From IMG/VR virus record IMGVR_UViG_3300010397_000043, positions 23,529 to 87,528 of that record: a stretch of DNA of 64,000 nt. One strand, given 5' to 3'. The translations under genes and the position numbers were made by a program. Shown here piece by piece: positions 1 to 64,000 of the stretch. Positions within the stretch are counted from its first letter, which is position 1. Each line of letters begins with the position of its first letter. Under the pieces are notes generated by a model that was not told the origin of the DNA, searched no databases, and was given only the letters and a program-made list of their open reading frames with translations. This DNA is from a virus.

Positions 1-1100
1 ATGTCCTGAGGCGTCGCAAACTTCTCGGTCGCTGCGGCCAGCTCACCGCGCAGTTCGACAAGCTGGTTCTGCAGTGGCACGAGGTCCACCGGCTCCGGCA
101 GCACGACCGGCGCAGGCGGCTCAGGCAGCGCAGCGATGGCCTTGGCAATGTCCTGGGGCGTCGCGAAGGTCTCGGTCACTGCGGCCAGTTGGTCGCGCAC
201 CTCGGCAATGGCCGCATGCACCGGCGCAAGGTCCACCGGCTCCGGCAGCACGACAGGCTCCGGCAATTCGGGAATAGACGCACCGACCGCCAGAATGCGC
301 GTGTTCAGTTCAGCTTCTACTGCGAGCACATGCTCTGCCAACTGAGCGTGTTCTTTCGCCAGTGCCGCTTGGCCCTCCGACAGCGAGGTCAGGTCCACAG
401 GCTCCGGCAACTCGGGGATCAGCGCCCGCACCTCGGCAATGGCCGCATGCACCGGGGCAAGGTCCACCGGCTCCGGCAGCACGACAGGCTCCGGGATACT
501 GGCGACAACATCGATCAGCTTGGTACGAAACTCCTCGGTGAGGCTTTGGTACTGCGCTTCGGTCAGCTCACTCAGCGACTTGAACAGGTCGTGCAGCTTG
601 GCAAGCTCAGCCTCCAGCGGTGCCAGATTGGCCGGCGCAGGCACCATCTGCCGCAGCGCCGTCACGCTTTCGGTCACAACGCCGATGCGGCTCGCCAGGG
701 TTGTGAAGTTATCAGAGTGGACTACGCTGTCCGCTTCGAGTTGCCCCTTCAGCTCCGCGATCTCGATATGGGCCGCGCGCGTCGCCTCGGCCACACCTTC
801 CGTAGCCGCGTTCGCCTCTTCGATGCGCGTGTTGAGCGTGGTCTCCAGCCCTTCGATGCTGGCCCGCGTGTGATCTAGTTGCTGCTGCAGGTACGTGCGG
901 TCTTGCGTGGCGAGCTTAATCCACTCGTCATGCACAGCCTCGTGTTGCTCTTTGAGCTGAGCGATCTCGGCCGCAGTCGCCTCGCGCGACTTGTTGACCA
1001 TGCCCTGCACAAAGGCGGGGATCGCTTTCAGCTCAGCGGCGTGCTCAGCGATTGCTTCTTGAATCGCAGTGAGCGCAACCTTTAGCAGTTGCCAATTCAT
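1..1100 (-). CDS. Coiled-coil/Pro-rich repeat head-region protein downstream of portal (3' truncated by window edge)
   Basis: ATG at 1100 overlaps the portal TGA (ATGA). Reads MNWQLLKVALTAIQEAIAEHAAELK..., with repeated LPEPVDLAPVHAAIAEVR and TETFATPQD units. Missing from the ORF track because it runs off the edge. Confidence 0.75.
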   Translation of the reverse strand, partial: MNWQLLKVALTAIQEAIAEHAAELKAIPAFVQGMVNKSREATAAEIAQLKEQHEAVHDEWIKLATQDRTYLQQQLDHTRASIEGLETTLNTRIEEANAATEGVAEATRAAHIEIAELKGQLEADSVVHSDNFTTLASRIGVVTESVTALRQMVPAPANLAPLEAELAKLHDLFKSLSELTEAQYQSLTEEFRTKLIDVVASIPEPVVLPEPVDLAPVHAAIAEVRALIPELPEPVDLTSLSEGQAALAKEHAQLAEHVLAVEAELNTRILAVGASIPELPEPVVLPEPVDLAPVHAAIAEVRDQLAAVTETFATPQDIAKAIAALPEPPAPVVLPEPVDLVPLQNQLVELRGELAAATEKFATPQD

Positions 1101-2590
1101 TGGGGAACCCCTTCTCGAATTGCGGAAACGCCCGCGTTGGAGGAAGTATTACGAATCAGGTTCGCCAGGAAGTCGTCTGCCTCGGCGTCGATCAGGTCGT
1201 CGCCATCTTTCTTGCTGCCAGCGGGCGCGGGCGCGGCGTTGGGCTCGGGGGCCGGCGCAGCGGGCGGCTTGGCAGCGACAGGCGCGAGCGGGTTCGGAAC
1301 CGGCGTGTCCACTGGCACGTACTGCATCTGCACGCGCGGGATTTCGCCACCCTTCACCGGGGGCAGACCTTCCTTGGCACGCGCTTCGTTGATCGACAGC
1401 ACGCCGGCTTGAATACCCTTCTGGTACGTGTCGTAGCGAACATCCGACTCCATACGGAACAGGGCTTCCAGGTCAAAGGCGCAGTAGACGCCACGACTCA
1501 GGCCCAGGTCCTTGTCAAAACGGCGCTCGGTCGATTCCAGGTGGTACTGCAGGCAACCCTGGAAGTACGCACGCGCCATCTGTTCGCTGTTGCGGAACGT
1601 GGTCTTGCCCAGTTCGGCCAGCATGTAGAGCGGCACGCGAAACACGCGGGCAACGTCTTCGATGGTCCAGCGGAGTTGCTCGATCAGTTGTGCATCGACA
1701 GCGTTGATCGCGAGCGGCTCCCAGGTCAGGCCATCGCCCAGCACCGCAGTCTCGCCCAGCTTGCCACGCTGGCTAAACCGGTTCTGCCATTCCTCTTTCA
1801 GCCGAGTGGCAGTCTCTTTCGCGATGGTGCCCGGCGCGGTCAGGATGCCGCCCGGTCGGCAGTAGTTCGCGAAGAACTCCTCCGACTGCATCATGATGCG
1901 ACCACCAGTCATCGCGCTGTAGGCAGCGGCGGTGATCGGGCTCACGCCCAGCAGGGGGTGCCACAGGCAGTTGATGCGGTCGTTGATGATGAAGCGCGCC
2001 GGGATGACGTTGTTGGGCCCCATCTGGTCTTCGGGGAACAGGTACGAGCCACCCGTCCCGTAGTTGACTTGGTAGAAAATGGCCTTGGTTTCGTTGTCGA
2101 TCAGGGGCAGCACCCGGCCCACCGGCAGCAAGTGCATCTCGCGGCACACGCCGCGCTGGTCCAGCACCATGTAGATGTACGAGTTGCCCGTCATCAACTT
2201 CGCTGCCATGTGCTGTTGCATGAACTCCAGCATCGTCTGGTACGAGTTGGGGTTCTCGAACAGCAGTTGAATCGGGTGCTGCATGGAGACTTCGGGCACG
2301 CCCTTGTCCCCGGTCTTCATCACGTTTAGTGGCAGCTTCGCCACGTCCTCCGAGATGATGGTGACGCAGGCGTACACGGCGCTAAACGCCATGATCACCG
2401 GGTCGTCCTTGCCGCTGCCCGACAGGCCGCGCTGCCACGCTTGCAGGAACGGCTCGCGCACCCCGGGGATGTACGTGCTCACGCTCGACGCGACGGCGAG
2501 GCTCTTCTCCTCCTCGGCACGGAGCGATTGCTCGACCCGCCCGCGAAACGGCGCGCGGACAAAGCCCTTGAGTGCATTAATCAGGTCCAT
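1097..2590 (-). CDS. Phage portal protein, HK97 family
   Basis: SAVYACVTIISEDVAKLPL, PNSYQT, GVSPI, DAQLIEQ, IARVFRVP-like and SINEARAKEGLPPVKGG motifs. Start placed at the MDLINALK ATG after a GAGG RBS. Confidence 0.95.
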   Translation of the reverse strand: MDLINALKGFVRAPFRGRVEQSLRAEEEKSLAVASSVSTYIPGVREPFLQAWQRGLSGSGKDDPVIMAFSAVYACVTIISEDVAKLPLNVMKTGDKGVPEVSMQHPIQLLFENPNSYQTMLEFMQQHMAAKLMTGNSYIYMVLDQRGVCREMHLLPVGRVLPLIDNETKAIFYQVNYGTGGSYLFPEDQMGPNNVIPARFIINDRINCLWHPLLGVSPITAAAYSAMTGGRIMMQSEEFFANYCRPGGILTAPGTIAKETATRLKEEWQNRFSQRGKLGETAVLGDGLTWEPLAINAVDAQLIEQLRWTIEDVARVFRVPLYMLAELGKTTFRNSEQMARAYFQGCLQYHLESTERRFDKDLGLSRGVYCAFDLEALFRMESDVRYDTYQKGIQAGVLSINEARAKEGLPPVKGGEIPRVQMQYVPVDTPVPNPLAPVAAKPPAAPAPEPNAAPAPAGSKKDGDDLIDAEADDFLANLIRNTSSNAGVSAIREGVPQ

Positions 2591-2597
2591 TTGCACC

Positions 2598-2822
2598 TCA
2601 ACGGCGGCTGTGCTTACCTTGATGGTGTTGCTGCTTCGTGACGACCGCACCGACTGCCACCGCTTGCTTTTCCTGCTTCGTGGGCTCGCTACGCGGGGCT
2701 AGCGTACCCATCTGCAGAGCGATGTAGTCTTCGGCGTCTCGGTCGGTCATTTCCACGACTTCGCCACGGGCGTACCAGCGACCACCGTAGTTGAGTCGCT
2801 CGCCAAGTTGGACTGGAGTCAT
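2598..2822 (-). CDS. Small head-associated protein following MCP
   Basis: AGGAG RBS; YxxGEVVEM...AEDYIA pattern; sits right after the capsid gene. Confidence 0.7.
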   Translation of the reverse strand: MTPVQLGERLNYGGRWYARGEVVEMTDRDAEDYIALQMGTLAPRSEPTKQEKQAVAVGAVVTKQQHHQGKHSRR

Positions 2823-2841
2823 TGCTATTCTCCTTTATGCG

Positions 2842-2872
2842 AAAAAGGCGGCGAGCCTTGCAGCCCGCCGCC
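2842..2872 (-). terminator. Rho-independent terminator after major capsid gene
   Basis: Minus strand GGCGGCGGGC-TGCAAG-GCTCGCCGCC-TTTTT. Confidence 0.85.
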
Positions 2873-2895
2873 TGCCCTTGTGGTCGGTTGCCCGA

Positions 2896-4263
2896 TCAGT
2901 AGGTCACAGCCGTGATGACAGCGAAGGCCGCATCGCGACGGCGCAGCCAGTGCATGAACCGCTCGGCACGAATACCGATCAGGTTGTTCTGCCAGAGGCT
3001 GGTCAGCGTGCCGGAACCGGTCGAGTCCATCGCCACAGCCGCTTCTTGCGAAGCGTCGAGCATCACCTGACCGTCATCGGCCAGCAGGGTCTCCGGCGCA
3101 CACACGAGGCCAATGTAGGACTCGTTGGTGCCGACGCCCAGGTTGGTCACGATGCCGGTGGAGACGATGACCGGGATGCCACGGAACGTCGGATTCGCGT
3201 TGTCCTGCAGACCCGGGAACGCCCACACGTCTTGCGCCGTGCGAAGCGAGCTGAGGTACAGGAAGGTACGCGGCGACATCACCCAGTACAGGCCGGCGAG
3301 GTCCACGTTGGCGTTGGCAATGTGCGTCATCGCCGCCGTGGTGTCGGTCAGGATCGCCGCAACGGTGGTGCCGGATTGCGGGATGCTGCCACCAGAGGTG
3401 ACGCTGTTCAGCACGGAGGCCGGCGACACGTTCGCAGATGCAGCCACCGACGGATCGATGAACTGGGCATCCGTGAATTGCGCGATGGTCGCGATCAGGT
3501 CCGATTGCACCAGGGCTTCCGCCGACGGATCGCTCAGTCGGGCAAGTTCCTGGGTGATGACCACGATACCCGCGACCTTGGTCAGCGGGATGGTCACCGA
3601 GTCGAACTGCAGCTTCGAGACCGGCTTGCCGCCAGCCTGTCCGACCCAGCCGACCGTCGCACCGGACGTCTGGCGCGGGATGCGCACGTTGAACGGCACG
3701 CGGCGGAAGCCGGCCATCTTGCCGATGATGGTGGCGGGACGCAGCAGGTCGATGAACTCGTTCGCGGCGATCTTGTAGTCCGCAATCGGCTTCGCCCAGT
3801 TGGTGTCCGTCGTGGTACCGGCAGCGACCGCAGACTTGAGGATGTTGTAGACCTCAGGCGTGCTGTCACCCCAGTTGTTCTTCGCCATCTCGGCGGCGGC
3901 GGTCAGGTTGCCCTTGGAGGCAGCGAGCGCCATCGCATAGCGGGTGAAGACGGTGCCCTTCGGCAGATTGCGCTCCACGCTGATGCGGGGATTCGCGCGC
4001 TGGCCCACGACCACGGAAGTGCCGGTGGGTTCCACGACAGGCTTGAGCGTGTCGCTGTTCGCCATCAGCTTCTCGACGCTTTCGGTCGAGGCGATCTGCT
4101 TGTCCAGCGCCTTGATCTCAGCTTCGCAGGTGTCGAACGCGGACTGCTCCGCTTCGGTGAAGACGCGGGCCTCGGCGGCAGCGCCTTCGTGGAGTGCCGC
4201 CATCTTGGCGACGGTTGCCTCGCGTGCCTTACGCAGCTTGGCGAGATGTTCAGCAAAGTTCAT
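2896..4263 (-). CDS. Major capsid protein, HK97 fold, with N-terminal coiled-coil scaffold (delta) domain
   Basis: FIDLLRPATII, VRIPRQTSGATVGWVGQ, KVAGIVVITQEL and SLWQNNLIGIRAERF motifs. Confidence 0.95.
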   Translation of the reverse strand: MNFAEHLAKLRKAREATVAKMAALHEGAAAEARVFTEAEQSAFDTCEAEIKALDKQIASTESVEKLMANSDTLKPVVEPTGTSVVVGQRANPRISVERNLPKGTVFTRYAMALAASKGNLTAAAEMAKNNWGDSTPEVYNILKSAVAAGTTTDTNWAKPIADYKIAANEFIDLLRPATIIGKMAGFRRVPFNVRIPRQTSGATVGWVGQAGGKPVSKLQFDSVTIPLTKVAGIVVITQELARLSDPSAEALVQSDLIATIAQFTDAQFIDPSVAASANVSPASVLNSVTSGGSIPQSGTTVAAILTDTTAAMTHIANANVDLAGLYWVMSPRTFLYLSSLRTAQDVWAFPGLQDNANPTFRGIPVIVSTGIVTNLGVGTNESYIGLVCAPETLLADDGQVMLDASQEAAVAMDSTGSGTLTSLWQNNLIGIRAERFMHWLRRRDAAFAVITAVTY

Positions 4264-4291
4264 GAAAAGCTCCTAAGAGGTGAAAGGAAAG

Positions 4292-4876
4292 TCACTTGCT
4301 GCTCGTACCGCCGAGCTGAAGAATCTTCAGACGCCGTTCCCTTGCAGCCGCTTGGACAATCGCGTCCTGGCTGAAGAGTCGGTGCATCGTCCGATCTGAG
4401 GTGCCCCACGATTTCGCGAGGCTGAGTGCGTTCGGGTTCGAGGGGATCGAAACGATGCTGATTTCCAGCAGTTCCTGCCCGATGAACTCGAAACCCGAGA
4501 ATTGATCTTGCTTGTCCCGGAGGATTTGCGGCTCCTGGGTGACCGCGAAGCCCACGCTGACAGCGCGGACAATCTTTTGGTCGATCAGCTTGCGGAGCGT
4601 GTCGATGAACTCGCTCGTACCGAAGTCGGCCAGCTTGATATCGCTCACAAGCTGCGTGCCCTCGACCATGGTCTTGGGGCTGTACCCGACCGGCAGCTTG
4701 CCGTCGTGGCCGAATAGAACGATGGGGTTCTTCTTGTACCGACGGAGGTCCCAGCCCGAGGCGCGAACAATGTCGCCGTGACCATCGACTGACTCATCGC
4801 TGGCGACAAAGCTCAGCATGCCGTCAGGCGACGCCTTCGTGATCTGGACTTCCTTGAAAACGGTCTGCACTTCCAC
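4292..4876 (-). CDS. Prohead maturation protease (HK97/U35 family)
   Basis: ASDESVDGHGDIV, NPIVLFGHD, AVSVGF and ELLEISIVSIPSNPNA motifs. Confidence 0.93.
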   Translation of the reverse strand: MEVQTVFKEVQITKASPDGMLSFVASDESVDGHGDIVRASGWDLRRYKKNPIVLFGHDGKLPVGYSPKTMVEGTQLVSDIKLADFGTSEFIDTLRKLIDQKIVRAVSVGFAVTQEPQILRDKQDQFSGFEFIGQELLEISIVSIPSNPNALSLAKSWGTSDRTMHRLFSQDAIVQAAARERRLKILQLGGTSSK

Positions 4877-5047
4877 GGTGTACGGCTCCAGCTATCTGGC
4901 CGGTTCGCCGGTGGCATTGCGCCGCCCGACTTCCACCGTTGCCGTGGGTGTAACTCTTACTCAGTCGGAAATTCCCGTTCTTCGCGGTCGCGTTCGCGCT
5001 CACGTTTTCCGGGTCGGTTACGGCTGTAGAGTTCCATAGATGGCGGC

Positions 5048-5076
5048 AATGTACCACAGCCCCCGCGCGCGAGCAA
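5048..5076 (-). promoter_or_regulatory. Putative sigma70-type promoter for protease/capsid genes
   Basis: Minus strand TTGCTC-17 nt-TACATT with extended TG; palindrome copy 11 nt upstream of the -35. Confidence 0.55.
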
Positions 5077-5087
5077 GAGGGCCAGCC

Positions 5088-5102
5088 ATTACCACTGGTA
5101 AT
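5088..5102. repeat. ATTACC-N3-GGTAAT palindrome, copy 1 of 11
   Basis: ATTACCACTGGTAAT, followed by TTGTAACTAGGGTTTACCCTA. Confidence 0.9.
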
Positions 5103-5120
5103 TTGTAACTAGGGTTTACC

Positions 5121-5480
5121 CTAATCTCGCCCAGGCATGTCGGGCAAGGGCACGGTCTGCCCTGCGAGGCCATGGGTGCAGTCGCCAAGGAACACGATGT
5201 TCCCGTCGATGATGTACGAGTGGCAGATACGCCGCACCTTCTGCTGAGGCCACGGGTTCTGTTCAAACTCTTTGTAGTTCTCGTAGGTAACTGGCGGCTC
5301 GTAGTTGTAGCTGTCCAGCAACAGGCTGGGCGTGAACGTTGGCTTTTCTTCGTTGCCGTTGAACGCCCAGGCTAGACGACCCTTTGTCCACACTGCATGG
5401 ATTTCGCGGCACCCCGGGCACCAGAACGTATACCCGTCGTTGGAGTCGTCCGGGCTGGCGAAGCGTTTCATGATCGGCAT
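5121..5480 (-). CDS. Cys/His metal-binding protein, DUF6527-like
   Basis: FWCPGCREIH ... PTFTPSL ... CHSYIIDGNIVFLGDCTH; AGGAGG RBS. Confidence 0.7.
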   Translation of the reverse strand: MPIMKRFASPDDSNDGYTFWCPGCREIHAVWTKGRLAWAFNGNEEKPTFTPSLLLDSYNYEPPVTYENYKEFEQNPWPQQKVRRICHSYIIDGNIVFLGDCTHGLAGQTVPLPDMPGRD

Positions 5481-5488
5481 AGGTCCTC

Positions 5489-7093
5489 CTACAAAAAGAA
5501 CAGGCTCGATTCGGTGACCGGGGGCTTGCCCTCCTCCGGCTTCTCGTAGAAACCGCCCGTAGCCATCACAGCAGCGACCATGGGGTCGATACGGGCGCTC
5601 GACTTCGCCTTCTCGAGCTTGCGGTTCTTGGCTGGGTCGAGCGCGACGACCGCGTTAGCCGCCGCCATGTTGAGCAGAGGGTTGTCGCCGTGGGCGAGCT
5701 TTTCCTCCAGTAGCAGTGTCTCGAAAAACTCGACGCGCGGCGACATGTCACGAAAGCCCTGGCCCACCGAGTACCACTGGTCTTCGGGCAGGTCCTGCAG
5801 AAAGCCCTCGGCCGCAGCATCCATCTTGAATTGGCTGATGCGCCACCGGTCGAAGTGCAGGCCGGCAATGCGCATGCCAGTCAACTGCATCTTGAGGTAC
5901 TGGCAGACCATGGCGTAGCTGATGATGCGCCCAGGCAGCGCGATCAGGTGGCCTTGCTTCACCCAGGTCTCGTACGGAACCCGGTCTTGCTTGGCCCGCT
6001 CACGCAGGCCCACGATGGGCGTGAATGCAAAGCACTTGAGGTGCATGACGCCAGTGTCGGGGTGCCGGGCCGCAAGCACCGCCGCAGTCAAGTCCCGGTT
6101 CTGCGACAGGTCGAGTCCGATATGCACGTCCACGCCGCTTGTGAACAGGTCCTCGTCCACCTCGCCGGCTGCGGTCTTCCAGACGCTGGGGGCCACGAAC
6201 AGGGTCAACAGCGAAATGCGCTGGTTCAGGTACAGGTTGCGGAACGTCGGCTCGAAGGAGCTGATGCGCCTAGCCCGCTCGGCGGCTTCCTTGAACTCCT
6301 TCTCACTGCGGAACTTGCCCAGTGCGAAGTTCACGGTCTGCCACACCACCGGGTCGAAGATGTCGGAATCTTTCGCCGCTGCGTACAGCCGAAGAACCGT
6401 TTCCGGCGTCGGGTTCATCATCGCGTCGTCGATCAGCACACTCAGCAGGTCTGTATCACTTGCGGCCTGCGTGCTGATGATCAGCGATAGGGGTTCGTGC
6501 TGCGCGCCACCGGCGGTTTCCAGGGCGTCGTACAGTCCATCCACCGGGCCAATCACCTGCCCCAGTTCGTCGTGGATGGTCAAGGCCGGGGACAAGCCGT
6601 GAGCCGTGGTCGCATCCGCGCTCAGCGCCCGGTAGACCGTTCCCATCGCAAGGCCCTTGATGGTCTTGTACGAATCGGTGATCTGTACCAGATTGCCCAG
6701 GTCGTTGCGCAGCCGAAGTGACTTGGCGAGGTAGTTGAAAATCAGCGCCGCTTGGTCCCGACTGCGAGCCGCAGAGTACAACTGAGCGTTGGCCCTGGCT
6801 TCGGGTCCGATCAGGTGCCCCGCCAGAAGGGCCGCAATCAGGCCCGTTTTCCCATTCTTACGGGCAATCGACAGGATGCCCCGCCGAGTAATCAGGGCCC
6901 CGAGCGGGTCCACGTTGTCATATACAGCCTCAACGAAGTCGGTCTGCTCCGGTAGCAGCACCATCGGTTGCCCGACCAGCATGCCGTCTGGCACGAGGAT
7001 GTACTTCTCGATGAACCGCTGCATGCGCGAGGCACGCAGGGAACTGACCAGCGGCTTCTGCGCCGGTAGAGCAGCTTTGCGGCGAGGCATCAC
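5489..7093 (-). CDS. terL: Terminase large subunit
   Basis: Walker A IARKNGKT, Walker B IHDELG, coupling motif IISTQ, nuclease motifs GLDLS and RIDPMVA. Confidence 0.96.
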   Translation of the reverse strand: MMPRRKAALPAQKPLVSSLRASRMQRFIEKYILVPDGMLVGQPMVLLPEQTDFVEAVYDNVDPLGALITRRGILSIARKNGKTGLIAALLAGHLIGPEARANAQLYSAARSRDQAALIFNYLAKSLRLRNDLGNLVQITDSYKTIKGLAMGTVYRALSADATTAHGLSPALTIHDELGQVIGPVDGLYDALETAGGAQHEPLSLIISTQAASDTDLLSVLIDDAMMNPTPETVLRLYAAAKDSDIFDPVVWQTVNFALGKFRSEKEFKEAAERARRISSFEPTFRNLYLNQRISLLTLFVAPSVWKTAAGEVDEDLFTSGVDVHIGLDLSQNRDLTAAVLAARHPDTGVMHLKCFAFTPIVGLRERAKQDRVPYETWVKQGHLIALPGRIISYAMVCQYLKMQLTGMRIAGLHFDRWRISQFKMDAAAEGFLQDLPEDQWYSVGQGFRDMSPRVEFFETLLLEEKLAHGDNPLLNMAAANAVVALDPAKNRKLEKAKSSARIDPMVAAVMATGGFYEKPEEGKPPVTESSLFFL

Positions 7094-7632
7094 TGCACCA
7101 TGCGGGGCGGCAAGCCAGACGCACCGGCCAGCAGGCTATCGTCACCGTCGTCGCCGTCTTCGTTGATCTGTTTGGCGGCGCTCGTGGCGTTTTTCTTCTT
7201 TTGCTGCTGAGCCTTGTCGTTGTCAATGTCAAACCGGGAGGTCGGCTGCGCACGCAGCTTCGTGGACAGCGACATCAGCCGGGTCTCGGCGATGCTGCGC
7301 ACCACGATCTTGGGGTTCACGACCATGTCCCCCTTGGCGTTCTCGATGAGGTCGCCTTCTTCCTGAATCTGCTTGTCCAGCCGGTCGATATCTGCCGCCG
7401 CTCGGCAGTACAACTTCAAAAGCGGGTGGTCGCCCTTGTTGAAGTAGTCGTGCGGCTTGGAATTTACAAGCTCACACCAGTACTTCTTATGTGCTTCGGG
7501 CAGGCCCGGCGGGAACGGGTAGACAGGCACGTCGGGATTGGCCTCGATCTCAAGCGCGGCCTTCAATTCTGTGCCTTTACGATCCCCATAGGTCCCAGCC
7601 TTCTTGGCGGGCGTTTTCTTGGCGGCGGGCAT
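7090..7632 (-). CDS. terS: Terminase small subunit (P27-like)
   Basis: PPGL...W...LLKLYC...VVNP...LRAQPTSR; ATGA overlap with terL. Confidence 0.85.
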   Translation of the reverse strand: MPAAKKTPAKKAGTYGDRKGTELKAALEIEANPDVPVYPFPPGLPEAHKKYWCELVNSKPHDYFNKGDHPLLKLYCRAAADIDRLDKQIQEEGDLIENAKGDMVVNPKIVVRSIAETRLMSLSTKLRAQPTSRFDIDNDKAQQQKKKNATSAAKQINEDGDDGDDSLLAGASGLPPRMVQ

Positions 7633-7633
7633 G

Positions 7634-7939
7634 TTAAGAGCCTTTCTCGATATGGATGGGATAGCCGTCTTCGCCAGTAATGACCCAGCGTTCGACAGGA
7701 GCAGCTTGGCGCGAGTCTAGCTTGCCAGTCTTCTGCGAGTGGTGCCTCTTGCACAGGCCGCGAAAGTTGCGCGGGTCGAGCGGGGCACCACCCTTGTTGA
7801 TGGCGATTATGTGGTCCACCTCTGCCGCACGTGTCTGCAGTCGCAGCAGTGTGCAGACCTGGCACCAGGGGTTTAGGCGCAGGTACTTCCCCCGGGCGTC
7901 GCGCCACTGTCGGGAGGTGTAGAACGAATCGTGCGGCAT
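7634..7939 (-). CDS. HNH endonuclease, terminase cofactor (HK97 gp74-like)
   Basis: FYTSRQWR, CQVC, VDHIIAI, NFRGLCKRHHSQKT. Confidence 0.92.
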   Translation of the reverse strand: MPHDSFYTSRQWRDARGKYLRLNPWCQVCTLLRLQTRAAEVDHIIAINKGGAPLDPRNFRGLCKRHHSQKTGKLDSRQAAPVERWVITGEDGYPIHIEKGS

Positions 7940-8124
7940 AGGTGGGCCCGGTGTATAGCACAGGTCAGTCTCAGGTCACAAGAATTGCTGGTATGTTCAC
8001 GCGCTGATCGCGATCAGGCGCGCGAGGATCAGCTATACGTCGAAAAACAGGATTGCACATTCAACTAGGGGTATGGAATTAGAGTAGAAGTGGAATAAGA
8101 GACTCTTACGTAGAAAAACAGCAT

Positions 8125-8195
8125 TCGTTTAAAAACGTGGCCGGCGGCGGCAATTTCGGTTTTGTTAAATTTTCTTTTTTACCCGCCCCCCCGCT
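8125..8195. other. Putative cos (cohesive end) region
   Basis: Minus strand GGGGGGGCGGGTAAAAAAG...TTGCCGCCGCCGGCCACGTTTTTAAA: a GC core between A/T tracts, upstream of HNH/terS, as in cos phages. Exact cut position unknown. Confidence 0.5.
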
Positions 8196-8868
8196 CTTTT
8201 CTGCAAAATATTCCGCACTCTTTTCTGCACTCTTTACAGCGAATCGAGTGCGAGTGCATCGCGTGCGATAGGTCGGGTGCGTGCCCCTCGTGTGCGAGTG
8301 TGTCGTGTGCGATAGGTGCGGCACTGCACCACACACCAGGGCGGGGGCACCAGGGCGAAGGGCGGGCCCGAGTGCTCGGCTCGTAAGCACGAAACAGCGC
8401 AGCATTACAAGCCCTGTAACCTAGGGGTACAGTGTGGCACGGTATATGCAAAGGCAAGTACCGGTCCACGTTAGTACACACTTCGTAAACGGGGCAGTGC
8501 CGGCGGGCACCCTTGCGAAACGGGCGCAGGCAACGCGAACGGGCATGCGCCAAGGGTGTATGCACACATGCGCCGATGCGCGCCAGGGCGGGCCCGCTAG
8601 GGGCCTTTGCGGGCATGGCCGAAAATGGCTAATCGTTGTGCGGCACAGCATGTGTAACCGATCCCCCTTAAATGCGGGGGGTGGTGCAACACAGGGTTTG
8701 TAATGCCCTGCCCTGTCGCCTAGGGTATGCGTGGGGGCGCCCATTGGGCCCCCTGGGCAGGGGCCCTAAGCCCCACCCCCTCGCAGCTTTAACAACCTAG
8801 TGCCACGCAACCATAGGGGGTTCGCATGGGCCCGCCATTCGCGCACCTAGCACGAAGGCAGGCACACC

Positions 8869-9321
8869 ATGGCAACCACCAAGCAAACCACGAAGCAAAC
8901 GAACCAAGCGCGCGCCGCACTGGCGCAGCGCGCATCGAAGGCGAAGGCGAAGGCTGCGAAGCCTGCGCCCGTCGAAGTCGAGGCCGACGAAAGCGAAGTC
9001 GAGGCCGACGAAGGCAACGAAGGCGGGTCGCAATGGGCCCGCGAACGCGAGCGCATCGCCGATGGCAAGGGCAGTGGGCAGCGGTTTACCGCACTCGCCG
9101 CCGCGATGCTCGAAGCGCAGCAAGCCGGCAAGTCGCATGCGACCTTTGCCGACATTGCGCAACGCACGGCAGCGCACACGCGCAACGGCAAGGCCCTTAC
9201 CCGCACCAGCGTTGCAAGCTGGCGCACATTGCTGCAGCGCGCGAAGCAAACGCCCCTTGGGCCCGACCTTGCGAATGTGCGTATCGACGAAACCGGCTTT
9301 TCGTTCGCGAAGGCCGAGTAA
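8869..9321 (+). CDS. Hypothetical pre-early protein (Ala/Lys-rich N-terminus, possible HTH)
   Basis: AAGGCAGGCACACC leader before ATG; coherent ORF ending in TAA. Confidence 0.7.
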   Translation: MATTKQTTKQTNQARAALAQRASKAKAKAAKPAPVEVEADESEVEADEGNEGGSQWARERERIADGKGSGQRFTALAAAMLEAQQAGKSHATFADIAQRTAAHTRNGKALTRTSVASWRTLLQRAKQTPLGPDLANVRIDETGFSFAKAE

Positions 9322-9488
9322 GCAAACCCCGCTGCGAAGGCCCCTAACGGGCCCGTAGCGGGCCCCGTAGTACCCGAGCAGTACCCCAGGGCCCCACAGG
9401 GCCCGCAACGCCCCAAAACCCGCGCGAATCGATGCGGGCCCATGCGAACCCCTAGTGCGTGGCACACACCCCATACGAAAGGCAAACC

Positions 9489-9629
9489 ATGCGCAACCTA
9501 CGAACCCTCGCAACCGCGCTCGCACTTGTGCTCGCCGCACTCGCGCCCGCGCTACTCGGCGCAATGCTCGCACCCGACACAACGGGCGCACACGCATTCG
9601 CGCTACTGCTACTGCAACCCCCGCACTAG
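9489..9629 (+). CDS. Small hydrophobic peptide (46 aa)
   Basis: GAAAGGCAAACC-ATG; MRNLRTLATALALVLAALAPALLGAML...; below the ORF-track length cutoff. Confidence 0.5.
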   Translation: MRNLRTLATALALVLAALAPALLGAMLAPDTTGAHAFALLLLQPPH

Positions 9630-9640
9630 CGAGGCACACC

Positions 9641-9769
9641 ATGGGCACCCACCTTGCAAACTTCGTTGCGTGGCAGTGCTATCGGGCCTTTACCTTCGCC
9701 CGAATCGAGCACGCTGCGTACTGCCCCATTAACCCGCTGCAGCGGCTCGCGCGCTGGCAGCGCCACTAA
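9641..9769 (+). CDS. Small hypothetical protein (42 aa)
   Basis: GAGGCACACC-ATG leader shared with neighbouring ORFs. Confidence 0.45.
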   Translation: MGTHLANFVAWQCYRAFTFARIEHAAYCPINPLQRLARWQRH

Positions 9770-9831
9770 GCCCCCAAGGCCCGCGCAACGCGGGCCGCTA
9801 CGGGCCCACCAGGGCCCACGAAAGGCACACC

Positions 9832-10155
9832 ATGCGCACCCCGTACACACCCTGTGCAGCCGACCCCATGCCCTGCCGACTCGGCGCGCTGCGCACCCCG
9901 CCAGCGCGGCCCACTGCCAAGCAAGTCGAAGCGCACGCGAATTTGCAATTCGAGTTAGCCGACTGGCAATACACCCCGTATACGCTGGCACGCTTCGACA
10001 GCTTCGACTGGCGCGGCGAACTCGAAAGCGAAATCGGCGCCGACGACTGGCCCGCACCCGAAGCGCCACACCAGGGCCGCACACCCCCGCGCTTCGACAA
10101 CGCCGACGAAAGCTTCGCGACATGGGCTGGCATCGATGCCAGCCACGACGAGTAA
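9832..10155 (+). CDS. Hypothetical acidic pre-early protein
   Basis: GAAAGGCACACC-ATG; followed by a terminator. Confidence 0.65.
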   Translation: MRTPYTPCAADPMPCRLGALRTPPARPTAKQVEAHANLQFELADWQYTPYTLARFDSFDWRGELESEIGADDWPAPEAPHQGRTPPRFDNADESFATWAGIDASHDE

Positions 10156-10174
10156 AGCCCCCACGCACCCCCTT

Positions 10175-10213
10175 ACGCCCCGACAGGCATACCCTGTCGG
10201 GGCGTTTTGCTTT
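10175..10213 (+). terminator. Rho-independent terminator
   Basis: ACGCCCCGACAGG-CATAC-CCTGTCGGGGCGT-TTTGCTTT. Confidence 0.85.
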
Positions 10214-10241
10214 GTGCTGCAAGTTTTGCCGGTAGAGTTTC

Positions 10242-10430
10242 GTGCAGAAATCGGTGCAGTAAAGAATTCTTTGCAGAAAATCTTGCAGAAATTGTAGATT
10301 TTGCAGAAAATCTTGCAGAAATTTTTTCTGCAAAGAATTCTTGAAAAAATCTCTGTAAAAATTTCTTGCATGAGTTCTGCTGGGTACCGGGAATTCTGCA
10401 ATCCTCTTAAGAGATTTTCAGAAACTTTTC
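10242..10430. repeat. AT-rich cluster of TGCAGAAA/TTCTGCA short repeats
   Basis: Many copies in both orientations, e.g. TTTGCAGAAAATCTTGCAGAAATT twice. Confidence 0.8.
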
Positions 10431-10828
10431 GTCAGAGATCCCGGCAGACCCTATAGGGCCGACTTTGCGAAACTCTATTTCGCTAAAGGCCAAACCCTGC
10501 AGAAATGGCGCTCGCCCTGGGCGCTTCGCAGGGCCCGATTTGTAACAATCGACCGATTTAAACGCCCTAGGCGCGATTTAAACGGGGTGGGGTGCCACTA
10601 CCCCCTTAGCCATGCCCGAAAAACGCCCATGGGGCCCGATTTAGGGCCTTGGCGCGGCATCGGCCTATGTGCCCGACCCCCTACCCCGCAAATAGGGCCC
10701 AAAACGGCCCTAGGCATGAGGGTTCGCCCGCAGGCATGAAAAAACCCCTGGTGGCCGAGGCCAGCCAGGGGCAAACTCACACGAAAGGTGCCGACACTCC
10801 TGCAGCGGTCGGCGGGCTGCAAACTTCC

Positions 10829-11407
10829 CTATCGGCTGTGTAGAGCCCTATCGCCATTCTGGGGCCCTATCGGCTTCCCATTCTCTTTTCGAGGGCCCCA
10901 TTCCTCGACAAGGTCCCCGCCAAGCACGTAGGGCTTGAGGCCAGACTGCCAAGGCCATGCGACGTAGCTGAAACTGCGTTTGGTGTTGAGCACCCAACCA
11001 TGCACCCGCCAGATGGGACAGGTGACGCAGCGCACGGCACCGCGTGCCACATGAAAGCCACCGAGTGTGAAGTAGCTGAAATTTCGCAGCACCTTAAACT
11101 CCGCCTCGCCGAACTTCAGCGGCTTGCGATTCACCCACAGCCACGCGACACCTTCGTACTCCCATTCGCGGTCGATGAGTATGCGGCCCTGTTCGCACAG
11201 AACGTTGAACTTGTCGAGCGCCTCGCCATGCTCTTGCTCAAGGCGGTGGTGGTACTCGACGTCCTTGTTCAGGCGGGCCACCACACGCTGCATCGCCCGC
11301 AACTCAGGCTTGGTGATGTAGACGAAGTAGTGGGCCGAGCCTTTGTCTGTATTCAAGCAGCGGTCGAACATTTCACGCAGCGGCTTCCCGATCTCGAGCT
11401 TGCTCAT
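10829..11407 (-). CDS. Hypothetical protein
   Basis: AAGGAG RBS; last gene of the minus-strand early block. Confidence 0.7.
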   Translation of the reverse strand: MSKLEIGKPLREMFDRCLNTDKGSAHYFVYITKPELRAMQRVVARLNKDVEYHHRLEQEHGEALDKFNVLCEQGRILIDREWEYEGVAWLWVNRKPLKFGEAEFKVLRNFSYFTLGGFHVARGAVRCVTCPIWRVHGWVLNTKRSFSYVAWPWQSGLKPYVLGGDLVEEWGPRKENGKPIGPQNGDRALHSR

Positions 11408-11419
11408 GGTGGTTGCTCC

Positions 11420-11620
11420 TTACTTGCCGTAGGACACACGAAGCCACACATCCCCGTGGATTTCGGGGTCGGCCTTAAAGACGACGGTGCTGAAACCTGC
11501 GCGCTTGAGGTCACCCGGCATATTGCGGTCACCCCAACGCCGGGCCTGCGCTACCGTCATGCGCACAGGCAGGCAACCCGCCACGCCGACACGCACCTCA
11601 TATTGCGGTTCTTGTTTCAT
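11420..11620 (-). CDS. Hypothetical protein
   Basis: AGGAG RBS before MKQEPQY. Confidence 0.7.
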   Translation of the reverse strand: MKQEPQYEVRVGVAGCLPVRMTVAQARRWGDRNMPGDLKRAGFSTVVFKADPEIHGDVWLRVSYGK

Positions 11621-11631
11621 GGCGGTTGCTC

Positions 11632-12045
11632 CTACTTGCGAAGTTGGCGCACATTCAGCGCCAGTTGCACACGCACGTCCTGCGCAGCGCGCAGACAACT
11701 CGGGCAGGTTCGCTCCTCGGGGAAAAGCAGGCCGAGCACCTTGCGATTCCACGTAATGCGCTTGCAGCTTGGGCAGGCCAAGACAACATCGGGCAGGTTG
11801 AGCATGGCGAGCACGGGCCGGTCGAGGTCTGCCTCACTGCACTGCGGCAATTCCTTGCCCAGGTTGCACACCATGCCGCCCGCAGGCATGTTGAGGTCCG
11901 TATCGAGCAGCACCTTCACGAAATCGTGCCGGTAGAACTTCGGGTGCCACTGAATGTGGACTTTGGCCCCGGCGACTTCATATGCCGCACGCAGCCAGAA
12001 GTCCCCGCCCGGCTGGTCGCGCTCGAACAGTTCGAGTGCATTCAT
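11632..12045 (-). CDS. Hypothetical Zn-finger protein
   Basis: GAGGAG RBS before MNALELF; CPSC...CPSC. Confidence 0.7.
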   Translation of the reverse strand: MNALELFERDQPGGDFWLRAAYEVAGAKVHIQWHPKFYRHDFVKVLLDTDLNMPAGGMVCNLGKELPQCSEADLDRPVLAMLNLPDVVLACPSCKRITWNRKVLGLLFPEERTCPSCLRAAQDVRVQLALNVRQLRK

Positions 12046-12049
12046 GGCG

Positions 12050-12916
12050 TTACTCCTCGCCGGTAACGATAACGCGCATCTCGTAGCTGACTTGCGAAAG
12101 CGCAGCCGCGAGTTCACGGGTTTGGTAGCTCTCCATGCCGTTCGACATGAACCCGCCGTCAATGAACACTTCGTACTCCTCGTACATCGTCTCGATGCGC
12201 TGCCCCGTAATGCTCTTTCGCACGTCGAGCACTGAATGCTTGGCGACGCAAACCACGCACTCCTGCAAGTCTGGGTTCATGACAACCGCACGAACGATGA
12301 CTTCCCGCTTTGGCAGCGCAGCGCCGAACTTCACATCGCAGCGGGCCTTCACCTCGTCGGCGATGCCCTGCGCTATGCCGTCGTCGAAAGCGGCCCAACA
12401 CTCATCGGCGTCGTCGCGGCTGTTGAACTCGTGTGCCGTGAACTCGAATGGCGTGAAGCTGCGGTCGCACTCTTCGCTGGCATTCGCGCTGTCAATTACG
12501 AATTCTTCGACGGCTTCCCTGTCACGCAGATCGTAGGCACTCCCATCGGCGTAGCTGGTGACACATTCGCCGATGACGGGGATGTCCTGCCCCGACGCCA
12601 TGTTGCGACCGCGCGTGTACCCGCGCAGCCGGCACTCTTCGTAGTAGGCCTGCTGTTCAGCAGTGGGCCCACACGGCACCGTCCCCCACCCCCCGCTCTC
12701 GTCGCTGTTCTCGTACGTCCCGTCGTCTGCCAACTCGTCTTCGAAGCGCACGGTCACCTTGTCGTCGAAAATCAGGCCGAACGTCTCAGCGAGTTGCTTG
12801 CGAATGCTTTCAAGGTGGTCGCGGTCTTGGTACTCGAATTCCTCGAAATCAACCGTCGCGCTCAGGGCGTTAATGCCAGTCGTGGGGTCGCCCCGGCCAT
12901 TGATGTAAACCTTCAT
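12050..12916 (-). CDS. Hypothetical acidic protein
   Basis: AACCACACGAAGGAG leader; 288 aa. Confidence 0.75.
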   Translation of the reverse strand: MKVYINGRGDPTTGINALSATVDFEEFEYQDRDHLESIRKQLAETFGLIFDDKVTVRFEDELADDGTYENSDESGGWGTVPCGPTAEQQAYYEECRLRGYTRGRNMASGQDIPVIGECVTSYADGSAYDLRDREAVEEFVIDSANASEECDRSFTPFEFTAHEFNSRDDADECWAAFDDGIAQGIADEVKARCDVKFGAALPKREVIVRAVVMNPDLQECVVCVAKHSVLDVRKSITGQRIETMYEEYEVFIDGGFMSNGMESYQTRELAAALSQVSYEMRVIVTGEE

Positions 12917-12949
12917 GGTGTAACTCCTTCGTGTGGTTGTGGGTTGAGC

Positions 12950-13648
12950 TCAGCAGCTACCATCGTCGTACTGAGTCGGGTCGATCTGGCACCGCGCGAA
13001 CTGCGTGGCAAAACTGTCGTGCTCTTCGGGCTTTAAGCTCTCGTGCCACTTCACGAGGTCCTCGCCGTACACCACGACGTACAGCACGTCGCCGTACCCG
13101 GTGAGGTTGCCGTTCTCGGCGAACTTCGCAATCTCGCAGTCACCCGCGAGCGTCGGCGCATCGGTGGGTGCATGCGCGCTTTCGCTACTCAGCAGCCCGT
13201 GCCAGTCGGCGGCGAGCTTCTGGGCCGCAGCCATCGCAGCTTCTGCCGTGTCGAAGTCTTGTTCGTAGGTAACGCCAGTGTCGCCACTCTGCACGTGCCA
13301 CTTGTCGAGCCGCAGCACTTTCGCGCTGGCCGGGTCGTAGAACCAGCCGTTCTGGCGCACCCGCCAGAATTCGTGCGCAACTTGCTCCTTCGTGAGTTCA
13401 AGCTCGGGGCTGTGCTCGAAACCCTTCTGGTCGATAAGCGCCGCGACCGCGTTGCGCAAGTCTTCGAGCGAGTCGGGTGACTTGCAGAACGGCAACAGGT
13501 CCTCGACATACCGTGGGGCCATTTCTTCGAGGTAGTACCGCAACCCCCGCATGTCATACATGAGGTTGGGCTTCACCTTGCCCGAATCGATATCCGCTTG
13601 CAGCTTCGTGCGGGCAGCGCGAATGCTCTCGATTTCGTTTGCGTTCAT
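12950..13648 (-). CDS. Hypothetical protein
   Basis: AACCACACGAAGGAG leader before MNANEIE. Confidence 0.75.
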   Translation of the reverse strand: MNANEIESIRAARTKLQADIDSGKVKPNLMYDMRGLRYYLEEMAPRYVEDLLPFCKSPDSLEDLRNAVAALIDQKGFEHSPELELTKEQVAHEFWRVRQNGWFYDPASAKVLRLDKWHVQSGDTGVTYEQDFDTAEAAMAAAQKLAADWHGLLSSESAHAPTDAPTLAGDCEIAKFAENGNLTGYGDVLYVVVYGEDLVKWHESLKPEEHDSFATQFARCQIDPTQYDDGSC

Positions 13649-13698
13649 GGCAATACTCCTTCGTGTGGTTGGGGGGGCCGAAGCCCCCGAGGTTGTTC

Positions 13699-14211
13699 TT
13701 ACGGCTTGGCAATCGTGCAATCGACGCGCGAACCCGGCTCGCCGGCGTAGTAGAGCACGGGCAGGTAATCGCCAATGACGAAGATCGCCGTGTGGTCGAT
13801 GTAGCTGCCGGTCGTGTGCAGAAAGTAGACCGCCCGCCCAGTCTCGTCGCGGCACTGCTCGGCGATGCCACTTACCGGGTTGTCGAAGAAGCCAGACTCG
13901 CACTTGTCGCGGACAACCGTAAACTCCCACTCATTGTCGAATTCCCCTTCGTATGGGGTCTTGTACATACATGCCTGCGGGTCGTCGTGCCGCACGTAGT
14001 ACGCCACTGGGGCTTCATCGAGTTGCATGGCGAGCGCCTCGATGGTTTCGGTTCTGTAGTAGTCGAGTTCTGGCAGCAACTTCTCGGGCTCGTCGATGGC
14101 GCGTTGCTTGTCGCGCTCGAATGCCTCGACAGACTCATAGTCGGCAGCATCGAGCCCGACCATGAGGTCCTGCGCCAACTGGCTGAGCGCGAACTTCGTA
14201 TGTGACTTCAT
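13699..14211 (-). CDS. Hypothetical protein
   Basis: AACCACACGAAAGGTAG leader. Confidence 0.75.
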   Translation of the reverse strand: MKSHTKFALSQLAQDLMVGLDAADYESVEAFERDKQRAIDEPEKLLPELDYYRTETIEALAMQLDEAPVAYYVRHDDPQACMYKTPYEGEFDNEWEFTVVRDKCESGFFDNPVSGIAEQCRDETGRAVYFLHTTGSYIDHTAIFVIGDYLPVLYYAGEPGSRVDCTIAKP

Positions 14212-14236
14212 GTTCTACCTTTCGTGTGGTTAAGGG

Positions 14237-14512
14237 TTAGCGCGGTATGAAGCTGAACGCTTGGCAGATTGCGTAGTTAGAATTCGGGTCGTGAATTCGG
14301 GTACACGGGACAACCGTGCCGTCGTTGAGCGTGACCTCGATGGCGTCGTACTTGACTGGCATACCAGCCATGTCGTAACCATCGAACACGCCGATGACTT
14401 CCATTTTGCCGAGTGGTGTGTCGGGCGCATCGAAACACGCGACAGTGCCACCCTCGCACTCGAAAGTGAGCGTTGGCAACAGACGTGCCTTCGGGAACGG
14501 TGTTTTGAACAT
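14237..14512 (-). CDS. Hypothetical protein
   Basis: AACCACACGAAAGGTAG leader before MFKTPF. Confidence 0.7.
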   Translation of the reverse strand: MFKTPFPKARLLPTLTFECEGGTVACFDAPDTPLGKMEVIGVFDGYDMAGMPVKYDAIEVTLNDGTVVPCTRIHDPNSNYAICQAFSFIPR

Positions 14513-14577
14513 GACTTCTACCTTTCGTGTGGTTTGCGCCCCCACGCGACCATGCGCAGGGGCACCCGTAATGTGAA

Positions 14578-14934
14578 TTACAAGGCTTCGTTCCCCAGGG
14601 CTTGCCGACGAACGGCGAAGTCCCGCAGCGCCTGGGCGTTGCGCAGCAGCCACTCGATGAAGTCTGGGCTCTCGACCAGCAGCAACGCGAAGTCGATGTC
14701 TACGATTGGCACGACGTCACCTTCGCCGCCCGGGTGGGCCATCGATAGCCAAATGTTCTCGCTTTGGTCTTGCCAGCACTGCACCGGGACGTCATCGATT
14801 TCGGTTTCGAGGTTCAGGTTTGGTGTGCGCTCCCCCGTAGCCGCGTTCACGCGCTCGCCAGTGTCGTCGTCGATCCAGAAGTTGTCGGGGTCGAACGGGT
14901 CAGGCGAGCCAGACCAAGTTTGCTCTGCGTTCAC
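14578..14934 (-). CDS. Hypothetical acidic protein
   Basis: AACCACACGAAGGAG leader; GTG start. Confidence 0.65.
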   Translation of the reverse strand: MNAEQTWSGSPDPFDPDNFWIDDDTGERVNAATGERTPNLNLETEIDDVPVQCWQDQSENIWLSMAHPGGEGDVVPIVDIDFALLLVESPDFIEWLLRNAQALRDFAVRRQALGNEAL

Positions 14935-15046
14935 GTTCACTCTCCTTCGTGTGGTTGGGTCTGCTCGTACAGCTTGGCGAAGTAGTCTGCGACGGGGTCT
15001 GGCACGAGCAGGCCGATTACGAACCCGAGCAGCACGACGATGGCTT

Positions 15047-15691
15047 TCATGCACGACTCCTCTTGTGGGCGGTTTTCTTGGCCGGCGTCGGCGTGTGCAG
15101 TTGGGCACGCACAACCTCAGGCGAGCACACGAAACCCTTGCCGTCGTACCGCCGCCGAATCTTTACCGAATTCTTCGACCGGCCAGGGGCCACACCGACG
15201 ACCTCATACACCTTGTCGTGCAGCACGATTTCTGCGCCGTACCACTCTGGTTCGAGCCCGATGGCCGGCGCCCACCTCTCGAAGTCGTCGCGGGCCTGCG
15301 TCGCCAGCGCGCCAGGGTCGGCCACCTTGACCTGCAACTTGAACGTGGCCTGGAGGTCATCGAACGTCGCACCCCCGCACGAAATGGTCACCTTGTGCTT
15401 GGCCCCAACTGCGGCCAGGGCAGCGTCGATATCTGTACGAAGCTGGCGAAGAACATCGCGGTCGATTCGGTTGGTGGTCATGGTGGTAACTCCGGTTGTC
15501 AGGTCGAGTCGGTAGGTGGTGGTCGGGCGCTGCGCGTTGTTGGCCTTGCTCTTGCAGCAGGGGCCAATGTCTCGCCCGTAGGGGTGCGCGTCGCTAGGCT
15601 CTTCGTACAGCAAGTCCTGTATGCGCACCCAGCCTCTGCAAATGTGGCAGTGCTGCCACTGCACGCCGTTCTCGTCGATTACGCCGCTCAT
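15047..15691 (-). CDS. Hypothetical protein with N-terminal CxxC module and a second in-frame start at 15481
   Basis: AAGGAG RBS at the first ATG and GGAG before MTTNRID. Confidence 0.7.
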   Translation of the reverse strand: MSGVIDENGVQWQHCHICRGWVRIQDLLYEEPSDAHPYGRDIGPCCKSKANNAQRPTTTYRLDLTTGVTTMTTNRIDRDVLRQLRTDIDAALAAVGAKHKVTISCGGATFDDLQATFKLQVKVADPGALATQARDDFERWAPAIGLEPEWYGAEIVLHDKVYEVVGVAPGRSKNSVKIRRRYDGKGFVCSPEVVRAQLHTPTPAKKTAHKRSRA

Positions 15692-15762
15692 GGTGGTTGC
15701 TCCTTAGTCGTCGTTGTCTACCCATCGGGCGACCGGGCCAAGCTCTTGGCAAAGCTTCATAT

Positions 15763-16065
15763 TCACTCTCCTTCGACAGGGCCAAGGTCGATGCCGAGCA
15801 ACGACTTGTGCAGCGGGTCGCTCTTAAACTCCTCGACCGAAGCAAACGGGCCGATGTAGTCGTTCTGCACGTCCCATTCGCCACCGCCCATGTAGCAAAA
15901 GTCCACGGCGACGAACTCCCCTGGTTTCTCTTCGTCGGCGAACAAGATGCCAAACCAGTCTTTGGCCTTGCGCACTGCGAGCGCCTTATCGAGCGTAAAG
16001 TCCTCGCGAAAGCCGTAACCCTCGAACGCATCGCGCACGCCAGCCGGTATGTTCAGCTTTGCCAT
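15763..16065 (-). CDS. Hypothetical protein
   Basis: AAGGAG RBS before MAKLNIP. Confidence 0.7.
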   Translation of the reverse strand: MAKLNIPAGVRDAFEGYGFREDFTLDKALAVRKAKDWFGILFADEEKPGEFVAVDFCYMGGGEWDVQNDYIGPFASVEEFKSDPLHKSLLGIDLGPVEGE

Positions 16066-16280
16066 GTTCACTCTCCTTTGCAGCACTCAACCTGCGCCAA
16101 ACTCAACGGGTACACCTCTGTTTCTGTACACACCCAATTTGGCGAACAGGTTTCATGCACAAGCCGGCGAGCATAGCCCTGCCGGCGCCAGTGGTTCAGG
16201 CTCTCGACAGCCTGCGCTTTGTCTGCCCAAGTGCTAAGTCGAATCATCTTTTGCCACGACGGCATACACGTAAACGGTTT

Positions 16281-16715
16281 TCATGCTTGGCCTCGCTTCG
16301 CCTTGAGTTGGGGGGCATCGGGCATCGCGCCCGGGGTGGGGCTATGCCGCTCGAAACGCCACGCGGGGCCCGCTTGCGGGGCGTAGGTGGGGGGCAGGGG
16401 TGCCCCGCGCGCTTTGCGGGCCTTGGCAGGGCGCGCAGGGGCCTTGGCAGGGGCAGGGCGGGGGGTGTACCCCTCGCCCCCTGCGCCACGCAATACGCGC
16501 GACGCACGCGAGCGCGGCGCGCACCCTTCGAGGGCCGCAAGGTTCAGCGGGCCGGTGGGGGGTTGCACCTCGCGCTTCTGCACTTCGACCAATTCGCCTT
16601 CGACTTCTTCGACGGCCAAAGTCACGATGGTCGTGCTGGTGTGGTTGTACACAACGCAGGGCCCGCTCTGCTGTTGGGCCTTGCGCCACGACGGGGCAAT
16701 TTTTCTGTTGCTCAT
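16281..16715 (-). CDS. Hypothetical protein with Pro/Arg-rich C-terminus
   Basis: AAGGAG RBS. Confidence 0.6.
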   Translation of the reverse strand: MSNRKIAPSWRKAQQQSGPCVVYNHTSTTIVTLAVEEVEGELVEVQKREVQPPTGPLNLAALEGCAPRSRASRVLRGAGGEGYTPRPAPAKAPARPAKARKARGAPLPPTYAPQAGPAWRFERHSPTPGAMPDAPQLKAKRGQA

Positions 16716-16728
16716 TGGTCGGTACTCC

Positions 16729-16986
16729 TTACAGGCACTGCAGCAGGTTGCGGTAAAACTCAGCGAACAAAACCGAGGTCTTCGGCTTCGGGCCTTCGCA
16801 TGCGAACACTTGCGCGTAGTCGTCGGCAGGCATCGCGACGAGTTCTGCTTCGATGGCGTCGAGTTCTCGCCCGGTAAAGCCGACCGTTACGCGCTCGAAT
16901 GCGCCTTGCGCTTCGTTGCGGTCGTAATCGCACTCCACCAGCGTGTCGCCGCACAGTTGCAAAATCTTGGCGTACTTCATGTTCAT
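16729..16986 (-). CDS. Hypothetical protein
   Basis: AAGGAG RBS. Confidence 0.7.
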   Translation of the reverse strand: MNMKYAKILQLCGDTLVECDYDRNEAQGAFERVTVGFTGRELDAIEAELVAMPADDYAQVFACEGPKPKTSVLFAEFYRNLLQCL

Positions 16987-16997
16987 GGCGATGCTCC

Positions 16998-17327
16998 TTA
17001 GCGGCTAAAGTTCACGACGGCGACCATTTGTGCGCGCCCCTCGGGCGTGCGCCACATGGCAACGATGGCGGCGTAGTCCTCTTGGCTCAGGCCCTGGTAG
17101 CACGCGCCCGACCACGCGGGGTCCATGCGGTCAGCATCGATGCAAAGCTCTGCGATGCCTTCTTGGTCGGGCTCGGCGAGGCCGAGTGCTTCGAGGCCTT
17201 CGTACAGGTCTGGCGCAATGGCGCAGTACACGTGGTATGCCGCCTCGTACCACTTCTCGAGCAAGGTCTGTGGCCTTTCGAGCCGAACCGGCTTCTTGGC
17301 AGGCAGCTTTCGCTTGGCGATGCTCAT
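16998..17327 (-). CDS. Hypothetical protein
   Basis: AAGGAG RBS before MSIAKRK. Confidence 0.7.
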   Translation of the reverse strand: MSIAKRKLPAKKPVRLERPQTLLEKWYEAAYHVYCAIAPDLYEGLEALGLAEPDQEGIAELCIDADRMDPAWSGACYQGLSQEDYAAIVAMWRTPEGRAQMVAVVNFSR

Positions 17328-17329
17328 GG

Positions 17330-17530
17330 TCAGGCTCCTTGCTCTTCGACGATGCGTGCGGCACCCGGGCCGTACACGTCTACGTTGCGGTCGTCCTCTG
17401 CCAGTCTGGCGTCGAGGTATGCCTGGGCTTGCGCACGGGTGTCGAAACGCCGAGCGCCGAAGCGGGGGGTCCGCCACACGCGCCGCGTGCCCGCAGCGTT
17501 GGCGTTGCGAAACTGAATTACGAACTTCAT
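17330..17530 (-). CDS. Hypothetical protein
   Basis: Tight operonic packing. Confidence 0.6.
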   Translation of the reverse strand: MKFVIQFRNANAAGTRRVWRTPRFGARRFDTRAQAQAYLDARLAEDDRNVDVYGPGAARIVEEQGA

Positions 17531-17532
17531 GG

Positions 17533-17922
17533 TCAGGCCCCTTCGCGCTTGGTGTAGGTGCCGACTGCACTCGTGGGTTCTTCGGCGGTGGCGGCAGCGG
17601 GTGCCTCAGCCGGCAAGTCGATACGCACGAACCCCGCGCGCAGCATGTCGTGCCACATGCGGCGCGCATCGGCGACAGCGAACACGCCGTTGGGTTCATC
17701 CTCACACCGCCAGTTGGTCGCGCGAATGCGCACCCATTCGGGGTGGCCCTTCACGTGCTCGAAGGTGGCCGACACTGCCCACCACTCGCTCTGGTATTCG
17801 AGCCGCCAAGCGGGCCCGTCGTCGAGTTGCACTTCTGGCGAGTACAAGTTCACCGCCTCGCGCATCGTGTGCGCGTACTGCCGCACTAGCGCGCTGGCCT
17901 TTTGGTGGCCTTCTGTTCTCAT
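17533..17922 (-). CDS. Hypothetical protein (first gene of early block)
   Basis: CACACGAAAGGCAGG leader before MRTEGHQ. Confidence 0.65.
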   Translation of the reverse strand: MRTEGHQKASALVRQYAHTMREAVNLYSPEVQLDDGPAWRLEYQSEWWAVSATFEHVKGHPEWVRIRATNWRCEDEPNGVFAVADARRMWHDMLRAGFVRIDLPAEAPAAATAEEPTSAVGTYTKREGA

Positions 17923-18021
17923 GTTTGCCTGCCTTTCGTGTGTGCCGTGCGCACCGTGCGCGCGACACTCGAAGGGTACAACGGTTGTAATGTGACTAGC
18001 AACGCCCATGGGCGCGTGTCG

Positions 18022-18036
18022 ATTACCAGTGGTAAT
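18022..18036. repeat. ATTACC-N3-GGTAAT palindrome, copy 2
   Basis: ATTACCAGTGGTAAT upstream of the minus-strand early block. Confidence 0.9.
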
Positions 18037-18813
18037 TCCCGAACGCGGGTGGTAGCGTGGCCCGTGGCCCAGTGGGCTGTGCTCCGCCGTGGGCAAATTC
18101 AATTGCTCATGCGGCAGCAGCCCGGTGGGGCAGAGTAGGTGTAGGAAGTCAGGCTGCGAGAAGTCCGCCGGGAGGCTGGAGTTCTTGGCAGAGGGGCCGG
18201 CTCGCGCGTATGCGAGCGGGCAGGAGGATGCGTAAAATCCGGCCTCGGCGAAAAGCCTAGGAATGTCTTAAGAGATTTTCTGCGGCTTTGGGGCTTGGGA
18301 GCCACCGGCCTCAGTAGGCCTTTGGCGGGTTGGACGTAGAACGAGCACTCTCAACACACGTTCGACGCCAACCCCGCTACTCAGCTCGTCAGGTACTGCG
18401 CTTCACAACGCAGGGTCCGCCAGTCGTTGCTTGGACGCTTCGTGGACCAACGACTCGGGACGAACCTTGTGGAGCTACCTATCACCGCTGCTGTGGACTG
18501 CCGGGGGCAACCACGCAAACCCCAAATCCACTTGCGGTGACCGGCATGCAGGCTCCACTTACCTGACGCACCCCGCCGTTGAACCCACCGGGGCTTGTCA
18601 CCACAACGACCGGTCAGTCGATGCGATGGGCCGAACTGTGCCACAACCCGCCGGGCTTTGCAAGACGTACCCGGCCCGCCCCGCAAACGGCCCGCCGGGG
18701 CCCTATCGCCATCCTATGCCCTATCGCCATCTTGAGAACCATTTCGATCCGCCCCGCCATTCCCCCGACCAGATGTATTGAATTGGTTAGTGTGGGCAAA
18801 ACCGGGGTGTTGA

Positions 18814-18886
18814 GTGGGTAGGGGTAGTGGGTATGGGGATGGGGGGCCCTTTAGGGGCCCTCCCATACCCACATACCCCTACCCAC
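18814..18886. repeat. Long imperfect inverted repeat (candidate replication origin hairpin)
   Basis: GTGGGTAGGGGTAGTGGGTATGGG...GGCCC-TTTA-GGGGCCC...CCCATACCCACATACCCCTACCCAC, just downstream of the primase gene. Confidence 0.75.
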
Positions 18887-18923
18887 CTACAACACTACAT
18901 CCCGGCGCGGAGAAATATGGAGC

Positions 18924-21026
18924 TTATGATTCGAGGGGTGGCGCATACCGGAACCGATTCGCCTTACCCCCTTCGTGCTTGAATCGTTCAATACGCAATT
19001 TGCCTTCGTCCACTGCCTGTTGCAAATGGACGCGCAAACCCATGGCGTTCGTGAGCCCAGCGTTCAAGATATCGGGGTGGTTTTGGATCGAACCCAGCAC
19101 TCCACTTGCACTCGCAATGGTCCAGTGCCCCTGTGCGTATTTTTCCAGCACCGTGCGGACCACCAGCGACTGCTGAAATTCCTGTTGCCCGGTGCCAGTC
19201 GGTGCCGCGCCGATCTCGTCACCCATCGCCAAAATGCCTGCATTAACATTCCACAACCAGCGCCCGCCATGCGACGTTGCACCGTAGTTATTCTTCTCCA
19301 CAATAAGTTCCGTATTGCCGCGTTCGTCGCGCTTTAGACTCCATCGAGCCCGAGCCGAATTGTGCCATTGAGTAGAACCGCTATACCCATCCCCCGCCTT
19401 GCTATCGTGACCCAGCAAAAGCACGGCAAGGTCGTGCTCAATCGCAAGTGCCGCCAGTCCCGAAACGAACTCGTCCACCATCGCCCGGGCGTTCTCGTTC
19501 GCCATGTAAAACTTGGACAGGTTGTCGAGGCATACGTAGGAGTAATTGCCCTCCTCGATGATCTCCTTCAAGCGGTCGAACTGCACGGTAAATTCGCCGT
19601 CTCGAAAGTCCTCGCCGATGTAGAGCGCCTTTCTCGTAATGTGGGCCAGTCCCTTCACGTCGAGCCACTTGCGCAGCCGCTTGATCGAGATTCCATAGTG
19701 CTGGCATATTCCCCAAAGTCGATGCGAAACTTCGTTCAGCTCGTCTTCGGCACCGATGTAGAGCACACGCCCCCTAGTAACCGGCGCTCCAAACCAGTCG
19801 AGCCCCATCGCCACCCGGGCGCAAAACGTCAGCGTGGAGTACGTTTTACCCGCACCGCCATTGGACGAAAACAGCACCACGGTCTTGCGGTACATCCAGT
19901 TCTTGACCAACGGTTCGGCCCCGGGCGGGCGCTCGGTCGCCTGCTCCATCATGTTCCAGTCAATGTCCTGCCACGGCAACGCTTCAACTTCGGCGTCCTC
20001 GTCGTCAACACCCGTCGAGCGCACTTTCGACCGCTTCAAGCCCCAAGCCTTCATGGTCTTGTCGGACACCTTGCAACCGTTGTCAAGGGCCTTGTAGACC
20101 AGCGACTTCATGGTTGTCAGGTCGTCCCGGCCATGATCGTGCGAAAAGCCGGCCTCCCAACGCTTCCGGTTATTCTCGTAGTCATACCCTTCCCGGGTCG
20201 CTGACCACTCATCGAGCACCTCCCACGCAGCCTCCGCCCCATCGAACTGCATGTGCAGCGCAGCCGCCGCGCGATACCATGTGCCCTCCCCCGGTGCGCC
20301 CCACTCGGCGGGCAGTCGCTTCAACACCGCACGGGCCTGTGCGAGCGTAAAGTTGGGCAGTCCCACCGCGTTCAACGACACGAGCCCTTCCACGGGCTTG
20401 CCCCCTGCCGTCGATGCCTTTCCACTACCGACCGAGCCCATGGCCTCGGTCAACTCGCGCTTGATGCCAAACGGCATGCGGCGCACCTTGCCCACGTTGT
20501 CGAGCAGGTCCTTGATCGCGTTGCCCGTGAACGTGGTGTACGCCGCGCCGCAGTACACCTCTACCCGCTCGCCATTCGAGATATGGAAGTTGCGCTTTTG
20601 TCCCGGGATCAGCGCCTCGCGGTACACCGCGCGCAGGCCACGCCCCGACGGTGACCGCTCGGCGTACACGCCCGAGTCCACAATGTCGTTGGCGAATTCG
20701 CTCAGCTCGCCGTTCTCGTCGATGCAGTTGTCCAGGTCGATGATTGTAAGGTTTTGCTCGGGCAGCACGGCCAGCCCGACGCCATCAAACTTGCGCTTGC
20801 GGGCGTAGGCCAGCGCGGCGTCAAAGGGGGCAAGCTGTTCAACATCCTTTTCCGACCCCAGCACGCCGTACCGCTTTCGCCCGTTGACGTAGTACGGCAC
20901 CTTGAGTTGCTTTTTGGCGGGGTCGGGATTGTCCTCGTAGCGCCACACGACCCAGTGATCGAGTTCGCGCAGCAGTGCAGGGATGTTCTCTTCGTTAACC
21001 TGGGTAGTGGCGGTTTGCTTCGACAT
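18924..21026 (-). CDS. Primase-polymerase fused to PriCT-2 and RepA/AAA_25 helicase
   Basis: WVVWRYE..KVP, IIDLD and ERSPSGRG (AEP primpol); LDEWS (PriCT-2); Walker A SNGGAGKT, Walker B VCLDN, GHDSK, GSTQWHNSAR. Start at MSKQTAT. Confidence 0.9.
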   Translation of the reverse strand: MSKQTATTQVNEENIPALLRELDHWVVWRYEDNPDPAKKQLKVPYYVNGRKRYGVLGSEKDVEQLAPFDAALAYARKRKFDGVGLAVLPEQNLTIIDLDNCIDENGELSEFANDIVDSGVYAERSPSGRGLRAVYREALIPGQKRNFHISNGERVEVYCGAAYTTFTGNAIKDLLDNVGKVRRMPFGIKRELTEAMGSVGSGKASTAGGKPVEGLVSLNAVGLPNFTLAQARAVLKRLPAEWGAPGEGTWYRAAAALHMQFDGAEAAWEVLDEWSATREGYDYENNRKRWEAGFSHDHGRDDLTTMKSLVYKALDNGCKVSDKTMKAWGLKRSKVRSTGVDDEDAEVEALPWQDIDWNMMEQATERPPGAEPLVKNWMYRKTVVLFSSNGGAGKTYSTLTFCARVAMGLDWFGAPVTRGRVLYIGAEDELNEVSHRLWGICQHYGISIKRLRKWLDVKGLAHITRKALYIGEDFRDGEFTVQFDRLKEIIEEGNYSYVCLDNLSKFYMANENARAMVDEFVSGLAALAIEHDLAVLLLGHDSKAGDGYSGSTQWHNSARARWSLKRDERGNTELIVEKNNYGATSHGGRWLWNVNAGILAMGDEIGAAPTGTGQQEFQQSLVVRTVLEKYAQGHWTIASASGVLGSIQNHPDILNAGLTNAMGLRVHLQQAVDEGKLRIERFKHEGGKANRFRYAPPLES

Positions 21027-21041
21027 AGTAGAACCTGATGA

Positions 21042-21056
21042 ATTACCGGTGGTAAT
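21042..21056. repeat. ATTACC-N3-GGTAAT palindrome, copy 3
   Basis: ATTACCGGTGGTAAT, 15 nt upstream of the primase start. Confidence 0.9.
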
Positions 21057-21403
21057 GGGGGCGGGTTTGTTACTTGCTAGTCCGGGCCCGGCGGCGTACC
21101 ATGGGCGCATCGCTTCGTTGCCTGCCTAGCGACTTCGCCCCCAGTGCCTAACCGCACCGGGGGCTTTTCTTTGCCCGCAGTGGAACACTCCACCGAGGGG
21201 GACGCAAATGCTAAGGGCGTGCAAGCCCTGGGCGCAAGTCGTTTCCGCGGGCCCCCGTAGGGGGCCCGAAATCCCCCCGCACGCACCCATGCGTACACGC
21301 GCGCCTGCCTGGATTAGCAGGGTCGGCTCGACTTGCAGTCCGGTTACAGCCTTTGTTAAAGTAGGGGCACCCACCACCCCCGACTTGTAACTGGAGGCAC
21401 CCC

Positions 21404-21799
21404 ATGGATATCGAGCGGCTTCAAGAACTGCGGCGCGTCATCGTCGAAACGCCCGACGAGCGTGTTGACCTCAATGGCTGGGCGCGGTCGTGCGGCACCA
21501 TCGCCTGCGTGCTCGGCTGGGCCTGCAAACACCCGCCGTTCGTGGCCGAGGGACTGCACCTGTTCGAGGACGAGGGCGCGTACACGCCTTGCTTCGGCAA
21601 TTTCATCAACTACGAAGCGGGCGGGGAGTTCTTCCGCCTGTCGTACCCCGACGCCGAATTCCTGTTTGGGCCGCGTTCGTGGGGCGACGCCACGGGCCGC
21701 GCCGACATCACCGACAAGCAATTGGCCCTGCAGCGCATCGATGAACTGCTGGGCACGCGCCGCAGCCCGTACACCGATTGCTTTCCCTGCGACGACTGA
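21404..21799 (+). CDS. Paralog array gene 1 of 8 (CGTxACxxGWAC family)
   Basis: MDIERLQELRRVIVETPD...CGTIACVLGWAC...DKQLALQRID; GGAGG RBS. Confidence 0.9.
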   Translation: MDIERLQELRRVIVETPDERVDLNGWARSCGTIACVLGWACKHPPFVAEGLHLFEDEGAYTPCFGNFINYEAGGEFFRLSYPDAEFLFGPRSWGDATGRADITDKQLALQRIDELLGTRRSPYTDCFPCDD

Positions 21800-21804
21800 A
21801 CCCC

Positions 21805-21819
21805 ATTACCACTGGTAAT
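21805..21819. repeat. ATTACC-N3-GGTAAT palindrome, copy 4
   Basis: Within GACTGAACCCCATTACCACTGGTAAT, identical to the sequence at 22269-22294. Confidence 0.9.
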
Positions 21820-21839
21820 TCACAATCTGGAGCACAACC

Positions 21840-22274
21840 ATGCACCTCGACCGACTCAAGACCCTGCGCGACCTGATGGCGGCGACGCCCGACGACAAGA
21901 TCGACATGAACTACTGGCGGCGCGAACCCGGCGCCATCTTCGACCCCAACACTCTCAATGCACCCACGTGCGGCACCGTGGCCTGCATGCTGGGCTGGGC
22001 GTGCATGAACCCTGAGTTCCAGACCTTGGGCCTGCACTTTGAGCACGACAGCGTTTCGTTGTACCCGGAGTACAACGGCAGGTCTTCTGCCGGGGCCGGT
22101 GCTGAGTTCTTCGATCTAGAACCCAAGATCAGTCGTCTGCTGTTCGACGCGGCTTCTCGTCAGGAACTGGCGGAGCGCGGCTCGCACAAGGCTGTCGCAC
22201 TGGCCCGGCTCGACGAACTGCTCGAAACGGGCACGCTCCACGACCCCGACTACTACGATCCCAGTGGCGACTGA
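21840..22274 (+). CDS. Paralog array gene 2 of 8
   Basis: MHLDRLKTLRDLMAATPD...CGTVACMLGWAC...HKAVALARLD. Confidence 0.9.
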   Translation: MHLDRLKTLRDLMAATPDDKIDMNYWRREPGAIFDPNTLNAPTCGTVACMLGWACMNPEFQTLGLHFEHDSVSLYPEYNGRSSAGAGAEFFDLEPKISRLLFDAASRQELAERGSHKAVALARLDELLETGTLHDPDYYDPSGD

Positions 22275-22279
22275 ACCCC

Positions 22280-22294
22280 ATTACCACTGGTAAT
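22280..22294. repeat. ATTACC-N3-GGTAAT palindrome, copy 5
   Basis: ATTACCACTGGTAAT. Confidence 0.9.
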
Positions 22295-22319
22295 CGCACT
22301 CCTAAACCACGAGGCACCC

Positions 22320-22757
22320 ATGAACATCGAACGACTCAAGACCCTGCGCGACGTGCTGGCCGCGACGCCCGACAAGATGGTCAACCTGGACGGCTGGCGA
22401 TACGACGAAGGGGAAATCTTTTGCGCAACTGGCGACCCCTCCAAGCCCGCGTGCGGCACCATCGCCTGCGTGCTCGGCTGGGCCTGCATGGTGCCTGAAT
22501 TTCAGGCAGCAGGACTCAAGCTGATCATCCACGACGGCGAGTTCATCCCGACGTACCAGAAGTACTACCTTCGCTTTCGTGCCGGCGAGGAGTTCTTTGA
22601 ACTGGAGACTGACACCGCACGCAAGCTGTTCCGCGCCTCGGCGACGTGCGTCGAGCCAAAGCTCCACAAGCAGATCGCTCTGGCCCGGCTCGACTGGCTG
22701 ATCGAGCACGGCGATTTCGACGGGTACAACGAACTCAACCTGGAGCTGCAATCATGA
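22320..22757 (+). CDS. Paralog array gene 3 of 8
   Basis: MNIERLKTLRDVLAATPD...CGTIACVLGWACMVPEF. Confidence 0.9.
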   Translation: MNIERLKTLRDVLAATPDKMVNLDGWRYDEGEIFCATGDPSKPACGTIACVLGWACMVPEFQAAGLKLIIHDGEFIPTYQKYYLRFRAGEEFFELETDTARKLFRASATCVEPKLHKQIALARLDWLIEHGDFDGYNELNLELQS

Positions 22758-23191
22758 ACATCGAACGACTGCAAACCCTGCGCGACGTGATCGCAGCCAC
22801 ACCCGACGAAGCCGTGGAGCTCGACCGCTGGCAGCGAGAAAGCCCTATGTGCGGCACCATCGCCTGCGTTCTCGGCTGGGCCTGCGCGGTGCCCGAGTTC
22901 AAGGCCGAGGGCCTGCACTTGGCCCCCACCAGCACCTTTGACAAAGCGCCGTGGTACGACGGGGCGTGCGAGTACCTCGCGGGCGCCAAGTTCTTCGACA
23001 TGGAGTACTACGACGCGAGGAAGCTGTTCTCGTACCGTGGCGTGCTGTGGGACGATGACGGCGAGGGGTACGGGCATGCCGACGACCGAACGGACAAGCA
23101 AGTCGCGCTTGACCGGCTTGACCACATGCTCAAGCACGGCACCATGGCCGGGTGGGATCAAGATTCTGAATGCTACGTGCCCCAGGAGTAA
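22754..23191 (+). CDS. Paralog array gene 4 of 8
   Basis: MNIERLQTLRDVIAATPD...CGTIACVLGWACAVPEF; ATGA overlap. Confidence 0.9.
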   Translation: MNIERLQTLRDVIAATPDEAVELDRWQRESPMCGTIACVLGWACAVPEFKAEGLHLAPTSTFDKAPWYDGACEYLAGAKFFDMEYYDARKLFSYRGVLWDDDGEGYGHADDRTDKQVALDRLDHMLKHGTMAGWDQDSECYVPQE

Positions 23192-23194
23192 ACC

Positions 23195-23668
23195 ATGCAC
23201 ATCGAACGACTCAAGACTCTGCGCGACGTGATTGCAGCGACGCCCGACGAAGCCGTCAACATGGGCACGTGGCGGTGCGACCCTGGCGGCTGGGCTAAGG
23301 ACCCTGCCAAGCCCGAGTGCGGGACCATCGCCTGCATGCTCGGCTGGGCCTGCATGGTGCCTGAGTTTCAGGCAGCGGGGCTTAAGTTCCTGGCGTTCGC
23401 GAACGTGCCAGAAGGCTTTCGGCACCTGGACTTTATTCCGTCGTATGAAGATGATATTTCCTACAGTGCGGGCGAAGCGTTCTTCGAGCTTGACCCTGGC
23501 GTCGGGTACGCACTGTTCAAGACCGCTGAAGCCGGGCTCAACCAAAAGGCCGTCGCCTTGGGCCGGCTCGACTACCTGTTGAAGGAAGGACACCTCGGCG
23601 GGTACTTCGACCCGCAGCCGCCGGCTGACCCCGACGATGACCAGACCTGGATCGACGACTGGAGCTGA
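23195..23668 (+). CDS. Paralog array gene 5 of 8
   Basis: MHIERLKTLRDVIAATPD...CGTIACMLGWACMVPEF. Confidence 0.9.
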   Translation: MHIERLKTLRDVIAATPDEAVNMGTWRCDPGGWAKDPAKPECGTIACMLGWACMVPEFQAAGLKFLAFANVPEGFRHLDFIPSYEDDISYSAGEAFFELDPGVGYALFKTAEAGLNQKAVALGRLDYLLKEGHLGGYFDPQPPADPDDDQTWIDDWS

Positions 23669-23702
23669 ACTCGCCAACCCAACGGACGACTTGGAGCCGA
23701 CC

Positions 23703-24104
23703 ATGAACATCGAACGACTCAAGACCCTGCGCGACGTGATCGCCACTACGCCAAACGAGAACATCGACCTATCGTATTTCATCAAACCGCACGTCTGTGG
23801 CACGATCTGCTGCACGCTCGGCTGGGCCTGCGAAGTGCCTGAATTTCAGGCAGAAGGTTTGCGCATGGGCGTGGACCCTGAGTATACAGTCCTATCCCCT
23901 GTGTACGAGGGCCACGTCGGCTTTGAAGCTGCTGTTGCCTTTTTCGAGTTGAGCGGCCTGCACGACGCGTATCGCCTGTTCGACGCTGCCGCGCCGCACA
24001 CCGGCAATAACCACAAGGCGCTCGCCCTGGCGCGGCTCGATTACGCCATCGCGCACGGCTCGATGAACGGGTACACGAACTCCGAAGACTGGGCTGTGGA
24101 GTAA
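23703..24104 (+). CDS. Paralog array gene 6 of 8
   Basis: MNIERLKTLRDVIATTPN...CGTICCTLGWACEVPEF. Confidence 0.9.
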   Translation: MNIERLKTLRDVIATTPNENIDLSYFIKPHVCGTICCTLGWACEVPEFQAEGLRMGVDPEYTVLSPVYEGHVGFEAAVAFFELSGLHDAYRLFDAAAPHTGNNHKALALARLDYAIAHGSMNGYTNSEDWAVE

Positions 24105-24108
24105 TACC

Positions 24109-24543
24109 ATGAATACCGAACGACTCAAGACCCTGCGCGACGTGATTGCCGCAACACCAGATGACTACGTGGACCTCTCGTGGTGGCAGCAGTCCGGCGA
24201 CTGCGGCACCATCGCCTGCATGCTCGGCTGGGCCTGCGAAGTGCCTGAATTTCAGGCAGCGGGTTTGCGCATGGAGCACTACCCGGGCTACGGCGACGCA
24301 TTCCCTACGCTCGACCAGAAATTCGGCTACGAGGCCGGCGCGGCGTTCTTTGGGCTGGACTACGCAGACTCGGCGATGCTGTTTTGCGGGCGGGGCTGCA
24401 GGTTCAGCACCGAGAATGACGACCGCACGGACAAACAAGTCGCGCTCGACCGGCTCGACCATTTGCTCACGTATGGCAACTTCACTGCCATGCGGTTCGC
24501 CAGTCGTCCCACCACCAAGCCCCGTTACTGGAGCCAGCCATGA
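24109..24543 (+). CDS. Paralog array gene 7 of 8
   Basis: MNTERLKTLRDVIAATPD...CGTIACMLGWACEVPEF. Confidence 0.9.
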   Translation: MNTERLKTLRDVIAATPDDYVDLSWWQQSGDCGTIACMLGWACEVPEFQAAGLRMEHYPGYGDAFPTLDQKFGYEAGAAFFGLDYADSAMLFCGRGCRFSTENDDRTDKQVALDRLDHLLTYGNFTAMRFASRPTTKPRYWSQP

Positions 24544-24965
24544 ACATCGAACGACTCAAGACCCTGCGCGACGTCATCGCAGCGACACCCGACGAGGTGG
24601 TGGACCTGGACCGCTGGCAGTTGACCAAAGACTGCGGCACCATCGCCTGCATTCTTGGCTGGGCCTGCGAAGTGCCTGAGTTTCAGGCAGCAGGGCTCAA
24701 GCTGGTCCCCCACCAAGGCAACCCAGCGCGTTGGGTGCCCGAGTATGACCTGATGTACCGTGAGTTCCGGGCGGGTGCCAAGTTTTTCGGCCTGTCGTCG
24801 GACACTGCACGTCTGCTATTCGGCCAGCGGGCGGCGGACCTCGATACCGAAAACAAAAGGACTGGCGACGTGCGCACAGATCGGGAAGTTGCATTGGACC
24901 GGCTCGACCATTTGATCAAGCACGGCAACTTCAACGCGCTGTTGCCGGAGTGGCTGCACGAGTAA
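24540..24965 (+). CDS. Paralog array gene 8 of 8
   Basis: MNIERLKTLRDVIAATPD...CGTIACILGWACEVPEF. Confidence 0.9.
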   Translation: MNIERLKTLRDVIAATPDEVVDLDRWQLTKDCGTIACILGWACEVPEFQAAGLKLVPHQGNPARWVPEYDLMYREFRAGAKFFGLSSDTARLLFGQRAADLDTENKRTGDVRTDREVALDRLDHLIKHGNFNALLPEWLHE

Positions 24966-24981
24966 CCCAGGAGACACAACC

Positions 24982-25224
24982 ATGTCTACCGCCATCGTGT
25001 ATCGCAAGCGCACCCTCGTGAACACAGACCCACAGCGGCGCTGCTACAACGGGTGCTACTTCAGTGCTGAGCTACGTTGGACTCCCTGGGAGGTGCTGGA
25101 AAGCATGTGCTTTCTGAAGCCCGGTACAGACCCCGAGGGGCGGCTGAAGTTCTGGCGCGAGCTGAACGACTACGCAGTAAGCCAGCGTGGCGAGAGTGCC
25201 CGCTGTGAGTTCAAGCTGTCTTGA
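24982..25224 (+). CDS. Hypothetical protein
   Basis: AGGAG RBS; NTDPQRRCYNG motif. Confidence 0.7.
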   Translation: MSTAIVYRKRTLVNTDPQRRCYNGCYFSAELRWTPWEVLESMCFLKPGTDPEGRLKFWRELNDYAVSQRGESARCEFKLS

Positions 25225-25245
25225 CCCCCACCAGGAGACACGACC

Positions 25246-25431
25246 ATGCACCCGCTTGCGTTCACGTTCCTTTGCATCTTCCTGATCTTGATCATGCTCG
25301 GCAGCGTCGTGGCCGGCGCGTGGCTAATCGGCCACGAGCAGGACACGTGCGTGCAGCGCGGCGGGGTGCCCGTCGTAATCAAGGGCAGGTTGCTGTGCCT
25401 CGACCCCACCTCGCTCAAGAAGCTCGCCTAA
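25246..25431 (+). CDS. Small membrane protein
   Basis: AGGAG RBS; N-terminal TM segment and Cys pair. Confidence 0.65.
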   Translation: MHPLAFTFLCIFLILIMLGSVVAGAWLIGHEQDTCVQRGGVPVVIKGRLLCLDPTSLKKLA

Positions 25432-25445
25432 CCGGAGACAACACC

Positions 25446-25826
25446 GTGAGCAACTACACCGTTCTTTTCATCGGCACGTTCGTCATCGTGCTGCCAGTGC
25501 TCTATGTCGTGCATTCGATCTTCGGCGAAAAGACGCTCGTCAAGATGCTGAGCGCCGAAGTCGAAACGCTCGCCAAGCGCAACGGCGAGCTGATCAAGGA
25601 CAACATTCGCCTGCGCCGCGAGCACGCCGAAATGAAGGCCCGCCTGCCTTCGCACGAGCGGCCCGTGAGCCCCGGCCCCAAGTCGGTAATCACCGACCTG
25701 TGGGATAAGCGGCGCGAAAAGGAGACCAAAGCAGACAGTTGCTACGTGGAGCCGCCCGCCCCCTGGCCCCGCACGCCCGCACCAGACTACGTGCCGGGCA
25801 AGCCCAGCACCGACCCGTGGGAGTAA
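25446..25826 (+). CDS. Membrane-anchored coiled-coil protein
   Basis: GGAG RBS, GTG start, TM segment followed by heptads. Confidence 0.6.
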   Translation: MSNYTVLFIGTFVIVLPVLYVVHSIFGEKTLVKMLSAEVETLAKRNGELIKDNIRLRREHAEMKARLPSHERPVSPGPKSVITDLWDKRREKETKADSCYVEPPAPWPRTPAPDYVPGKPSTDPWE

Positions 25827-25829
25827 GCC

Positions 25830-26294
25830 ATGGCTGAGGATGTATTCCTGGACCGGCTTGTCGAATACGCCAACGAGCGGTCCTTCTGGTGGGGGCGTGC
25901 GCAGGCGATGGGCTTCAAGCTCGGGCCCGTATCGATGGACTACTGGGAGGGCTACGGTGACTACGCTATGCGTGGTGTGTTCACGTGCGTATGCGGCAGG
26001 CAGGAGCAATATCTCTTCGTACTCGAGAACGCGCTGCGTGTGACCGAACTGCCACAGGAGTTTTTGATCGACCTGTGCGACCCGGCGCTACGGCTCCACA
26101 ACTCCGGCTCGTTCAGCCGTGCGCACTTGCTCGAAGACGGCTACACCGAAGCACAGGTCCAGGAGATCATCGCGAAGGGCACCGTTTACGACCTGGAGCA
26201 CGACCGACTGCCCTTCGAGCCCGAAGAGCGTAGGGCTTACCTTCAACAAACGTATGGAGATCCCTATGGGTGCGCGACACAACTACGCCGCTAA
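25830..26294 (+). CDS. Hypothetical protein
   Basis: GGAG RBS, operonic. Confidence 0.7.
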   Translation: MAEDVFLDRLVEYANERSFWWGRAQAMGFKLGPVSMDYWEGYGDYAMRGVFTCVCGRQEQYLFVLENALRVTELPQEFLIDLCDPALRLHNSGSFSRAHLLEDGYTEAQVQEIIAKGTVYDLEHDRLPFEPEERRAYLQQTYGDPYGCATQLRR

Positions 26295-26571
26295 GGTCAA
26301 CCGCAGTGCGCAGCCCTGCCATGTGGCATGCCAGGGCGACGCCGAAGCCGCTGCCAAGTGGCGCAGCGTGCGCGAGCCCGACACGCTCGTAACGTGTTAC
26401 GAGGGCGACGCCCTTTACTGGGTGCGCGCCGAGCCCGACCCGCCACCCGAGCAGGAGCATGTGATATTGAGCCAGTGGCGCAACGGTGTGCAATTGCTCG
26501 AAGCGCCGACCGCACCACGCAAGACCACCGAAGCTGACCGCCACGAAACCGACACCGACGAGTGGTGGTAG
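26266..26571 (+). CDS. Hypothetical protein
   Basis: GGAG RBS before MGARHN. Confidence 0.55.
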   Translation: MGARHNYAAKVNRSAQPCHVACQGDAEAAAKWRSVREPDTLVTCYEGDALYWVRAEPDPPPEQEHVILSQWRNGVQLLEAPTAPRKTTEADRHETDTDEWW

Positions 26572-26577
26572 AACCCC

Positions 26578-26592
26578 ATTACCACCGGTAAT
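26578..26592. repeat. ATTACC-N3-GGTAAT palindrome, copy 6
   Basis: GAACCCC-ATTACCACCGGTAAT, same 5' flank as copies 4 and 5. Confidence 0.9.
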
Positions 26593-26613
26593 TCAAAAAA
26601 CGAGGTATCAATT

Positions 26614-26898
26614 ATGAAACACAAACTCCCTAACCTTAGTTTCGACGCGCCAATTGATTGGCCTTTCGTGGGCATGTTCTTGGCTGTAGTAGTGGGCTTG
26701 GTAGTCGTTGTCTGGGTAGGCGCTGCCTCTAGCAAAGCCAGCTTTGCGGAGCACGAGCGCGCCTATCAAGCCCAGGTCGCCGCGTTCAAGGGTGCCATGT
26801 GGGACCAAGACTGCAAGGTAACTTCCTTCGTGGCGACACGGAGCCAACCCCGCGCCGTGTGGACTTGTCCCGACGGCCACGTTGAACTGGAGCCCTAA
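26614..26898 (+). CDS. Membrane protein
   Basis: GAGG RBS; TM segment. Confidence 0.7.
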   Translation: MKHKLPNLSFDAPIDWPFVGMFLAVVVGLVVVVWVGAASSKASFAEHERAYQAQVAAFKGAMWDQDCKVTSFVATRSQPRAVWTCPDGHVELEP

Positions 26899-26900
26899 TC

Positions 26901-27089
26901 ATGATGCGCAACTTGGCCGAGGCCATGTACCAACGTCAGCAGGCAATCGAAGACGCGTTCTGGCTGTGCGCGATAAACGTCGTGGCCTGGGTCGCCGGCA
27001 CGACCTTGCTCAGCATCGAGTTCGGTTGGAAGATCGGGTGTGGCGTGGCACTGCTCGTGCTATTCCACAAGCAACCGGATCGCGTTTAA
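26901..27089 (+). CDS. Small two-TM membrane protein
   Basis: GGAG RBS; hydrophobic. Confidence 0.6.
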   Translation: MMRNLAEAMYQRQQAIEDAFWLCAINVVAWVAGTTLLSIEFGWKIGCGVALLVLFHKQPDRV

Positions 27090-27104
27090 ACAGGAGCAGC
27101 AACC

Positions 27105-27647
27105 ATGCAAACCATTCTTCTCTACGCGGATATCGTACTGTCCGCCATCCTCGCCTTCGTGGCGTATCGCGAACACGTGAAGGGCCGGCGCTACCTGGAC
27201 GCCCTGAACCACGAAGCACTAGAGAACGAAGAACTGCGCGACACCATCGCCCGGCTCAGGCGGCGGCTGAGCGAAAAGCCAGATATCAACGTTTCGACTT
27301 CCGGCTACAAGCGTGCCGAGTCCACCTCGAATCGACTCGTTCAGCGCGACGATGCACCGCCGTCCACGTTCGTGGCGAGCGCCCCGCTCGCACCGATTGC
27401 TGATTCAAGCTGGGTGTTCCCACCGCCAGCACCAGTGCAGGCCTCGTTCACCTCGGGTGGTGGAGGTGACTTTGGCGGCGGGGGTGCGAGCGCAACCTGG
27501 GATGCACCGGCCCCATCACCAGCGCCCGAGCCGCCTGCACCAGCCCCGAGCTACAGCAGCAGTGATTCGTGCTCGTCGTCTTCGTCGAGCTACGATTCAT
27601 CGTCGTCCAGCAGCGATTCGTCCTGCTCGTCTTCGTCGTTCGACTGA
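27105..27647 (+). CDS. Membrane-anchored protein with GGGDFGGGGAS motif and Ser-rich tail
   Basis: TM segment, coiled coil, FTSGGGGDFGGGGASATW, poly-Ser C-terminus. Confidence 0.75.
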   Translation: MQTILLYADIVLSAILAFVAYREHVKGRRYLDALNHEALENEELRDTIARLRRRLSEKPDINVSTSGYKRAESTSNRLVQRDDAPPSTFVASAPLAPIADSSWVFPPPAPVQASFTSGGGGDFGGGGASATWDAPAPSPAPEPPAPAPSYSSSDSCSSSSSSYDSSSSSSDSSCSSSSFD

Positions 27648-27658
27648 GGAGTACCAAC

Positions 27659-27997
27659 ATGCCCTGCAACGACTGGATCGAAACGTCCACCCGCACCGTC
27701 GCGGTGCAAGTGGAAAGCCCGTTCATGAAAGCCGCCCTGTGCGCCGCGCTGCGCTACTTGGTCCACATCAACCACTACACGCACTTCATCGCATGGGTGC
27801 GCAAGGACAAGGAAGCCGGCGTCAAGGCCAGCGCAGTGCAAACGTGGTGGAGCGACCACATGAAGGCGGACGAGGCACGCCGTGAAGCCGAGCGCGAAGC
27901 TGAAGCCAACAAGCTCAAGCGCAAAAAGCTGGCCATGCTTCTCAAACAGCACGGCTACTCGACGTCAGCCGCCAAGCGTCTCTTGAACGAGGAGTAA
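27659..27997 (+). CDS. Hypothetical protein (MPC...LCAA...WWxxH family; paralog of 57967-58332)
   Basis: GAGGAG RBS; shared motifs with the 57967 gene. Confidence 0.75.
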   Translation: MPCNDWIETSTRTVAVQVESPFMKAALCAALRYLVHINHYTHFIAWVRKDKEAGVKASAVQTWWSDHMKADEARREAEREAEANKLKRKKLAMLLKQHGYSTSAAKRLLNEE

Positions 27998-28148
27998 GCC
28001 ATGCACCGCTTTCGCATCACGCTTATCGCGCTGGCCCTGCTGTTGCTCGCAACGCACGTAATGGAGGTATCGAAATGAAATGGGTCGTGGCCGCGATACC
28101 CGTCGTGGCTCTCTTGATTTATGCCCTGTGGGGCTGGGGGGTACTGCT

Positions 28149-28442
28149 GTGAGCCCACAAGAGCGAAAGCTGCGGGAGCTACTGGCGATCCGTATCGCAG
28201 GGGCTGCGCTTTACCGGGACGACGGCGAGCTACAGGACAACTCGGTCCGGCCGTTCATCGACTTTCTACGCGACACGCCCGAGGTGATCGAGGCCAAGGT
28301 GATCGACCGGGCCATGCGGGCGTTGGAAACGCGCGAGCGAAGACTGCAGGACGCCATCGAGGGCGAGTGCTTCGGCCTTGCAATCACCGAAGCGCAGGCC
28401 ACGAAGATTCTGAAGTACCTCGACAAAGGGGACAAGTCGTGA
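28149..28442 (+). CDS. Hypothetical protein
   Basis: LYRDDGELQDNS motif; GTG start, uncertain. Confidence 0.6.
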   Translation: MSPQERKLRELLAIRIAGAALYRDDGELQDNSVRPFIDFLRDTPEVIEAKVIDRAMRALETRERRLQDAIEGECFGLAITEAQATKILKYLDKGDKS

Positions 28443-28637
28443 GCACCCCGCCACCCGTCCAGTGCGCCGTATGCAAGAAGGACCCGGCGCGTCGCAACAA
28501 CACACTCGCTGAGTGTTCGCACGTCGAGTGCCCGCACCGCTCGTCCTCGTGGTTCGACGCGATCCCCGACGCACTGGAAGACGATGACGACTTCGACCCG
28601 CTTGACGGCATGTTCGATTCGCTAAAAGGAGAGAAGG

Positions 28638-29012
28638 ATGAGTGACCACTACTGCTGCAAGTCCTGCGGTCAGCGGTACGACAAGTGCCGGTGTGGCGGG
28701 AATGCCGAGAAGAAGCTGCCCGTGAACCCAATCCAGAAAGCGCACAAGCTGCCTGCCCGCAAATCGTCTTTGCGAGAAATGCTCGATGCAGCGAATCTGA
28801 AACCGTACAAGCCCGGCCGCGATGTCGTTGAATCCGCTGTGCCCACTGACGAAGAAATTCTAGAGCTGGCACGGCTGTTCGATATCAACGTACCCGCCGG
28901 TCGCCTGCTGACGTTCGCGCGCTGCCTACTCCCCGCACAGCCCCGGGCCGACATTGCCAGGGCGTACCGAACCATGAAGGCCGAAGGGCCTGGGTCTGGG
29001 GGCATACTATGA
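28638..29012 (+). CDS. Hypothetical protein with N-terminal Cys cluster
   Basis: AGGAG RBS; CCKSCG..YDKCRC. Confidence 0.65.
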   Translation: MSDHYCCKSCGQRYDKCRCGGNAEKKLPVNPIQKAHKLPARKSSLREMLDAANLKPYKPGRDVVESAVPTDEEILELARLFDINVPAGRLLTFARCLLPAQPRADIARAYRTMKAEGPGSGGIL

Positions 29013-29443
29013 GAGTCTACCGCAAAGTTCCGCTACCGCAGGCAGCTATGCGTGCAGCGCCTACGGGTAAAGAGAAGTGGCCTTTCCCGAAGACTGACTA
29101 CTTCACAGAAGAGCAGTTGCGCGCTTACGCCCGCGATTGTGTCGAAGCCATTGGACCCATCGACATGGTGCTGCACTGCCCGAAGTGCGGGAAGCAGCAC
29201 ATCGACGCGCCGGAATGGGTGGACGACCCGCACGATATCGAGCAAGGGCAGATGCGCGTATGGGACAACCCGCCGCACCGCTCGCACCTGTGCCACGGCT
29301 GCGGTCACGTGTGGCGACCGGCTGACGTACCGACCAATGGCGTCGCAGCGGTGAAGACCAGGGGCAAGGCCGACAGCCCAATCAGCGAGGCGGGTGGCCT
29401 ACAGGGCGCTTTTGTCAAGTGGCTAGCGGGGGGTTCCAAATGA
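29009..29443 (+). CDS. Zn-ribbon protein
   Basis: LHCPKCGKQHIDAP...NPPHRSHLCHGCGHVWRPADVPTNGV. Confidence 0.75.
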   Translation: MRVYRKVPLPQAAMRAAPTGKEKWPFPKTDYFTEEQLRAYARDCVEAIGPIDMVLHCPKCGKQHIDAPEWVDDPHDIEQGQMRVWDNPPHRSHLCHGCGHVWRPADVPTNGVAAVKTRGKADSPISEAGGLQGAFVKWLAGGSK

Positions 29444-29763
29444 GAGTCTACCTCAACGGCACCAACACCGTGACCGGCAACCGCGCCGGCATGGCGACAC
29501 TGGTGGACATCATCGTGTGCGGCGAGCCACTCGACATGGCGCGCGCCCTGAAATACTATGGCGACTTCGATGGTCCGAAGGTCGCACGAAAGCTTCAGCG
29601 GTACACGCGCCTTGTGTTCAAGCGTGACAGTGGGGGCTATGTGGTGGTGCCAGAGATTCCGCGAAACCGGGGCTATTGGGTAGTCGTTCACGAAGACGAC
29701 AACGCGCAGGAGTCGCAGTCATGCAATACCCTCACCCAGCCAGCGAAGAACCCAAGAGTATAG
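29440..29763 (+). CDS. Hypothetical protein
   Basis: ATGA overlap with the upstream gene. Confidence 0.55.
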   Translation: MRVYLNGTNTVTGNRAGMATLVDIIVCGEPLDMARALKYYGDFDGPKVARKLQRYTRLVFKRDSGGYVVVPEIPRNRGYWVVVHEDDNAQESQSCNTLTQPAKNPRV

Positions 29764-30112
29764 CGCAGCTCAACGCCATGCGCTTGGCTATGCTCCGACA
29801 GACGGGTTACACCATCTCGCCGCACTGCCTACTTCAACTGATCGTACTGATCGAAGCCGATCTACACGTGGCCTACATCACAGGCTTGGAGCACAACGAT
29901 GCAACGCGACCCGAAGACCCTGTACCTCCAGTCGTACCTGGTCCTGGACTATGAACTCGACCGCTGGGGCTACGCATATTTCAACGTGCTCGGGTCGGTG
30001 TACGCCGCCACCCCCGCACACGCCATTCGAGAGGCCAAGCAACATGGATTCCGCTGTCCGATTGTCCAAGAGCAGCGAACGTTTCAGCGCCAGCATCGGC
30101 CACCCCAACACG

Positions 30113-30475
30113 TGCAACCTGCCACGCAACCGTAAGAAGCGGGTTTGCATCAATGCGTCATCACTTGCCAAGCTGGTCTGGGCCCTCGCAACCGGCCAGC
30201 ACACGGCAAGCGAACTCGTCCACCACACGGGCCTGGGACTAACTACCGTGAAGCGATACGTCCACCGCATGCACGAAGAGCAAGCCGTGCGCATCGCCGA
30301 CTGGGAGACCGATGGCCGGGGTGCTTTCACGGTCCCGGTGTTCGCGATGGTCTACCCGAATGGCCCAACGGACGACAAGCGCAGGCCCAAGCCGCTGGCT
30401 GCAAACGAACGGTCAAGGCGTTACCGCGCCCGCAAGAAGGCAGCTAAGAACGCAACGCACCTGTACTGGGGGTAG
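30113..30475 (+). CDS. Putative winged-HTH DNA-binding protein (start uncertain)
   Basis: TASELVHHTGLGLTTVKRYVHRM, HTH-like; basic C-terminus. Confidence 0.6.
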   Translation, partial: CNLPRNRKKRVCINASSLAKLVWALATGQHTASELVHHTGLGLTTVKRYVHRMHEEQAVRIADWETDGRGAFTVPVFAMVYPNGPTDDKRRPKPLAANERSRRYRARKKAAKNATHLYWG

Positions 30476-30887
30476 CGCCATGATCCTGATCGACCCGGCC
30501 ACCGGCCAAAAGTTCAAGACCTGCGGCACGTGGCACAGCACGCGCGGCGGGCACGGCGACTGCTGGATCGATGTTGGCCGCGTCGAGGACCAAGCCACCG
30601 GCATGCAATACCCGCTGCACAGGCTGGGCAGCGCCGTTCAGTACCGCGCCATAGATATCGCGGGTCCGTACCACGCCTACTACATCAACCTGGAGAAAGT
30701 GTCATGATCACCTACGTCGTGTGTTTCGTCGCCGGCTACATCGCCCGCGCTGTGGCCCCTGAGCCTGCCGCTGCCTTGCAGTTTTTGAAACTCATGGGCA
30801 AGGAGTACCCGAGGGCCCGCGTACTGCTGGGTCCGCTGCGCGCCCTGTGGGCCGCATTCCAATACGCACGTACTGGAGGCAAGTGAA

Positions 30888-31172
30888 ATGGGTGATCGGA
30901 GTAAGGACCTGCGCAACGCCAAGTACGGCGTTACCATCGCCAATGACGACGGCGGCGTCAAGCGCAAGATGACGCTGGTGCGATTTGCCGAAGATGGCGG
31001 TTACGGCGTCATTTTGGAAACTGACTGGTGCGACGGCACGCCGCCTGTACGGACCAAGTTCCTGCTCGGGCAAGTCGGCTTCACAATGCTGACTGAGCTG
31101 ATGAGCTTGGCGCACGACCTGCACAGGTACAAGATTACGGACGAGGCCGACGGGCCGAACGACCTGGAATAA
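30888..31172 (+). CDS. Hypothetical protein
   Basis: GGAGG RBS. Confidence 0.7.
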   Translation: MGDRSKDLRNAKYGVTIANDDGGVKRKMTLVRFAEDGGYGVILETDWCDGTPPVRTKFLLGQVGFTMLTELMSLAHDLHRYKITDEADGPNDLE

Positions 31173-31269
31173 CCCGATGTGAACAGGTTTATGGGGCGGC
31201 TGAGGGCGTGACCCTCTGCGGACCTGCTGGGCAGCAACAGGCTAATAGCTGCACCGCCCCACCAGATAG

Positions 31270-31896
31270 ATGGAGAGGCACGCCATGATCACGATCCCAC
31301 TCAACCACGGCAAGCTGGCGCTTATCGACGACGAGGACTACGATTTGGTGTGTCACTACAAATGGCTAACGCGACCGCTGCTTTACAAGGGCGTTCATGA
31401 GTACTGGTACGCCGAGGCGAAAGACCCCCTCAATAGGAAACGAACCGTCTCACTCCACCGTGTGGTCATCGGTGCCCAGCCCCACCAAGCCGTTAGCTTC
31501 TTCGACGGCAACACACTCAACTGCCAAAAAGCCAATCTGACCCTGGGCACGTCCCACAAGCACCTTCGCCGGACGCGGGACCTAGACTGCATACAGCTAC
31601 GCCACCAAGTACGAGGCGACGTCTACTGGACACGGGTCATGTTTCGTGGCAAGTTCTACACGAAAACATTCAAGACCGCCGAAGATGCAAAGCAATGGCG
31701 TGACGCGACGAGGGCCCGCCTGTGGGGGCATGAAAAAGGGGCGACTGAAGCCGCCCCTACATTGGTTGAAGTGCCTACCGGCTTAGAAGCCGAGCATGGC
31801 CGCGATGACGTGGGCGAACCCGAACACTGGGGGACCACGATAGCCGGTGCCGCCGCTGTCCACCCCGCCAGCGAGGGCGACGATGCACGCGACTGA
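31270..31896 (+). CDS. Degenerate HNH-AP2-type homing endonuclease-like protein
   Basis: ALIDDEDYDLV, LHRVVI, VSFFDGNTLNCQKANL (canonical VDH is replaced), AP2-like C-terminus. Confidence 0.65.
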   Translation: MERHAMITIPLNHGKLALIDDEDYDLVCHYKWLTRPLLYKGVHEYWYAEAKDPLNRKRTVSLHRVVIGAQPHQAVSFFDGNTLNCQKANLTLGTSHKHLRRTRDLDCIQLRHQVRGDVYWTRVMFRGKFYTKTFKTAEDAKQWRDATRARLWGHEKGATEAAPTLVEVPTGLEAEHGRDDVGEPEHWGTTIAGAAAVHPASEGDDARD

Positions 31897-32066
31897 CAAC
31901 GCAGCGGCAACAACAGTTCTCTTCATGCTGCATACTCCAGAATAAACCCGAATCGGGCCGGGCCAGTATGCGAGAGTATTCCACACTCGGCAACCGATCC
32001 GCCTGGGTTTTGTGCTATGCAGCAAGCCCGCCCCCTATGTAGCAGCACGCCAGCCCTGAGCGGACC

Positions 32067-32081
32067 ATTACCACTGGTAAT
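32067..32081. repeat. ATTACC-N3-GGTAAT palindrome, copy 7
   Basis: Followed by TGTAACAGTGGGTTTACCCTG, resembling the copy 1 flank; upstream of the ParB-like gene. Confidence 0.9.
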
Positions 32082-32211
32082 TGTAACAGTGGGTTTACCC
32101 TGCCCAATTCACGTTACAAAGGGTGTATACTGGCGGGGCCCAACGGGTTTGGATTGGGTAGTACGGGCCGACCCTTGGGTGGACGAACCACACACTTTAG
32201 GAGCACTCAAC

Positions 32212-33402
32212 ATGTCAACGAAGCAAACAACCAAGAAGGCTGCCAAGGCCCAAGAGACATCAGGCAGGTTGGAGCGACACCCCCTTTCGGAGCGCTTCGC
32301 CCTGCCGACGACCGACGAAGAACGATTGGCGCTCGCGACCGACATGGCGACGAACGGCCAGCATCAGGAAATTCTGCTGTACGAGGGCAAGGTCCTCGAC
32401 GGGTGGGAACGCTACATGGGGTGCATGCAAAAGGGCATCACCCCCAAGTTCAAGGAATACACCGGCATTGACCCCGCTGCCACGGCATTCGGGGTCAATG
32501 TCATTCGACGGAAGCTTTCGACCGTCCAGAAGGCGTACTTCGGCGCCGTCTACTACAAGTACGTGCTGGAAACGCAGGGCCCGAAGGTGACGCAGGCCCA
32601 GATCGCCAAGATGGTGTGCGTGGGTCTCACGAAGCTGAACCTCATGTCGCAACTGCTGCAGTCGCGGCACCCGGCTGCAGCCGGCCATATCGAGACGCTG
32701 GGCACCGACAGCGAGGTCACGAATGCGCAGTGGCTGGCGATGTTGGTCGAGTGCGGCATTCAGGAGGAAAAGCCCAAGGGCAAGCCCAGCAACTTGCAGA
32801 TCGGCGGTGTGGACGACATGCTCATCGACGACGCCGATGCCGAAGCCGACGAGCACGACCACGATGCCGCTGTGGACGACCTGACCGGCGGCACCATCGA
32901 CGACCTGCTCGACGAAGACGACGACATGCCCCTGCCCAAGCGTGCGGGCGGCGGGGGTGGTGAAGCTGGCGGCAGCGACAACGTGGTGGAAATTTCGTCG
33001 CGTGGCGGTCGCATCGGCCACAACCACCGCAGCACCGAGACCCCGGCCAGTGCCTGTGCCAAGAACTTCAAGGGGCTGGCCGAACCCGAACGCCTCGACT
33101 TCGTGAAGTTCGCGTGGGCCACCCTGCGCCCCGCCATCGAGCGCGCTATGCACGAAGGCCGCATCGACTGGCCCAACCTGGGCGAACTCGTGACCGAGGC
33201 CACCAGTGACCCCGGCAAGGCCGCGCTCGCCGATGCTGCCTTGGCGCTCGCCGGCAAGCCTGCCAAGGGCCCCGCCAAGCCCACCGCTGCCCCCGCCAAG
33301 CCCGCGAAGGCCCCCGCCAAGGGCAAGCCCCCTGCCAAGCCCGCCAAGGCCCCCACCACGAAGGCCCCCGCCAAGCCCGCCAGGGCCCGCAAAGCCGCCT
33401 AG
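32212..33402 (+). CDS. ParB-like N-terminal domain protein with HTH, acidic linker and PAK-repeat tail
   Basis: HPLSERF...LATDMATNGQHQEILLYEGKVLDGWERY, NVIRRKLS, TQAQIAKMVCVG; AGGAG RBS. Confidence 0.75.
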   Translation: MSTKQTTKKAAKAQETSGRLERHPLSERFALPTTDEERLALATDMATNGQHQEILLYEGKVLDGWERYMGCMQKGITPKFKEYTGIDPAATAFGVNVIRRKLSTVQKAYFGAVYYKYVLETQGPKVTQAQIAKMVCVGLTKLNLMSQLLQSRHPAAAGHIETLGTDSEVTNAQWLAMLVECGIQEEKPKGKPSNLQIGGVDDMLIDDADAEADEHDHDAAVDDLTGGTIDDLLDEDDDMPLPKRAGGGGGEAGGSDNVVEISSRGGRIGHNHRSTETPASACAKNFKGLAEPERLDFVKFAWATLRPAIERAMHEGRIDWPNLGELVTEATSDPGKAALADAALALAGKPAKGPAKPTAAPAKPAKAPAKGKPPAKPAKAPTTKAPAKPARARKAA

Positions 33403-33441
33403 TGCGTACCAGGGCCCACCCGGGCCCGTTTGCGCGCCTGT

Positions 33442-33474
33442 AGGCCCCGCCTAGCCCCTTGGCGGGGCCTTTTT
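33442..33474 (+). terminator. Rho-independent terminator
   Basis: AGGCCCCGCC-N9-GGCGGGGCCT-TTTT. Confidence 0.85.
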
Positions 33475-33597
33475 GCTGGCCCCTGTACCGCCTACCCCCT
33501 GTTACACCCATCCGCGAGCCCGAAAATGCCCCCACCAAAGCCGCCGCGTATGTCTGCCAACCCGCCCCGCCAACCGCCCCATAACCAGGGCAACGTC

Positions 33598-34083
33598 ATG
33601 TACCGCGACACGTTCGCGCATCGTGAGTATCGCTCGTCCATCGACTTGGTGAACGAAGTGCTGCGAGCGAACTCCATGGCGGTGCATGTGCTGCAGTTCC
33701 CCATGCCGCCGAGGTTCATGGTTCCGTACCTGCGCGACCAGTACCTTCAGCGCGACTTGGCAGGCGCGACCAGATTCAAGCGGGTTACGCTCATTAGCGA
33801 ACTCGACACCGAACGCATCCACCCCGACACGCTCATCCACAAGCACTTCCATGCGAGGCTGCACTTCTCGTGTACGATTCCGCAGAACGTAACGTACCTG
33901 TACGGCGTTTCGCGCCTGCTGCCCCCCGACTCGACCGCATCGCCTTGCTGGGACGTATCCGTCTACGAGAGCTATCGCGAAGGCGTGTGGGCCAAGGGGA
34001 CTTACTACTTGCTGCGCATCGAGTCCGACCACGTGTTCGCCCAGGACGTGGACCTGCTTTACTTGTTCAAGGCCCTGCCCTAA
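33598..34083 (+). CDS. Hypothetical protein
   Basis: ORF between two terminators; start at MYRDTF is tentative. Confidence 0.6.
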   Translation: MYRDTFAHREYRSSIDLVNEVLRANSMAVHVLQFPMPPRFMVPYLRDQYLQRDLAGATRFKRVTLISELDTERIHPDTLIHKHFHARLHFSCTIPQNVTYLYGVSRLLPPDSTASPCWDVSVYESYREGVWAKGTYYLLRIESDHVFAQDVDLLYLFKALP

Positions 34084-34160
34084 GTTAAAGTAGGCTTCCC
34101 TACCCCGAAACGGTTGCCGGGTCCGATACCCGGCATTTTTTATCCCCGGAGAGTAAGAAT

Positions 34161-34925
34161 ATGAAGGCATCGACACTCGCCAAACTCGACGCTGTGGTTG
34201 AGGCGCTCGAAGAACTGACGGAGGCCCTCAAGAATGAGGGCAACAAAAGCGGAGGTGACCCTGATGATGAGGGTGCTGGCGAAGTACCCCGATCCTCAGG
34301 CAAGGCTGGCGTGGCCCGGAAAGCTCTACCTGCTAAGGGGAAAAAACCGGCTGCAGCCGACCCCGACGACGAAGACGACGACCCGCCCGCCAAGCCGGCG
34401 AAAAAGGCCAGGGCTGTAGACCCCGACGACGAGGACGATGACCCCCCGGCCAAGCCCAAGGCAAAGGCGAAGGCCAAGCCCGCCGACGAGGATGAGGACG
34501 AAGACGACGACCCGCCCGCCAAGCCGGCGAAAAAGGCACGGGCTGTGGACGCCGACGACGATGATGACGACGTGCCCCCGCCCAAGAAGTCGGCCGCGAA
34601 GCCCGCCGCCAAGGCGAAGGCCAAGCCCGCCGCCGACGAGGATGAGGACGAAGACGAGCCCAAGCCGAAGAAGGGCAAGAAGGACACCGACCCCCGCGAC
34701 GAAATCCGCGAGATGATGGTGGCCTACATCGACCCGAAGCGCAAGACGTTCAATGCCGATCTCAAGAAGGCCATCCAGTCGGCGCTCAAGAAGGCCGGCG
34801 TTGCCGCCGTCGCCGAGCTTGAGGACGAGGACGTGCCCGCGTTCAAGAAGAAGGTCGCGCGGCTGATCGAGCAGTACGTCGATGCCGACGAGACCGAGTC
34901 CGAGGACCCTGACGAAGACGAGTGA
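34161..34925 (+). CDS. Low-complexity Lys/Ala/Asp-rich repeat protein
   Basis: Alternating DPDDEDDD and PPAKPAKKARA blocks; helical C-terminal domain; precedes DUF2800. Confidence 0.8.
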   Translation: MKASTLAKLDAVVEALEELTEALKNEGNKSGGDPDDEGAGEVPRSSGKAGVARKALPAKGKKPAAADPDDEDDDPPAKPAKKARAVDPDDEDDDPPAKPKAKAKAKPADEDEDEDDDPPAKPAKKARAVDADDDDDDVPPPKKSAAKPAAKAKAKPAADEDEDEDEPKPKKGKKDTDPRDEIREMMVAYIDPKRKTFNADLKKAIQSALKKAGVAAVAELEDEDVPAFKKKVARLIEQYVDADETESEDPDEDE

Positions 34926-34962
34926 TAATCGCCCTGCCATCAACCTAACTAGGAGTTACGAA

Positions 34963-35247
34963 ATGTCTTTCTCTTTTCAAGTTCGCGTAAAGACCAAGGA
35001 CGAGGCCAAGGCCTCTTGCGCGTCGCAAATGGCGACCATCGTCGCCGGCCAGCCGCCCCATGCCATCGATGAGCAACTCGTCGTCACCCTGTGCGGCGCG
35101 TACATCGATCTGCTTGCCGACAACCCCGACAAGGAGATTCAGATGTACGTCTCCGGCTCGCTGGGCGGAACGTGGCTCGACGGCAACCTGACCGACGTGA
35201 GCACTGCGACCGTGAACGTGCAGGCCTCGCTGCAAGACCCGATCTAA
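34963..35247 (+). CDS. Hypothetical protein
   Basis: AGGAG RBS before MSFSFQV. Confidence 0.75.
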   Translation: MSFSFQVRVKTKDEAKASCASQMATIVAGQPPHAIDEQLVVTLCGAYIDLLADNPDKEIQMYVSGSLGGTWLDGNLTDVSTATVNVQASLQDPI

Positions 35248-35358
35248 AACGTTCAATGGGTGTGACCGGGCACGCGCTCGGGCCTTATTGGGGGCTGCGT
35301 AACCACACTGCCCCCTGCCCGCCAACTTGGAACCCGGCCAAGCGCCGGGTTTTCTAAT

Positions 35359-36579
35359 ATGGCCGAAGAAAAAACTCACGCCGTACTTTCCCCAAGCGGG
35401 AGCGCCCGCTGGTTGCAGTGCCCCGGCAGCGTCGCGGCTGAGGCTGCGGCCAAGTCCCAGGGCGAGGACGATAGCAACCCCGCCAGCCGGCTAGGCACCG
35501 TGGCGCATGCCCTGCTCGAAGAGGCGTTGATCTGGGGCTACCCGCCGGAACTGTTTATCGGGTGCTACCTGCTGCCCGAGCCCCACCCGCCAGTGGACGA
35601 AGCCATGTGCAACGCGGTGCAGGTTGCCATCGACTATGTTGAGGAATACCGCGAGACCTACGGGCGCAACAACATCAAGATTCGCATCGAGTACAAGCTG
35701 GAGAAGATTGGCTCGACGTTTCTCGACCCGGACGACGCCGATGCCTGCTCGGGCACGACCGACATACTGCTCATGCACAACGACATGTCCATGTGCAACG
35801 TGGCGGACTACAAACACGGCTCGGGCGTGATGGTCGAGGCGCGCGAGAACCCACAGCTCATGCTGTACGCGGCAGGCGCGTTTGCTGAATTCGGCAAGTT
35901 CAAGAAGTACCGGGGCACGGTCATCCAGCCGCGCGTCGCCAAGCGTCGGCCCATTGACGAGTGGGAGTTCACGCACGCCACGCTGCTCAAGTTCATCAAC
36001 AACACGGTGCGCCCCGCCGCCGTCGCTGCCCTGCTGCCCAACGCCCCGCGCAATGCGGGGGAGCATTGCCGCTGGTGCCGTGCCGCGCCTTCGTGCAAGA
36101 CCTACCGGGCCAAGGCACGGGCCATCGCTGGCAGTGAGTTCGACCCCATCGAAACGGATGCCGACCTGCTGGACCCCGACTCGTTCGGCCCCGAGGACTA
36201 CGCCCGCTTGCTACTGGAACTGCCCATACTCAAAGCCTGGATCAAGACCGTCGAGGCCCGCGCCCTGCGCATGGCACAAGCCGGCACGAAGATCGAAGGC
36301 TTCAAGCTGGGGTGGGGCAAGCGCACCCGCCAATGGGACAGCGAAGCCGCCGTGGTCGCGTGGTGCAAGCGCAAGAAGCTAAACCCCGAGGACTACAGCC
36401 CGCGTGGCCTGCTGTCGCCATCCGAGCTGACCAAGTTGATCAAGAAAAAGAAGATCGTCGAAACCAAGCGGGGCGAGGAATTTGTAAACCCCCTGGACGC
36501 CTTTATCAAATACAGCATCCCCGCCCCCAAGGTTGTGCCGGTGGGCGGCAGCGAGTTTGACGAGATAGACGACGAATAA
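35359..36579 (+). CDS. DUF2800 family Cas4-like PD-(D/E)xK exonuclease
   Basis: HAVLSPSGSARWLQCPGS, GTVAHALLE, GTTD, DYKHGSG, NPQLMLYA, GEHCRWCRA...C. Confidence 0.9.
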   Translation: MAEEKTHAVLSPSGSARWLQCPGSVAAEAAAKSQGEDDSNPASRLGTVAHALLEEALIWGYPPELFIGCYLLPEPHPPVDEAMCNAVQVAIDYVEEYRETYGRNNIKIRIEYKLEKIGSTFLDPDDADACSGTTDILLMHNDMSMCNVADYKHGSGVMVEARENPQLMLYAAGAFAEFGKFKKYRGTVIQPRVAKRRPIDEWEFTHATLLKFINNTVRPAAVAALLPNAPRNAGEHCRWCRAAPSCKTYRAKARAIAGSEFDPIETDADLLDPDSFGPEDYARLLLELPILKAWIKTVEARALRMAQAGTKIEGFKLGWGKRTRQWDSEAAVVAWCKRKKLNPEDYSPRGLLSPSELTKLIKKKKIVETKRGEEFVNPLDAFIKYSIPAPKVVPVGGSEFDEIDDE

Positions 36580-36659
36580 CGGGCATGCCTCCTTGCGGAT
36601 TCCGCGAGTGCGTGCTAAATTTTCCACGCCTACCCCCAGCCACCAAATAGGAGCCATAA

Positions 36660-37253
36660 ATGGCAACCAAAAAGGAACGAGTTTCCCTGCAGACCCCGGT
36701 CGGCATTGCGACCTTTGTTCACGTGTTTGAACCACACGCCCACGACAACGACGACGGCGAGAAGAAGCAACCGATGTACTCGGTGATGCTGGTGTTCACG
36801 CCCGAGCAGAAGGACGACCTCAAGGAGCTTCGCCAGCAGTGCATCCGCGCCGCGAAGGCCTTCTTCGGCGAGCGGTACGAGAAGCTGAAGGAAAAGGGCA
36901 AGATGCGCTTCCCCTGGCGCGATGCCGGCGAGTACGAGGAGTATGGCGAGCCCTTCGTCGAGGGCAACACAATGATCAACTTCAAGTCGAAGGACGAGCC
37001 GGGCGTGGTTGATGCGCGCGCCAAGCCGGTCATGGATCGCAAGGTGATCTTCCCGGGTATGGCCGCACGTGTGTCCTACGGAGTGTGGCCTTACGAGACG
37101 AAGGGCAACACCGGCGTGACCTTGTTCCTCAACAACTTGCAGAAGGCAGGAGATGGTATGGGCCGACTCGCGGGCCGTGCCGCTGCTGAAGACGAATTCG
37201 ACGCTATCGAAGGTGCGGACGGTAGCGACGATGGAGATGACGACGAGATCTAA
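36660..37253 (+). CDS. DUF2815 family ssDNA-binding protein
   Basis: FVHVFEP, YSVMLVF, PWRDA, NTGVTLFLNNLQKAGDG, acidic tail. Confidence 0.9.
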   Translation: MATKKERVSLQTPVGIATFVHVFEPHAHDNDDGEKKQPMYSVMLVFTPEQKDDLKELRQQCIRAAKAFFGERYEKLKEKGKMRFPWRDAGEYEEYGEPFVEGNTMINFKSKDEPGVVDARAKPVMDRKVIFPGMAARVSYGVWPYETKGNTGVTLFLNNLQKAGDGMGRLAGRAAAEDEFDAIEGADGSDDGDDDEI

Positions 37254-37304
37254 AGTCGCTCAGTGCCGCCCACAACTCAACTTATCCCTTACCTGGAGAA
37301 CATC

Positions 37305-37763
37305 ATGGCAAAGAAGAATGCCCCTGCCGCCGAAAACAACGTGGACGATCTGCTCGCCGGTGGCGATGCCGAAGCGGCCCCCGCCGCGAAGCCCAAGGCC
37401 AAGAAGGCTGTGAAGGTCGAAGGCACCGACGAGGTCAAGCCCAAGGCGAAGGCCAAGCCCGAAGCCGCCGCCAAGCCGGCGAAGAAGGCCAGCAAGCCCA
37501 AGGCCGAGCCGGAAGCGAAGCCCGCCGCCAAGCCCAAGGCAAAGGCCAAGGGTGGCAAGCCCCGTGGCGAGCGTGCCGAGTCGCGCGTCGAGGACATCAC
37601 GGCGGCGCTGCTGAAGGTCAAGAAGTCCACGAGCTATGAGGACCTCGCGGCCAAGGGTGGTTTCGACATCCGCGCTGTGCGTCGCACCGCCCGCAAGCTG
37701 CGTGACGACGGGCAGATCGGCCTCGAGAAGGAAGGCACCAAGGTCTACGTGACCGCTGCCTGA
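37305..37763 (+). CDS. Histone H1-like Lys/Ala/Pro protein with C-terminal winged HTH
   Basis: AKPKAK repeats; SYEDLAAKGGFDIRAVRRTARKLRDDG. Confidence 0.7.
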   Translation: MAKKNAPAAENNVDDLLAGGDAEAAPAAKPKAKKAVKVEGTDEVKPKAKAKPEAAAKPAKKASKPKAEPEAKPAAKPKAKAKGGKPRGERAESRVEDITAALLKVKKSTSYEDLAAKGGFDIRAVRRTARKLRDDGQIGLEKEGTKVYVTAA

Positions 37764-37785
37764 CCGCAACACCAAGGCAAGTATC

Positions 37786-38124
37786 GTGGAACTCAAACTT
37801 GGCTTGGTTCTTTCCAAGAGGGACAAGAGGAAACTCGAAGCCCTCGTTCACAGCTTCAATGAAAGGTTCGATTCGATGTCCACTCAACTCGAAGCACTCG
37901 TCGCCCAGGTCCAAGCCACCAACGGCGTCATGGAATCGGCGGTCACGCTCATCAATGGCCTGCAGGCCCAACTGGCACAGGTGCAGGCCGATCTGGCTGC
38001 ACAGGGCGTGACCAACGCCCAACTGGACGCGCTGACCACTCAGCTCAACCAGGGCGACGACGCGCTGCAGGCCCTGCTCGCGGCGAACAGCCCGGCCCCC
38101 GCGCCGCCGCCGGCCCAGCCGTGA
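37786..38124 (+). CDS. Coiled-coil hypothetical protein
   Basis: Gln/Ala heptads; start may be at MSTQLE. Confidence 0.65.
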   Translation: MELKLGLVLSKRDKRKLEALVHSFNERFDSMSTQLEALVAQVQATNGVMESAVTLINGLQAQLAQVQADLAAQGVTNAQLDALTTQLNQGDDALQALLAANSPAPAPPPAQP

Positions 38125-38133
38125 AAGACCAAC

Positions 38134-38210
38134 GGCCACATAGCTCAATCTGGTAGAGCGTCGGTCTCCAAAACCGAAGGTTGGGGGTTCAAGTCCCTCT
38201 GTGGTCGCCA
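38134..38210 (+). tRNA. tRNA-Trp (anticodon CCA)
   Basis: Full cloverleaf: GGCCACA/TGTGGTC acceptor, TCGGT-CTCCAAA-ACCGA anticodon arm, GTTCAAGTCC T arm, G73, encoded CCA. Confidence 0.95.
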
Positions 38211-38229
38211 AGTTAGGAGGGTTCTTTGT

Positions 38230-38419
38230 TGGGCAGTAGCTCAGGGGTCTGTGGAGGTACGGTGGAGGGAACGCCATCGGTGACCACAGAGGCAGGCGGA
38301 AAGGTGTAGTCGGTGATCGGGCAAGGACCACCCACGATGCCGGCATCGCCGAGTAGCATGCCTAGAGCGGCTGGTATATAACCAGAGGGTCGTTGGTTCG
38401 ATTCCAACCTGCCCCACAA
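38230..38419 (+). ncRNA. tRNA-like RNA (anticodon loop TATATAA) with a 115-nt structured insert in the D-loop
   Basis: GGGCAG/CTGCCC acceptor, GCTC/GAGC D-stem, CTGG/CCAG anticodon stem, GTTGG-TTCGATT-CCAAC T arm. Insert 38249-38363 folds into two long hairpins. Confidence 0.8.
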
Positions 38420-38440
38420 AGAATCCTCCTTAAAGCCGAA

Positions 38441-38472
38441 GCCGGCTGGCAACCCCAGCCGGTTTTTCTTTT
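38441..38472 (+). terminator. Rho-independent terminator after the tRNA pair
   Basis: GCCGGCTGG-CAACC-CCAGCCGG-TTTTTCTTTT. Confidence 0.88.
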
Positions 38473-38489
38473 GTACCTGCGAATCCATC

Positions 38490-41414
38490 ATGGCCCTGGA
38501 CCTCGACTTCGAGACTTTCTGCGAGCTGAACGTCCGCACGGTGGGCGCGTACCGGTACGCCAGCCACCCAAGCTGTGAAGTGCTGGTGTTGTGCTACTCC
38601 ATTGACAACGGGCCGGTGCGCCGCTGGGTGCCCTACGCCGATGGCCCGGACGCACCCCCGCGCCCGCTGCCCAGGGCCCTGCGCCGCTACATCGAGGACA
38701 CCGATGGTGAGCTGATCGCGCACAACAGCCAGTTTGAAATGTGCATCTGGCATTACGTGATGGAGCGGCTGCACGATGCCCCGCCCATCGCGCCGCATCG
38801 ATGGGTATGCACTGCGGCCATGGCGGCGGCATGCGGCTTGCCCCGTAGCCTGGACGGTGCAGCGATGGCGATGCAGTTGCAGCACCAGAAGAACAAGGAA
38901 GGCGCACGACTGCTCAACATCTTCGCCAAGCCGCGCAAGCCCACGAAGCTGAACAAGGCGACCCGCACCTACCCCTGGGACCGGCCCGACGAATTCGAGA
39001 AGCTGTGCGAGTACTGCGAGGACGACGTTCGTGCCGAGGCCGAGCTTTATGAGCGCCTGCCGAAGCTGTCCAAGTACGAGCGCCGGGTGTTCGCCAAAGA
39101 TATTGAGATGAACAGCCGTGGCCTGCCGCTGGACGTGCGGGCCGTGAAGACCGGGTTTCGCCTGCTGACCGAACTGGAGCGGCGGAACAAGAACCGTGTC
39201 GAGCAGTTGACCGGCGGTATACGTGCCACGCAGCGCGACAAGATGCTGGAGCATTTCAAGTCGCTGGGCGTCGAACTGGAAAACCTGCAGGCCAAGACGA
39301 TCCGCGACCTGATTACGGCCCAGAAGGAAATACTGCCTGACGCGGCGGTCGAGCTACTGCTGCTGCGGATCGAGGGCGGCAAGGCTTCGACCAAGAAGCT
39401 GAAGAAGATGCTGGAGGTCATGCTCAAAGACGGGCGTGTCCGAGGTGCCTTCCTGTACTGGGGTGCGCACTGTGTACCCGGGGATACCGAAGTGCTGACC
39501 CGTAGCGGCTGGGTGCCTATCAAAGACTGGGATGGCAAGAGTGAGATCGCGCAAGTAAACGAGCAACTCGAAACACAGTTCTTGCCCGGCAAGAAATTTG
39601 TCGGCCCAGTAGCAGATCGCTGGCTTCAAGTACGAACGGAGATGTTTACGGGGGACTTTACGCTCGGGCACACGATGCCATACTTCCATAAACACAACGG
39701 TTCCTTCCAGTATGAAAAAGCTGGTGTGTTCGCCACTCGGGCCCGTCGCAGTGTCCCCGTATCTACTGTTATGCCTAGCACCGGTGCGTTGAACGCAGTG
39801 CAGATGCGTGTGCTAACAATGGTCCAGGCCGATGGGCACTTCGCCAAAGGCAAGAACCAGGGCATGCTCCTCTTTACGTTCAAAAAAGAACGGAAGATCG
39901 AACGCTGTCAGAAACTTCTTGCGGAAGCTGGTATACCGTGTCGGGTGCGTGGCCCATACGCGAGCGGCAACGTGGCTGTGAAGATAAGCCGAAAAGACGT
40001 TCCGCATTGGCTAACCGAAGAACGTAAATCGTTTGGCCCATGGGTACTTGATAGTACCCCTGCGGCTCGACTTGCATTGATCGAAGAGGCAGCGTTCTGG
40101 GATGGATGTACCGACCCGCGCAACGAGTTCTTTTCGTACAGCTATTCAACTACGGACCCTGTAAGTGCCGAGTGGCTGCAGACGGTAGCGCATTTGACTG
40201 GGTACAGGTCTTCAATTACGATGCGTGATCGCGGACGCGAAGGCTGGAAGGATTCCTATCGAGTACATGTCTGGCAAGGTAATAGTGCTGACGTCCGTGA
40301 ACATCACATGGCTGTTGTTACCGAAAGGCGTAAGACGTACTGCGCAGAAACGCAGACTGGGTATTGGCTTGCTAGACACAACGGTCATATATTCGTTACT
40401 GGGAATACGGGCCGGTACGCCGGCAAGCTAATCCAGCCGCAGAACTTCACGCGCGGCGAGTACACGCCGTATCAGCAGTGGCTGCTGTTCCAGCACCTGA
40501 TGTCGGGCGATGCCGACGTGATGCAGTGGGCGTACCGCTGGCCCATTGACGCCATCGCTCAGGCCATGCGCGGCTTCGTACGCGCACCCCGGGGCAAGAA
40601 GTTTGTCGTGGTGGACTTTAGCGCCATCGAGGCGCGAGTCCTAGCGTGGATCGCGGGCGAAGAGAAGACGCTCAACCTGTACCGCCTGGGTGCGGACCTA
40701 TACAAGCGATTGGCTGTGAAGCTGTATAAGCTGAACAGCGAGGCCGAGGTGCAGGACTGGCAGCGCAAGTTCGCGAAGGACCTGTTCCTCGGCGCGGGCT
40801 ATCAGCTCGGGTGGGCCGGCTTCGTCAAGCAATGCTTCATGCGTGGCATCGTGGTCGATCCCGAAGAGGCCAAGGCGGCTATCAAAACTTACCGCGACGA
40901 CAATCCCAATATCGTGCGGCTTTGGTATGACGTGGAGCGCGCTGCCGTGCGTGCAGTCGAGATTAGCGCGACACGCACAAGGCCTGTAAAATTGTGCAAA
41001 TTGCACTTTTACTGCGACGACGTATGGTTCTGCATCCGCCTGCCCAGTGGTCGCGTGCTTCGGTACGTGTACCCGCGAATCGAGCATGGCGAGCGATTCG
41101 GCAAGCCGGTCAAGAAGCTTACATACCGTAGCGAGTTTAAGGGCAAGTGGATTCGAGAATCGACGTATGGCGGTAAGCTGGTCGAAAACCTTGTCCAGGC
41201 TATCGCACGCGATTTGATGGTTAACGCATGGTTTAACGCAGAGGACGAAGGTTACGAAGTGATTGGGACGGTACACGACGAGCTGATTACCGAGGTAGAC
41301 CGGGACTTCGGTAGCCCGCACGAGCTTGAGGAAATTCTTCGGCGCAAACCCGACTGGGCCGACGATGCTCCGATCAATGCCGAGGGGTGGGAAGGTGTTC
41401 GATACCGCAAGTAG
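38490..41414 (+). CDS. DNA polymerase family A (3'-5' exonuclease + polymerase), intein-containing
   Basis: LDFET and AHNSQFE exonuclease motifs; DFSAIEARV (motif A), RKFAKDLFLGAGY (B), ENLVQAIARD, VHDE (C). Confidence 0.95.
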   Translation: MALDLDFETFCELNVRTVGAYRYASHPSCEVLVLCYSIDNGPVRRWVPYADGPDAPPRPLPRALRRYIEDTDGELIAHNSQFEMCIWHYVMERLHDAPPIAPHRWVCTAAMAAACGLPRSLDGAAMAMQLQHQKNKEGARLLNIFAKPRKPTKLNKATRTYPWDRPDEFEKLCEYCEDDVRAEAELYERLPKLSKYERRVFAKDIEMNSRGLPLDVRAVKTGFRLLTELERRNKNRVEQLTGGIRATQRDKMLEHFKSLGVELENLQAKTIRDLITAQKEILPDAAVELLLLRIEGGKASTKKLKKMLEVMLKDGRVRGAFLYWGAHCVPGDTEVLTRSGWVPIKDWDGKSEIAQVNEQLETQFLPGKKFVGPVADRWLQVRTEMFTGDFTLGHTMPYFHKHNGSFQYEKAGVFATRARRSVPVSTVMPSTGALNAVQMRVLTMVQADGHFAKGKNQGMLLFTFKKERKIERCQKLLAEAGIPCRVRGPYASGNVAVKISRKDVPHWLTEERKSFGPWVLDSTPAARLALIEEAAFWDGCTDPRNEFFSYSYSTTDPVSAEWLQTVAHLTGYRSSITMRDRGREGWKDSYRVHVWQGNSADVREHHMAVVTERRKTYCAETQTGYWLARHNGHIFVTGNTGRYAGKLIQPQNFTRGEYTPYQQWLLFQHLMSGDADVMQWAYRWPIDAIAQAMRGFVRAPRGKKFVVVDFSAIEARVLAWIAGEEKTLNLYRLGADLYKRLAVKLYKLNSEAEVQDWQRKFAKDLFLGAGYQLGWAGFVKQCFMRGIVVDPEEAKAAIKTYRDDNPNIVRLWYDVERAAVRAVEISATRTRPVKLCKLHFYCDDVWFCIRLPSGRVLRYVYPRIEHGERFGKPVKKLTYRSEFKGKWIRESTYGGKLVENLVQAIARDLMVNAWFNAEDEGYEVIGTVHDELITEVDRDFGSPHELEEILRRKPDWADDAPINAEGWEGVRYRK
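39471..40406 (+). mobile_element. Intein with LAGLIDADG homing endonuclease, inserted in the DNA polymerase
   Basis: YWGAH|CVPGDTEVLTRSGW ... HIFVTGN|TGRY; VQADG and FWDG dodecapeptide motifs; more AT-rich codon usage. Confidence 0.92.
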
Positions 41415-41432
41415 ATTGACTGGAGTAGCATC

Positions 41433-41741
41433 ATGAGCAAAAAGCGTAAAGGCATCGAAGAGTTTCTGGAAAGCATCGGCGCGGTGGCCCCCAAGCCCGC
41501 GCTGGAGAAGGAGCTGAACAAGAAGCTCGTAAGCTGGCCGGTGGTCCATGCGTACCTCGCCGACCTGGAACCGACGACCACCAGCCTGAAGATGATGGCG
41601 CACCTGCTGTATATGGAGTACCACGGTGCGTGCCGGTACTACGTGATGGGCCGGCTCTACAGCCGGTACAACAACTTCCGGCGCATCGTGGAACTCGACA
41701 TGCTGGGTGACGTGGTACTGCCACACAACACCGAGGAGTAA
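41433..41741 (+). CDS. Hypothetical protein
   Basis: GGAG RBS. Confidence 0.7.
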   Translation: MSKKRKGIEEFLESIGAVAPKPALEKELNKKLVSWPVVHAYLADLEPTTTSLKMMAHLLYMEYHGACRYYVMGRLYSRYNNFRRIVELDMLGDVVLPHNTEE

Positions 41742-41745
41742 CGCC

Positions 41746-42018
41746 ATGATGACGCGATACAAAGTCGCACGGGAAATGTACGAGCGCGTGCCCTTCGAGG
41801 TGAAGGAAGACCTAGCCCTCGCATTGGCCTGGGCCACAGAGCAGTTGACCGCCAAAGAAGGGGCGGGCTGGCAATTCCAAATTCACCCGAATTGTGACTC
41901 GCTTTGCAGTTGCACGTTTTCAAAACTCGAATGGTCAGGCGAGCACTACGGCAGTGACATGGCGACCGGCTCGGAGGCAATTGTGATGGCGGTGTGCGAG
42001 TACCTCACCGGGAACTAA
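41746..42018 (+). CDS. Hypothetical protein
   Basis: GAGGAG RBS. Confidence 0.7.
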   Translation: MMTRYKVAREMYERVPFEVKEDLALALAWATEQLTAKEGAGWQFQIHPNCDSLCSCTFSKLEWSGEHYGSDMATGSEAIVMAVCEYLTGN

Positions 42019-42019
42019 C

Positions 42020-42349
42020 GTGCTTGAAGCCACACTCGAACGCCGACTAAAGTTCGGCGTTGAGCGCCTGGGGGGTCGGGCACGCAAGCTGCCCGCCCAC
42101 CTATACAAAGGCATCCCGGACCGAGGGTTGTTCTACCCCACGGCCCTGCTGCATTTTGTCGAGCTGAAAAAGCCCCGGGGTTCGCGCTTCGAGCACAACC
42201 AGGAAACAAAGCACGCCCAATTGCGGGCCATGGGGTTTCGCGTGTTCGTGCTGTACACCCCCGAGCAAGTGGACGACTACCTAGCACAAACTGCGCGTGT
42301 GATCGAGGCCCGCCGCTCGGTGTGGCAACACCTGGAAAAGCTGCAGTAG
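42020..42349 (+). CDS. VRR-NUC domain nuclease
   Basis: GIPDR...FVELKKPRG...Q...LRAMGFRVFV. Confidence 0.9.
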   Translation: MLEATLERRLKFGVERLGGRARKLPAHLYKGIPDRGLFYPTALLHFVELKKPRGSRFEHNQETKHAQLRAMGFRVFVLYTPEQVDDYLAQTARVIEARRSVWQHLEKLQ

Positions 42350-42350
42350 T

Positions 42351-42379
42351 TTTACACTCTGTGTAAAGCGAGCCATAAT
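42351..42379 (+). promoter_or_regulatory. sigma70-type promoter
   Basis: TTTACA-17 nt-CATAAT; identical hexamers at 56719. Confidence 0.7.
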
Positions 42380-42409
42380 GGTGCATCGGCTCGGGGTCGA
42401 GGGACCCCG

Positions 42410-42424
42410 ATTACCGGTGGTAAT
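42410..42424. repeat. ATTACC-N3-GGTAAT palindrome, copy 8
   Basis: ATTACCGGTGGTAAT between the promoter and the RBS. Confidence 0.9.
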
Positions 42425-42449
42425 TCACACACCCCCCGAGGAGTTTTTA

Positions 42450-42731
42450 ATGTGCAACCCTGCCGCTGATGCGGACATTGTCGGTCTTTCTACAACGTTT
42501 GGCTCGCTGCTCGAAAGCGAGTTTCTACTGCACAACGTCGCGCACACCCCCGACACGCGCCGCCTGTTCGCCATGGGCGTGATCGCGGGCATCGAGTACG
42601 CGAACGCCCTGGCCGAGATGTCGGCGGCGAACGTGCTGTTGAACGACGAGGAGTCATTGGACGAGGTGGTCATCAACGTCAACCGGTTCTTCGACGACGC
42701 CACTGCGGCCCGCGACGGCATCGGCCAGTAA
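42450..42731 (+). CDS. Hypothetical protein
   Basis: GAGGAG RBS before MCNPAA. Confidence 0.7.
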   Translation: MCNPAADADIVGLSTTFGSLLESEFLLHNVAHTPDTRRLFAMGVIAGIEYANALAEMSAANVLLNDEESLDEVVINVNRFFDDATAARDGIGQ

Positions 42732-42932
42732 ACGCCATGGCAAAGACCACCCTGTCCCTCGATCTGGCTGTACTGCGGCTTAAGATCAAGCGCGTCGTTG
42801 ACGCCGAGGTTGAAATGTCATGGCGAGGCAGCAAGCTGCCTGCCGAGCACGCCGAGATAGAATTGGAACTGCACAACGCCAAAGCCGATCTCGACTTTTA
42901 CCTGGGTGCAGCCAAGGTCTACAGGGAGTAGC

Positions 42933-44339
42933 ATGCGGACCAGGGCAGACCTGCGGGGCTACCAGAACCGGGTAGTCAAGTTTGTCAAGCGGCGACGCTT
43001 CGCCGCGCTTCTGATCGACATGGGCCTGGGCAAGACGGCTTCGGTCTTGACTGCCATTGTTGACATGATTCGGTCGGCGGAAGTCGAGACTGTCCTGGTC
43101 GTGGCCCCGGTGCGTGTCGTCTACGGCGTGTGGCGGCAGGAGGCAAAGCTGTGGGCCCATACCCGCAAGCTGCGATTTAGCGTCGTGCATGGCACAGCAC
43201 GCGAGCGCGCCGAGGCACTGCACAAGCCAGCCCACGTATACCTAATCAACCCGGAAGGCCTCAAGTGGTTGCGCGAGTATTACAAGGGCAAGGCTTGGCC
43301 GTTCGACATGCTGGTCGTGGACGAGTCGAGCATGTTCAAGAAGCCGAACACCGCTCGCTTCAAGGCCCTGCGGTACGGACTACGCCATTTCAAGCGCCGC
43401 GTAATCATGACTGGCACGCCGACGCCCAACAGCCTGTTGGAACTTTGGCCGCAGATGTTCATCGTCGATTGCGGCATGGCGCTCGGCACGCGGTACACGG
43501 ACTACAAGCAACAGCACTTCAAGAAGACCGGGTACATGGGCTACAAACTGGAAGCCTTGCCCGGGGCTCGCGAGGTGATCACCGAGGCCATTGGCCCGCG
43601 TGTCGTGTCGTTGCGCAGCGAGGATTGGCTTACGCTGCCCAAGTTCGTGGACGTGCCAGTGTGGGTCGATTTGCCGCTGGAAGCGCGCCGCCTGTACGAG
43701 CAACTGGAGACGAGCTACTTCGCCGCCTTCGAGGAGGGCGAGGTGGATATCGAAAATGCTGCGGGTTTGAGCAACCGCACCAGTCAGCTCGCCAGCGGGG
43801 CCCTGTGGCTCAAGCACCCGGAGACGGGGCAAAAGGTATGGCGACCGATCCACGACGCCAAGCTCAACGCGCTGGGCGAGATCATCGACGAGTTGCACGG
43901 CGAGCCGCCGTTCATCGGCTACCGGTTTCAGCACGACCGGGAACGCATCCAGGCGATGTATCCCAAGTTCGTTGCCATCGGCAAAGGCACCCCTGCAAAG
44001 GCCATCGTGCGTATCGAGGCCCGCTGGAATGCGGGTCGCATACCTGGGCTAATCGCGCACCCCGCCAGCGCGGGGCATGGCCTAAACTTGCAGCAAGGGG
44101 GCAGGCACATCATCTGGTTTTCGCCCACGTGGTCGTTGGAGCAGTACCTGCAATTCGTAAAGCGCATCCATCGAAGCGGCGTGCGTGGGCGAGTGTTCAA
44201 TTACCTGATCCTGGCCCGTGGCACGACCGACGAGGCGGTGATGGAAGCGATTCAGCATAAGGACGACGGCCAGGAAGCCGTTAAGAACGCTTTGTACGAA
44301 TACTACGAGGCTTTTCGCAGAAGGAGGTTAGCAGCATGA
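42933..44339 (+). CDS. SNF2-family (SF2) DNA helicase
   Basis: LRGYQ, DMGLGKT, VVDESS, MTGTP, HPASAGHGLNLQ, RIHRSG. Confidence 0.93.
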   Translation: MRTRADLRGYQNRVVKFVKRRRFAALLIDMGLGKTASVLTAIVDMIRSAEVETVLVVAPVRVVYGVWRQEAKLWAHTRKLRFSVVHGTARERAEALHKPAHVYLINPEGLKWLREYYKGKAWPFDMLVVDESSMFKKPNTARFKALRYGLRHFKRRVIMTGTPTPNSLLELWPQMFIVDCGMALGTRYTDYKQQHFKKTGYMGYKLEALPGAREVITEAIGPRVVSLRSEDWLTLPKFVDVPVWVDLPLEARRLYEQLETSYFAAFEEGEVDIENAAGLSNRTSQLASGALWLKHPETGQKVWRPIHDAKLNALGEIIDELHGEPPFIGYRFQHDRERIQAMYPKFVAIGKGTPAKAIVRIEARWNAGRIPGLIAHPASAGHGLNLQQGGRHIIWFSPTWSLEQYLQFVKRIHRSGVRGRVFNYLILARGTTDEAVMEAIQHKDDGQEAVKNALYEYYEAFRRRRLAA

Positions 44340-44820
44340 ATATCGAGCTCCGGTCCGTTTTGGTTATTGAACACTATTGGTACGAGGACGGGACACAGCA
44401 CCAAACGGAACACGCACAGCAGTTGCAATATAGGACCTGTGAGGTATACCCGCATTGGAGCGAGTGGTGGGACGTACCTACGGTAGTGCAGCACCACCAC
44501 AAAGGCGCGATACCGGTGGACTACAAGAAAGCTGAAAAGCGTGTGGTGCCAGTATGAGCCTGTGTCTTAACCAACAAGCTACAAATGGAGAAGCGTAATG
44601 AAGTTCCGCGAGTTGGCAATCGGTCAGATGTTTAAGTTCCACGCCGCCGGCGCGTTGCTGACGAAGTCCGGCATGTGGGACTACGACGCACCCCAGTGGG
44701 ACCAGCGTGGCTTGACGGTTAGTGACCTGGACCAGGGGGTGTTGCCAGAATCGCCGCAGATGCTCGGGGCTGTGCAGGAGCAGGCCCCGTGGCCCTGGCC
44801 GAAGTCGCCGGAGGTGTAGC

Positions 44821-45219
44821 GTGTTCAACAGCGGCAGCTACACCGGCACTGCGCTGAATAACAGTTTGCTAACCGGCGGAACGGCGGGCTTCCAGGCTCG
44901 CATAATTCGCGTGGTCAGGTACACGAACTTCGCCTCGCTTGATGTTGAAACGTGCCTCTACTATTACGACGAGGTTCCTTACGGAAACCAAACCCCGTAT
45001 GCGACCGGCCTGGGCTGGCATGACTTCTACAGGGAAAAGCCGCGTGACCGGCGGTACGACTGGTTCCGCGACTTCGAGCACCGGGTCGAGGCGGAGTTGC
45101 TGGCGGAACCCCCGGCGCTTTGCCGGCGCATGTGGCGGGCCCGCGAGCGCATGGACGTGGTGCAGTCGAGGCGGCACAAGCGAAAGAAGTTCTTGCAGCA
45201 GATAGGAGCAAGCATATGA
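44821..45219 (+). CDS. Hypothetical protein
   Basis: GGAGG RBS, GTG start. Confidence 0.6.
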   Translation: MFNSGSYTGTALNNSLLTGGTAGFQARIIRVVRYTNFASLDVETCLYYYDEVPYGNQTPYATGLGWHDFYREKPRDRRYDWFRDFEHRVEAELLAEPPALCRRMWRARERMDVVQSRRHKRKKFLQQIGASI

Positions 45220-45379
45220 AGAAAGCAAAGCCATGGGCAGGGCAGAAGGCCGAGGGTGCGGCCTACTGCAAGAACTGCCATAGCTCGTCGTTCAAGTTGA
45301 CGAAGACCGGCTGTGCGTTCTGCGACCAGTCGAGCGCCACGAAGCAAGCCAAGACCCGCCAACCAGCACGGAGGACAAA

Positions 45380-45730
45380 GTGAACGAGCGTTTCCAATTG
45401 GCGACCACCAGTGTCGCCTTCATGCTCCAGTTGTCGCGTCGGCAATCCAACGCGCTGTTGCGGGTGTTCGAGGCCAGCGACACAGTTGACGGCAGGCACG
45501 ACATACTGTGGATCGTCGGCCCTGATGGCCTGCGCGGTCTCGAACGCAAGGGGCTTGTCTTCTGGAAATACGACGCCGCAGGGGACGCTCAGGGGTTTGG
45601 CGGGCTCACCAAGGCAGGCACGCTCACAGCCATGCTGCTGCGCGAGGCCGGCTTGACGGTGGAGAACACCATGACCAACATAGTCGCCAAGCGTGTTGAA
45701 CGACATGGCGAACGGCAGCAGAAGGTTTGA
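45380..45730 (+). CDS. Hypothetical protein (possible wHTH)
   Basis: GGAGG RBS; LRGLERKGLV..LTKAG. Confidence 0.65.
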   Translation: MNERFQLATTSVAFMLQLSRRQSNALLRVFEASDTVDGRHDILWIVGPDGLRGLERKGLVFWKYDAAGDAQGFGGLTKAGTLTAMLLREAGLTVENTMTNIVAKRVERHGERQQKV

Positions 45731-45732
45731 CC

Positions 45733-45954
45733 ATGAACACTTACCTGCCGTGGTTGCTGTCGGCCATCACGATCTGGCAAACGTGGCTCACGGGCAATCG
45801 CCACACAGCGGCATGGTTTGTCGGGCTGGTGAATCAGGCCCTGTGGCTTGGCTGGATCGTGCAAACCGAAATGTGGGGCTTCCTGCCCATGAACATCGCG
45901 CTGTGGATCGTCTTTGCCCGTAACCATTTCAAGTGGAACAAGGAGCAGCCATGA
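45733..45954 (+). CDS. Small Trp-rich membrane protein, half-PnuC-like
   Basis: WLTGNR..AWFVGLVNQALW..W; three hydrophobic segments. Confidence 0.6.
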   Translation: MNTYLPWLLSAITIWQTWLTGNRHTAAWFVGLVNQALWLGWIVQTEMWGFLPMNIALWIVFARNHFKWNKEQP

Positions 45955-46261
45955 GCACCACACTCCAGACGCTACCAAACAACCAGCAGGAAATGCTGCG
46001 CCTATGTGCGCTGATTGAAGACAAGGCCAAAGCCGAGGCAAGGCGGCGCAACGGCGCTTCCGACTGGTATGGCGACGGCAATACGCCCGAGAGCGTTGCG
46101 CCTGCAGAGATGGCGCTCGTGAAGCTGGTGCGCGCTACGATGACGAACACGTTGTTCCAATACGAGGCATGCGAGAAGCACAGGCACTTGCCAATCACGC
46201 TTCGGGTAACCTGCGTGCCGCCCATAAACGTGGTGTGTCCGCACTGTCTGGAGGGAAAGCC

Positions 46262-47179
46262 ATGAGCACGCTCGACCTGGGGCCCTTCGTGCCCGAGCGC
46301 ATCGACGAGTGGGCGTACTGGTGCAAGGCCCGCGAGCAAATCCGGCGTCGCCGCGAAGCCGGCAAGCCTCCGCCCTGGCACAGCGACCCAGTGATGGCAA
46401 CGACCCGCTGGTGTAACTGCAAACGCATGAACGATAAGGTGAGCGTTTGGCTCATGCAGAACTGGTACACGCCCGGGTCCATGAACCGACGCGACGCGCT
46501 GATCGCAGCGTTGATGGCGCGCATGATCAACAGAACGGACACGCTGGCGTACATGAACAGCGGCGACCCTTACGCTAGGTGGGACTACGATAAGTTCTAC
46601 AAGCGCATGTATGAGTTGAAGAACGAAGGCTTCGTTGTGTTCACGAACGCATACATCATCAACGGCGCGAGCGGCGGGCCCAAGATTGACCAAGTGCTCG
46701 GGGCCATCGACAAGGCAGCGAAGATGATGGGCAACGACCGCAACGCATCGCGCTTCGTGGACCCCGACAGCCTGCAAATTACCGCTGGTAATCTGCACGT
46801 GCTTCCCGGGGTCGGCAGCTTCATCAGTGGGCAAGTCGTGGCGGACCTGCGCTGGGTGATTGATACCGACCGCTGGGCCGACCGCATGACCTGGGCCCCG
46901 CCTGGGCCGGGTTCGTCGCGGGGCATGAAGTACCTGCTGGGCCAAGTGAGCGCCGAGGGCACCGTCGGGCGTGGAAAGGACATGGGCGAGCGCGAGTTTC
47001 TGAAGCACCTGCGCTTGCTTGTCCGCATCGCCGAGCGGCACAATGTGGTGGGGCCGATTTTTGCCGAGCGGCAACTCGAAGCGCACGACATTCAAAATAC
47101 GTTGTGCGAGCTGAGTAAATACATTCGGGTGAGCTATGGCCTGGGTCGGCCCAAGAACTTCTACCATGCCAAGGAATAG
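46262..47179 (+). CDS. 5-hmdU DNA kinase (aGPT-Pplase1 family)
   Basis: REQIRRRREAGKPPPWHSDPV...WCNCKRMNDK, FTNAYII, GVGSFISGQVVADL, GPGSSRG, DIQNTLCELSKY. Confidence 0.85.
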   Translation: MSTLDLGPFVPERIDEWAYWCKAREQIRRRREAGKPPPWHSDPVMATTRWCNCKRMNDKVSVWLMQNWYTPGSMNRRDALIAALMARMINRTDTLAYMNSGDPYARWDYDKFYKRMYELKNEGFVVFTNAYIINGASGGPKIDQVLGAIDKAAKMMGNDRNASRFVDPDSLQITAGNLHVLPGVGSFISGQVVADLRWVIDTDRWADRMTWAPPGPGSSRGMKYLLGQVSAEGTVGRGKDMGEREFLKHLRLLVRIAERHNVVGPIFAERQLEAHDIQNTLCELSKYIRVSYGLGRPKNFYHAKE

Positions 47180-47183
47180 ACCA

Positions 47184-47330
47184 ATGGAACGCGACGATGA
47201 CGCCTACTTTGCCGGGCGCGCTGCCTGGGAGGACGGGCTGGACGAAAGCGCAAACCCGTACCCAGAGCGGTCGGACAAGTTCCTCGACTGGAACGACGGG
47301 TACAACGACGCAGCCGACGAAGAGGAGTAA
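47184..47330 (+). CDS. Small Rmf-like fold protein
   Basis: AYFAGRAAWEDG...NPY......WNDGY. Confidence 0.6.
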   Translation: MERDDDAYFAGRAAWEDGLDESANPYPERSDKFLDWNDGYNDAADEEE

Positions 47331-47877
47331 CCGATGTCCATCTGTACCATTTGCCACACCAACACGATCCCGGGTGGCCGGTCGCGCTACTGTGCCACGT
47401 GCGCTTCGGACGACCAGGACAAGTTTGACACACGGGTCATGGAGAAGGCCACTGCCGCCCCGCCCCTGGACCTGCCCGACGACAACCTGGACGACTTGAT
47501 TACGGCACACACCACAGCGCACGGCCACGCGCCGACCGGGGATGCCGAGCTTCGGGCCTTCGCCCGCGCTGCCATCAACGCTGACCGTACACGGGGGTAA
47601 TCATGTGGTGGAGCACCAACGCGAAGACCCCCGTGCCGGGAATGCGTGCTCGGACGAACGTGGAACTGTTGCCCCCGCCTGTGAACATCCCGCCGATGCC
47701 CGGTGTACGCGAGGCGATCCCACAGCTTCTCGAAGCTGGCAAGGCGATTGGGCGAGGGATTGATGCGTGGAACCCAGCGCAGGTTGAAGACGCCATTCGA
47801 TCCGCGCGGTTTTTCATGGAACGAGCTGAGCGCGCCCTCGAAGTGGGCCGACCCAAGACCGAACCCAAGGAGTAATC

Positions 47878-48498
47878 ATGATCGACGACTTTTTCCCGCT
47901 GGGTGTGCCGACCAACCGACTGGCCGCAGACCCGAACGAAATCCCTGCCTGGGTCAAGCCCGAATTGCGGGCCCGCATCCTCGCCGCCCGCAAGGACCGC
48001 GAGCCCATGCGCTACACACCGCCGTGCGCCTTGGAGGCAGAAGCCGCGAGTGTGAAGGCGGCGATGACTGCACTCATTGACTATGCGCTCAGGGGGCTCG
48101 GGCCTGTGACGCTCGAAGAGACAACGGCGATCATAAAGGCCAAAGAAAAGTCGGCAGTAGAGTCCTTCACTGCCCTCAACGGTGGGCCCAAGAGCTTTGC
48201 TACTGGTGGGGTGGTAACGATCAGGGCATTCGGGACTATAGCCGAAGAGCCCAAAGCGGGGCGCGGCTTCACCCAGGTGACCGGGCGTGCCAGATACGCA
48301 GCACCTTTAGTCCGCCGCGTCGGCTGGTGGCAGACCTCGCCCAATTACATGCGCTATTGGGATGGGGAGACATTCTCCTTTCCGCGCGAGATCGATGACT
48401 ATGGCGCGTGTTTGTCCGCGGCTACGGTAGAAAGCACGTGCAGTGTCCCCCGCGTTGAGAACATGGTCCATCAGTACGAGAACTTCATCGGGGAATGA
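47878..48498 (+). CDS. Hypothetical protein
   Basis: AAGGAG RBS; GWW...MRYWDG motif near the C-terminus. Confidence 0.7.
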   Translation: MIDDFFPLGVPTNRLAADPNEIPAWVKPELRARILAARKDREPMRYTPPCALEAEAASVKAAMTALIDYALRGLGPVTLEETTAIIKAKEKSAVESFTALNGGPKSFATGGVVTIRAFGTIAEEPKAGRGFTQVTGRARYAAPLVRRVGWWQTSPNYMRYWDGETFSFPREIDDYGACLSAATVESTCSVPRVENMVHQYENFIGE

Positions 48499-48739
48499 GC
48501 CATGGCGACCAAAGAAGACGTGCGCCACGCACTCACGCTCGTTGCCGACAGTCGCCAGCGATTCATCGCGGCTGTCGGGTACGCGATCAGTAAAGCCAAG
48601 ACCGAATTCGAGGCAGAGACCGGGCTTGTGATTACTGACGTGGACGTTGTCATCAGCTCGTACCAGTATGTTAGGGATTACACAGCCAGCTCAATCCTGT
48701 CGAACGTCGCCATTCGTACCAACATCGAAAGGGCCAGTC

Positions 48740-49570
48740 ATGGCACGCCACAAAGCACCTGACCCCGATACGCTCGACTCGTGGCAGAAGTTCACGGCCA
48801 ATCTGTTTCCGAGCTACGACGCGGACCCGGGGTACTACGCCATTCAACTGGCCGAAATAACCGAGGCGCAGAAGCGCCGACTGGCGGTGGCGTGGACTTC
48901 GTTTTACCAGCTAGGTCACGCGGCCAAGGCCAGCGAGTATGAAGGGGCGCAGTTCTACCACTACCTGCATTCCGTGTACCCCACGGCGCAGCGGGGCAGC
49001 GAACGACGGCACTTCCGTGGCGAGCAGGGGTTGCGGGCGCTGACAGAATGGCAGGCCAAGTTTAATCATCCGGAAAAGATGGCGTGGTACATCTGTGAGA
49101 ACTCGCACTCGTACTCCGATGTACGCAAGAAGACAGACACCATCCGCTCATACGGCGACTATTTCGCATGGAAGTGGTGCGACTTGGCCGAGGTGCTGTA
49201 CGGTACGACTATCGACTTCACGGGCGCTGAGGACAGGTCGCCCAAGGTGCCACAGCAAGGCGCGAAGCTGATCGCGCCCGATTTCACGGTGGCACAGACA
49301 TACGACATGATCGCCAAGCGTGCCCGAGCAAAGGGCGTGCGCTCGCCGGCCAATCTTGGTCGCGAGTTTGGCATTGGCGAGGCGGAGACGGTGTGCTGCG
49401 TCTACAAGCAATACCGGTCCGGCTCATATGTGTACGGTTCGCGGCTGGCAAAGGCAGTCGCGCGCCTGGAAAGCGTGCCCAGCAAGACCGGGCGCAAGCT
49501 GACCGAAGCACTTCTAGGAGTATCACCGTGGACGAGAGACGAGCTAAAGGGAATACTCGCAAGCCTTTAA
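48740..49570 (+). CDS. Amino acid:DNA transferase (aGPT-Pplase2/ADDT family)
   Basis: DADPGY, RGSERRHFRG, YGDYFAWKWCDLAE, EAETVCCVYK. Confidence 0.8.
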   Translation: MARHKAPDPDTLDSWQKFTANLFPSYDADPGYYAIQLAEITEAQKRRLAVAWTSFYQLGHAAKASEYEGAQFYHYLHSVYPTAQRGSERRHFRGEQGLRALTEWQAKFNHPEKMAWYICENSHSYSDVRKKTDTIRSYGDYFAWKWCDLAEVLYGTTIDFTGAEDRSPKVPQQGAKLIAPDFTVAQTYDMIAKRARAKGVRSPANLGREFGIGEAETVCCVYKQYRSGSYVYGSRLAKAVARLESVPSKTGRKLTEALLGVSPWTRDELKGILASL

Positions 49571-49783
49571 TCAACGTCGCCATCTTCTTGCGAAAGGCGC
49601 TGGCTCACGGTCACAAAGCAGAAGTCAAGCACTTGGTGTTGCCAGTAAAGGTGCTCGATCACGCCATGCTGGTGCTAAACGCCGCTGAGCAACTTGTCGC
49701 TATGCGTGCGGACGGCAACTGGTCGGACAAGCAGATCGTTGATTACATGGCCGGCGTACTGCTCGAAGACATGGAGGACTAGC

Positions 49784-50053
49784 ATGGTCACGAAGAAAAC
49801 GCCTGATGTGTCGCGCCAAGACAAGGTGCTCGATGTACTGCGGGGCTCGGGGCGCAAGCCGCCCAAGCGTGCCGGTACACAGATCGATTGCTACGTTTAC
49901 GAGGAAGGCACGTACACGATCCAGATAAACCGTCGGGTCATCGCGCAGGGCACGGGTGGCATGGTGCGAGCACGCAATCACGTGCAGAGCATCGTGAACA
50001 ACCTGCGACCCCCGCAGTCGAATAACTACACAGTCACGTACTACGAGGTGTGA
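49784..50053 (+). CDS. Hypothetical protein
   Basis: GGAGG RBS before MVTKKT. Confidence 0.65.
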   Translation: MVTKKTPDVSRQDKVLDVLRGSGRKPPKRAGTQIDCYVYEEGTYTIQINRRVIAQGTGGMVRARNHVQSIVNNLRPPQSNNYTVTYYEV

Positions 50054-50277
50054 CCATGGGTATCATCGTCGGCAATGAACCGCCGATTACGCACGAGGAG
50101 ATAATGCTCCTTGCTGACGCATTCGAGCGTTCTGCGAATTGGCTTGAACACGGAGTTCTAGCCGGGCCAGCCAGAACGCACCCGCTGGTTGGGTTGGCCG
50201 ACTACCGCAGGGCTTGCCTGATACTGCGCACTGCCGCCTGGGTGTGGGCATCGTCGAACACCGAAGGGTAGATGCCC

Positions 50278-50325
50278 ATTACCGCTGGTAATTTGTAACC
50301 GGCGCAGGCCATTACCGCTGGTAAT
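50278..50325. repeat. ATTACC-N3-GGTAAT palindrome, tandem copies 9 and 10
   Basis: ATTACCGCTGGTAAT at 50278-50292 and 50311-50325. Confidence 0.9.
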
Positions 50326-50351
50326 CTGGTTCAACATTCAGGGAGACGAGT

Positions 50352-50906
50352 GTGACCGAAGTGTGGCGAGAAGTGCCGGGCGACCGCCTGGGGCTCGAAG
50401 TGAGTTCACTGGGCCGACTACGCAGGCCGGCGACAACTAGTGCGGCGGGCAGTAGGCTAAAGGCGCGGGAACTCGCACAGACCATTGATGGTGAAGGGTA
50501 CGTGCGAACTTCCGCGTCTGCGACTTGCGGGGTCGTATACGTTCACAGGCTTATCGCACTGGTTTTTATCGGCCCACCACCGACACCAGCACACACCGAC
50601 GTCAACCATAAGAATGGTATAAAAACCGACAACCGGTGGCAAAATCTAGAATGGGCTACGAGAAAGCAGAACATGCAGCACGCAGTTAGTATGGGGTTGG
50701 CCCCTCGTGGTGAACAAAATGGCCGGGCGAAGATGTCAGCGTACACAGCGATGACGGTCTACTGGCACTATCACGTCGGGGGTGCGACTCAAGCTGCTCT
50801 GGCGCGGGATTTCGAGCTGACGAGAAACCAAGTTCGTGGGTTAATCCACGGCAAAACTTGGAAACACGTCACAGATAAATTTCCTGAATGGGGGTACGTG
50901 TCATGA
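50352..50906 (+). CDS. NUMOD4-HNH homing endonuclease
   Basis: EVWREVPG..EVSSLGR, VHRLIALVF, VNHKNGIKTDNRWQNLEW. Confidence 0.9.
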   Translation: MTEVWREVPGDRLGLEVSSLGRLRRPATTSAAGSRLKARELAQTIDGEGYVRTSASATCGVVYVHRLIALVFIGPPPTPAHTDVNHKNGIKTDNRWQNLEWATRKQNMQHAVSMGLAPRGEQNGRAKMSAYTAMTVYWHYHVGGATQAALARDFELTRNQVRGLIHGKTWKHVTDKFPEWGYVS

Positions 50907-51502
50907 TCTTTCAACTCAGAGGGACCAGTGGTAGCGGCAAGAGTACTGTCGCCCGCCACCTATTTAACTGCTTTGACTGTCAACCGGTGCGCTACGTAGA
51001 CGACAAGCGCAAGAAGGTTCTTGTCTACAAAGGGTACGTGGATGACGTGCCATTCTTCATGCTGGGGGACTACGCGCCCACGCGCAGCGCCCCGGGGTGT
51101 GACACGATACCCAAGATCAGCACACTGACCGACTTGGCAATACAGTACGCCAACAAGAACGATGGCCGCAGCATCGTGTTCTTGGAAGGGCTTTTGGCCG
51201 GGCATTCCTGGGGTGAGCTTGGCGAGCGGCTGCACCCGGCTTTCGGGCACCGTTACGTGAACGCATTTCTCGACACGCCCGTGGAGCGCTGTCTCCGGCG
51301 CGTGCTAAAGCGGCGCGAAAGCAAGGGGACCGAAACCCCGCCTGAACGCCTTGCGAAGATTTCGCAAAACGTGCAGGACGACTACCATCGTGTCGAGCTT
51401 TGCTATGACCGCGTAATCGCACGCGGCGGGTTTCGCATAGATGTGCCGTGGCGCGGTGCCCCCGAGTTTTGCGAGCGGTACATTTCGGGTAACGCTCCAT
51501 AG
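50903..51502 (+). CDS. P-loop nucleotide kinase (DNA modification cluster)
   Basis: LRGTSGSGKST, GCDTI, FLEG, FLDTPVERCLRRV..RR. Confidence 0.8.
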   Translation: MIFQLRGTSGSGKSTVARHLFNCFDCQPVRYVDDKRKKVLVYKGYVDDVPFFMLGDYAPTRSAPGCDTIPKISTLTDLAIQYANKNDGRSIVFLEGLLAGHSWGELGERLHPAFGHRYVNAFLDTPVERCLRRVLKRRESKGTETPPERLAKISQNVQDDYHRVELCYDRVIARGGFRIDVPWRGAPEFCERYISGNAP

Positions 51503-51571
51503 CAGTTTGTTCTTAGCCGGACGTCCGGCTAAAATGGGGGCTCCACCTACCCCACACGGAGCCCCTACAAA

Positions 51572-52633
51572 ATGCACACGATCTATGCAAAAGACGTGGA
51601 CAATGCCCTGGCCCAAGGCATCAACCTGCTATACAACGTCGGCACCACGCAGGACACCCGCAACGGCCCCGCCGTTGTTTGCCCCACCCCCGTCGCCACC
51701 ATTTACCTGAGCCCGCGCCATCGTGTGCTGCTCAACCCGGTACGCGACGCCAACCCGTTCTTCCACCTGATGGAGTCCTTCTGGATCATCGCAGGCCGGT
51801 CGGACGTTGCCTTCCTCTCGCAGTTCGTCAAGCGCATGGCCGAGTTCAGCGACGACGGCAAAGTGTTCCACGCACCTTACGGGCATCGCCTGCGCTACGC
51901 TCAGGGGTTCGATCAGCTCAGCTCGGTCGTTGCCCACCTGTCACGCGACAAGCACAACCGGCAGGCTGTGCTGCAAATCTGGGATGCCACGATGGACCTC
52001 GACGCCCAGACGAAGGACAAGCCCTGCAACGACCTGATCTTCTGCCGCACGGATCGCGGCGTGCTCGACATCACGGTCTGCAACCGCAGCAACGACATCA
52101 TCTGGGGTGCCTACGGGGCCAACGCCGTGCAGTTCAGCGTGCTGCAAGAGTACCTCGCCGCGCGCATCGGCATTCCCATGGGCGAGTACACCCAGTTCAG
52201 CTTCAACTATCACGCCTACGAATCGAATGCCTACTGGAAGCAGGCCCGCGAGGTGATCGAGCACGACCCGAAAGCCCACTGGCGCAACGGCTATTCCTAC
52301 CAGGGTGTGCAGCCGACCCCGCTGTTCACGCCCCACACGGTCGATGCTGTGGAAGCCGACATCATGGTCATGCTGCAAGTCTTCGACGCTTACACCGGCA
52401 TCACGCCTTTCGGCTGGATCGACCGGCTGCTCAGCGTGCAATGGCACAGCGATCTGTTCGACCGGTTCGTCGTGCGCTACCTCGCGGCATACGCGGAATA
52501 CAAGCACGGCGATCTGCAGGCTGCGATGGGCCTGCTGCGCACGATCAACGACGCGACCGGCTTCGAGTGTGACTGGGCCAAGGCCGCGACCATCTGGATT
52601 GCCAACCGGGAGACGACTCGTGCAGCGGCTTAA
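51572..52633 (+). CDS. Thymidylate synthase homolog, likely dUMP hydroxymethylase
   Basis: TRNG, RDANPFFHLME, YGHRLR, KDKPCND, NRSNDIIWGAYGANAVQFS (Asn in the dUMP-specificity position), HAYE. Confidence 0.88.
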   Translation: MHTIYAKDVDNALAQGINLLYNVGTTQDTRNGPAVVCPTPVATIYLSPRHRVLLNPVRDANPFFHLMESFWIIAGRSDVAFLSQFVKRMAEFSDDGKVFHAPYGHRLRYAQGFDQLSSVVAHLSRDKHNRQAVLQIWDATMDLDAQTKDKPCNDLIFCRTDRGVLDITVCNRSNDIIWGAYGANAVQFSVLQEYLAARIGIPMGEYTQFSFNYHAYESNAYWKQAREVIEHDPKAHWRNGYSYQGVQPTPLFTPHTVDAVEADIMVMLQVFDAYTGITPFGWIDRLLSVQWHSDLFDRFVVRYLAAYAEYKHGDLQAAMGLLRTINDATGFECDWAKAATIWIANRETTRAAA

Positions 52634-53150
52634 ACTCCTTCGCCTCGGCGGGCAAGTGCGCCGCTGGCACACGTGGCCCATGCACCGCCAGCAGACGGTG
52701 GCCGAGCATTCGCATGGGGTCGCCGTGCTCGTGACCATCGTCGAGCCCAATGCGAGCGCGGAGCTTTTGCAGGCTGCGCTATTCCACGACATCAGCGAGG
52801 CCGTGACTGGCGACGTACCCTCCACCGCCAAGTGGGCATACCCCGAGGTGCGGGCGGCGCTGAACGCGGCCAGCATGGATATCGAGCAGAAGGCTTGCCT
52901 GCGCATGACGCTTACCGTTCACGAGCAGAACGTGCTGCGCTGGTGCGACATGGCTGAGCTTGTGCTGTTCGCCCTGGAGGAGTGGTACGGCGGCAACTAC
53001 AACGCTCGCAAGGTCGTTGAGAATGGCATGGGCTGGCTGCGTGAACACGAAGCCCCGACCATCGCCGCCGAAGAGTTGCGCGCATTCATGTGGCAAACGC
53101 AAAGTAATTTCCACGATGGAGTATTTGAGTATGCAGACCAAGGCGAATGA
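52620..53150 (+). CDS. HD-domain 5'-deoxynucleotidase (YfbR-like)
   Basis: VRRWHT, QTVAEHS, ALFHDISEAVTGDVPS; GGAG RBS, GTG start. Confidence 0.85.
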   Translation: MQRLKLLRLGGQVRRWHTWPMHRQQTVAEHSHGVAVLVTIVEPNASAELLQAALFHDISEAVTGDVPSTAKWAYPEVRAALNAASMDIEQKACLRMTLTVHEQNVLRWCDMAELVLFALEEWYGGNYNARKVVENGMGWLREHEAPTIAAEELRAFMWQTQSNFHDGVFEYADQGE

Positions 53151-53730
53151 CATTCAGCACGGCGGCTCGCACTACAAGAGCAAGCTGCAGCACTGGGACT
53201 GGCTGGTGGAACTGGGCTACGGCTGGGAGTACTTTTGCGCGGCGTCGAGCAAGTACCTTGTGCGGCATCGCCAGAAGAATGGCCTGCAGGACGTGCAGAA
53301 GGCGCGGCACTATCTGGAAAAACTGCTGGAGCTTGTGCAGGCCGGCAAGGTGCGACTGCCCAACGCCATGATGAACCGTGGGCAGGCCGAGCTGACCGAC
53401 GAGTTCTTCGATGCGAACCCCAGCATCGGCGCACAGGAGCGGGTCGCCATTGTGTTCATGCGCTACCCGACCGACTGCCACGAGTTGAAGGCGGCGATTG
53501 GCATCATCAAGGCCATCGAGGCGACCTACCCCGAGCCAACCCAGGGCCTGACCGCACTCGACTTCGTGAGTGAAGGGCATACCGCCCACACCGATCACTG
53601 GCAGTGCAGGCGTTGCCGGGCGCACCTGGACGTGCCCGCGAACACTGACCCCTCGCAGCACCACAAGTGCCTGACCCGTGACTCGGGCGTGCCGGGCGGT
53701 GGGTACGTCGATCAAGCCAAGGACATCTGA
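53131..53730 (+). CDS. DUF3310 family protein with C-terminal Zn-binding motif
   Basis: QHGGSHYK, KYLVRHRQKNGLQDVQKARHYLEKL; CRRC...HKC. Confidence 0.8.
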   Translation: MQTKANDIQHGGSHYKSKLQHWDWLVELGYGWEYFCAASSKYLVRHRQKNGLQDVQKARHYLEKLLELVQAGKVRLPNAMMNRGQAELTDEFFDANPSIGAQERVAIVFMRYPTDCHELKAAIGIIKAIEATYPEPTQGLTALDFVSEGHTAHTDHWQCRRCRAHLDVPANTDPSQHHKCLTRDSGVPGGGYVDQAKDI

Positions 53731-54135
53731 CCATGTACGTGCTTTGCATAAAGGGCAAGAGTGGACGCGGGCTGCGTGCCGTACACAGGTTCAGCTCGCT
53801 GACCGAAGCCCAGTACGCGAGGCAGTACAGCCTCCGGCACCCGCCTGAGACAACTGCAATATACGAGTACATCTGGGGCGAAGTGCCCAAGTTCATCGAA
53901 GGCACCAAGCTATTTGACGAGGAACAACCATGCTGAACATGGAACCCTATAGCTACACGTGCTGCCCGCACACGGTGACCGTGCAGATCGATGGTAGAGA
54001 GGAGCTTCGCCCGCTGGACTACATCGACACGACCGAATCCCCATACAGACGGGTGCCAGTGCTGTACGAAGGTGAACACATCGAGTGGGCCCTGACCGGC
54101 CCGATCATTCTTCGCGTTAAGTAAGGAGAGCAACC

Positions 54136-54528
54136 ATGTGGACCCCACCGGGCAGCACCCCGAAAATCCAAGCGCAGTATGACGTCTTCACCGACGAGGT
54201 TGCACTGCGCGGTGTATTCGTCATGGCAGATGGCAGCTTGAACATTTGGCAGCCAGTCATGTGCTACTCCGCGCCGATTGGGACCTCGCCAATCGTCAAC
54301 CCGTTCATCTCGCTACGAAAGCGCGCCGCCGTGGAGCTGATGGACGAGCTATGGCGGTGCGGCATTCGGCCCTCGTTCGATAAGCCGGCTGAGCCAGTCG
54401 AGCCCGTGGCGTCGGACGGTTCCGCGCTTGCGGCGACGCAGGCACACATCGAAAGCCTGCGCACTTTGCTTTTCCACGAGGTAGGCATTACAACACCAGT
54501 GCGCACAAGGGTTGCGCGAAAGAGGTAA
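54136..54528 (+). CDS. Hypothetical protein
   Basis: AAGGAG RBS; LMDELWRCGIRPS motif. Confidence 0.7.
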   Translation: MWTPPGSTPKIQAQYDVFTDEVALRGVFVMADGSLNIWQPVMCYSAPIGTSPIVNPFISLRKRAAVELMDELWRCGIRPSFDKPAEPVEPVASDGSALAATQAHIESLRTLLFHEVGITTPVRTRVARKR

Positions 54529-54532
54529 TGCC

Positions 54533-54808
54533 ATGCTGCGCGATCTGCTCCAAACTATCGGCTTTCTTTGCGGGGCCTTCGGCCTACTGGCCGCGCTCGT
54601 ACTCGCCAGCCTTGCCGGCTGTGGCGGGGGCAGCGGTGACGAGGTTGGCGAGTCATTCATCGTTTCGAGTTCGGACGAAAAGCCTTTTATCTGGACTCGC
54701 AATTGTGTGGCAGTCCAGGGCCCGACCACTGTCAACGTGATCTGTACTGGCTCGGTTACGGGCGAGGATGAGCTACTGGCACGTTGGAGTAACGGGGTGC
54801 AGCCATGA
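54533..54808 (+). CDS. Putative lipoprotein
   Basis: LAGC lipobox followed by GGGSGD. Confidence 0.65.
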   Translation: MLRDLLQTIGFLCGAFGLLAALVLASLAGCGGGSGDEVGESFIVSSSDEKPFIWTRNCVAVQGPTTVNVICTGSVTGEDELLARWSNGVQP

Positions 54809-55002
54809 TTCGCCGCCTGCTGTTAGTCGCAGTCGTCATGTTGCTGGTGACCGCCTGTGGCGGGGGCGGCGACGAAGCCCCTGTGCCGGTGGCCGAGCAG
54901 GAGTGCATGCACCTCAAAGGCGCATCGCCCTACGTTTGCCAGCCGCGCAAGAACTGTGTCGAGATCATGGGCGAGGGCGGGGCCCAACTTGTGTGTAGCT
55001 GA
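54805..55002 (+). CDS. Putative lipoprotein
   Basis: VTAC lipobox followed by GGGGDE; Cys-rich. Confidence 0.65.
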   Translation: MIRRLLLVAVVMLLVTACGGGGDEAPVPVAEQECMHLKGASPYVCQPRKNCVEIMGEGGAQLVCS

Positions 55003-55050
55003 AACAGCCCTATATACTAACTACCCTTTCAACCTGGGGACATTCCAAAC

Positions 55051-55728
55051 ATGAAGCGTTCGATTCTCACCATCGCCATGCTCGCCGCCTGCGGCATGGC
55101 ATTCGCTACCAATGACAACAACGAGCACCCGACCAAGCCCCCGAAGAACAACAATCACAGTCAAAGCAACGCCGCGAACTCAAGCTCCACTGCGGTGGGT
55201 GTGGGCGTCGGCGTTGGCATGGGTGGCCGGGGTGGGCAAGGTGGTCAGGGGGGCAAGGGTGGTAACGCCACGGCAACTGCGCAGGGCGGAGCGGGTGGCA
55301 AGGGCGGAAACGCTTCGGCGGCTGGCGGGGCAGGGGGCACGGCAAGCGCCAACAACTCCACCAGCAATGCCAACAGTGCAGACAACGCCAGCGGGGCAAG
55401 CGTCAACTACCAGAACAAGTATGCAGCCTCCTCGGCAACGTCGAGTGCGCTGGCCGTGAGTAACGGCACTTGCATGGGCTCGACTTCTGGTGGTGCGCAG
55501 GGCCTGTCCTTTGGCGTGTCCATCGGCTCGACCTGGAACGACGAGGCCTGCAACCGCCGCTACAACGCTGGCGTGCTCATGGCCCTGGGGCAGGACAAGG
55601 CCGCGATTGCCCTGCTCTGCCAGGACGACACGATTCGCCTCGCCATGGAAGCCACTGGCACCGCCTGCCCGCCCAAGAAGGTCGCGCCGGCCCCGGTCGC
55701 TGTGTACCCGGCGACTTCCAACAACTGA
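55051..55728 (+). CDS. Secreted Gly-rich protein with Cys-containing C-terminal domain
   Basis: Signal peptide, GGQGG repeats, CMGSTSGG...C...LLCQ. Confidence 0.75.
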   Translation: MKRSILTIAMLAACGMAFATNDNNEHPTKPPKNNNHSQSNAANSSSTAVGVGVGVGMGGRGGQGGQGGKGGNATATAQGGAGGKGGNASAAGGAGGTASANNSTSNANSADNASGASVNYQNKYAASSATSSALAVSNGTCMGSTSGGAQGLSFGVSIGSTWNDEACNRRYNAGVLMALGQDKAAIALLCQDDTIRLAMEATGTACPPKKVAPAPVAVYPATSNN

Positions 55729-56025
55729 ATAAGGTAAGACGGACACCTTTTTCAAGTCCGTTTGTTTAGTGGAGCTAAAACCCATGACACCCGAAATTGA
55801 AGCTGCAATCAAGTTGCTCGCACAGGCAATCACCACGGGTACAACGCCTCTTGAAGCGATGCAACTCACACAAGCCGCGTTGAACCTTGCGCACACGGCA
55901 CAGGTTCTCGTTCAAACCGAACACCACAACTAGGAAAGGAGGGCACCATGAAGTGAGTGCATAAGCCACCGTAGACCGTACATCGCGTTCTTTGGTCTAT
56001 GTGTTAACCCAACTGGAGAATCGTT

Positions 56026-56373
56026 ATGTACGCGAAAGACAAAGTTGCAATCGTTGACCGTCGTGAAATGCTGCGTGTCAAGGTCAAGTCCCTTGCCGAA
56101 GAGGCCAGGATCATTCGTCGCGAAGAGCAACGGTCGTGGGGCCCGCTCCGCAACGAACTGCATGCCCACCGGGTCCGCGCGCTTCGGCAAGCCGCCCGGC
56201 AGGCGCACCTCGCCTATGGCCTGATTCGTGGCCGTACCATCGGCCAGATGGAAAACCGTCGCTGGATCGACCTGCCGTCAGTGGATCGCGAAGCCATCAT
56301 CAAGATGCTCAAGAAGTACGGTCCTGCGACTGGCGTGGTCTACGACGTGCTTGAGCCGTTGAAAGCGGCATAA
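56026..56373 (+). CDS. Hypothetical protein
   Basis: GGAG RBS; LAEEARIIR..AHLAYGLIRGR. Confidence 0.7.
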   Translation: MYAKDKVAIVDRREMLRVKVKSLAEEARIIRREEQRSWGPLRNELHAHRVRALRQAARQAHLAYGLIRGRTIGQMENRRWIDLPSVDREAIIKMLKKYGPATGVVYDVLEPLKAA

Positions 56374-56382
56374 GATCGGCGC

Positions 56383-56458
56383 GCCCCTGTAGCTCAATTG
56401 GCAGAGCAGCGGATTTCAAATCCGAGGGTTGCAGGTTCGAGACCTGTCGGGGGCGCCA
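56383..56458 (+). tRNA. tRNA with UCA anticodon (opal/UGA-reading suppressor)
   Basis: GCCCCTG/CGGGGGC acceptor, GCTC/GAGC D-stem, CGGA-TTTCAAA-TCCG anticodon arm, short variable loop, GCAGG-TTCGAGA-CCTGT T arm, G73, CCA. Confidence 0.9.
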
Positions 56459-56469
56459 AGGAGTTCAAG

Positions 56470-56676
56470 ATGCTAAAGCAACTAGTCAAGCACTTGCGCG
56501 CGAACAAAGAAAAGATCGTGCGCACGGAACGGACCAACATAGTCCGCAAAACTGTTGGGTACAGCGAGATGACCCAGTGGGATACCACCATCTCGTTCGA
56601 TGAAGTCGAAGTGGTCGATTTTGAAAAGCTACTCGAAGAGATCGATGCCTTCGCCAAAACGTTTAAGGGCAAGTGA
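56470..56676 (+). CDS. Hypothetical protein
   Basis: AAGGAG RBS immediately after the tRNA CCA. Confidence 0.65.
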   Translation: MLKQLVKHLRANKEKIVRTERTNIVRKTVGYSEMTQWDTTISFDEVEVVDFEKLLEEIDAFAKTFKGK

Positions 56677-56718
56677 CGATACCCCCACGAATTAGGGGGT
56701 AGAACGATCAGCGCCCCG

Positions 56719-56747
56719 TTTACATTCTTTGTGCGCTTGCCCATAAT
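56719..56747 (+). promoter_or_regulatory. sigma70-type promoter for the DUF932 operon
   Basis: TTTACA-17 nt-CATAAT. Confidence 0.7.
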
Positions 56748-56806
56748 AGGGGCACTGGGCCGAACAGTCGGTCTAGTGCCCTTAACTCTTTATGGAGCAA
56801 GCAACC

Positions 56807-57739
56807 ATGGCACCCACCCACGTTGATCATGCCGTGCGGCAAATGACCATCGGCAACACCGCCGTTCTGCGCAACCCGGCGCTGGACCCCATCGACGACA
56901 AGCAACTCAAGGCCTTCGCCCCGACGATCTTCGCGAAGGGCGGCATTCCCGGGGTCAGCGAGAAGTACGGCTTCGTGAACACGAAGCTGGTCATCGATGC
57001 GATGCGCGATTCGGGCTTCGAGGTTGTGGAAGTTCGCCAGTCGAGCAAGCGTGGCGAAGACGCCGCCGAGCGGATGAAGTTCACGAAGCACATGATCAAG
57101 TTCCGGCAGGCCGGCAAGCTCAAGAAGGTCGGCGACGTGGTGCAGCAGATCGTCATGCTCAACTCGCACGACAGGTCGAGTGGCTTCCAGTTGTATGGCG
57201 CGCTCTTCCGGCTGCTCTGCGAGAACGGTCTTCTGGTCAGCGAGTCCGAACTGGTCGAGCCCATTCGCGTGCCCCACACCATTCGGCTGGCGGCGGACGT
57301 GATCGAGCGGTCGAAAGAACTTGTTCGCGGGGCCGACGGTGTGTTCCGGCTGCGTGACGAGATGCTGGGCATCGAACTCTCGCCCCGCCAGCAAACGGCG
57401 TTCGCCACGCACGCGCTGGAGTTCCGCCCGCCGCGTCGCTCCGGCATTCTCGAGCCGGCCCAACTGCTCGAACCGCGTCGCCCGCAGGACGACAAGCCCG
57501 ATCTGTGGCACGTGTTCAACCGCGTGCAGGAAAACATGCTGCGCGGTGGCAACAGCACGGTCACTGCCGAGGGCCGCACGGTACAGACCCGGGGCATCGG
57601 GCGAATCGAGCGCGACGTGGAGGTCAACACGCGCCTGTGGTCGCTGGCCGTGCAGACCATCGCCAAGGCTGCGAAGTCGAGCAAGGCGGCGGTCAAGGCC
57701 AAGAAGCCCAACACGGTCGATTCCCTGCTCGATGCGTAA
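56807..57739 (+). CDS. DUF932/DUF945 family protein
   Basis: SEKYGFVNT, NSHDRSSGFQLYGALFRLLCENG, LWHVFNRVQENMLRGG, NTRLW. Confidence 0.88.
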   Translation: MAPTHVDHAVRQMTIGNTAVLRNPALDPIDDKQLKAFAPTIFAKGGIPGVSEKYGFVNTKLVIDAMRDSGFEVVEVRQSSKRGEDAAERMKFTKHMIKFRQAGKLKKVGDVVQQIVMLNSHDRSSGFQLYGALFRLLCENGLLVSESELVEPIRVPHTIRLAADVIERSKELVRGADGVFRLRDEMLGIELSPRQQTAFATHALEFRPPRRSGILEPAQLLEPRRPQDDKPDLWHVFNRVQENMLRGGNSTVTAEGRTVQTRGIGRIERDVEVNTRLWSLAVQTIAKAAKSSKAAVKAKKPNTVDSLLDA

Positions 57740-57966
57740 GGGTGCGCCATGGCCCGTGCGTTCCTTAGCCTGTGGTTGCTAATCTTGGCGACCAACTGGG
57801 CAACCCTGCCCCAGCCCGGCCTCTTTACCTTGGGGATGGCTGGGGTGTTCTATGTGTTCTCGCTGGTGGCTTGGTTAGCGCCAGACCAAAAGCCTGAAGA
57901 GGAGTAACCATGCCGTGTTACGAATCGCCCGAAGAACGCAATGCCTATGGAAAAAGGAGAACTGAA

Positions 57967-58332
57967 ATGCCCTGCTATGACTACGAGCACGAAGGCACGC
58001 GCCAAGCCGAGTCACGAGCACTAGCCTTGCAAGACCGGCTGGTCGAACGCACGGCGATGCTGTGTGCGGCGATGACCGCTGCCGAAGACGTGCTGCGTGA
58101 ATTCGGCGGCAAGCCGTTGAGCGCGAAGGCACTCGCGACAAAGATCGTCGGGTACTCCCCTGACTGCGGTGTAGACCCGGCGGACCTCGCCCGCTGGTGG
58201 AAGGCGCACAAGAAAGCTGACCAAGAACGTCGCGAACGTGAAGAGGCCGAGCACGAGATTGCGGAGGCCCGCAAGACCGCACTCGGCAAGCTATCGAAGG
58301 CGGAGCGAAAGCTCCTCGGCGTTAAGGAGTAG
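57967..58332 (+). CDS. Hypothetical protein (paralog of 27659-27997)
   Basis: MPCYD...MLCAAM...WWKAHKKADQERRERE; alternative in-frame start at 57910. Confidence 0.75.
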   Translation: MPCYDYEHEGTRQAESRALALQDRLVERTAMLCAAMTAAEDVLREFGGKPLSAKALATKIVGYSPDCGVDPADLARWWKAHKKADQERREREEAEHEIAEARKTALGKLSKAERKLLGVKE

Positions 58333-58335
58333 CCA

Positions 58336-58563
58336 ATGAACAAGCAAGGGCGAGCCATCGTCGGCGAGGCCAAGGCGCTGATTGAAGAGGCCAAGGCCCT
58401 ATTGGAACCACTGGCTGAAGAAGAGCGCGAAAAGTTCGACAACATGCCGGAGGGCTTGCAAGGCAGTGAACGTGGGGGCCAGCTGGAAGAAGCCGCCGAC
58501 GCGCTCGAAAACGCTGTGAGCGGGCTCGACGACGTTATCAGCGAACTGGAAAACATTCAGTAA
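58336..58563 (+). CDS. Hypothetical helical protein
   Basis: AAGGAG RBS; EEREKFDNMPEGLQGSERG. Confidence 0.75.
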   Translation: MNKQGRAIVGEAKALIEEAKALLEPLAEEEREKFDNMPEGLQGSERGGQLEEAADALENAVSGLDDVISELENIQ

Positions 58564-58572
58564 GGAGTAAGC

Positions 58573-59460
58573 ATGTCACGTTCATTCAAGAAGTGGTCCC
58601 CAGCCGAATGGGATCAAGTGGTCGCCAACGGTGCCCGCCTGTACGTCGAGGGCAAGGCCACAAGTCAAACCGAAGCCCTGCGCATGGCAGATTCGGTGCT
58701 ACCGGCTGATCGCCGCCGTGACGAAGCCAAACTGCGCGAGGCCTACCCGTCGAACTACTCTGAGTGGGTCAAGCGGTGGGACCTCGCCTTGGAGTCGGCC
58801 CGGCAAGCACACGCCGAAAGGGTGCATGAGATTGCAGTGCAGAACACCCAGACGCTGGTCGCGGTCGCCCAGCACGCCGCGAAGCCGGTGGCACATGACT
58901 TCGGCGCAGACAGCGACATGACCGGCGTCGCGCCCGTCCGCGAGCCGGCCTTCGACGACTTGGCGAGTGAGCCGCTGGTCGATGACGCCTACCTGCCCCC
59001 GCGCTCGCCGGTCGAGACGCTAGCGGTCGCGCTGGGCGAGGTGATCGGTGCGCTGGTGCTCGACGCGCTGCAGCACCCGCTACTGGAACGCACGCTGCAG
59101 GAGAAGATGCAGCCCATCATGCCCAACTACCGCCCCCGAATGCCGCGCAGTGAGCGCGTGCGCAAGCCGCGCATACTCATCATCGGCCTGCTCGGTTCGC
59201 AGCGCGAGATCATCGACAAGGAGTTTGGCGACCGCTTCGATATCCGCCACAAGTTCCAGGACGACTCGCTCGGCCAGATCGAGGAGCACGCCAAGACCTG
59301 TGAGGCGACATTCGCGATGGTTGGCAAGTCGGGCCACGATATCGAATCGATAAAGAAGTACAGCCCGCACTACCAGCGTGTCAACGGCATGATCGGTGAG
59401 CTTCGCCGCGTGCTGAATATGTACTTCTTGGTCAAGCACAGCCAAGGAGTTACGCCATGA
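58573..59460 (+). CDS. Hypothetical protein with C-terminal alpha/beta domain
   Basis: AAGGAG RBS; RILIIGLL...MVGKSGH. Confidence 0.75.
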   Translation: MSRSFKKWSPAEWDQVVANGARLYVEGKATSQTEALRMADSVLPADRRRDEAKLREAYPSNYSEWVKRWDLALESARQAHAERVHEIAVQNTQTLVAVAQHAAKPVAHDFGADSDMTGVAPVREPAFDDLASEPLVDDAYLPPRSPVETLAVALGEVIGALVLDALQHPLLERTLQEKMQPIMPNYRPRMPRSERVRKPRILIIGLLGSQREIIDKEFGDRFDIRHKFQDDSLGQIEEHAKTCEATFAMVGKSGHDIESIKKYSPHYQRVNGMIGELRRVLNMYFLVKHSQGVTP

Positions 59461-59649
59461 CCTCGCCCGAAGAAGCCCAGTACATCGACACGCTCGCAAA
59501 GCGCATCGAGTTTTTGGAAAAGAACCTCGCGAAGCTGGAAAAGAACTTCAATAGTCTTTTCGGCGTCGTGAAGCTGTTGTCGAAGCAGAACGAAAATACG
59601 ACCGGCATTCTGGTCACAATGACTGGCATGCTGACCAAGGAGTGACGTC

Positions 59650-60120
59650 ATGAAGTCCCTGCTAGTCCTGGCTGCTGTACTCGCCGGGTGTTCGACCACG
59701 CCACTAACAACGAGCGAGGTGATCGGCAAGACGGAAATCCAGCATGACCCTGCTACTTCGGTAACGAGCTACACAGGGCCGGCCTGTGATGGGGTGGTAC
59801 TGCGGGCATGGAAGTCTGAGGGCAGAGATGTTTCGTACATGCTCTTAGTTACCACGAGTAGTTCCAGCCCTGTTTCGTACACCCGAGCGACAGACCACGA
59901 TGGCGTGGACCTGCCAATCGAGTACACGAACGTGAACGTGGACTGCAGTAGCTCGACATGCAAGTACACCGAGCAGATCGGGCTGGGGGTGAGTCGGCAG
60001 TACCTGGAAAACAGTACGCGCTTCGGTGTGAACTTTCGCCTGTACGGCGGGGGCCACGACGAACTGTTCTATTTCCTAGGCGACTACGTGACTGGCATGC
60101 TGAAAGCAACCAAGGAGTAA
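59650..60120 (+). CDS. Putative lipoprotein
   Basis: MKSLLVLAAVLAGC lipobox. Confidence 0.75.
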   Translation: MKSLLVLAAVLAGCSTTPLTTSEVIGKTEIQHDPATSVTSYTGPACDGVVLRAWKSEGRDVSYMLLVTTSSSSPVSYTRATDHDGVDLPIEYTNVNVDCSSSTCKYTEQIGLGVSRQYLENSTRFGVNFRLYGGGHDELFYFLGDYVTGMLKATKE

Positions 60121-60124
60121 CACC

Positions 60125-60403
60125 ATGGCTAAGACAATCTGGAAGTACCCGCTGGTGGCCAAAGATAGGCAAACCCTCGGTATACCGGCAAACGCGAAAC
60201 TGCTGACCGTGCAGGTTCAAGAACCAGAGTTCGGAGGGATGCCGAGCCCCATGCTCTGGGCGCTCGTAGACACGGACGAGCACACGGAACCGGTGGAACT
60301 CGCGATCTACGGCACTGGCTTCAATTTGCCTGATGACCCCGGCCAGTACATCGCAACGTACCAGATGGGCCCGTTCGTTTGGCATGTGTTCCACGTAGCA
60401 TAA
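60125..60403 (+). CDS. Conserved phage protein (IWKYPL...GTG...YIATYQ...VWHVF)
   Basis: AAGGAG RBS; motif typical of small phage proteins. Confidence 0.75.
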   Translation: MAKTIWKYPLVAKDRQTLGIPANAKLLTVQVQEPEFGGMPSPMLWALVDTDEHTEPVELAIYGTGFNLPDDPGQYIATYQMGPFVWHVFHVA

Positions 60404-60961
60404 GGAGTAACACCATGGTTGCACCCGGCCACATTGACATGCTCGAAAGGCGCATCGCGACACTGGAGAGGGACCTCGGTCGCCTTCTGAGCATCGTGGA
60501 ACTACTGGCTATGCAAGTCCAGAAGATCGTCGCGCCACTAAAGCCGAAGGAGGACGAGCCGAAGGAAAGGGAGCCGGAGGACGGGTAGTAACACCTAGTT
60601 GCACTCGGGCCGTCATAGGAGTATGCTGACATACGCCGACCGAAAGGGGGAGCGTATGTCATGCCGAACGAAAGTGAAGTTCACACATAGCGGGTGGTAC
60701 GGACTGTGCCCGATTCTCATTGGCGACGTTAGTTCAGCGAGCCCAGCCGTACTGGAACGCTACCCCTTCACCATGTGGCTACTCGACATCTCGGAAATGG
60801 TGTTCTGCATGATGGAGTTCGTGCTGTCGCTTACCGACCCCGACCACGCCCCGCTGGCGACCATTACCATCACGAGCGAGTTGAAGACCCCGATCACGAT
60901 GCAGTTCGAGTACGACGAGGAGGACGAGCTTACCCGTTGAGCTTACTGCGCCCCACACCCC

Positions 60962-61010
60962 AAGGCCCCGTTACCAGTGGTAATCTACTGTGTAACGGGG
61001 CCTTTGCTTT
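60962..61010 (+). terminator. Terminator-like hairpin containing palindrome copy 11 (60970-60984)
   Basis: AAGGCCCCGTTAC...GTAACGGGGCCTT-TGCTTT with GTTACCAGTGGTAAT overlapping the 5' arm. Confidence 0.7.
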
Positions 61011-61044
61011 CCATTACGCCTGTTGTAAAATAGGGGTGTAACCC

Positions 61045-61359
61045 GTGGAGGCATCTATGCAAGTAGGGGTGTATCTCAACCAACACCGTAATACGGCGAT
61101 AGTCGTTAAGGTGGCGGGCCAGAAGTGCGCGTACCTGACCATCATGTCGGGCCGCATCACGGTCGAGCGTTCGGGCACCGAGCGTTTCGAGACCGACTGG
61201 CCGATTCACCTGTCTGACTACGACGTGATGGCAGCGATCAAGAAGTACAGCAAGAGCGGGCTGTACGCCAGCGATGAGGCAGTCGAACTCATCAAGCAAA
61301 TCTACGCCGCCCAAAAGGCCCGCAAGGCGGCGACAACCACGAAGCCAAGGAGCAAGTAA
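61045..61359 (+). CDS. Hypothetical protein
   Basis: Downstream of TTGCTT...TAAAAT; GGAGG RBS before MQVGVY. Confidence 0.7.
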   Translation: MEASMQVGVYLNQHRNTAIVVKVAGQKCAYLTIMSGRITVERSGTERFETDWPIHLSDYDVMAAIKKYSKSGLYASDEAVELIKQIYAAQKARKAATTTKPRSK

Positions 61360-61498
61360 TCATGAGCGCAAAGCAACAGGCCGACAAGCAAGTCCCCGGC
61401 TACCCCTGGACCGCCCGCCAAAAGCGCCAGCAGAAAAGCCGGCGGCTCGGACGCAAGCAAGCCCGCAAGGCCCTTCGCAACATCGGGAGGAAGTAATC

Positions 61499-61966
61499 AT
61501 GCCCACCAACCAGCAAGTCTTCGACGCCGCGCTCTGGGGCATTCGCATGCAGGGGTACAAGCGGAGTTTGCGTTCGCGCAAGTCATATAACTTCAGCGGT
61601 GGTGATGGCACCCACTGCGCGTACCGCGGCGACAACGGGCTGAAGTGCGGGGTCGGCCATGCCGTGCCCGATGAGCTTTACCTGCTTGGCGATGGCCTGA
61701 CCATGGACACTGTCGCGTCCATTAAGGGTGCGGGTACTGAAACCGCCATCGGCTCGCTGCTGGATCGGTTCCCGAAGATCGCCGAATACTTCAAAGGCGT
61801 TTCGAGTTCACTACTCATCGACCTGCAAAGCGCACACGACTCGGACTTGGCGAACGGCCCCGACGCCTGGGAAGAGCAGATGCGCTACCTCGCCGGCGAG
61901 TACGGCCTCAACTACATCCCGCCGGCGGAAATGCCGACACAACTCGACCAAGGAGCACAAACGTGA
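61499..61966 (+). CDS. Conserved phage protein (CAYRG..GLKCGVG...LQSAHD)
   Basis: GGAGG RBS; Cys/His motifs. Confidence 0.75.
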   Translation: MPTNQQVFDAALWGIRMQGYKRSLRSRKSYNFSGGDGTHCAYRGDNGLKCGVGHAVPDELYLLGDGLTMDTVASIKGAGTETAIGSLLDRFPKIAEYFKGVSSSLLIDLQSAHDSDLANGPDAWEEQMRYLAGEYGLNYIPPAEMPTQLDQGAQT

Positions 61967-62544
61967 ACATTACCCCCGCAGCCATCATCGCTCTTGCGCA
62001 GGGCGACCTTGAGAACTTCGTCGCGGCCAGCACGCCCGGCGGCATCGAAGCGCAGGAATCCGCCGGCCAGCAAAAGCTCATCGAGCAGTGCCAGTTGCCG
62101 GTCGAAGTACACGGCGGCGGCTTGTCGCTCACGGCCCTGGCGACCCACTGGCCCGGCTTTGCCGTCGCGCCCGAGGACAGTGGCGACATCCTGCAGCCGG
62201 TCACGCTGCCGCCCGGCTGGCAACTGCGCGCCACCAGCCACAGCATGTGGTCCGACTTGCTCGACGACCAGAACCGGGTGCGAGCGCGTGTGTTCTACAA
62301 AGCTGCCTTCTACGACCGCAGGGCCTCGATGGACATCGTGCCCCGGTACAACGTCGAAGTGGACTATGCCGAGGACCCCGTCCAGTACTCCGTGCTTGAC
62401 TGCGCGACCGGCGAACACCTCTACGTCGAGCCGAAGTGCGGGTGCGTGGACTGGGACGCCCGCGAGGCCGCGAACAAACGGTGCGATGAGTACCTGCTCA
62501 AGCACTACCCCGACCACCGCGACCCGTTCGCTTACTGGAACTAA
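61963..62544 (+). CDS. Conserved phage protein
   Basis: GGIEAQE..GQ, LPPGW..HSMWS..FYKAAFYDR. Confidence 0.8.
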   Translation: MNITPAAIIALAQGDLENFVAASTPGGIEAQESAGQQKLIEQCQLPVEVHGGGLSLTALATHWPGFAVAPEDSGDILQPVTLPPGWQLRATSHSMWSDLLDDQNRVRARVFYKAAFYDRRASMDIVPRYNVEVDYAEDPVQYSVLDCATGEHLYVEPKCGCVDWDAREAANKRCDEYLLKHYPDHRDPFAYWN

Positions 62545-62555
62545 GGAGCACAACC

Positions 62556-63542
62556 ATGAAGCACCTGCGATTCGACGACCCGATCCCCTTCAAGCTGGGC
62601 GCGCTCGCGCACTCGGCACAGCCGGCCAACGATTCCGCGGCCATCGCCGCAGCCGAGAAGCGTAGGGCGATCCTGCGATTCGAGCGTGAGAGCTACGACA
62701 TCATCGGGACGGAAAACCTCCCCAAGCCGAAGAAGCAGAAGGCCAACCTTAGCGGTGACCTCGCCTACGGCGGCGGCGAAAACTCCGCGACTTGCAAGCT
62801 GGAAACCGGCGATGTTGTTGCAGTCACGTTCGGAAACTGCTCGCGATTCGGCGAGCACGGCGTCGTCTCAGTGGTGCCTTACGAGTTCAACGAGGCACGC
62901 ATTCTTTACACGGTGGTCTTCGACAACGGCGACATGACGTTCAGCGAGCGTTCGAGCCTGCGACTCGTGCAGCGCGCGGCGAAGCCCGAAAACAAGATGA
63001 CCTGCGAGCTGAAGATCGGCGACACCGTGCGTGTGGTCTACCCGCACAGCAAGTTCTACGGCAAGACCGGTATTCTCGTACCGCGCTTCGACGGCAACAA
63101 GGACAAATGGCAAGTCGCCTTCTCCGAGAAAGCCGGTGCCTTCGACACCTTCGGCATGCGGTCCAGCCTCGAACTGGTCGAGCGCAAGGTCAATGGGTTC
63201 AAGCCCTCGCAGTTCGCCGACAACACCCGGCCGAAGGAGATTGTAATACTGCATGACGGCGATGCAGTCTGCATCCGAGCCGAAGGCAATGTCTACAATG
63301 GTCTCCGTGGCCGGGTCGAGACCACGGGCGGGTCTTGGTTCAAGGTGTGGTTGCCCGGGATTGCGTTACCCATCGCTGTGTCGAATCGCAACGACTTGGA
63401 GTTCCTGGAAAAGACCGACGGCACCCCGGGCCCGTGGTCCAAGACCACCGCGAACAGGGCGCCCGTGATGATGTCCGCCGACACCACCGGCAAGACGAAC
63501 GCCGGCGACACCTCATATTTCTCCAACCGGTATATGAAGTAA
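62556..63542 (+). CDS. Protein with three KOW/SH3-like repeats
   Basis: Repeated L..GD.V.V......G..G.V...RSSL units. Confidence 0.7.
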   Translation: MKHLRFDDPIPFKLGALAHSAQPANDSAAIAAAEKRRAILRFERESYDIIGTENLPKPKKQKANLSGDLAYGGGENSATCKLETGDVVAVTFGNCSRFGEHGVVSVVPYEFNEARILYTVVFDNGDMTFSERSSLRLVQRAAKPENKMTCELKIGDTVRVVYPHSKFYGKTGILVPRFDGNKDKWQVAFSEKAGAFDTFGMRSSLELVERKVNGFKPSQFADNTRPKEIVILHDGDAVCIRAEGNVYNGLRGRVETTGGSWFKVWLPGIALPIAVSNRNDLEFLEKTDGTPGPWSKTTANRAPVMMSADTTGKTNAGDTSYFSNRYMK

Positions 63543-63546
63543 CGCC

Positions 63547-63921
63547 ATGGCCCGCGAGCGCCGCTCGGGGGGTGCGTCGTCGCAATGGCGGCGCACACCC
63601 ACAAGCCGCACGATGCCCGCTAAGGCTGTCGAGGCCATCGGCAGGCGTCGTCGCCAAATGCTCGTGCATTGCGCGATCTACTACGAATTCAACGAAAGCG
63701 TTATCGACGATCACACATGGCAAAAGTGGGCCGACCAACTGGCGAAGCTGCAAGTGAAGTTCGGCCACAAGGTCGGCTTCTACGACGAGGCCTTCGCCGA
63801 CTGGGATGGCTCGACCGGCTATCACCTGCCGTACCGCGAGCGCGAAGTCATGGACGTTGCCAAGCGGGTACTGCGAATTCACAACCAGCATGCCAGCGAG
63901 GCACAGGAGATATTGCGATGA
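63547..63921 (+). CDS. Stand-alone protein resembling the NAD-dependent DNA ligase N-terminal (Ia) subdomain
   Basis: RRQMLVHCAIYYEFNESVIDDHTWQKWADQL. Confidence 0.6.
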   Translation: MARERRSGGASSQWRRTPTSRTMPAKAVEAIGRRRRQMLVHCAIYYEFNESVIDDHTWQKWADQLAKLQVKFGHKVGFYDEAFADWDGSTGYHLPYREREVMDVAKRVLRIHNQHASEAQEILR

Positions 63922-64000
63922 TTGAAACGTGGATTGCCAAGCACACCCGCCATGAGGCGCGCTTGCAGGAAATCGAGGCCCAGTTGACTAAGTGCCAGGA

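What the first reader, a model, noticed from the sequence alone, without database searches (positions are those of the whole stretch)
8234..10233. 2-kb genome-end island purged of TCA/TCC/TCT on both strands
Seen: reading base by base I found only two TCH or DGA trinucleotides in 8234-10233 (TCC at 8465 and 8662) and none in 8665-10233. TCG/CGA stays abundant here, and TCH is common elsewhere in the window. The four ORFs obey the rule too: RBSs are AAGGCA/GAGGCA instead of the AGGAG used by most other genes, and stops are TAA/TAG only. Shorter clean patches occur at about 10505-10716 and 16308-16543. Knowledge: the island abuts the probable cos on the side away from the terminase genes, the end that is packaged last and ejected first in lambda-like phages. 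Inference: strong selection on first-entering DNA, either to avoid a host TC-targeting defence (DarT-type thymidine ADP-ribosylation, a TC deaminase, GA-containing R-M/BREX sites) or to keep pre-early genes free of the phage's own context-specific T hypermodification. The ORFs are candidate anti-defence genes.
Basis: partly seen in the sequence, partly recalled or inferred. Interest (0 to 1): 0.9.

Follow-up and report, generated by a model that had tools for sequence, protein, structure and literature searches.

The report
Phage gene cassette lacking TCH words
A 2-kb block of small genes next to the DNA-packaging genes of an uncultured soil phage has almost no TCA, TCC or TCT on either strand. 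Distant relatives keep the same rule, so some enzyme probably reads this three-letter word (perhaps the phage's own thymine-modifying machinery), and this leader stretch is kept out of its reach.

Summary
Window 8234-10233 holds 2 TCH and 0 DGA, and 8663-10233 holds none where about 97 are expected. All 104 TC dinucleotides there are followed by G (P about 2e-45).

The island is one unit: a 635-nt leader, four orphan ORFs with a GGA-free ribosome-binding site, and a strong terminator. Inward-facing TTTCTGCA arrays bracket it. It lies about 80 bp from a probable cos site beside HNH/TerS/TerL.

New findings:
- A second 3-kb cassette (14936-17993) lacks TCH on its sense strand only (7 seen, about 77 expected).
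- 18 of 20 distant ORF-A homologues contain none of the dipeptides that a TCH/DGA-free gene cannot encode, so the rule is old and lineage-wide.
- Elsewhere in the genome the word is unusually evenly spaced.
- The island does not share the genome's strong avoidance of palindromes and CTAG.
- The phage carries a thymidine-hypermodification kit.

Best reading (0.4): TCH is the address read by a phage-lineage enzyme, most likely the 5-hmdU kinase pathway, and the leader cassette is kept free of it. A single-strand-specific TCH reader (an RNase or ssDNA enzyme) is a close rival.

The scan noted similar islands (VGA/TCB, RGA/TCY) in two other phage genomes.

The parts
5489..7939 (-). Context: packaging genes. 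HNH endonuclease 7634-7939, small terminase 7090-7632, large terminase 5489-7093.
   Evidence: Pfam HNH E 4e-07 and Terminase_4 E 9e-09, plus PHROG hits. TerL is 48% identical to HK97-group TerL.
8140..8160 (.). Probable cos or physical DNA end (weak evidence).
   Evidence: The position upstream of HNH-TerS-TerL is an inference. Logan contigs of run X1 stop at 8154 and restart at 8150, overlapping by only 5 nt. Two further breaks occur within 4 kb, so this is weak.
8195..8238 (+). Left array: two TTTCTGCA elements, rich in TCT, pointing into the island. The last plus-strand TCH is at 8231.
   Evidence: inverted repeat I1 with 10293-10336, 44 nt, 70% complementary; 3 of the genome's 4 TTTCTGCA copies lie in the two arrays.
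8234..10233 (.). TCH/DGA-free island: 2 TCC and 0 DGA, with a core of 1572 nt holding none.
8234..8868 (+). Leader of 635 nt without a convincing ORF. It contains GGGCCC and other palindromes, two 30-nt direct repeats (8244-8273 and 8288-8317) and both TCC exceptions.
   Evidence: Fold z-scores are -2.65 (+ strand) and -2.24 (- strand).
8869..9321 (+). ORF A, 150 aa: T/K/Q-rich N-terminus, acidic DE(G/A) run, C-terminal winged-helix-like domain. It founds a virus-only family.
   Evidence: 21 proteins at E<=0.001; pLDDT about 95 over residues 55-150; best hits are winged-helix domains, E>=0.06, none significant.
9489..9629 (+). ORF B, 46 aa, hydrophobic. The ribosome-binding site is GAAAGGCA.
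   Evidence: repeat D7; no family.
9642..9769 (+). ORF C, 42 aa. The ribosome-binding site is GAGGCA.
   Evidence: (repeat D10).
9832..10155 (+). ORF D, 107 aa, acidic, with no homologue beyond its own genome.
10175..10215 (+). Intrinsic terminator closing the island unit: 13-bp stem with 10 GC pairs, followed by a T-rich tail.
10234..10400 (.). Right array: five TGCAGAAA copies plus one inverted TTTCTGCA, AT-rich and dense in TCT/AGA. The first minus-strand TCH is at 10234.
10474..10777 (+). Second small clean patch: plus-strand TCH-free, and free on both strands over 10501-10717. It is non-coding, in the same GGGCCC-rich style, and lies between the array and the leftward operon's terminator (10762-10743, minus strand).
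14936..17993 (-). Block 2: about ten small orphan genes whose sense (minus) strand almost lacks TCH (7 seen, about 77 expected), while sense-strand DGA is normal. The first gene (ATG at 17922) has the island-type GAAAGGCA ribosome-binding site.
   Evidence: No Pfam or PHROG family for the 7 block-2 genes scanned (10 proteins given, 3 of them from beyond the block).
18022..18036 (.). ATTACC-N3-GGTAAT palindrome just upstream of block 2. The purge starts about 30 nt downstream of it.
   Evidence: 13 copies in the genome.
46169..52633 (+). Thymidine-hypermodification gene set: HMUDK_hel 46169-47179, amino acid:DNA transferase 48647-49570, 5-hmdU DNA kinase 50888-51502, thymidylate-synthase homologue 51572-52633.
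   Evidence: Pfam PF18723 E 1.3e-41, PF18724 E 7e-20 and PF00303 E 4.5e-16, PF18748 E 5e-07.

Best explanation
The island is a self-contained gene cassette: leader, four small genes and a terminator. It lies at the genome end that is probably packaged last and ejected first. It is written so that the word TCH never occurs on either strand.

TCH is the address read by an enzyme that belongs to this phage lineage. The best candidate is the 5-hmdU DNA kinase and amino-acid:DNA transferase pathway, which turns selected thymines into hypermodified bases. Under this reading the bulk genome carries an evenly spread coat of marked T at TCH. The leader cassette enters the cell as the only stretch of ordinary, unmarked DNA. 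The neighbouring early cassette is unmarked on its non-template strand.

Shown: the purge, its exact word, its unit boundaries, its conservation and the presence of the kit.

Inferred: that the kit's context is TCH, that this end enters first, and why unmarked DNA is needed. One possible reason is to keep first-expressed genes clear of modification-dependent host nucleases, or of exposed marked bases, until early proteins are made.
For: 1. The word is exact and symmetric. TCA, TCC and TCT (and their complements) each form an independent desert at the same place, while TCG rises.
2. The phage encodes a dUMP-hydroxymethylase homologue, two 5-hmdU-kinase family proteins and an amino-acid:DNA transferase.
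3. [quoted passage not shown] Restriction-resistant sites of M6, ViI and phiW-14 are enriched in TG/TC, which the authors attribute to the kinase (passages of PMC6449724). The exact motifs are said to be unknown (PMC5889632).
4. The word is conserved in the lineage. 18 of 20 non-self ORF-A homologues (mostly 22-46% identical to ORF A) have none of the 23 dipeptides that a TCH/DGA-free gene cannot encode. Totals seen against shuffle means: [EKMQW][DE] 2 against 57.0, M[IKMNT] 0 against 9.5, W[IKMNT] 0 against 10.5. A reader that stays constant across a deep phage lineage is more easily phage-encoded than host-encoded.
5. In 44 bulk genes (43 kb), TCH/DGA sites pooled over both strands are more evenly spaced than in synonymous shuffles. 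The CV is 0.80 against 0.89 (z -5.6), and long gaps are 0.0047 against 0.013. This ranks 4th of 64 word sets by CV and 2nd of 64 by long gaps. Neither strand alone is even. That is what a duplex-level protective coat would give.
6. The island's limits match a transcription unit and inward-facing repeat arrays. Its genes point inward from the probable end.
Against: 1. Block 2 is purged only on the sense (non-template) strand and its template strand has normal TCH. A marked T that hindered transcription should be removed from the template strand. An extra assumption is needed, for example that only the displaced strand is exposed.
2. The island shows no avoidance of 6-mer palindromes (51 seen, 39 expected; bulk O/E 0.57) or of CTAG (7 seen, 6.1 expected; bulk 56 against 272). 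Unmarked DNA that enters first should avoid restriction sites more, not less.
3. Bulk palindromes that contain the word are not kept clearly better than those that do not (O/E 0.67 for 6 palindromes against 0.53 for 58; Mann-Whitney P 0.9).
4. Bulk TCH/DGA counts are 14% below the synonymous null, with TCC/GGA at 0.71-0.74.
5. Other word sets (GCB, GCV, GCH) are also under-dispersed.
6. YuA and two podoviruses carrying the closest transferase homologues show no such desert.
7. No modification data exist, and the first-entering end is inferred, not mapped.
Confidence: 0.4

Rival explanations
1. The reader is specific for single strands. An endoribonuclease, or an ssDNA-acting enzyme (nuclease, deaminase or ADP-ribosyltransferase), recognises U/TCH, and the first-expressed RNAs or their displaced non-template strands are written without the word. 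It could be encoded by the host or by the phage itself (a host-shutoff enzyme). The island would then be transcribed, or opened, on both strands.
For: - Block 2 is purged on the sense strand only: TCC 0.04x, TCA 0.11x, TCT 0.11x, TCG 1.44x, 7 seen against about 77 expected, P about 1e-24.
- That purge starts about 30 nt downstream of an operator-like palindrome and about 70 nt before the first ATG.
- Each strand's clean zone in the island begins right after an inward-facing copy of the same element.
- Further one-strand patches exist at 10474-10777 (plus strand) and about 14251-14500 (plus strand).
- Single-stranded nucleic acid is not cut by type II enzymes, which would fit the island's lack of palindrome avoidance.
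- From recall, not from any call: three-letter cleavage words with a degenerate third base exist among mRNA interferases (Kid/PemK UAH), and T4 endonuclease IV prefers TCA in ssDNA.
Against: - It needs antisense transcription or unwinding of the whole island, and no evidence for that was found. The scan found 0 sigma-70-like promoters.
- Avoidance of GGA on the sense strand is strong enough to reshape all four ribosome-binding sites, which is a heavy price for an antisense RNA.
- It does not explain the even spacing of the word on pooled strands in the bulk.
- I know of no enzyme with UCH/TCH specificity (recall only).
- Late genes carry the word at normal density.
Confidence: 0.33
2. One reading: a host defence that acts on double-stranded DNA at TC(H) or (D)GA. 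Candidates are DarT-type ADP-ribosylation, a TC deaminase, or GA-containing R-M/BREX sites. The first-entering DNA avoids the word until anti-defence genes are expressed.
For: - The island's position and gene orientation fit.
- There is precedent. Autographiviridae escape a type I R-M system when the motif is absent from the first-injected region (abstract of PMC12455610). T5 pre-early DNA is the part sensitive to EcoRI and CRISPR (passages of bioRxiv 10.1101/866236).
Against: - The same word is kept across a deep family from many samples, although host defences vary from strain to strain.
- Known DarT2 motifs are TYTN with the fourth base biased against G (passages of PMC13368585) and TNTC/TTTW (recalled). 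They do not fit: TTT is not depleted (9.6 against 8.4 per 1000), while TCA and TCC are.
- The terminal 80 bp carries 7 plus-strand TCH.
- Block 2 is purged on one strand only.
- The island is full of palindromes.
- No known R-M system reads a 3-nt degenerate word (recalled).
Confidence: 0.1
3. Self-immunity to a pre-early nuclease. A product of the island, or a co-injected protein, destroys host DNA at TCH while only the leader is inside the cell (a T5-like two-step entry). The rest of the genome waits in the capsid, and the repeat array acts as an injection stop.
For: - The purge on both strands is confined to a terminal unit that is followed at once by a dense array of direct and inverted repeats. 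This resembles the T5 injection-stop region as described in passages of bioRxiv 10.1101/866236.
- That preprint proposes that absence of sites in first-step DNA could explain how T5 spares itself.
Against: - None of the four island ORFs has a nuclease family hit, and none has an A1/A2/dmp homologue.
- ORF A looks like a DNA-binding winged helix, not a nuclease.
- The one-strand purge of block 2 is unexplained.
- An HK97-type terminase with HNH suggests cos ends, not long terminal repeats.
- The terminal 80 bp still holds TCH.
Confidence: 0.1
4. Not a biological feature: chance, local composition, low complexity or a mis-assembly.
For: - The island is GC-richer (0.65-0.67) than the window average.
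- Some smaller clean patches (16281-16544, 33207-33511) lie in GC-rich or Pro/Ala-rich stretches.
Against: - The probabilities are about 1e-43 to 1e-45.
- TCG is not depleted.
- The codon-matched null expects 52 sites in the ORFs.
- A second assembly of the same run agrees.
- The rule shows up in proteins from other samples.
Confidence: 0.01

Closest known systems
First-step-transfer (pre-early) DNA of phage T5 and its injection stop signal
   Same: A terminal block of small early genes, followed by an untranslated region crowded with direct and inverted repeats. The pre-early DNA is the part that must survive alone in the cell (abstract and passages of bioRxiv 10.1101/866236).
   Different: There is no homologue of A1, A2 or dmp. 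The block is 2 kb rather than about 10 kb. The terminase is HK97-type with HNH, which suggests cos ends rather than long terminal repeats. What is avoided is a degenerate 3-nt word, not a 6-bp site. Two-step entry has not been shown.
Restriction-motif avoidance in the first-injected region of Autographiviridae (Murciavirus against the Mme2I type I R-M system)
   Same: A motif that is present elsewhere in the genome is absent from the leading region, and that decides infection success (abstract of PMC12455610).
   Different: There the motif is a host type I R-M site that varies between isolates. Here the word is 3 nt long, is purged to zero over 2 kb at the cost of amino-acid choice and Shine-Dalgarno sequence, and is conserved over a deep phage family. 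The island is not depleted in palindromes.
Context-specific thymidine hypermodification (M6, ViI, phiW-14, SP10): dUMP hydroxymethylase, 5-hmdU DNA kinase, transferase
   Same: The same enzyme families are encoded here. T followed by C or G is the suspected context in those phages (passages of PMC6449724).
   Different: In my searches I found no printed description of a word-free island or a one-strand word-free cassette for these phages. YuA, a Yuavirus carrying the same kind of kit, has no desert. TG is not purged here.
dPreQ0 (7-deazaguanine) modification at GA motifs in phages CAjan and iggy
   Same: A phage-encoded enzyme marks DNA at a 2-3-nt word that contains GA (titles and abstract starts of PMC7544227 and PMC10484667, seen in search listings only).
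   Different: None of the 70 predicted proteins I scanned matched a family for purine or deazaguanine modification; the remaining predicted ORFs were not scanned. A purine mark on the DGA strand would fit block 2 better (a clean template strand) but has no enzyme to support it.
Strand-biased site distributions that defeat orientation-dependent enzymes (T7 and EcoP15I; recalled, from no call)
   Same: A word is present on one strand only over kilobases, as in block 2.
   Different: Those are 5-6-nt type III sites biased across a whole genome, not a 3-nt word absent from one strand of one gene cassette.

Membership tests
5-hmdU-derived thymidine hypermodification system | A thymidylate-synthase-like dUMP hydroxymethylase | tested here: met
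   51572-52633 matches PF00303 with E 4.5e-16. Hydroxymethylase rather than methylase activity is inferred from the neighbouring genes.
5-hmdU-derived thymidine hypermodification system | A 5-hmdU DNA kinase | tested here: met
   50888-51502 matches PF18748 with E 5e-07. 46169-47179 matches PF18723 with E 1.3e-41.
5-hmdU-derived thymidine hypermodification system | A transferase acting on phosphorylated 5-hmdU (amino acid:DNA transferase or aGPT-Pplase) | tested here: met
   48647-49570 matches PF18724 with E 7e-20. It has tblastn relatives in Rhodoferax phage P26218, PaMx11, YuA and phiW-14.
5-hmdU-derived thymidine hypermodification system | Hypermodified T in virion DNA, in the context TCH | not testable with these tools
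   No native-DNA data are available. The only run that holds the sequence is kept as contigs.
T5-type first-step-transfer DNA | Lies at the DNA end that enters first | tested here: inconclusive
   It is adjacent to HNH-TerS-TerL on the far side of the probable cos. Contigs break at 8150-8154, but there are two other breaks nearby. The direction of entry is inferred from lambda and HK97 (recalled).
T5-type first-step-transfer DNA | A repeat-rich cis element distal to the pre-early genes | tested here: met
   The 10234-10400 array of direct and inverted TGCAGAAA repeats comes directly after the terminator. Its function is untested.
T5-type first-step-transfer DNA | Pre-early proteins A1, A2 and dmp | tested here: not met
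   The four ORFs have no Pfam hit. The one PHROG hit is weak (E 0.04).
T5-type first-step-transfer DNA | Long direct terminal repeat | tested here: inconclusive
   The contig has no terminal repeat, and its last ORF runs off the end, so it may be incomplete. Contig depths cannot show a doubling.
Avoidance of DarT2 target motifs | Depletion of TYTN (fourth base biased against G), TNTC or TTTW | tested here: not met
   TTT is 9.6 against 8.4 per 1000, so it is not depleted. TCA and TCC are abolished although they are outside those motifs. The motif comes from passages of PMC13368585.
Avoidance of type II restriction sites in leading DNA | Fewer palindromic sites than the rest of the genome | tested here: not met
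   6-mer palindrome O/E is 1.3 in the island and 0.57 in the bulk. CTAG O/E is 1.1 against 0.2.
Transcripts free of mRNA-interferase sites | The word is absent from the sense strand only, within transcript limits | tested here: inconclusive
   This is met for block 2. The island lacks the word on both strands. No transcript maps exist, and no enzyme specific for UCH is known to me.

The most novel reading that the evidence does not exclude
A whole lineage of uncultured soil phages writes its first-expressed genes in a reduced DNA vocabulary without TCH. The reason would be that a lineage-encoded, strand-reading enzyme, the thymidine-hypermodification kinase, uses TCH as its address. If so, the island reveals by sequence alone the long-unknown context of a thymidine hypermodification. 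It also reveals a new genome design: an evenly marked body, an unmarked leader cassette, and a half-marked early cassette.
Probability: 0.35. Interest if true: 0.9.

Novelty: new variant of a known kind. Interest (0 to 1): 0.8.

Why it matters
The sequence contexts of thymidine hypermodifications are stated in print to be unknown (passage of PMC5889632). This island gives a precise prediction that can be tested: T in TCH but not in TCG.

It also shows that selection on a three-letter word can be strong enough to forbid 23 dipeptides and to rewrite ribosome-binding sites, and that the rule can be read from protein sequences alone. That gives a way to find such cassettes in metagenomes when only the proteins are available.

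Whichever reader is responsible, the cassettes mark genes that act before or outside it. They are therefore good candidates for takeover or counter-defence functions, and they are a natural 'unmarked' control region for studying how modified DNA is handled during infection.

Tried and rejected
Relatives at the DNA level
- ORF A and the alignments A1 and A3 found no locus in viral contigs, metagenome contigs or genome contigs.
- blastn of 8000-10500 against the phage collection found nothing.
- TerL brought 37 IMG/VR loci, at most 48% identical. Their longest TCH/DGA-free stretch is 143 nt, and they are not real relatives of this phage.
The contigs that encode P0002 (52,648 bp), P0013 (64,971 bp) and P0017 (52,916 bp) could therefore not be read. 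Conservation of the purge rests on protein sequences only.

Function
- Pfam and PHROGs gave nothing for the four island ORFs or for the ten leftward genes scanned, seven of them in block 2.
- The Atlas gave only unnamed viral clusters for ORF A at score 0.86, a lead only, and nothing usable for ORF D.
- Foldseek found no match at E<=0.001.
- Rfam gave only sub-threshold microRNA-like hits on the AT-rich array.
- The sigma-70 consensus scan found 0 promoters in either region, so transcript starts are not located.

Sequencing runs
- One DNA holder was listed, which is probably the source sample. No RNA holder was listed.
- Contig depths (9.8, 7.4, 3.2, 7.1) cannot show terminal redundancy, and parts without cover prove nothing.

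Tests of the modification reading that gave no support
- Bulk palindromes with and without the word do not differ.

Explanations considered and dropped
- Codon-level explanations (Ser UCH, or Arg/Gly/opal DGA codons and the phage's tRNA with anticodon TCA), because the purge ignores reading frame and covers non-coding DNA.
- A mutational (deaminase) origin, because TT/AA do not rise and GC is higher in the island.
- Avoidance of Rho-binding sites, because CCC is enriched.
- A primase recognition word, because the even spacing appears only when the strands are pooled.

Supplementary files of the papers were not consulted. They may hold motif data for M6, ViI or phiW-14.


Full report
**What is there.** The window is the last 64 kb of a single 87,528-bp contig. 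The contig has no terminal repeat, and its last ORF runs off the end, so it may be incomplete.

In 8234-10233 the only TCH are two TCC, at 8465 and 8662, and there is no DGA at all. From 8662 to 10234 neither occurs, a gap of 1572 nt. The next longest gap in the contig is 304 nt, and the genome density is 0.0619 sites per nt.

TCG/CGA is not depleted: 104 copies, or 33.3 per 1000, against 28.0 elsewhere. So every one of 104 TC dinucleotides is followed by G, although only 37% of the island's C are. That gives P of about 2e-45.

Each of the three complementary pairs (TCA/TGA, TCT/AGA, TCC/GGA) forms its own desert at the same place. Their scores are 47.5, 28.1 and 27.0; the next trinucleotide pair scores 12.4. 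Among 208 strand-specific 2- and 3-letter patterns, DGA (61.1) and TCH (39.2) rank first.

Synonymous recoding of the four ORFs predicts 52.4 sites, and 0 are seen. Logan contigs of the one public run that holds the stretch reproduce it without a difference.

**Anatomy.**
- *Left side.* On the minus strand lie an HNH endonuclease, a small terminase and an HK97-type large terminase.
- *The unit.* It consists of a 635-nt leader without a convincing ORF, then four plus-strand ORFs of 150, 46, 42 and 107 aa. Each ORF is preceded by an (A/G)AGGCA-type site in place of GGAG and ends in TAA or TAG. A 13-bp-stem terminator follows at 10175-10205.
- *Flanks.* Both sides carry AT-rich arrays of one element: TTTCTGCA on the left, its complement TGCAGAAA on the right. 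They form a 44-nt imperfect inverted repeat. 9 of the genome's 15 copies, counting both orientations, lie in these two arrays.
- *Limits by strand.* Plus-strand TCH stops at 8231 and resumes at 10268. Minus-strand TCH stops at 10234 and resumes at 8112. In both cases the clean zone begins just inside the innermost element.
- *Neighbouring operon.* The leftward operon to the right ends in its own terminator at 10762-10743. The island is therefore an isolated unit.
- *Probable end.* Logan contigs stop at 8154 and restart at 8150 with only 5 nt of overlap. Two more breaks within 4 kb make it weak evidence.
- *Direction of entry.* That this end is packaged last and ejected first is inferred from lambda and HK97 (recalled). 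The inward orientation of the four genes agrees with it.

**A second, one-strand cassette.** Counting the two strands separately shows that 14936-17993 almost lacks TCH on the minus strand, with gaps of 1210, 495, 479, 417 and 359 nt. The plus strand is normal there.

This stretch holds about ten small minus-strand genes, so the purged strand is the sense strand. On it, TCC is at 0.04x, TCA at 0.11x and TCT at 0.11x of the level in other genes' sense strands, and TCG is at 1.44x. No other trinucleotide changes more than two-fold. Seven sites are seen where about 77 are expected, P of about 1e-24. Sense-strand DGA is normal, and most of these genes use AAGGAG ribosome-binding sites.

The purge begins about 30 nt downstream of an ATTACC-N3-GGTAAT palindrome at 18022 and about 70 nt before the first start codon. 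That first gene alone has the island-type GAAAGGCA site. The purge ends within about 25 nt of the tenth gene's stop. The genes further left are only mildly depleted (ratios of about 0.5-0.9).

Whatever reads TCH therefore reads, or acts on, one strand at a time.

**The rule is old.** A gene without TCH or DGA cannot encode 23 dipeptides: [EKMQW][DE], [MW][IKMNT] and F[HPQ]. The genome's other predicted proteins need on average 2.7 such sites per 100 aa.

ORF A has a near-identical relative on another contig and two 45-46% relatives. A profile search of 1.84 billion representatives found 21 proteins at E<=0.001, including ORF A itself.

Of the 20 homologues that are not from this genome (one fragment was set aside), 18 contain no forbidden dipeptide. 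P0012 has one and P0020 has four. The totals are:

| Dipeptide class | Seen | Expected from shuffles |
|---|---|---|
| [EKMQW][DE] | 2 | 57.0 |
| M[IKMNT] | 0 | 9.5 |
| W[IKMNT] | 0 | 10.5 |
| F[HPQ] | 3 | 5.6 (not significant) |

For each of the first three classes, 0 of 5000 shuffles reach the observed value. The acidic runs are always written DE(G/A)DE, never EE or ED.

This shows that absence of DGA from the sense strand, with TGA and GGA each shown separately, is conserved in proteins mostly 22-46% identical to ORF A. The sense-strand TCH rule cannot be tested from proteins.

**What the phage encodes.** The window carries a thymidylate-synthase homologue, two 5-hmdU-DNA-kinase family proteins and an amino-acid:DNA transferase. 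This is the kit known from M6, ViI and phiW-14.

Passages of PMC8989533 and PMC5889632 say that 5-hmdU is converted 'in sequence-specific contexts' either to the hypermodified base or to thymine, and that the exact motifs are unknown. Passages of PMC6449724 report that restriction-resistant sites of those phages are enriched in TG/TC and attribute this to the kinase.

None of the 70 predicted proteins I scanned matched a purine-modification family. The remaining predicted ORFs were not scanned.

**Tests on the bulk genome.** In 44 genes (43 kb) outside the two cassettes, TCH/DGA sites pooled over both strands are more evenly spaced than in shuffles that keep each protein and its codon usage. 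The CV is 0.80 against 0.89 (z about -5.6), and gaps of at least four times the mean are 0.0047 against 0.013. Each strand alone is not even (z +0.75 and -1.5). Among 64 XY[HDBV] word sets, TCH ranks 4th by CV and 2nd by long gaps, and the GC-based sets are also under-dispersed. I count this as moderate support for a duplex-level role of the word in the bulk.

Against that role, there are 14% fewer sites than the null. In addition, the six 6-mer palindromes that contain the word are not clearly better kept than the other 58 (O/E 0.67 against 0.53, P 0.9).

**An unexpected contrast.** The bulk genome avoids 6-mer palindromes strongly, with O/E 0.57. CGATCG occurs 0 times against 48 expected, GTCGAC 0 against 43, and TTCGAA 0 against 27.5. 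It also avoids CTAG (56 against 272). The island does not avoid either: 51 palindromes against 39 expected, 14 of them GGGCCC, and CTAG 7 against 6.1. At the bulk's rate these island counts have P of 1e-7 to 1e-3. Block 2 is intermediate.

Naked DNA that enters first should avoid restriction sites most. This speaks against the simple restriction-exposure story and remains unexplained.

**Weighing the readings.**
- *Phage-encoded or host-encoded reader.* A reader that stays the same across a deep phage family, together with an evenly sprinkled bulk and a T-modification kit whose relatives prefer T before C or G, makes a lineage-encoded reader the best single explanation. The hypermodification kinase is the most likely candidate (0.4).
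- *Weak points of that reading.* These are the sense-strand-only purge of block 2 and the palindrome-rich island.
- *Single-strand reader.* A reader specific for single strands, acting on early RNAs or on displaced strands, explains block 2 and the strand-by-strand limits best. It needs the island to be transcribed or opened on both strands, and it does not explain the even bulk spacing (0.33).
- *Other readings.* A duplex-level host defence and a T5-style self-sparing nuclease are each about 0.1. An artefact is excluded.
- *Relatives without the feature.* The closest transferase-bearing phages in the collection (Rhodoferax P26218 and MW202557) and YuA show no comparable desert. The feature belongs to this lineage, not to every hypermodifying phage.

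**Relation to earlier notes of this scan.** Two other uncultured phage genomes were noted with islands free of VGA/TCB and of RGA/TCY. Even spacing was reported for one of them, and a failed palindrome test for the other. I took both tests from those notes and ran them on this genome. The spacing result holds here, and the palindrome test again shows no difference. These notes are leads, not independent evidence.

**Novelty.** I found no printed description of a modification-word-free or three-letter-word-free early cassette in four full-text searches. The nearest printed ideas are motif-free leading regions in Autographiviridae (abstract of PMC12455610) and the site-free first-step DNA proposed for T5 (passages of bioRxiv 10.1101/866236).

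Noticed in passing
window 1-8000 and 18200-64000 plus the upstream 23.5 kb of the contig, against 8234-10233: The bulk genome avoids 6-mer palindromes (O/E 0.57, several at 0 against 27-48 expected) and CTAG (56 against 272). The island does not (O/E 1.3; CTAG 7 against 6.1).
   Followed up: partly
8234-10800: GGGCCC is concentrated here. 14 of the genome's 68 copies lie in the island and 3 more in 10400-10800, mostly between genes and often in inverted pairs (for example 8817-8835 with 9434-9452, 19 nt, 100% complementary). Their function is unknown.
   Followed up: partly
14237-14515 (minus-strand gene): A patch with the opposite polarity. The sense strand has 1 DGA against 9.6 expected but normal TCH, so here the plus strand is the TCH-free one, over about 14251-14500. 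It could mark an antisense RNA.
   Followed up: no
38490-41414: The family-A DNA polymerase carries a LAGLIDADG-like stretch (Pfam E 1e-4, residues 440-489). This suggests an intein or a homing-endonuclease insertion.
   Followed up: no
14872-18746: The longest GATC-free stretch of the genome (3874 nt) overlaps block 2. It is at least partly a consequence of the one-strand TCH rule.
   Followed up: no
56383-56458 and 38134-38210: ARAGORN finds two tRNAs: Trp (CCA) and one with anticodon TCA, which it labels SeC. The island uses no TGA stop, but block 2 does.
   Followed up: partly
contig 1114-2616 (upstream of the window): Three adjacent predicted proteins (124, 255 and 106 aa) also need no obligatory TCH/DGA site, although their DNA has normal counts. 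This is probably an effect of amino-acid composition.
   Followed up: no
63547-63921 and the contig end: A stand-alone N-terminal domain of NAD-dependent DNA ligase (PF22745, E 4e-29) lies just before the contig end. The last ORF runs off the end, so the genome may be incomplete.
   Followed up: no
29009-29443: A small protein carries a TFIIS-type zinc ribbon (PF01096, E 8e-05).
   Followed up: no

What the first reader, a model, noticed from the sequence alone, without database searches (positions are those of the whole stretch)
38230..38419. tRNA body carrying a 115-nt folded RNA domain inserted precisely in the D-loop
Seen: 19 nt after tRNA-Trp and just before a strong terminator lies a complete tRNA scaffold whose D-loop is interrupted. 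Deleting 38249-38363 restores a canonical D arm (GCTCAGGGGTAGAGC) and a 75-nt tRNA. The insert forms two long hairpins: TCTGTGG/CCACAGA enclosing CGGTGG/CCATCG, and GGCA/TGCC enclosing an internal GAA/AGTA loop (loop E/S-turn-like), GTCGGT/GCCGGC and ATCG/CGAT. Decoding features look degraded: T1:C72 mismatch, A33, loop TATATAA (nominal UAU/Ile), CAA instead of CCA. Knowledge: the insert is too short for, and lacks the ends of, group I (terminal G) or group II (GUGYG...AY) introns. Inference: a natural tRNA-scaffolded ncRNA, matured by RNase P/3' trimming to display an RNA domain (decoy for anticodon nucleases or defence sensors, or ribosome/synthetase ligand), or a new type of tRNA intron.
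Basis: partly seen in the sequence, partly recalled or inferred. Interest (0 to 1): 0.88.

Follow-up and report, generated by a model that had tools for sequence, protein, structure and literature searches.

The report
Phage tRNA carrying extra folded module
A soil phage encodes a transfer-RNA-shaped RNA with an extra 115-base folded piece in one of its loops, and the same odd design recurs in three unrelated large phages, so it looks like a real kind of RNA that I could not find described and whose job is still unknown.

Summary
At 38230-38419 there is a complete tRNA cloverleaf whose D-loop holds a 115-nt two-hairpin insert (38248-38362) between G19 and A21. A further 15 bp of leader-trailer pairing closes it, and a terminator follows. 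ARAGORN and Rfam miss it. ARAGORN calls tRNA-Ile(UAU) once the insert is deleted in silico.

It is not a one-off. Pattern scans of IMG/VR found three more genes (L165, L169, L206) in phages that share almost no proteins with this one. All have an insert of 103-125 nt at the same D-loop position. All share an unusual anticodon arm: G27•A43 and loop UAUNUAA, with A33 in place of the near-universal U33. Across the four, 11 of 21 cloverleaf pairs show compensatory changes. The inserts share no significant sequence.

No ribozyme or intron family, conserved BHB motif, RtcB or splicing endonuclease was found.

Best reading (about 0.4): a tRNA-derived RNA that keeps the module as a fifth arm and does not act as a standard decoder. 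Main rival (about 0.3): an undescribed kind of phage tRNA intron. No expression data exist.

The scan has noted D-loop-interrupted tRNAs before on other DNA (e1-3844866, e1-6089966, e1-5278116). My searches found no paper describing them.

The parts
38134..38210 (+). tRNA-Trp(CCA) with encoded CCA. It lies upstream in the same transcription unit and is given as context.
   Evidence: ARAGORN; Rfam tRNA 70.7 bits
38215..38229 (+). 5' strand of the 15-bp leader-trailer helix that continues the acceptor stem
   Evidence: Pair list: 15 of 15 standard pairs with 38416-38430. Similar leader-trailer helices flank ordinary tRNAs in other phage contigs, L250 and L216.
38230..38247 (+). 5' part of the tRNA body: acceptor 5' strand (38230-38236), U8 A9, D-stem 5' strand GCUC (38239-38242), and D-loop nucleotides A14 G15 G G18 G19 (38243-38247)
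   Evidence: D arm identical in all four family members.
38248..38290 (+). Insert hairpin H1: 7-bp outer stem, AGGUA/GUGA internal loop, 6-bp inner stem, 8-nt loop
   Evidence: MFE and centroid folds; pair list
38291..38362 (+). Insert hairpin H2: a long irregular stem with a 5x5 GGAAA/GAGUA (loop-E-like) internal loop and a 15-nt terminal loop. It abuts H1 with no linker.
38363..38416 (+). 3' part of the tRNA body: U, A21, D-stem 3' strand GAGC, G26, the anticodon arm (G27*A43, loop UAUAUAA at 38375-38381 with A33 at 38376 and UAU at 38377-38379), variable loop GGGUC, the T arm (38392-38408), the acceptor 3' strand (38409-38415) and A73 (38416)
   Evidence: Rfam tRNA partial match 38352-38410, 20.5 bits, below the 29-bit cut-off
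38416..38430 (+). 3' strand of the leader-trailer helix. It starts with A73 and CAA, so no CCA is encoded.
38438..38476 (+). Intrinsic terminator (12-pair stem, then a T run) that ends the unit before the DNA polymerase gene

Best explanation
This is one member of a small family of phage RNAs that I could not find described. They derive from a tRNA that reads A-N-A codons (anticodon U34-N35-U36).

Shown:
- The gene keeps a full, selected cloverleaf with every nucleotide needed for the L-shape: U8, A14, G15-C48, G18, G19, A21 and the T-loop.
- A 103-125-nt, fast-evolving, mostly well-folding module sits at D-loop position 20.
- The anticodon arm has G27*A43 and the loop U-A33-U-N-U-A-A.
- In the collections scanned, this anticodon-arm signature is found only in genes that also carry the insert.

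Inferred:
- The RNA is transcribed with tRNA-Trp up to the terminator at 38438-38476.
- It is released through its leader-trailer helix in the way ordinary phage tRNAs with such helices are, by RNase III and/or RNase P plus 3' trimming.
- It keeps the module as a fifth arm. H1 and H2 would stack into one rod that enters and leaves the D-loop like a nick, beside the G19-C56 elbow.
- A33 removes the U-turn, and two of the four phages also carry normal tRNAs with the same anticodon. So it probably does not serve as a routine decoder.
- It would instead act through its tRNA shape and anticodon loop on a host factor that handles Lys/Arg/Ile (U-N-U) tRNAs. The most plausible target is an anticodon-loop nuclease or another tRNA-directed defence enzyme. 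The RNA would act either as a version that resists cleavage or as a mimic that binds the enzyme.
For: Family:
- Four genes carry the insert at the same D-loop site: the window, L165, L169 and L206.
- A scan for the anticodon-arm and T-arm signature that did not require any D arm returned 3 of 3 insert-bearing genes in IMG/VR. It returned 0 in 185,579 species genomes.
- L206 was found by a pattern that did not ask for A33, yet it has A33.

Selection on the fold:
- 76 of 84 stem cells are paired, against 33-41 of 84 when the partners are slid by 1-3 positions.
- Of the 21 pairs, 11 show changes on both sides, 9 never vary, and one is always G*A.
- tRNA-body identity between members is 50-58 of 72 positions.

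Inserts:
- Lengths are 115, 125, 103 and 103 nt.
- They fold better than shuffles in 3 of 4 cases: z -3.04, -2.27, -2.10 and -0.55.

No splicing signature:
- No Rfam ribozyme or intron family at E up to 10 or up to 5.
- No conserved BHB motif.
- No RtcB and no splicing endonuclease in any of the 4 phage records, one of which is 100% complete.

Redundancy:
- G001 also has a normal tRNA-Arg(tct). G005 has two normal tRNA-Lys(ttt).

No shared phage partner:
- Only 10 of 700 G000 ORFs hit any of the three other phages. All 10 hit G001, and 9 of them lie in one stretch of tandem paralogues.

Processing context:
- The element is always in or beside tRNA genes.
- Ordinary tRNA-Gly genes in L250 and L216 carry similar leader-trailer helices.

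Precedent that a roughly 100-nt module on a tRNA can be tolerated:
- Spinach placed in the variable loop gave a 183-nt tRNA active in translation (PMC5397188, passages read).
Against: - There are no expression data. No run listed as RNA holds this DNA, so whether the module is kept is pure inference.
- The inserts share no significant sequence. The longest common substrings are reached by 50 to 461 of 500 shuffles.
- My covariance model gains nothing from the inserts. L165, L169 and L206 score 45, 46 and 31 bits, no more than ordinary tRNAs. Free drift of this kind is what one expects of an intron or a spacer.
- L206's insert folds no better than chance (56 of 200 shuffles as good).
- The engineered D-loop fusion in PMC5397188 (Spinach between positions 16 and 18) was not detectable in cells.
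- The same jumbo phages carry tRNA genes with short hairpins inside the anticodon loop, which must be removed for the tRNA to decode. This suggests some splicing route exists in those systems.
- L206 has a perfect acceptor stem, A73 and CCA, which fits a chargeable tRNA.
- The three anticodons (UAU, UCU, UUU) are all sense anticodons whose synthetases read mainly the anticodon. That fits real decoding as well as mimicry.
- No target nuclease was identified.
Confidence: 0.4

Rival explanations
1. The insert is a new kind of phage tRNA intron at D-loop position 20. It is cut out and the halves are joined by host or unknown enzymes, or the tRNA works as a nicked two-piece molecule. This would leave a roughly 75-nt tRNA-Ile(UAU), or Arg(UCU) or Lys(UUU) in the relatives, with an A33 loop that supplies a rare A-N-A codon.
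For: - Deleting the insert gives a D arm (GCUCAGGGGUAGAGC) identical to that of uninterrupted phage tRNAs such as the tRNA-Thr in L166.
- ARAGORN then of the 4 members as tRNAs.
- The insert sequence drifts freely while the exons are conserved.
- In 3 of 4 members the insert starts with UA and is followed by UA, so the junction is ambiguous in the way many intron junctions are.
- G001 and G005 also have tRNA genes with 26- and 32-nt hairpins in the anticodon loop.
- Lak megaphage tRNAs carry 'enigmatic introns' (PMC6784885, passages read).
- G001 encodes two RNA_ligase-family proteins.
- ATA is used 55 times in 22,580 codons of G000, and no other AUA-reading tRNA is encoded there.
Against: - There is no ribozyme core or ribozyme ends. 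At 103-125 nt it is too short for group I or II, the last base is C, U, A or U and not G, and Rfam finds nothing.
- No BHB motif is shared by the four.
- No RtcB or EndA in any of the four phage records.
- No RNA ligase family hit in G000.
- No protein-dependent tRNA splicing is known in bacteria (general knowledge).
- A plain intron does not explain why the A33 and G27*A43 signature occurs only together with the insert.
- It does not explain why the insert length stays within 103-125 nt.
Confidence: 0.3
2. It is a true decoding tRNA that keeps the module, and the module is an identity element for a dedicated host synthetase. It would form an orthogonal tRNA/synthetase pair for an A-N-A codon, and the phage copy would exploit that pair.
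For: - Position 20 is where ArgRS reads A20 (general knowledge).
- Earlier notes of this scan, which I have not checked, report D-loop-interrupted tRNAs next to divergent ArgRS-like or LysRS-like genes in soil bacteria, and phage copies of them (e1-3844866, e1-5278071, e1-5278116, e1-5906032).
- The window phage is from soil.
- L206 has an intact acceptor stem, A73 and CCA.
Against: - None of the four phage records encodes an ArgRS core (PF00750) or a class II LysRS-type core (PF00152).
- The family signature was absent from 185,579 species genomes, so no bacterial counterpart with this anticodon arm was found.
- A33 should weaken decoding.
- The window copy has a U1*C72 mismatch and no CCA.
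- I could not fetch the bacterial examples to compare them.
Confidence: 0.15
3. It is a decaying pseudo-tRNA that took up a piece of junk or mobile DNA and has no function.
For: - The window copy has a U1*C72 mismatch, A33 and no CCA.
- L165 pairs at only 4 of 7 acceptor positions, and ARAGORN does not call it even after the insert is removed.
- Close relatives of the window phage, L083 and L084 (polymerase 64% and 63% identical), have neither tRNA-Trp nor this element at the same place.
Against: - Four lineages that share almost no proteins keep the same insert site, the same anticodon-arm signature and a paired cloverleaf, with 11 pairs changed on both sides.
- The insert has no terminal inverted repeats (read directly from the sequence).
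- The element occurs only once in its genome.
Confidence: 0.05

Closest known systems
Canonical bacterial and phage tRNA (Rfam RF00005), especially phage tRNAs for AUA, AGA and AAA
   Same: - Full cloverleaf and all nucleotides needed for the tertiary fold.
- T-loop GGUUCGAUUCC.
- U34-N35-U36-A37-A38.
- Sits in tRNA clusters.
- Leader-trailer helix like the ones flanking ordinary phage tRNAs.
   Different: - D-loop of about 110-132 nt instead of 7-11 nt.
- A33 instead of U33.
- G27*A43.
- Not detected by ARAGORN, and only 20.5 bits against the 29-bit Rfam cut-off.
'Enigmatic' introns of Lak megaphage tRNAs (Devoto et al. 2019, PMC6784885)
   Same: - Unexplained inserts in phage tRNA genes.
- No match to known intron families.
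- Found in very large phages.
   Different: - The Lak inserts were predicted with eukaryote tRNAscan settings. The term D-loop does not occur in the main text.
[quoted passage not shown] The inserts here are highly diverged.
- I could not see the paper's Table S6, because supplements are closed.
Non-canonical (including D-loop) BHB introns of Crenarchaeota and Cyanidioschyzon merolae tRNA genes (PMC3241643, PMC3728597, PMC4090602; search listings and abstracts only)
   Same: An intervening sequence at a non-anticodon position of a tRNA gene.
   Different: - Those need a bulge-helix-bulge motif and a splicing endonuclease.
- Here no BHB motif is conserved and no EndA or RtcB is encoded.
- tRNA-Trp has G73, which as I recall is the bacterial type, so the host is probably bacterial.
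Engineered Spinach-tRNA fusions (Masuda et al. 2017, PMC5397188)
   Same: - A roughly 100-nt folded RNA grafted onto a tRNA, giving about 183 nt in total.
- The variable-loop fusion was charged and used by the ribosome.
   Different: - Artificial.
- The working site was the variable loop.
- The D-loop fusion (between positions 16 and 18, which disrupts the G18/G19 region) was not detectable. Here the insert follows G19 and leaves G18-G19 intact.
tRNA-like domains of tmRNA and bacterial Y RNA (YrlA, RF02553)
   Same: tRNA mimicry joined to extra RNA domains. YrlA-like RNAs also occur in phages (recalled, not from a call).
   Different: - The element has no Rfam match to either family.
- Those RNAs lack an anticodon arm or replace it. 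This one keeps all four arms and adds a fifth.

Membership tests
Canonical tRNA (RF00005) | Four-arm cloverleaf that scores at or above the 29-bit Rfam cut-off | tested here: not met
   Only a partial match, 38352-38410, at 20.5 bits. ARAGORN makes no call. After in-silico removal of the insert, ARAGORN calls tRNA-Ile(tat).
Canonical tRNA (RF00005) | U33 (the U-turn) in a 7-nt anticodon loop | tested here: not met
   The loop is UAUAUAA, with A at position 33. All 4 family members have A33.
Canonical tRNA (RF00005) | Stems kept by compensatory change among homologues | tested here: met
   11 of 21 pairs changed on both sides. 76 of 84 cells paired, against 33-41 of 84 in slid controls.
Canonical tRNA (RF00005) | Aminoacylation and use on the ribosome | not testable with these tools
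   Needs a charging assay and a translation assay.
Group I intron | Conserved P3-P9 catalytic core, usually 200 nt or more | tested here: not met
   The insert is 115 nt (103-125 nt in relatives). No Rfam intron family at E up to 10 or up to 5.
Group I intron | Terminal G (omega G) at the 3' end of the intron | tested here: not met
   The last insert base is C, U, A and U in the four members. Shifting the boundary by one base gives U.
Group II intron | 5' GUGYG and 3' AY ends, and six domains | tested here: not met
   The insert starts UCUGU and ends GCC. It is far too short, and Rfam finds nothing.
Archaeal/eukaryal protein-spliced (BHB) tRNA intron | Bulge-helix-bulge motif at both junctions | tested here: not met
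   My script found 4, 2, 1 and 0 loose candidates in the four members. None was shared by all four, and none lay at positions that would restore G18-G19.
Archaeal/eukaryal protein-spliced (BHB) tRNA intron | Splicing endonuclease (PF01974) and RtcB ligase (PF01139) available | tested here: not met
   0 of 4 phage records have either family. The controls gave matches as expected. The host genomes are unknown.
Lak-type phage tRNA introns | Insert in a phage tRNA gene that matches no known intron class | tested here: met
   PMC6784885 passages.
Lak-type phage tRNA introns | Insert at or near the anticodon loop, as predicted by eukaryote tRNAscan settings | tested here: not met
   The insert lies between G19 and A21 of the D-loop.
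Self-cleaving ribozymes (hammerhead, hairpin, twister, pistol, hatchet, HDV-like) | Match to the family covariance model | tested here: not met
   None listed at E up to 10 in 38100-38500, nor at E up to 5 in L165, L169 and L206.
D-loop-module tRNA family proposed here | Insert of about 100-125 nt between G19 and U20/A21, together with G27*A43 and the loop UAUNUAA | tested here: met
   The window, L165, L169 and L206. The signature scan returned only insert-bearing genes.

The most novel reading that the evidence does not exclude
Phages make a natural five-armed tRNA. A roughly 110-nt rod is kept at D-loop position 20, next to the elbow. Together with A33, it turns a Lys/Arg/Ile-type tRNA into an RNA that host tRNA-cutting defence enzymes bind but cannot cut, or cannot bind at all. 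That would make it an RNA-only counter-defence built on a tRNA frame. A bolder variant is that this RNA is still charged and read by the ribosome despite the extra arm.
Probability: 0.25. Interest if true: 0.85.

Novelty: new variant of a known kind. Interest (0 to 1): 0.74.

Why it matters
Standard tRNA finders miss these genes, so phage tRNA sets and codon-supply arguments are incomplete wherever such genes occur.

If the module is kept, this would be the first natural tRNA I am aware of with a large fifth arm at the elbow. It would then be a ready-made natural scaffold and a probe for what the ribosome, RNase P, synthetases and tRNA-directed defence nucleases tolerate.

If the module is removed, bacteria or their phages would have a tRNA splicing route at a non-anticodon site that nobody has described.

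Either answer can be tested with a synthetic gene and a Northern blot.

Tried and rejected
Known RNA families. The Rfam gathering and E-value scans of the window region and of L165, L169 and L206 gave nothing for the insert.

5S rRNA, SRP RNA, tmRNA, YrlA or hairpin-ribozyme likeness. I considered these because of the three-way junction and the loop-E-like loop. I dropped them because Rfam gave no match for the insert.

MITE or IS remnant. UA flanks both sides of the insert in 3 of 4 members. However, there are no terminal inverted repeats, and the element has a single copy in its genome.

Small ORF. An AGGAGG followed by a TTG-started 26-codon frame lies in the closing helix. It is not present in the other members, so I dropped it.

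Synteny route.
- Relatives of the DNA polymerase were collected: 301 proteins, 80 viral loci and 80 metagenome loci.
- They carry no such element at E up to 10.
- The closest, L083 and L084, have no tRNA there at all.

GenBank phages.
- BLAST of the window region hit 295 records, but only over the tRNA-Trp part.
- BLAST of L165 hit 62 records. None covered 80% or more of the query, and the 30 rows listed matched only the 3' tRNA half.
- The best of these, LR745206, is an ordinary tRNA-Lys.

Exact insert junction 19-mer: 0 hits in IMG/VR.

D-loop pattern scan. It returned 64 stretches.
- 58 are tandem tRNAs.
- 3 are odd 5' genes whose D arm is not interrupted (L202, L221, L231).
- 3 are family members.

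Looser A33 scan of species genomes. It returned 5 loci. Four are normal-length tRNAs. The fifth, L262, lies at a contig end, gave no model match, and I did not look at it further.

Insert homology. Longest common substrings are not significant. MAFFT misaligned the four members, so I counted stem pairs with my own script instead of the count of structure pairs.

Partner protein. BLASTP of G000 ORFs against G001, G002 and G005 found none. ArgRS and LysRS-type cores are absent from all four records.

Expression. No RNA holder is listed. Only one DNA run holds the stretch, and it may be the source.

Not used: complex prediction, structure prediction and the protein atlas. None would bear on an RNA.

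Limits.
- Collection scans need exact pattern matches, and records near the window's own may be hidden, so four members is a lower bound.
- All viral (8 of 8), metagenome (1 of 1) and genome (2 of 2) scans are spent.

Literature. I found no paper on D-loop inserts in bacterial or phage tRNA genes in searches. Only open-access full text is searched.
Full report
**What is there**

The window is part of an 87.5-kb uncultured soil phage record, G000, of which it covers 23529-87528.

tRNA-Trp(CCA) lies at 38134-38210. Nineteen nucleotides later a second tRNA-shaped gene begins. Its parts are as follows:
- Acceptor stem: 38230-38236 pairs with 38409-38415, with a U1*C72 mismatch.
- U8 A9, then the D stem: GCUC 38239-38242 pairs with GAGC 38365-38368.
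- D-loop: AGGGG, then 115 nt (38248-38362), then UA.
- G26, then the anticodon arm: a G27*A43 mismatch followed by four pairs, and the loop UAUAUAA.
- Variable loop GGGUC, T arm 38392-38408, A73, then CAA.

The insert is two adjacent hairpins, H1 (38248-38290) and H2 (38291-38362), with no linker between them.

The acceptor helix runs on for 15 more pairs into the leader (38215-38229) and the trailer (38416-38430). A strong intrinsic terminator follows at 38438-38476. The DNA polymerase gene starts at 38490.

The 221-nt element folds at -102.5 kcal/mol, against -77.0 +/- 4.4 for dinucleotide shuffles (z -5.75, 0 of 200 as good). The insert alone gives z -3.0.

ARAGORN and Rfam do not call the gene. 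ARAGORN calls tRNA-Ile(tat) after the insert is deleted in silico.

A Logan contig of the only run that holds this DNA covers 38161-38700 without a difference or a joint.

**Is it a one-off?**

Synteny did not help.
- Phages with the most similar polymerase, L083 and L084 (64% and 63% identical), go straight from the upstream coiled-coil gene to a terminator and the polymerase. They have no tRNA there.
- None of 160 polymerase-linked loci holds such an element.

I therefore scanned IMG/VR with patterns built from the tRNA parts only.
- The D arm, a gap of 95-125 nt, TAGAGC and the T-loop gave L165, which lies in a complete 350-kb phage.
- A pattern for the anticodon arm and T arm gave L169, on a 297-kb contig.
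- A looser D-arm pattern that did not specify the anticodon loop gave 64 stretches. Of these, 58 are tandem tRNAs, 3 are other oddities, and 3 are interrupted genes: L165, L169 and a new one, L206, on a 43-kb fragment that holds 43 tRNA genes.

All four genes have the insert between G19 and U20/A21. Insert lengths are 115, 125, 103 and 103 nt.

All four also have G27*A43 and the loop U-A-U-N-U-A-A, with N = A, C, U and U. The nominal anticodons are UAU, UCU, UUU and UUU.

A final scan asked only for this anticodon-arm signature plus the T arm, with no D-arm requirement. It returned exactly these three loci in IMG/VR. The same signature with GAGC added in front gave no hit in 185,579 species genomes. 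In the data scanned, the signature and the insert therefore always occur together.

A33 without the insert does exist. It occurs in L167/L168 and in four tRNAs from metagenome-assembled genomes. In those read, position 27 pairs normally with position 43.

**Is the fold selected?**

Across the four genes, 76 of 84 stem cells are standard pairs, against 33-41 of 84 when the 3' partners are slid by 1-3 positions. Of the 21 pairs, 11 show changes on both sides, 9 never vary, and one is G*A in all four.

Identity over the tRNA body is 50-58 of 72 positions.

L169 and L206 have 7 of 7 acceptor pairs. L206 also has A73 and an encoded CCA. L165 has only 4 of 7 acceptor pairs and may be decaying.

The four phages share almost no proteins. 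Only 10 of 700 G000 ORFs hit another of the phages. All 10 hit G001, and 9 of them lie in one stretch of tandem paralogues.

This rules out a chance insertion in a dead gene. It also argues that the RNA works with host components and not with a shared phage protein.

**The insert**

The inserts are not alignable.
- The longest common substrings are no longer than expected. The window and L206 share CGAGUAGC, which 50 of 500 shuffles reach. The other pairs are reached by 204-461 of 500 shuffles.
- My single-sequence covariance model scores the relatives no higher than ordinary tRNAs.

Three of the four inserts fold better than shuffles: z -3.04, -2.27 and -2.10, against -0.55 for L206.

Each MFE fold puts a hairpin with an internal loop first and a longer irregular stem after it. 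In L206 a short extra hairpin is predicted between the two. This is a common outcome for sequences of this length, so I give it little weight.

The loop-E-like GGAAA/GAGUA loop of the window has a close counterpart in L206 (GGC-GAAGU...GAGUA-GCC) and a looser one in L169 (GGCUA/GAAUA). This is suggestive only.

**What it is not**

- No Rfam intron, ribozyme or other family matches the insert in any member.
- It is too short for group I or group II introns. It lacks their ends: the last base is C, U, A or U.
- A script search for bulge-helix-bulge motifs found no candidate shared by the members.
- None of the four phage records encodes RtcB or a tRNA splicing endonuclease, while the control genomes gave matches.
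- RNA_ligase-family genes occur in G001 (two). There is a sub-threshold match in G002 and none in G000.
- No ArgRS or class II LysRS-type core is encoded in any of the four.

**Context that bears on maturation**

The element always sits in or next to tRNA genes.

The long leader-trailer helix looked at first like evidence that the window copy cannot be processed. However, similar helices flank ordinary tRNA-Gly(GCC) genes in other phage contigs. In L250 and L216, 12-13 bp continue the acceptor stem, and the model scores are 68.1 and 61.2 bits. The helix is therefore more likely a processing feature of phage tRNA precursors than a sign of a closed, unprocessed RNA.

G001 also has a normal tRNA-Arg(tct), and G005 has two normal tRNA-Lys(ttt). 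In those phages the interrupted genes are thus redundant as decoders.

G000 has no other AUA reader. It uses ATA 55 times in 22,580 codons of its long ORFs.

**How it most likely works**

Shown: a selected cloverleaf, a fixed insert site that spares every tertiary-contact nucleotide, a signature anticodon arm tied to the insert, and no known splicing signature.

Inferred:
- The RNA is made with tRNA-Trp and trimmed like a tRNA.
- It keeps the module. H1 and H2 abut, so they can stack into one rod that enters and leaves the D-loop as at a nick, in place of nucleotide 20 and next to the G19-C56 elbow.
- A33 should abolish the U-turn, so I expect poor decoding.
- I favour a role through tRNA shape and the U-N-U anticodon loop, directed at host enzymes that act on Lys/Arg/Ile tRNAs. 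Anticodon nucleases are the obvious class. Phage tRNAs with altered anticodon loops are thought to evade them (PMC10264068; abstract and passages read; that paper does not mention position 33).

I put this reading at about 0.4.

The main rival, at about 0.3, is an intron of a new kind.
- In favour: the inserts drift freely, and the same jumbo phages hold tRNA genes with hairpins inside the anticodon loop. Lak megaphage tRNAs also have unexplained introns (PMC6784885).
- Against: there is no machinery and no motif, and an intron does not explain the linked A33 and G27*A43 signature.

A third reading, at about 0.15, comes from earlier unchecked notes of this scan. These report D-loop-interrupted tRNAs beside divergent ArgRS- or LysRS-like genes in soil bacteria, with phage copies. 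On this reading the module is an identity element for a dedicated synthetase. I could test only the phage side, where no such gene is present.

**Novelty**

Five literature searches found D-loop introns only in Archaea and a red alga, and found engineered Spinach-tRNA fusions. In the Spinach work the variable-loop graft functioned, while the D-loop graft at positions 16/18 was not detectable (PMC5397188). I found no description of D-loop modules in bacterial or phage tRNA genes.

The scan itself has met related designs on other DNA (e1-3844866, e1-6089966, e1-5278116).

I rate this a new variant of a known kind: a tRNA or tRNA-like RNA with a new arm and a defined signature. It is of high interest because either outcome, a retained fifth arm or non-canonical splicing in a bacterial system, would be new. 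A simple expression experiment would decide between them.

Noticed in passing
window 39468-40406 (inside the DNA polymerase gene 38490-41414): The family A DNA polymerase is 974 aa, while its closest relatives are about 660 aa. The extra 313 aa lie between A326 and T640 and carry a LAGLIDADG_3 domain (26.7 bits, cut-off 22.5). This is probably an intein with a homing endonuclease.
   Followed up: partly
window 56383-56458: A second tRNA with anticodon UCA, which reads UGA. ARAGORN labels it SeC, but it has a normal short variable loop. The scan has already noted it (e1-6137754).
   Followed up: no
L250:1787-1887(+); L216:5904-6004(-) and 6006-6103(-): Ordinary tRNA genes (Gly-GCC and neighbours) in other phage contigs are flanked by 12-13 bp of leader-trailer pairing that continues the acceptor stem. 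The trailer takes the place of CCA, as in the window element. This may be a recurrent design of phage tRNA precursors.
   Followed up: partly
L169:4666-4816(-): A tRNA-like gene (Rfam tRNA 31.5 bits over 151 nt) with a good acceptor stem and CCA. It has an insert of about 80 nt in the variable-arm position and an odd anticodon loop, CGAUGAG. It is in the same phage as the D-loop family member.
   Followed up: partly
L206:11715-11827(-); L165:1313-1411(+): tRNA genes with short hairpin inserts in the anticodon loop, by ARAGORN's intron mode: 32 nt in a Leu(UAA) gene and 26 nt in a Pro-like gene. They lie in the same phages as two family members.
   Followed up: partly
L205:1032-1123(+), and the same gene in L247 and L252: ARAGORN calls a 92-nt tRNA-Ile(tat) with a long variable arm. 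That is unusual for an Ile tRNA.
   Followed up: no
L167:1841-1948(-), identical to L168:7946-8053(-): An uninterrupted tRNA with the loop UAUUUAA (A33), which ARAGORN does not call. It sits next to two tRNAs with anticodon CUA (amber readers) in a 456-kb phage.
   Followed up: no
L165:4378-4854(+); L165:4121-4128 and 4298-4305: A probable HNH endonuclease gene lies directly downstream of the L165 family member. Its Pfam matches (HNH_3 22.5 bits, HNH 16.7 bits) are below the curated cut-offs. The octamer GTACTAAC occurs both at the start of the insert and just after the tRNA's 3' end.
   Followed up: no
L206:8883-8985(-): A sub-threshold Rfam match to the Y RNA-like family YrlA (28.9 bits, cut-off 69, E 0.017), inside the tRNA array.
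   Followed up: no
window 38215-38309: AGGAGG in the 5' strand of the closing helix is followed 8 nt later by a TTG-started 26-codon frame that runs into the insert. It is not present in the other family members, so it is probably chance.
   Followed up: partly
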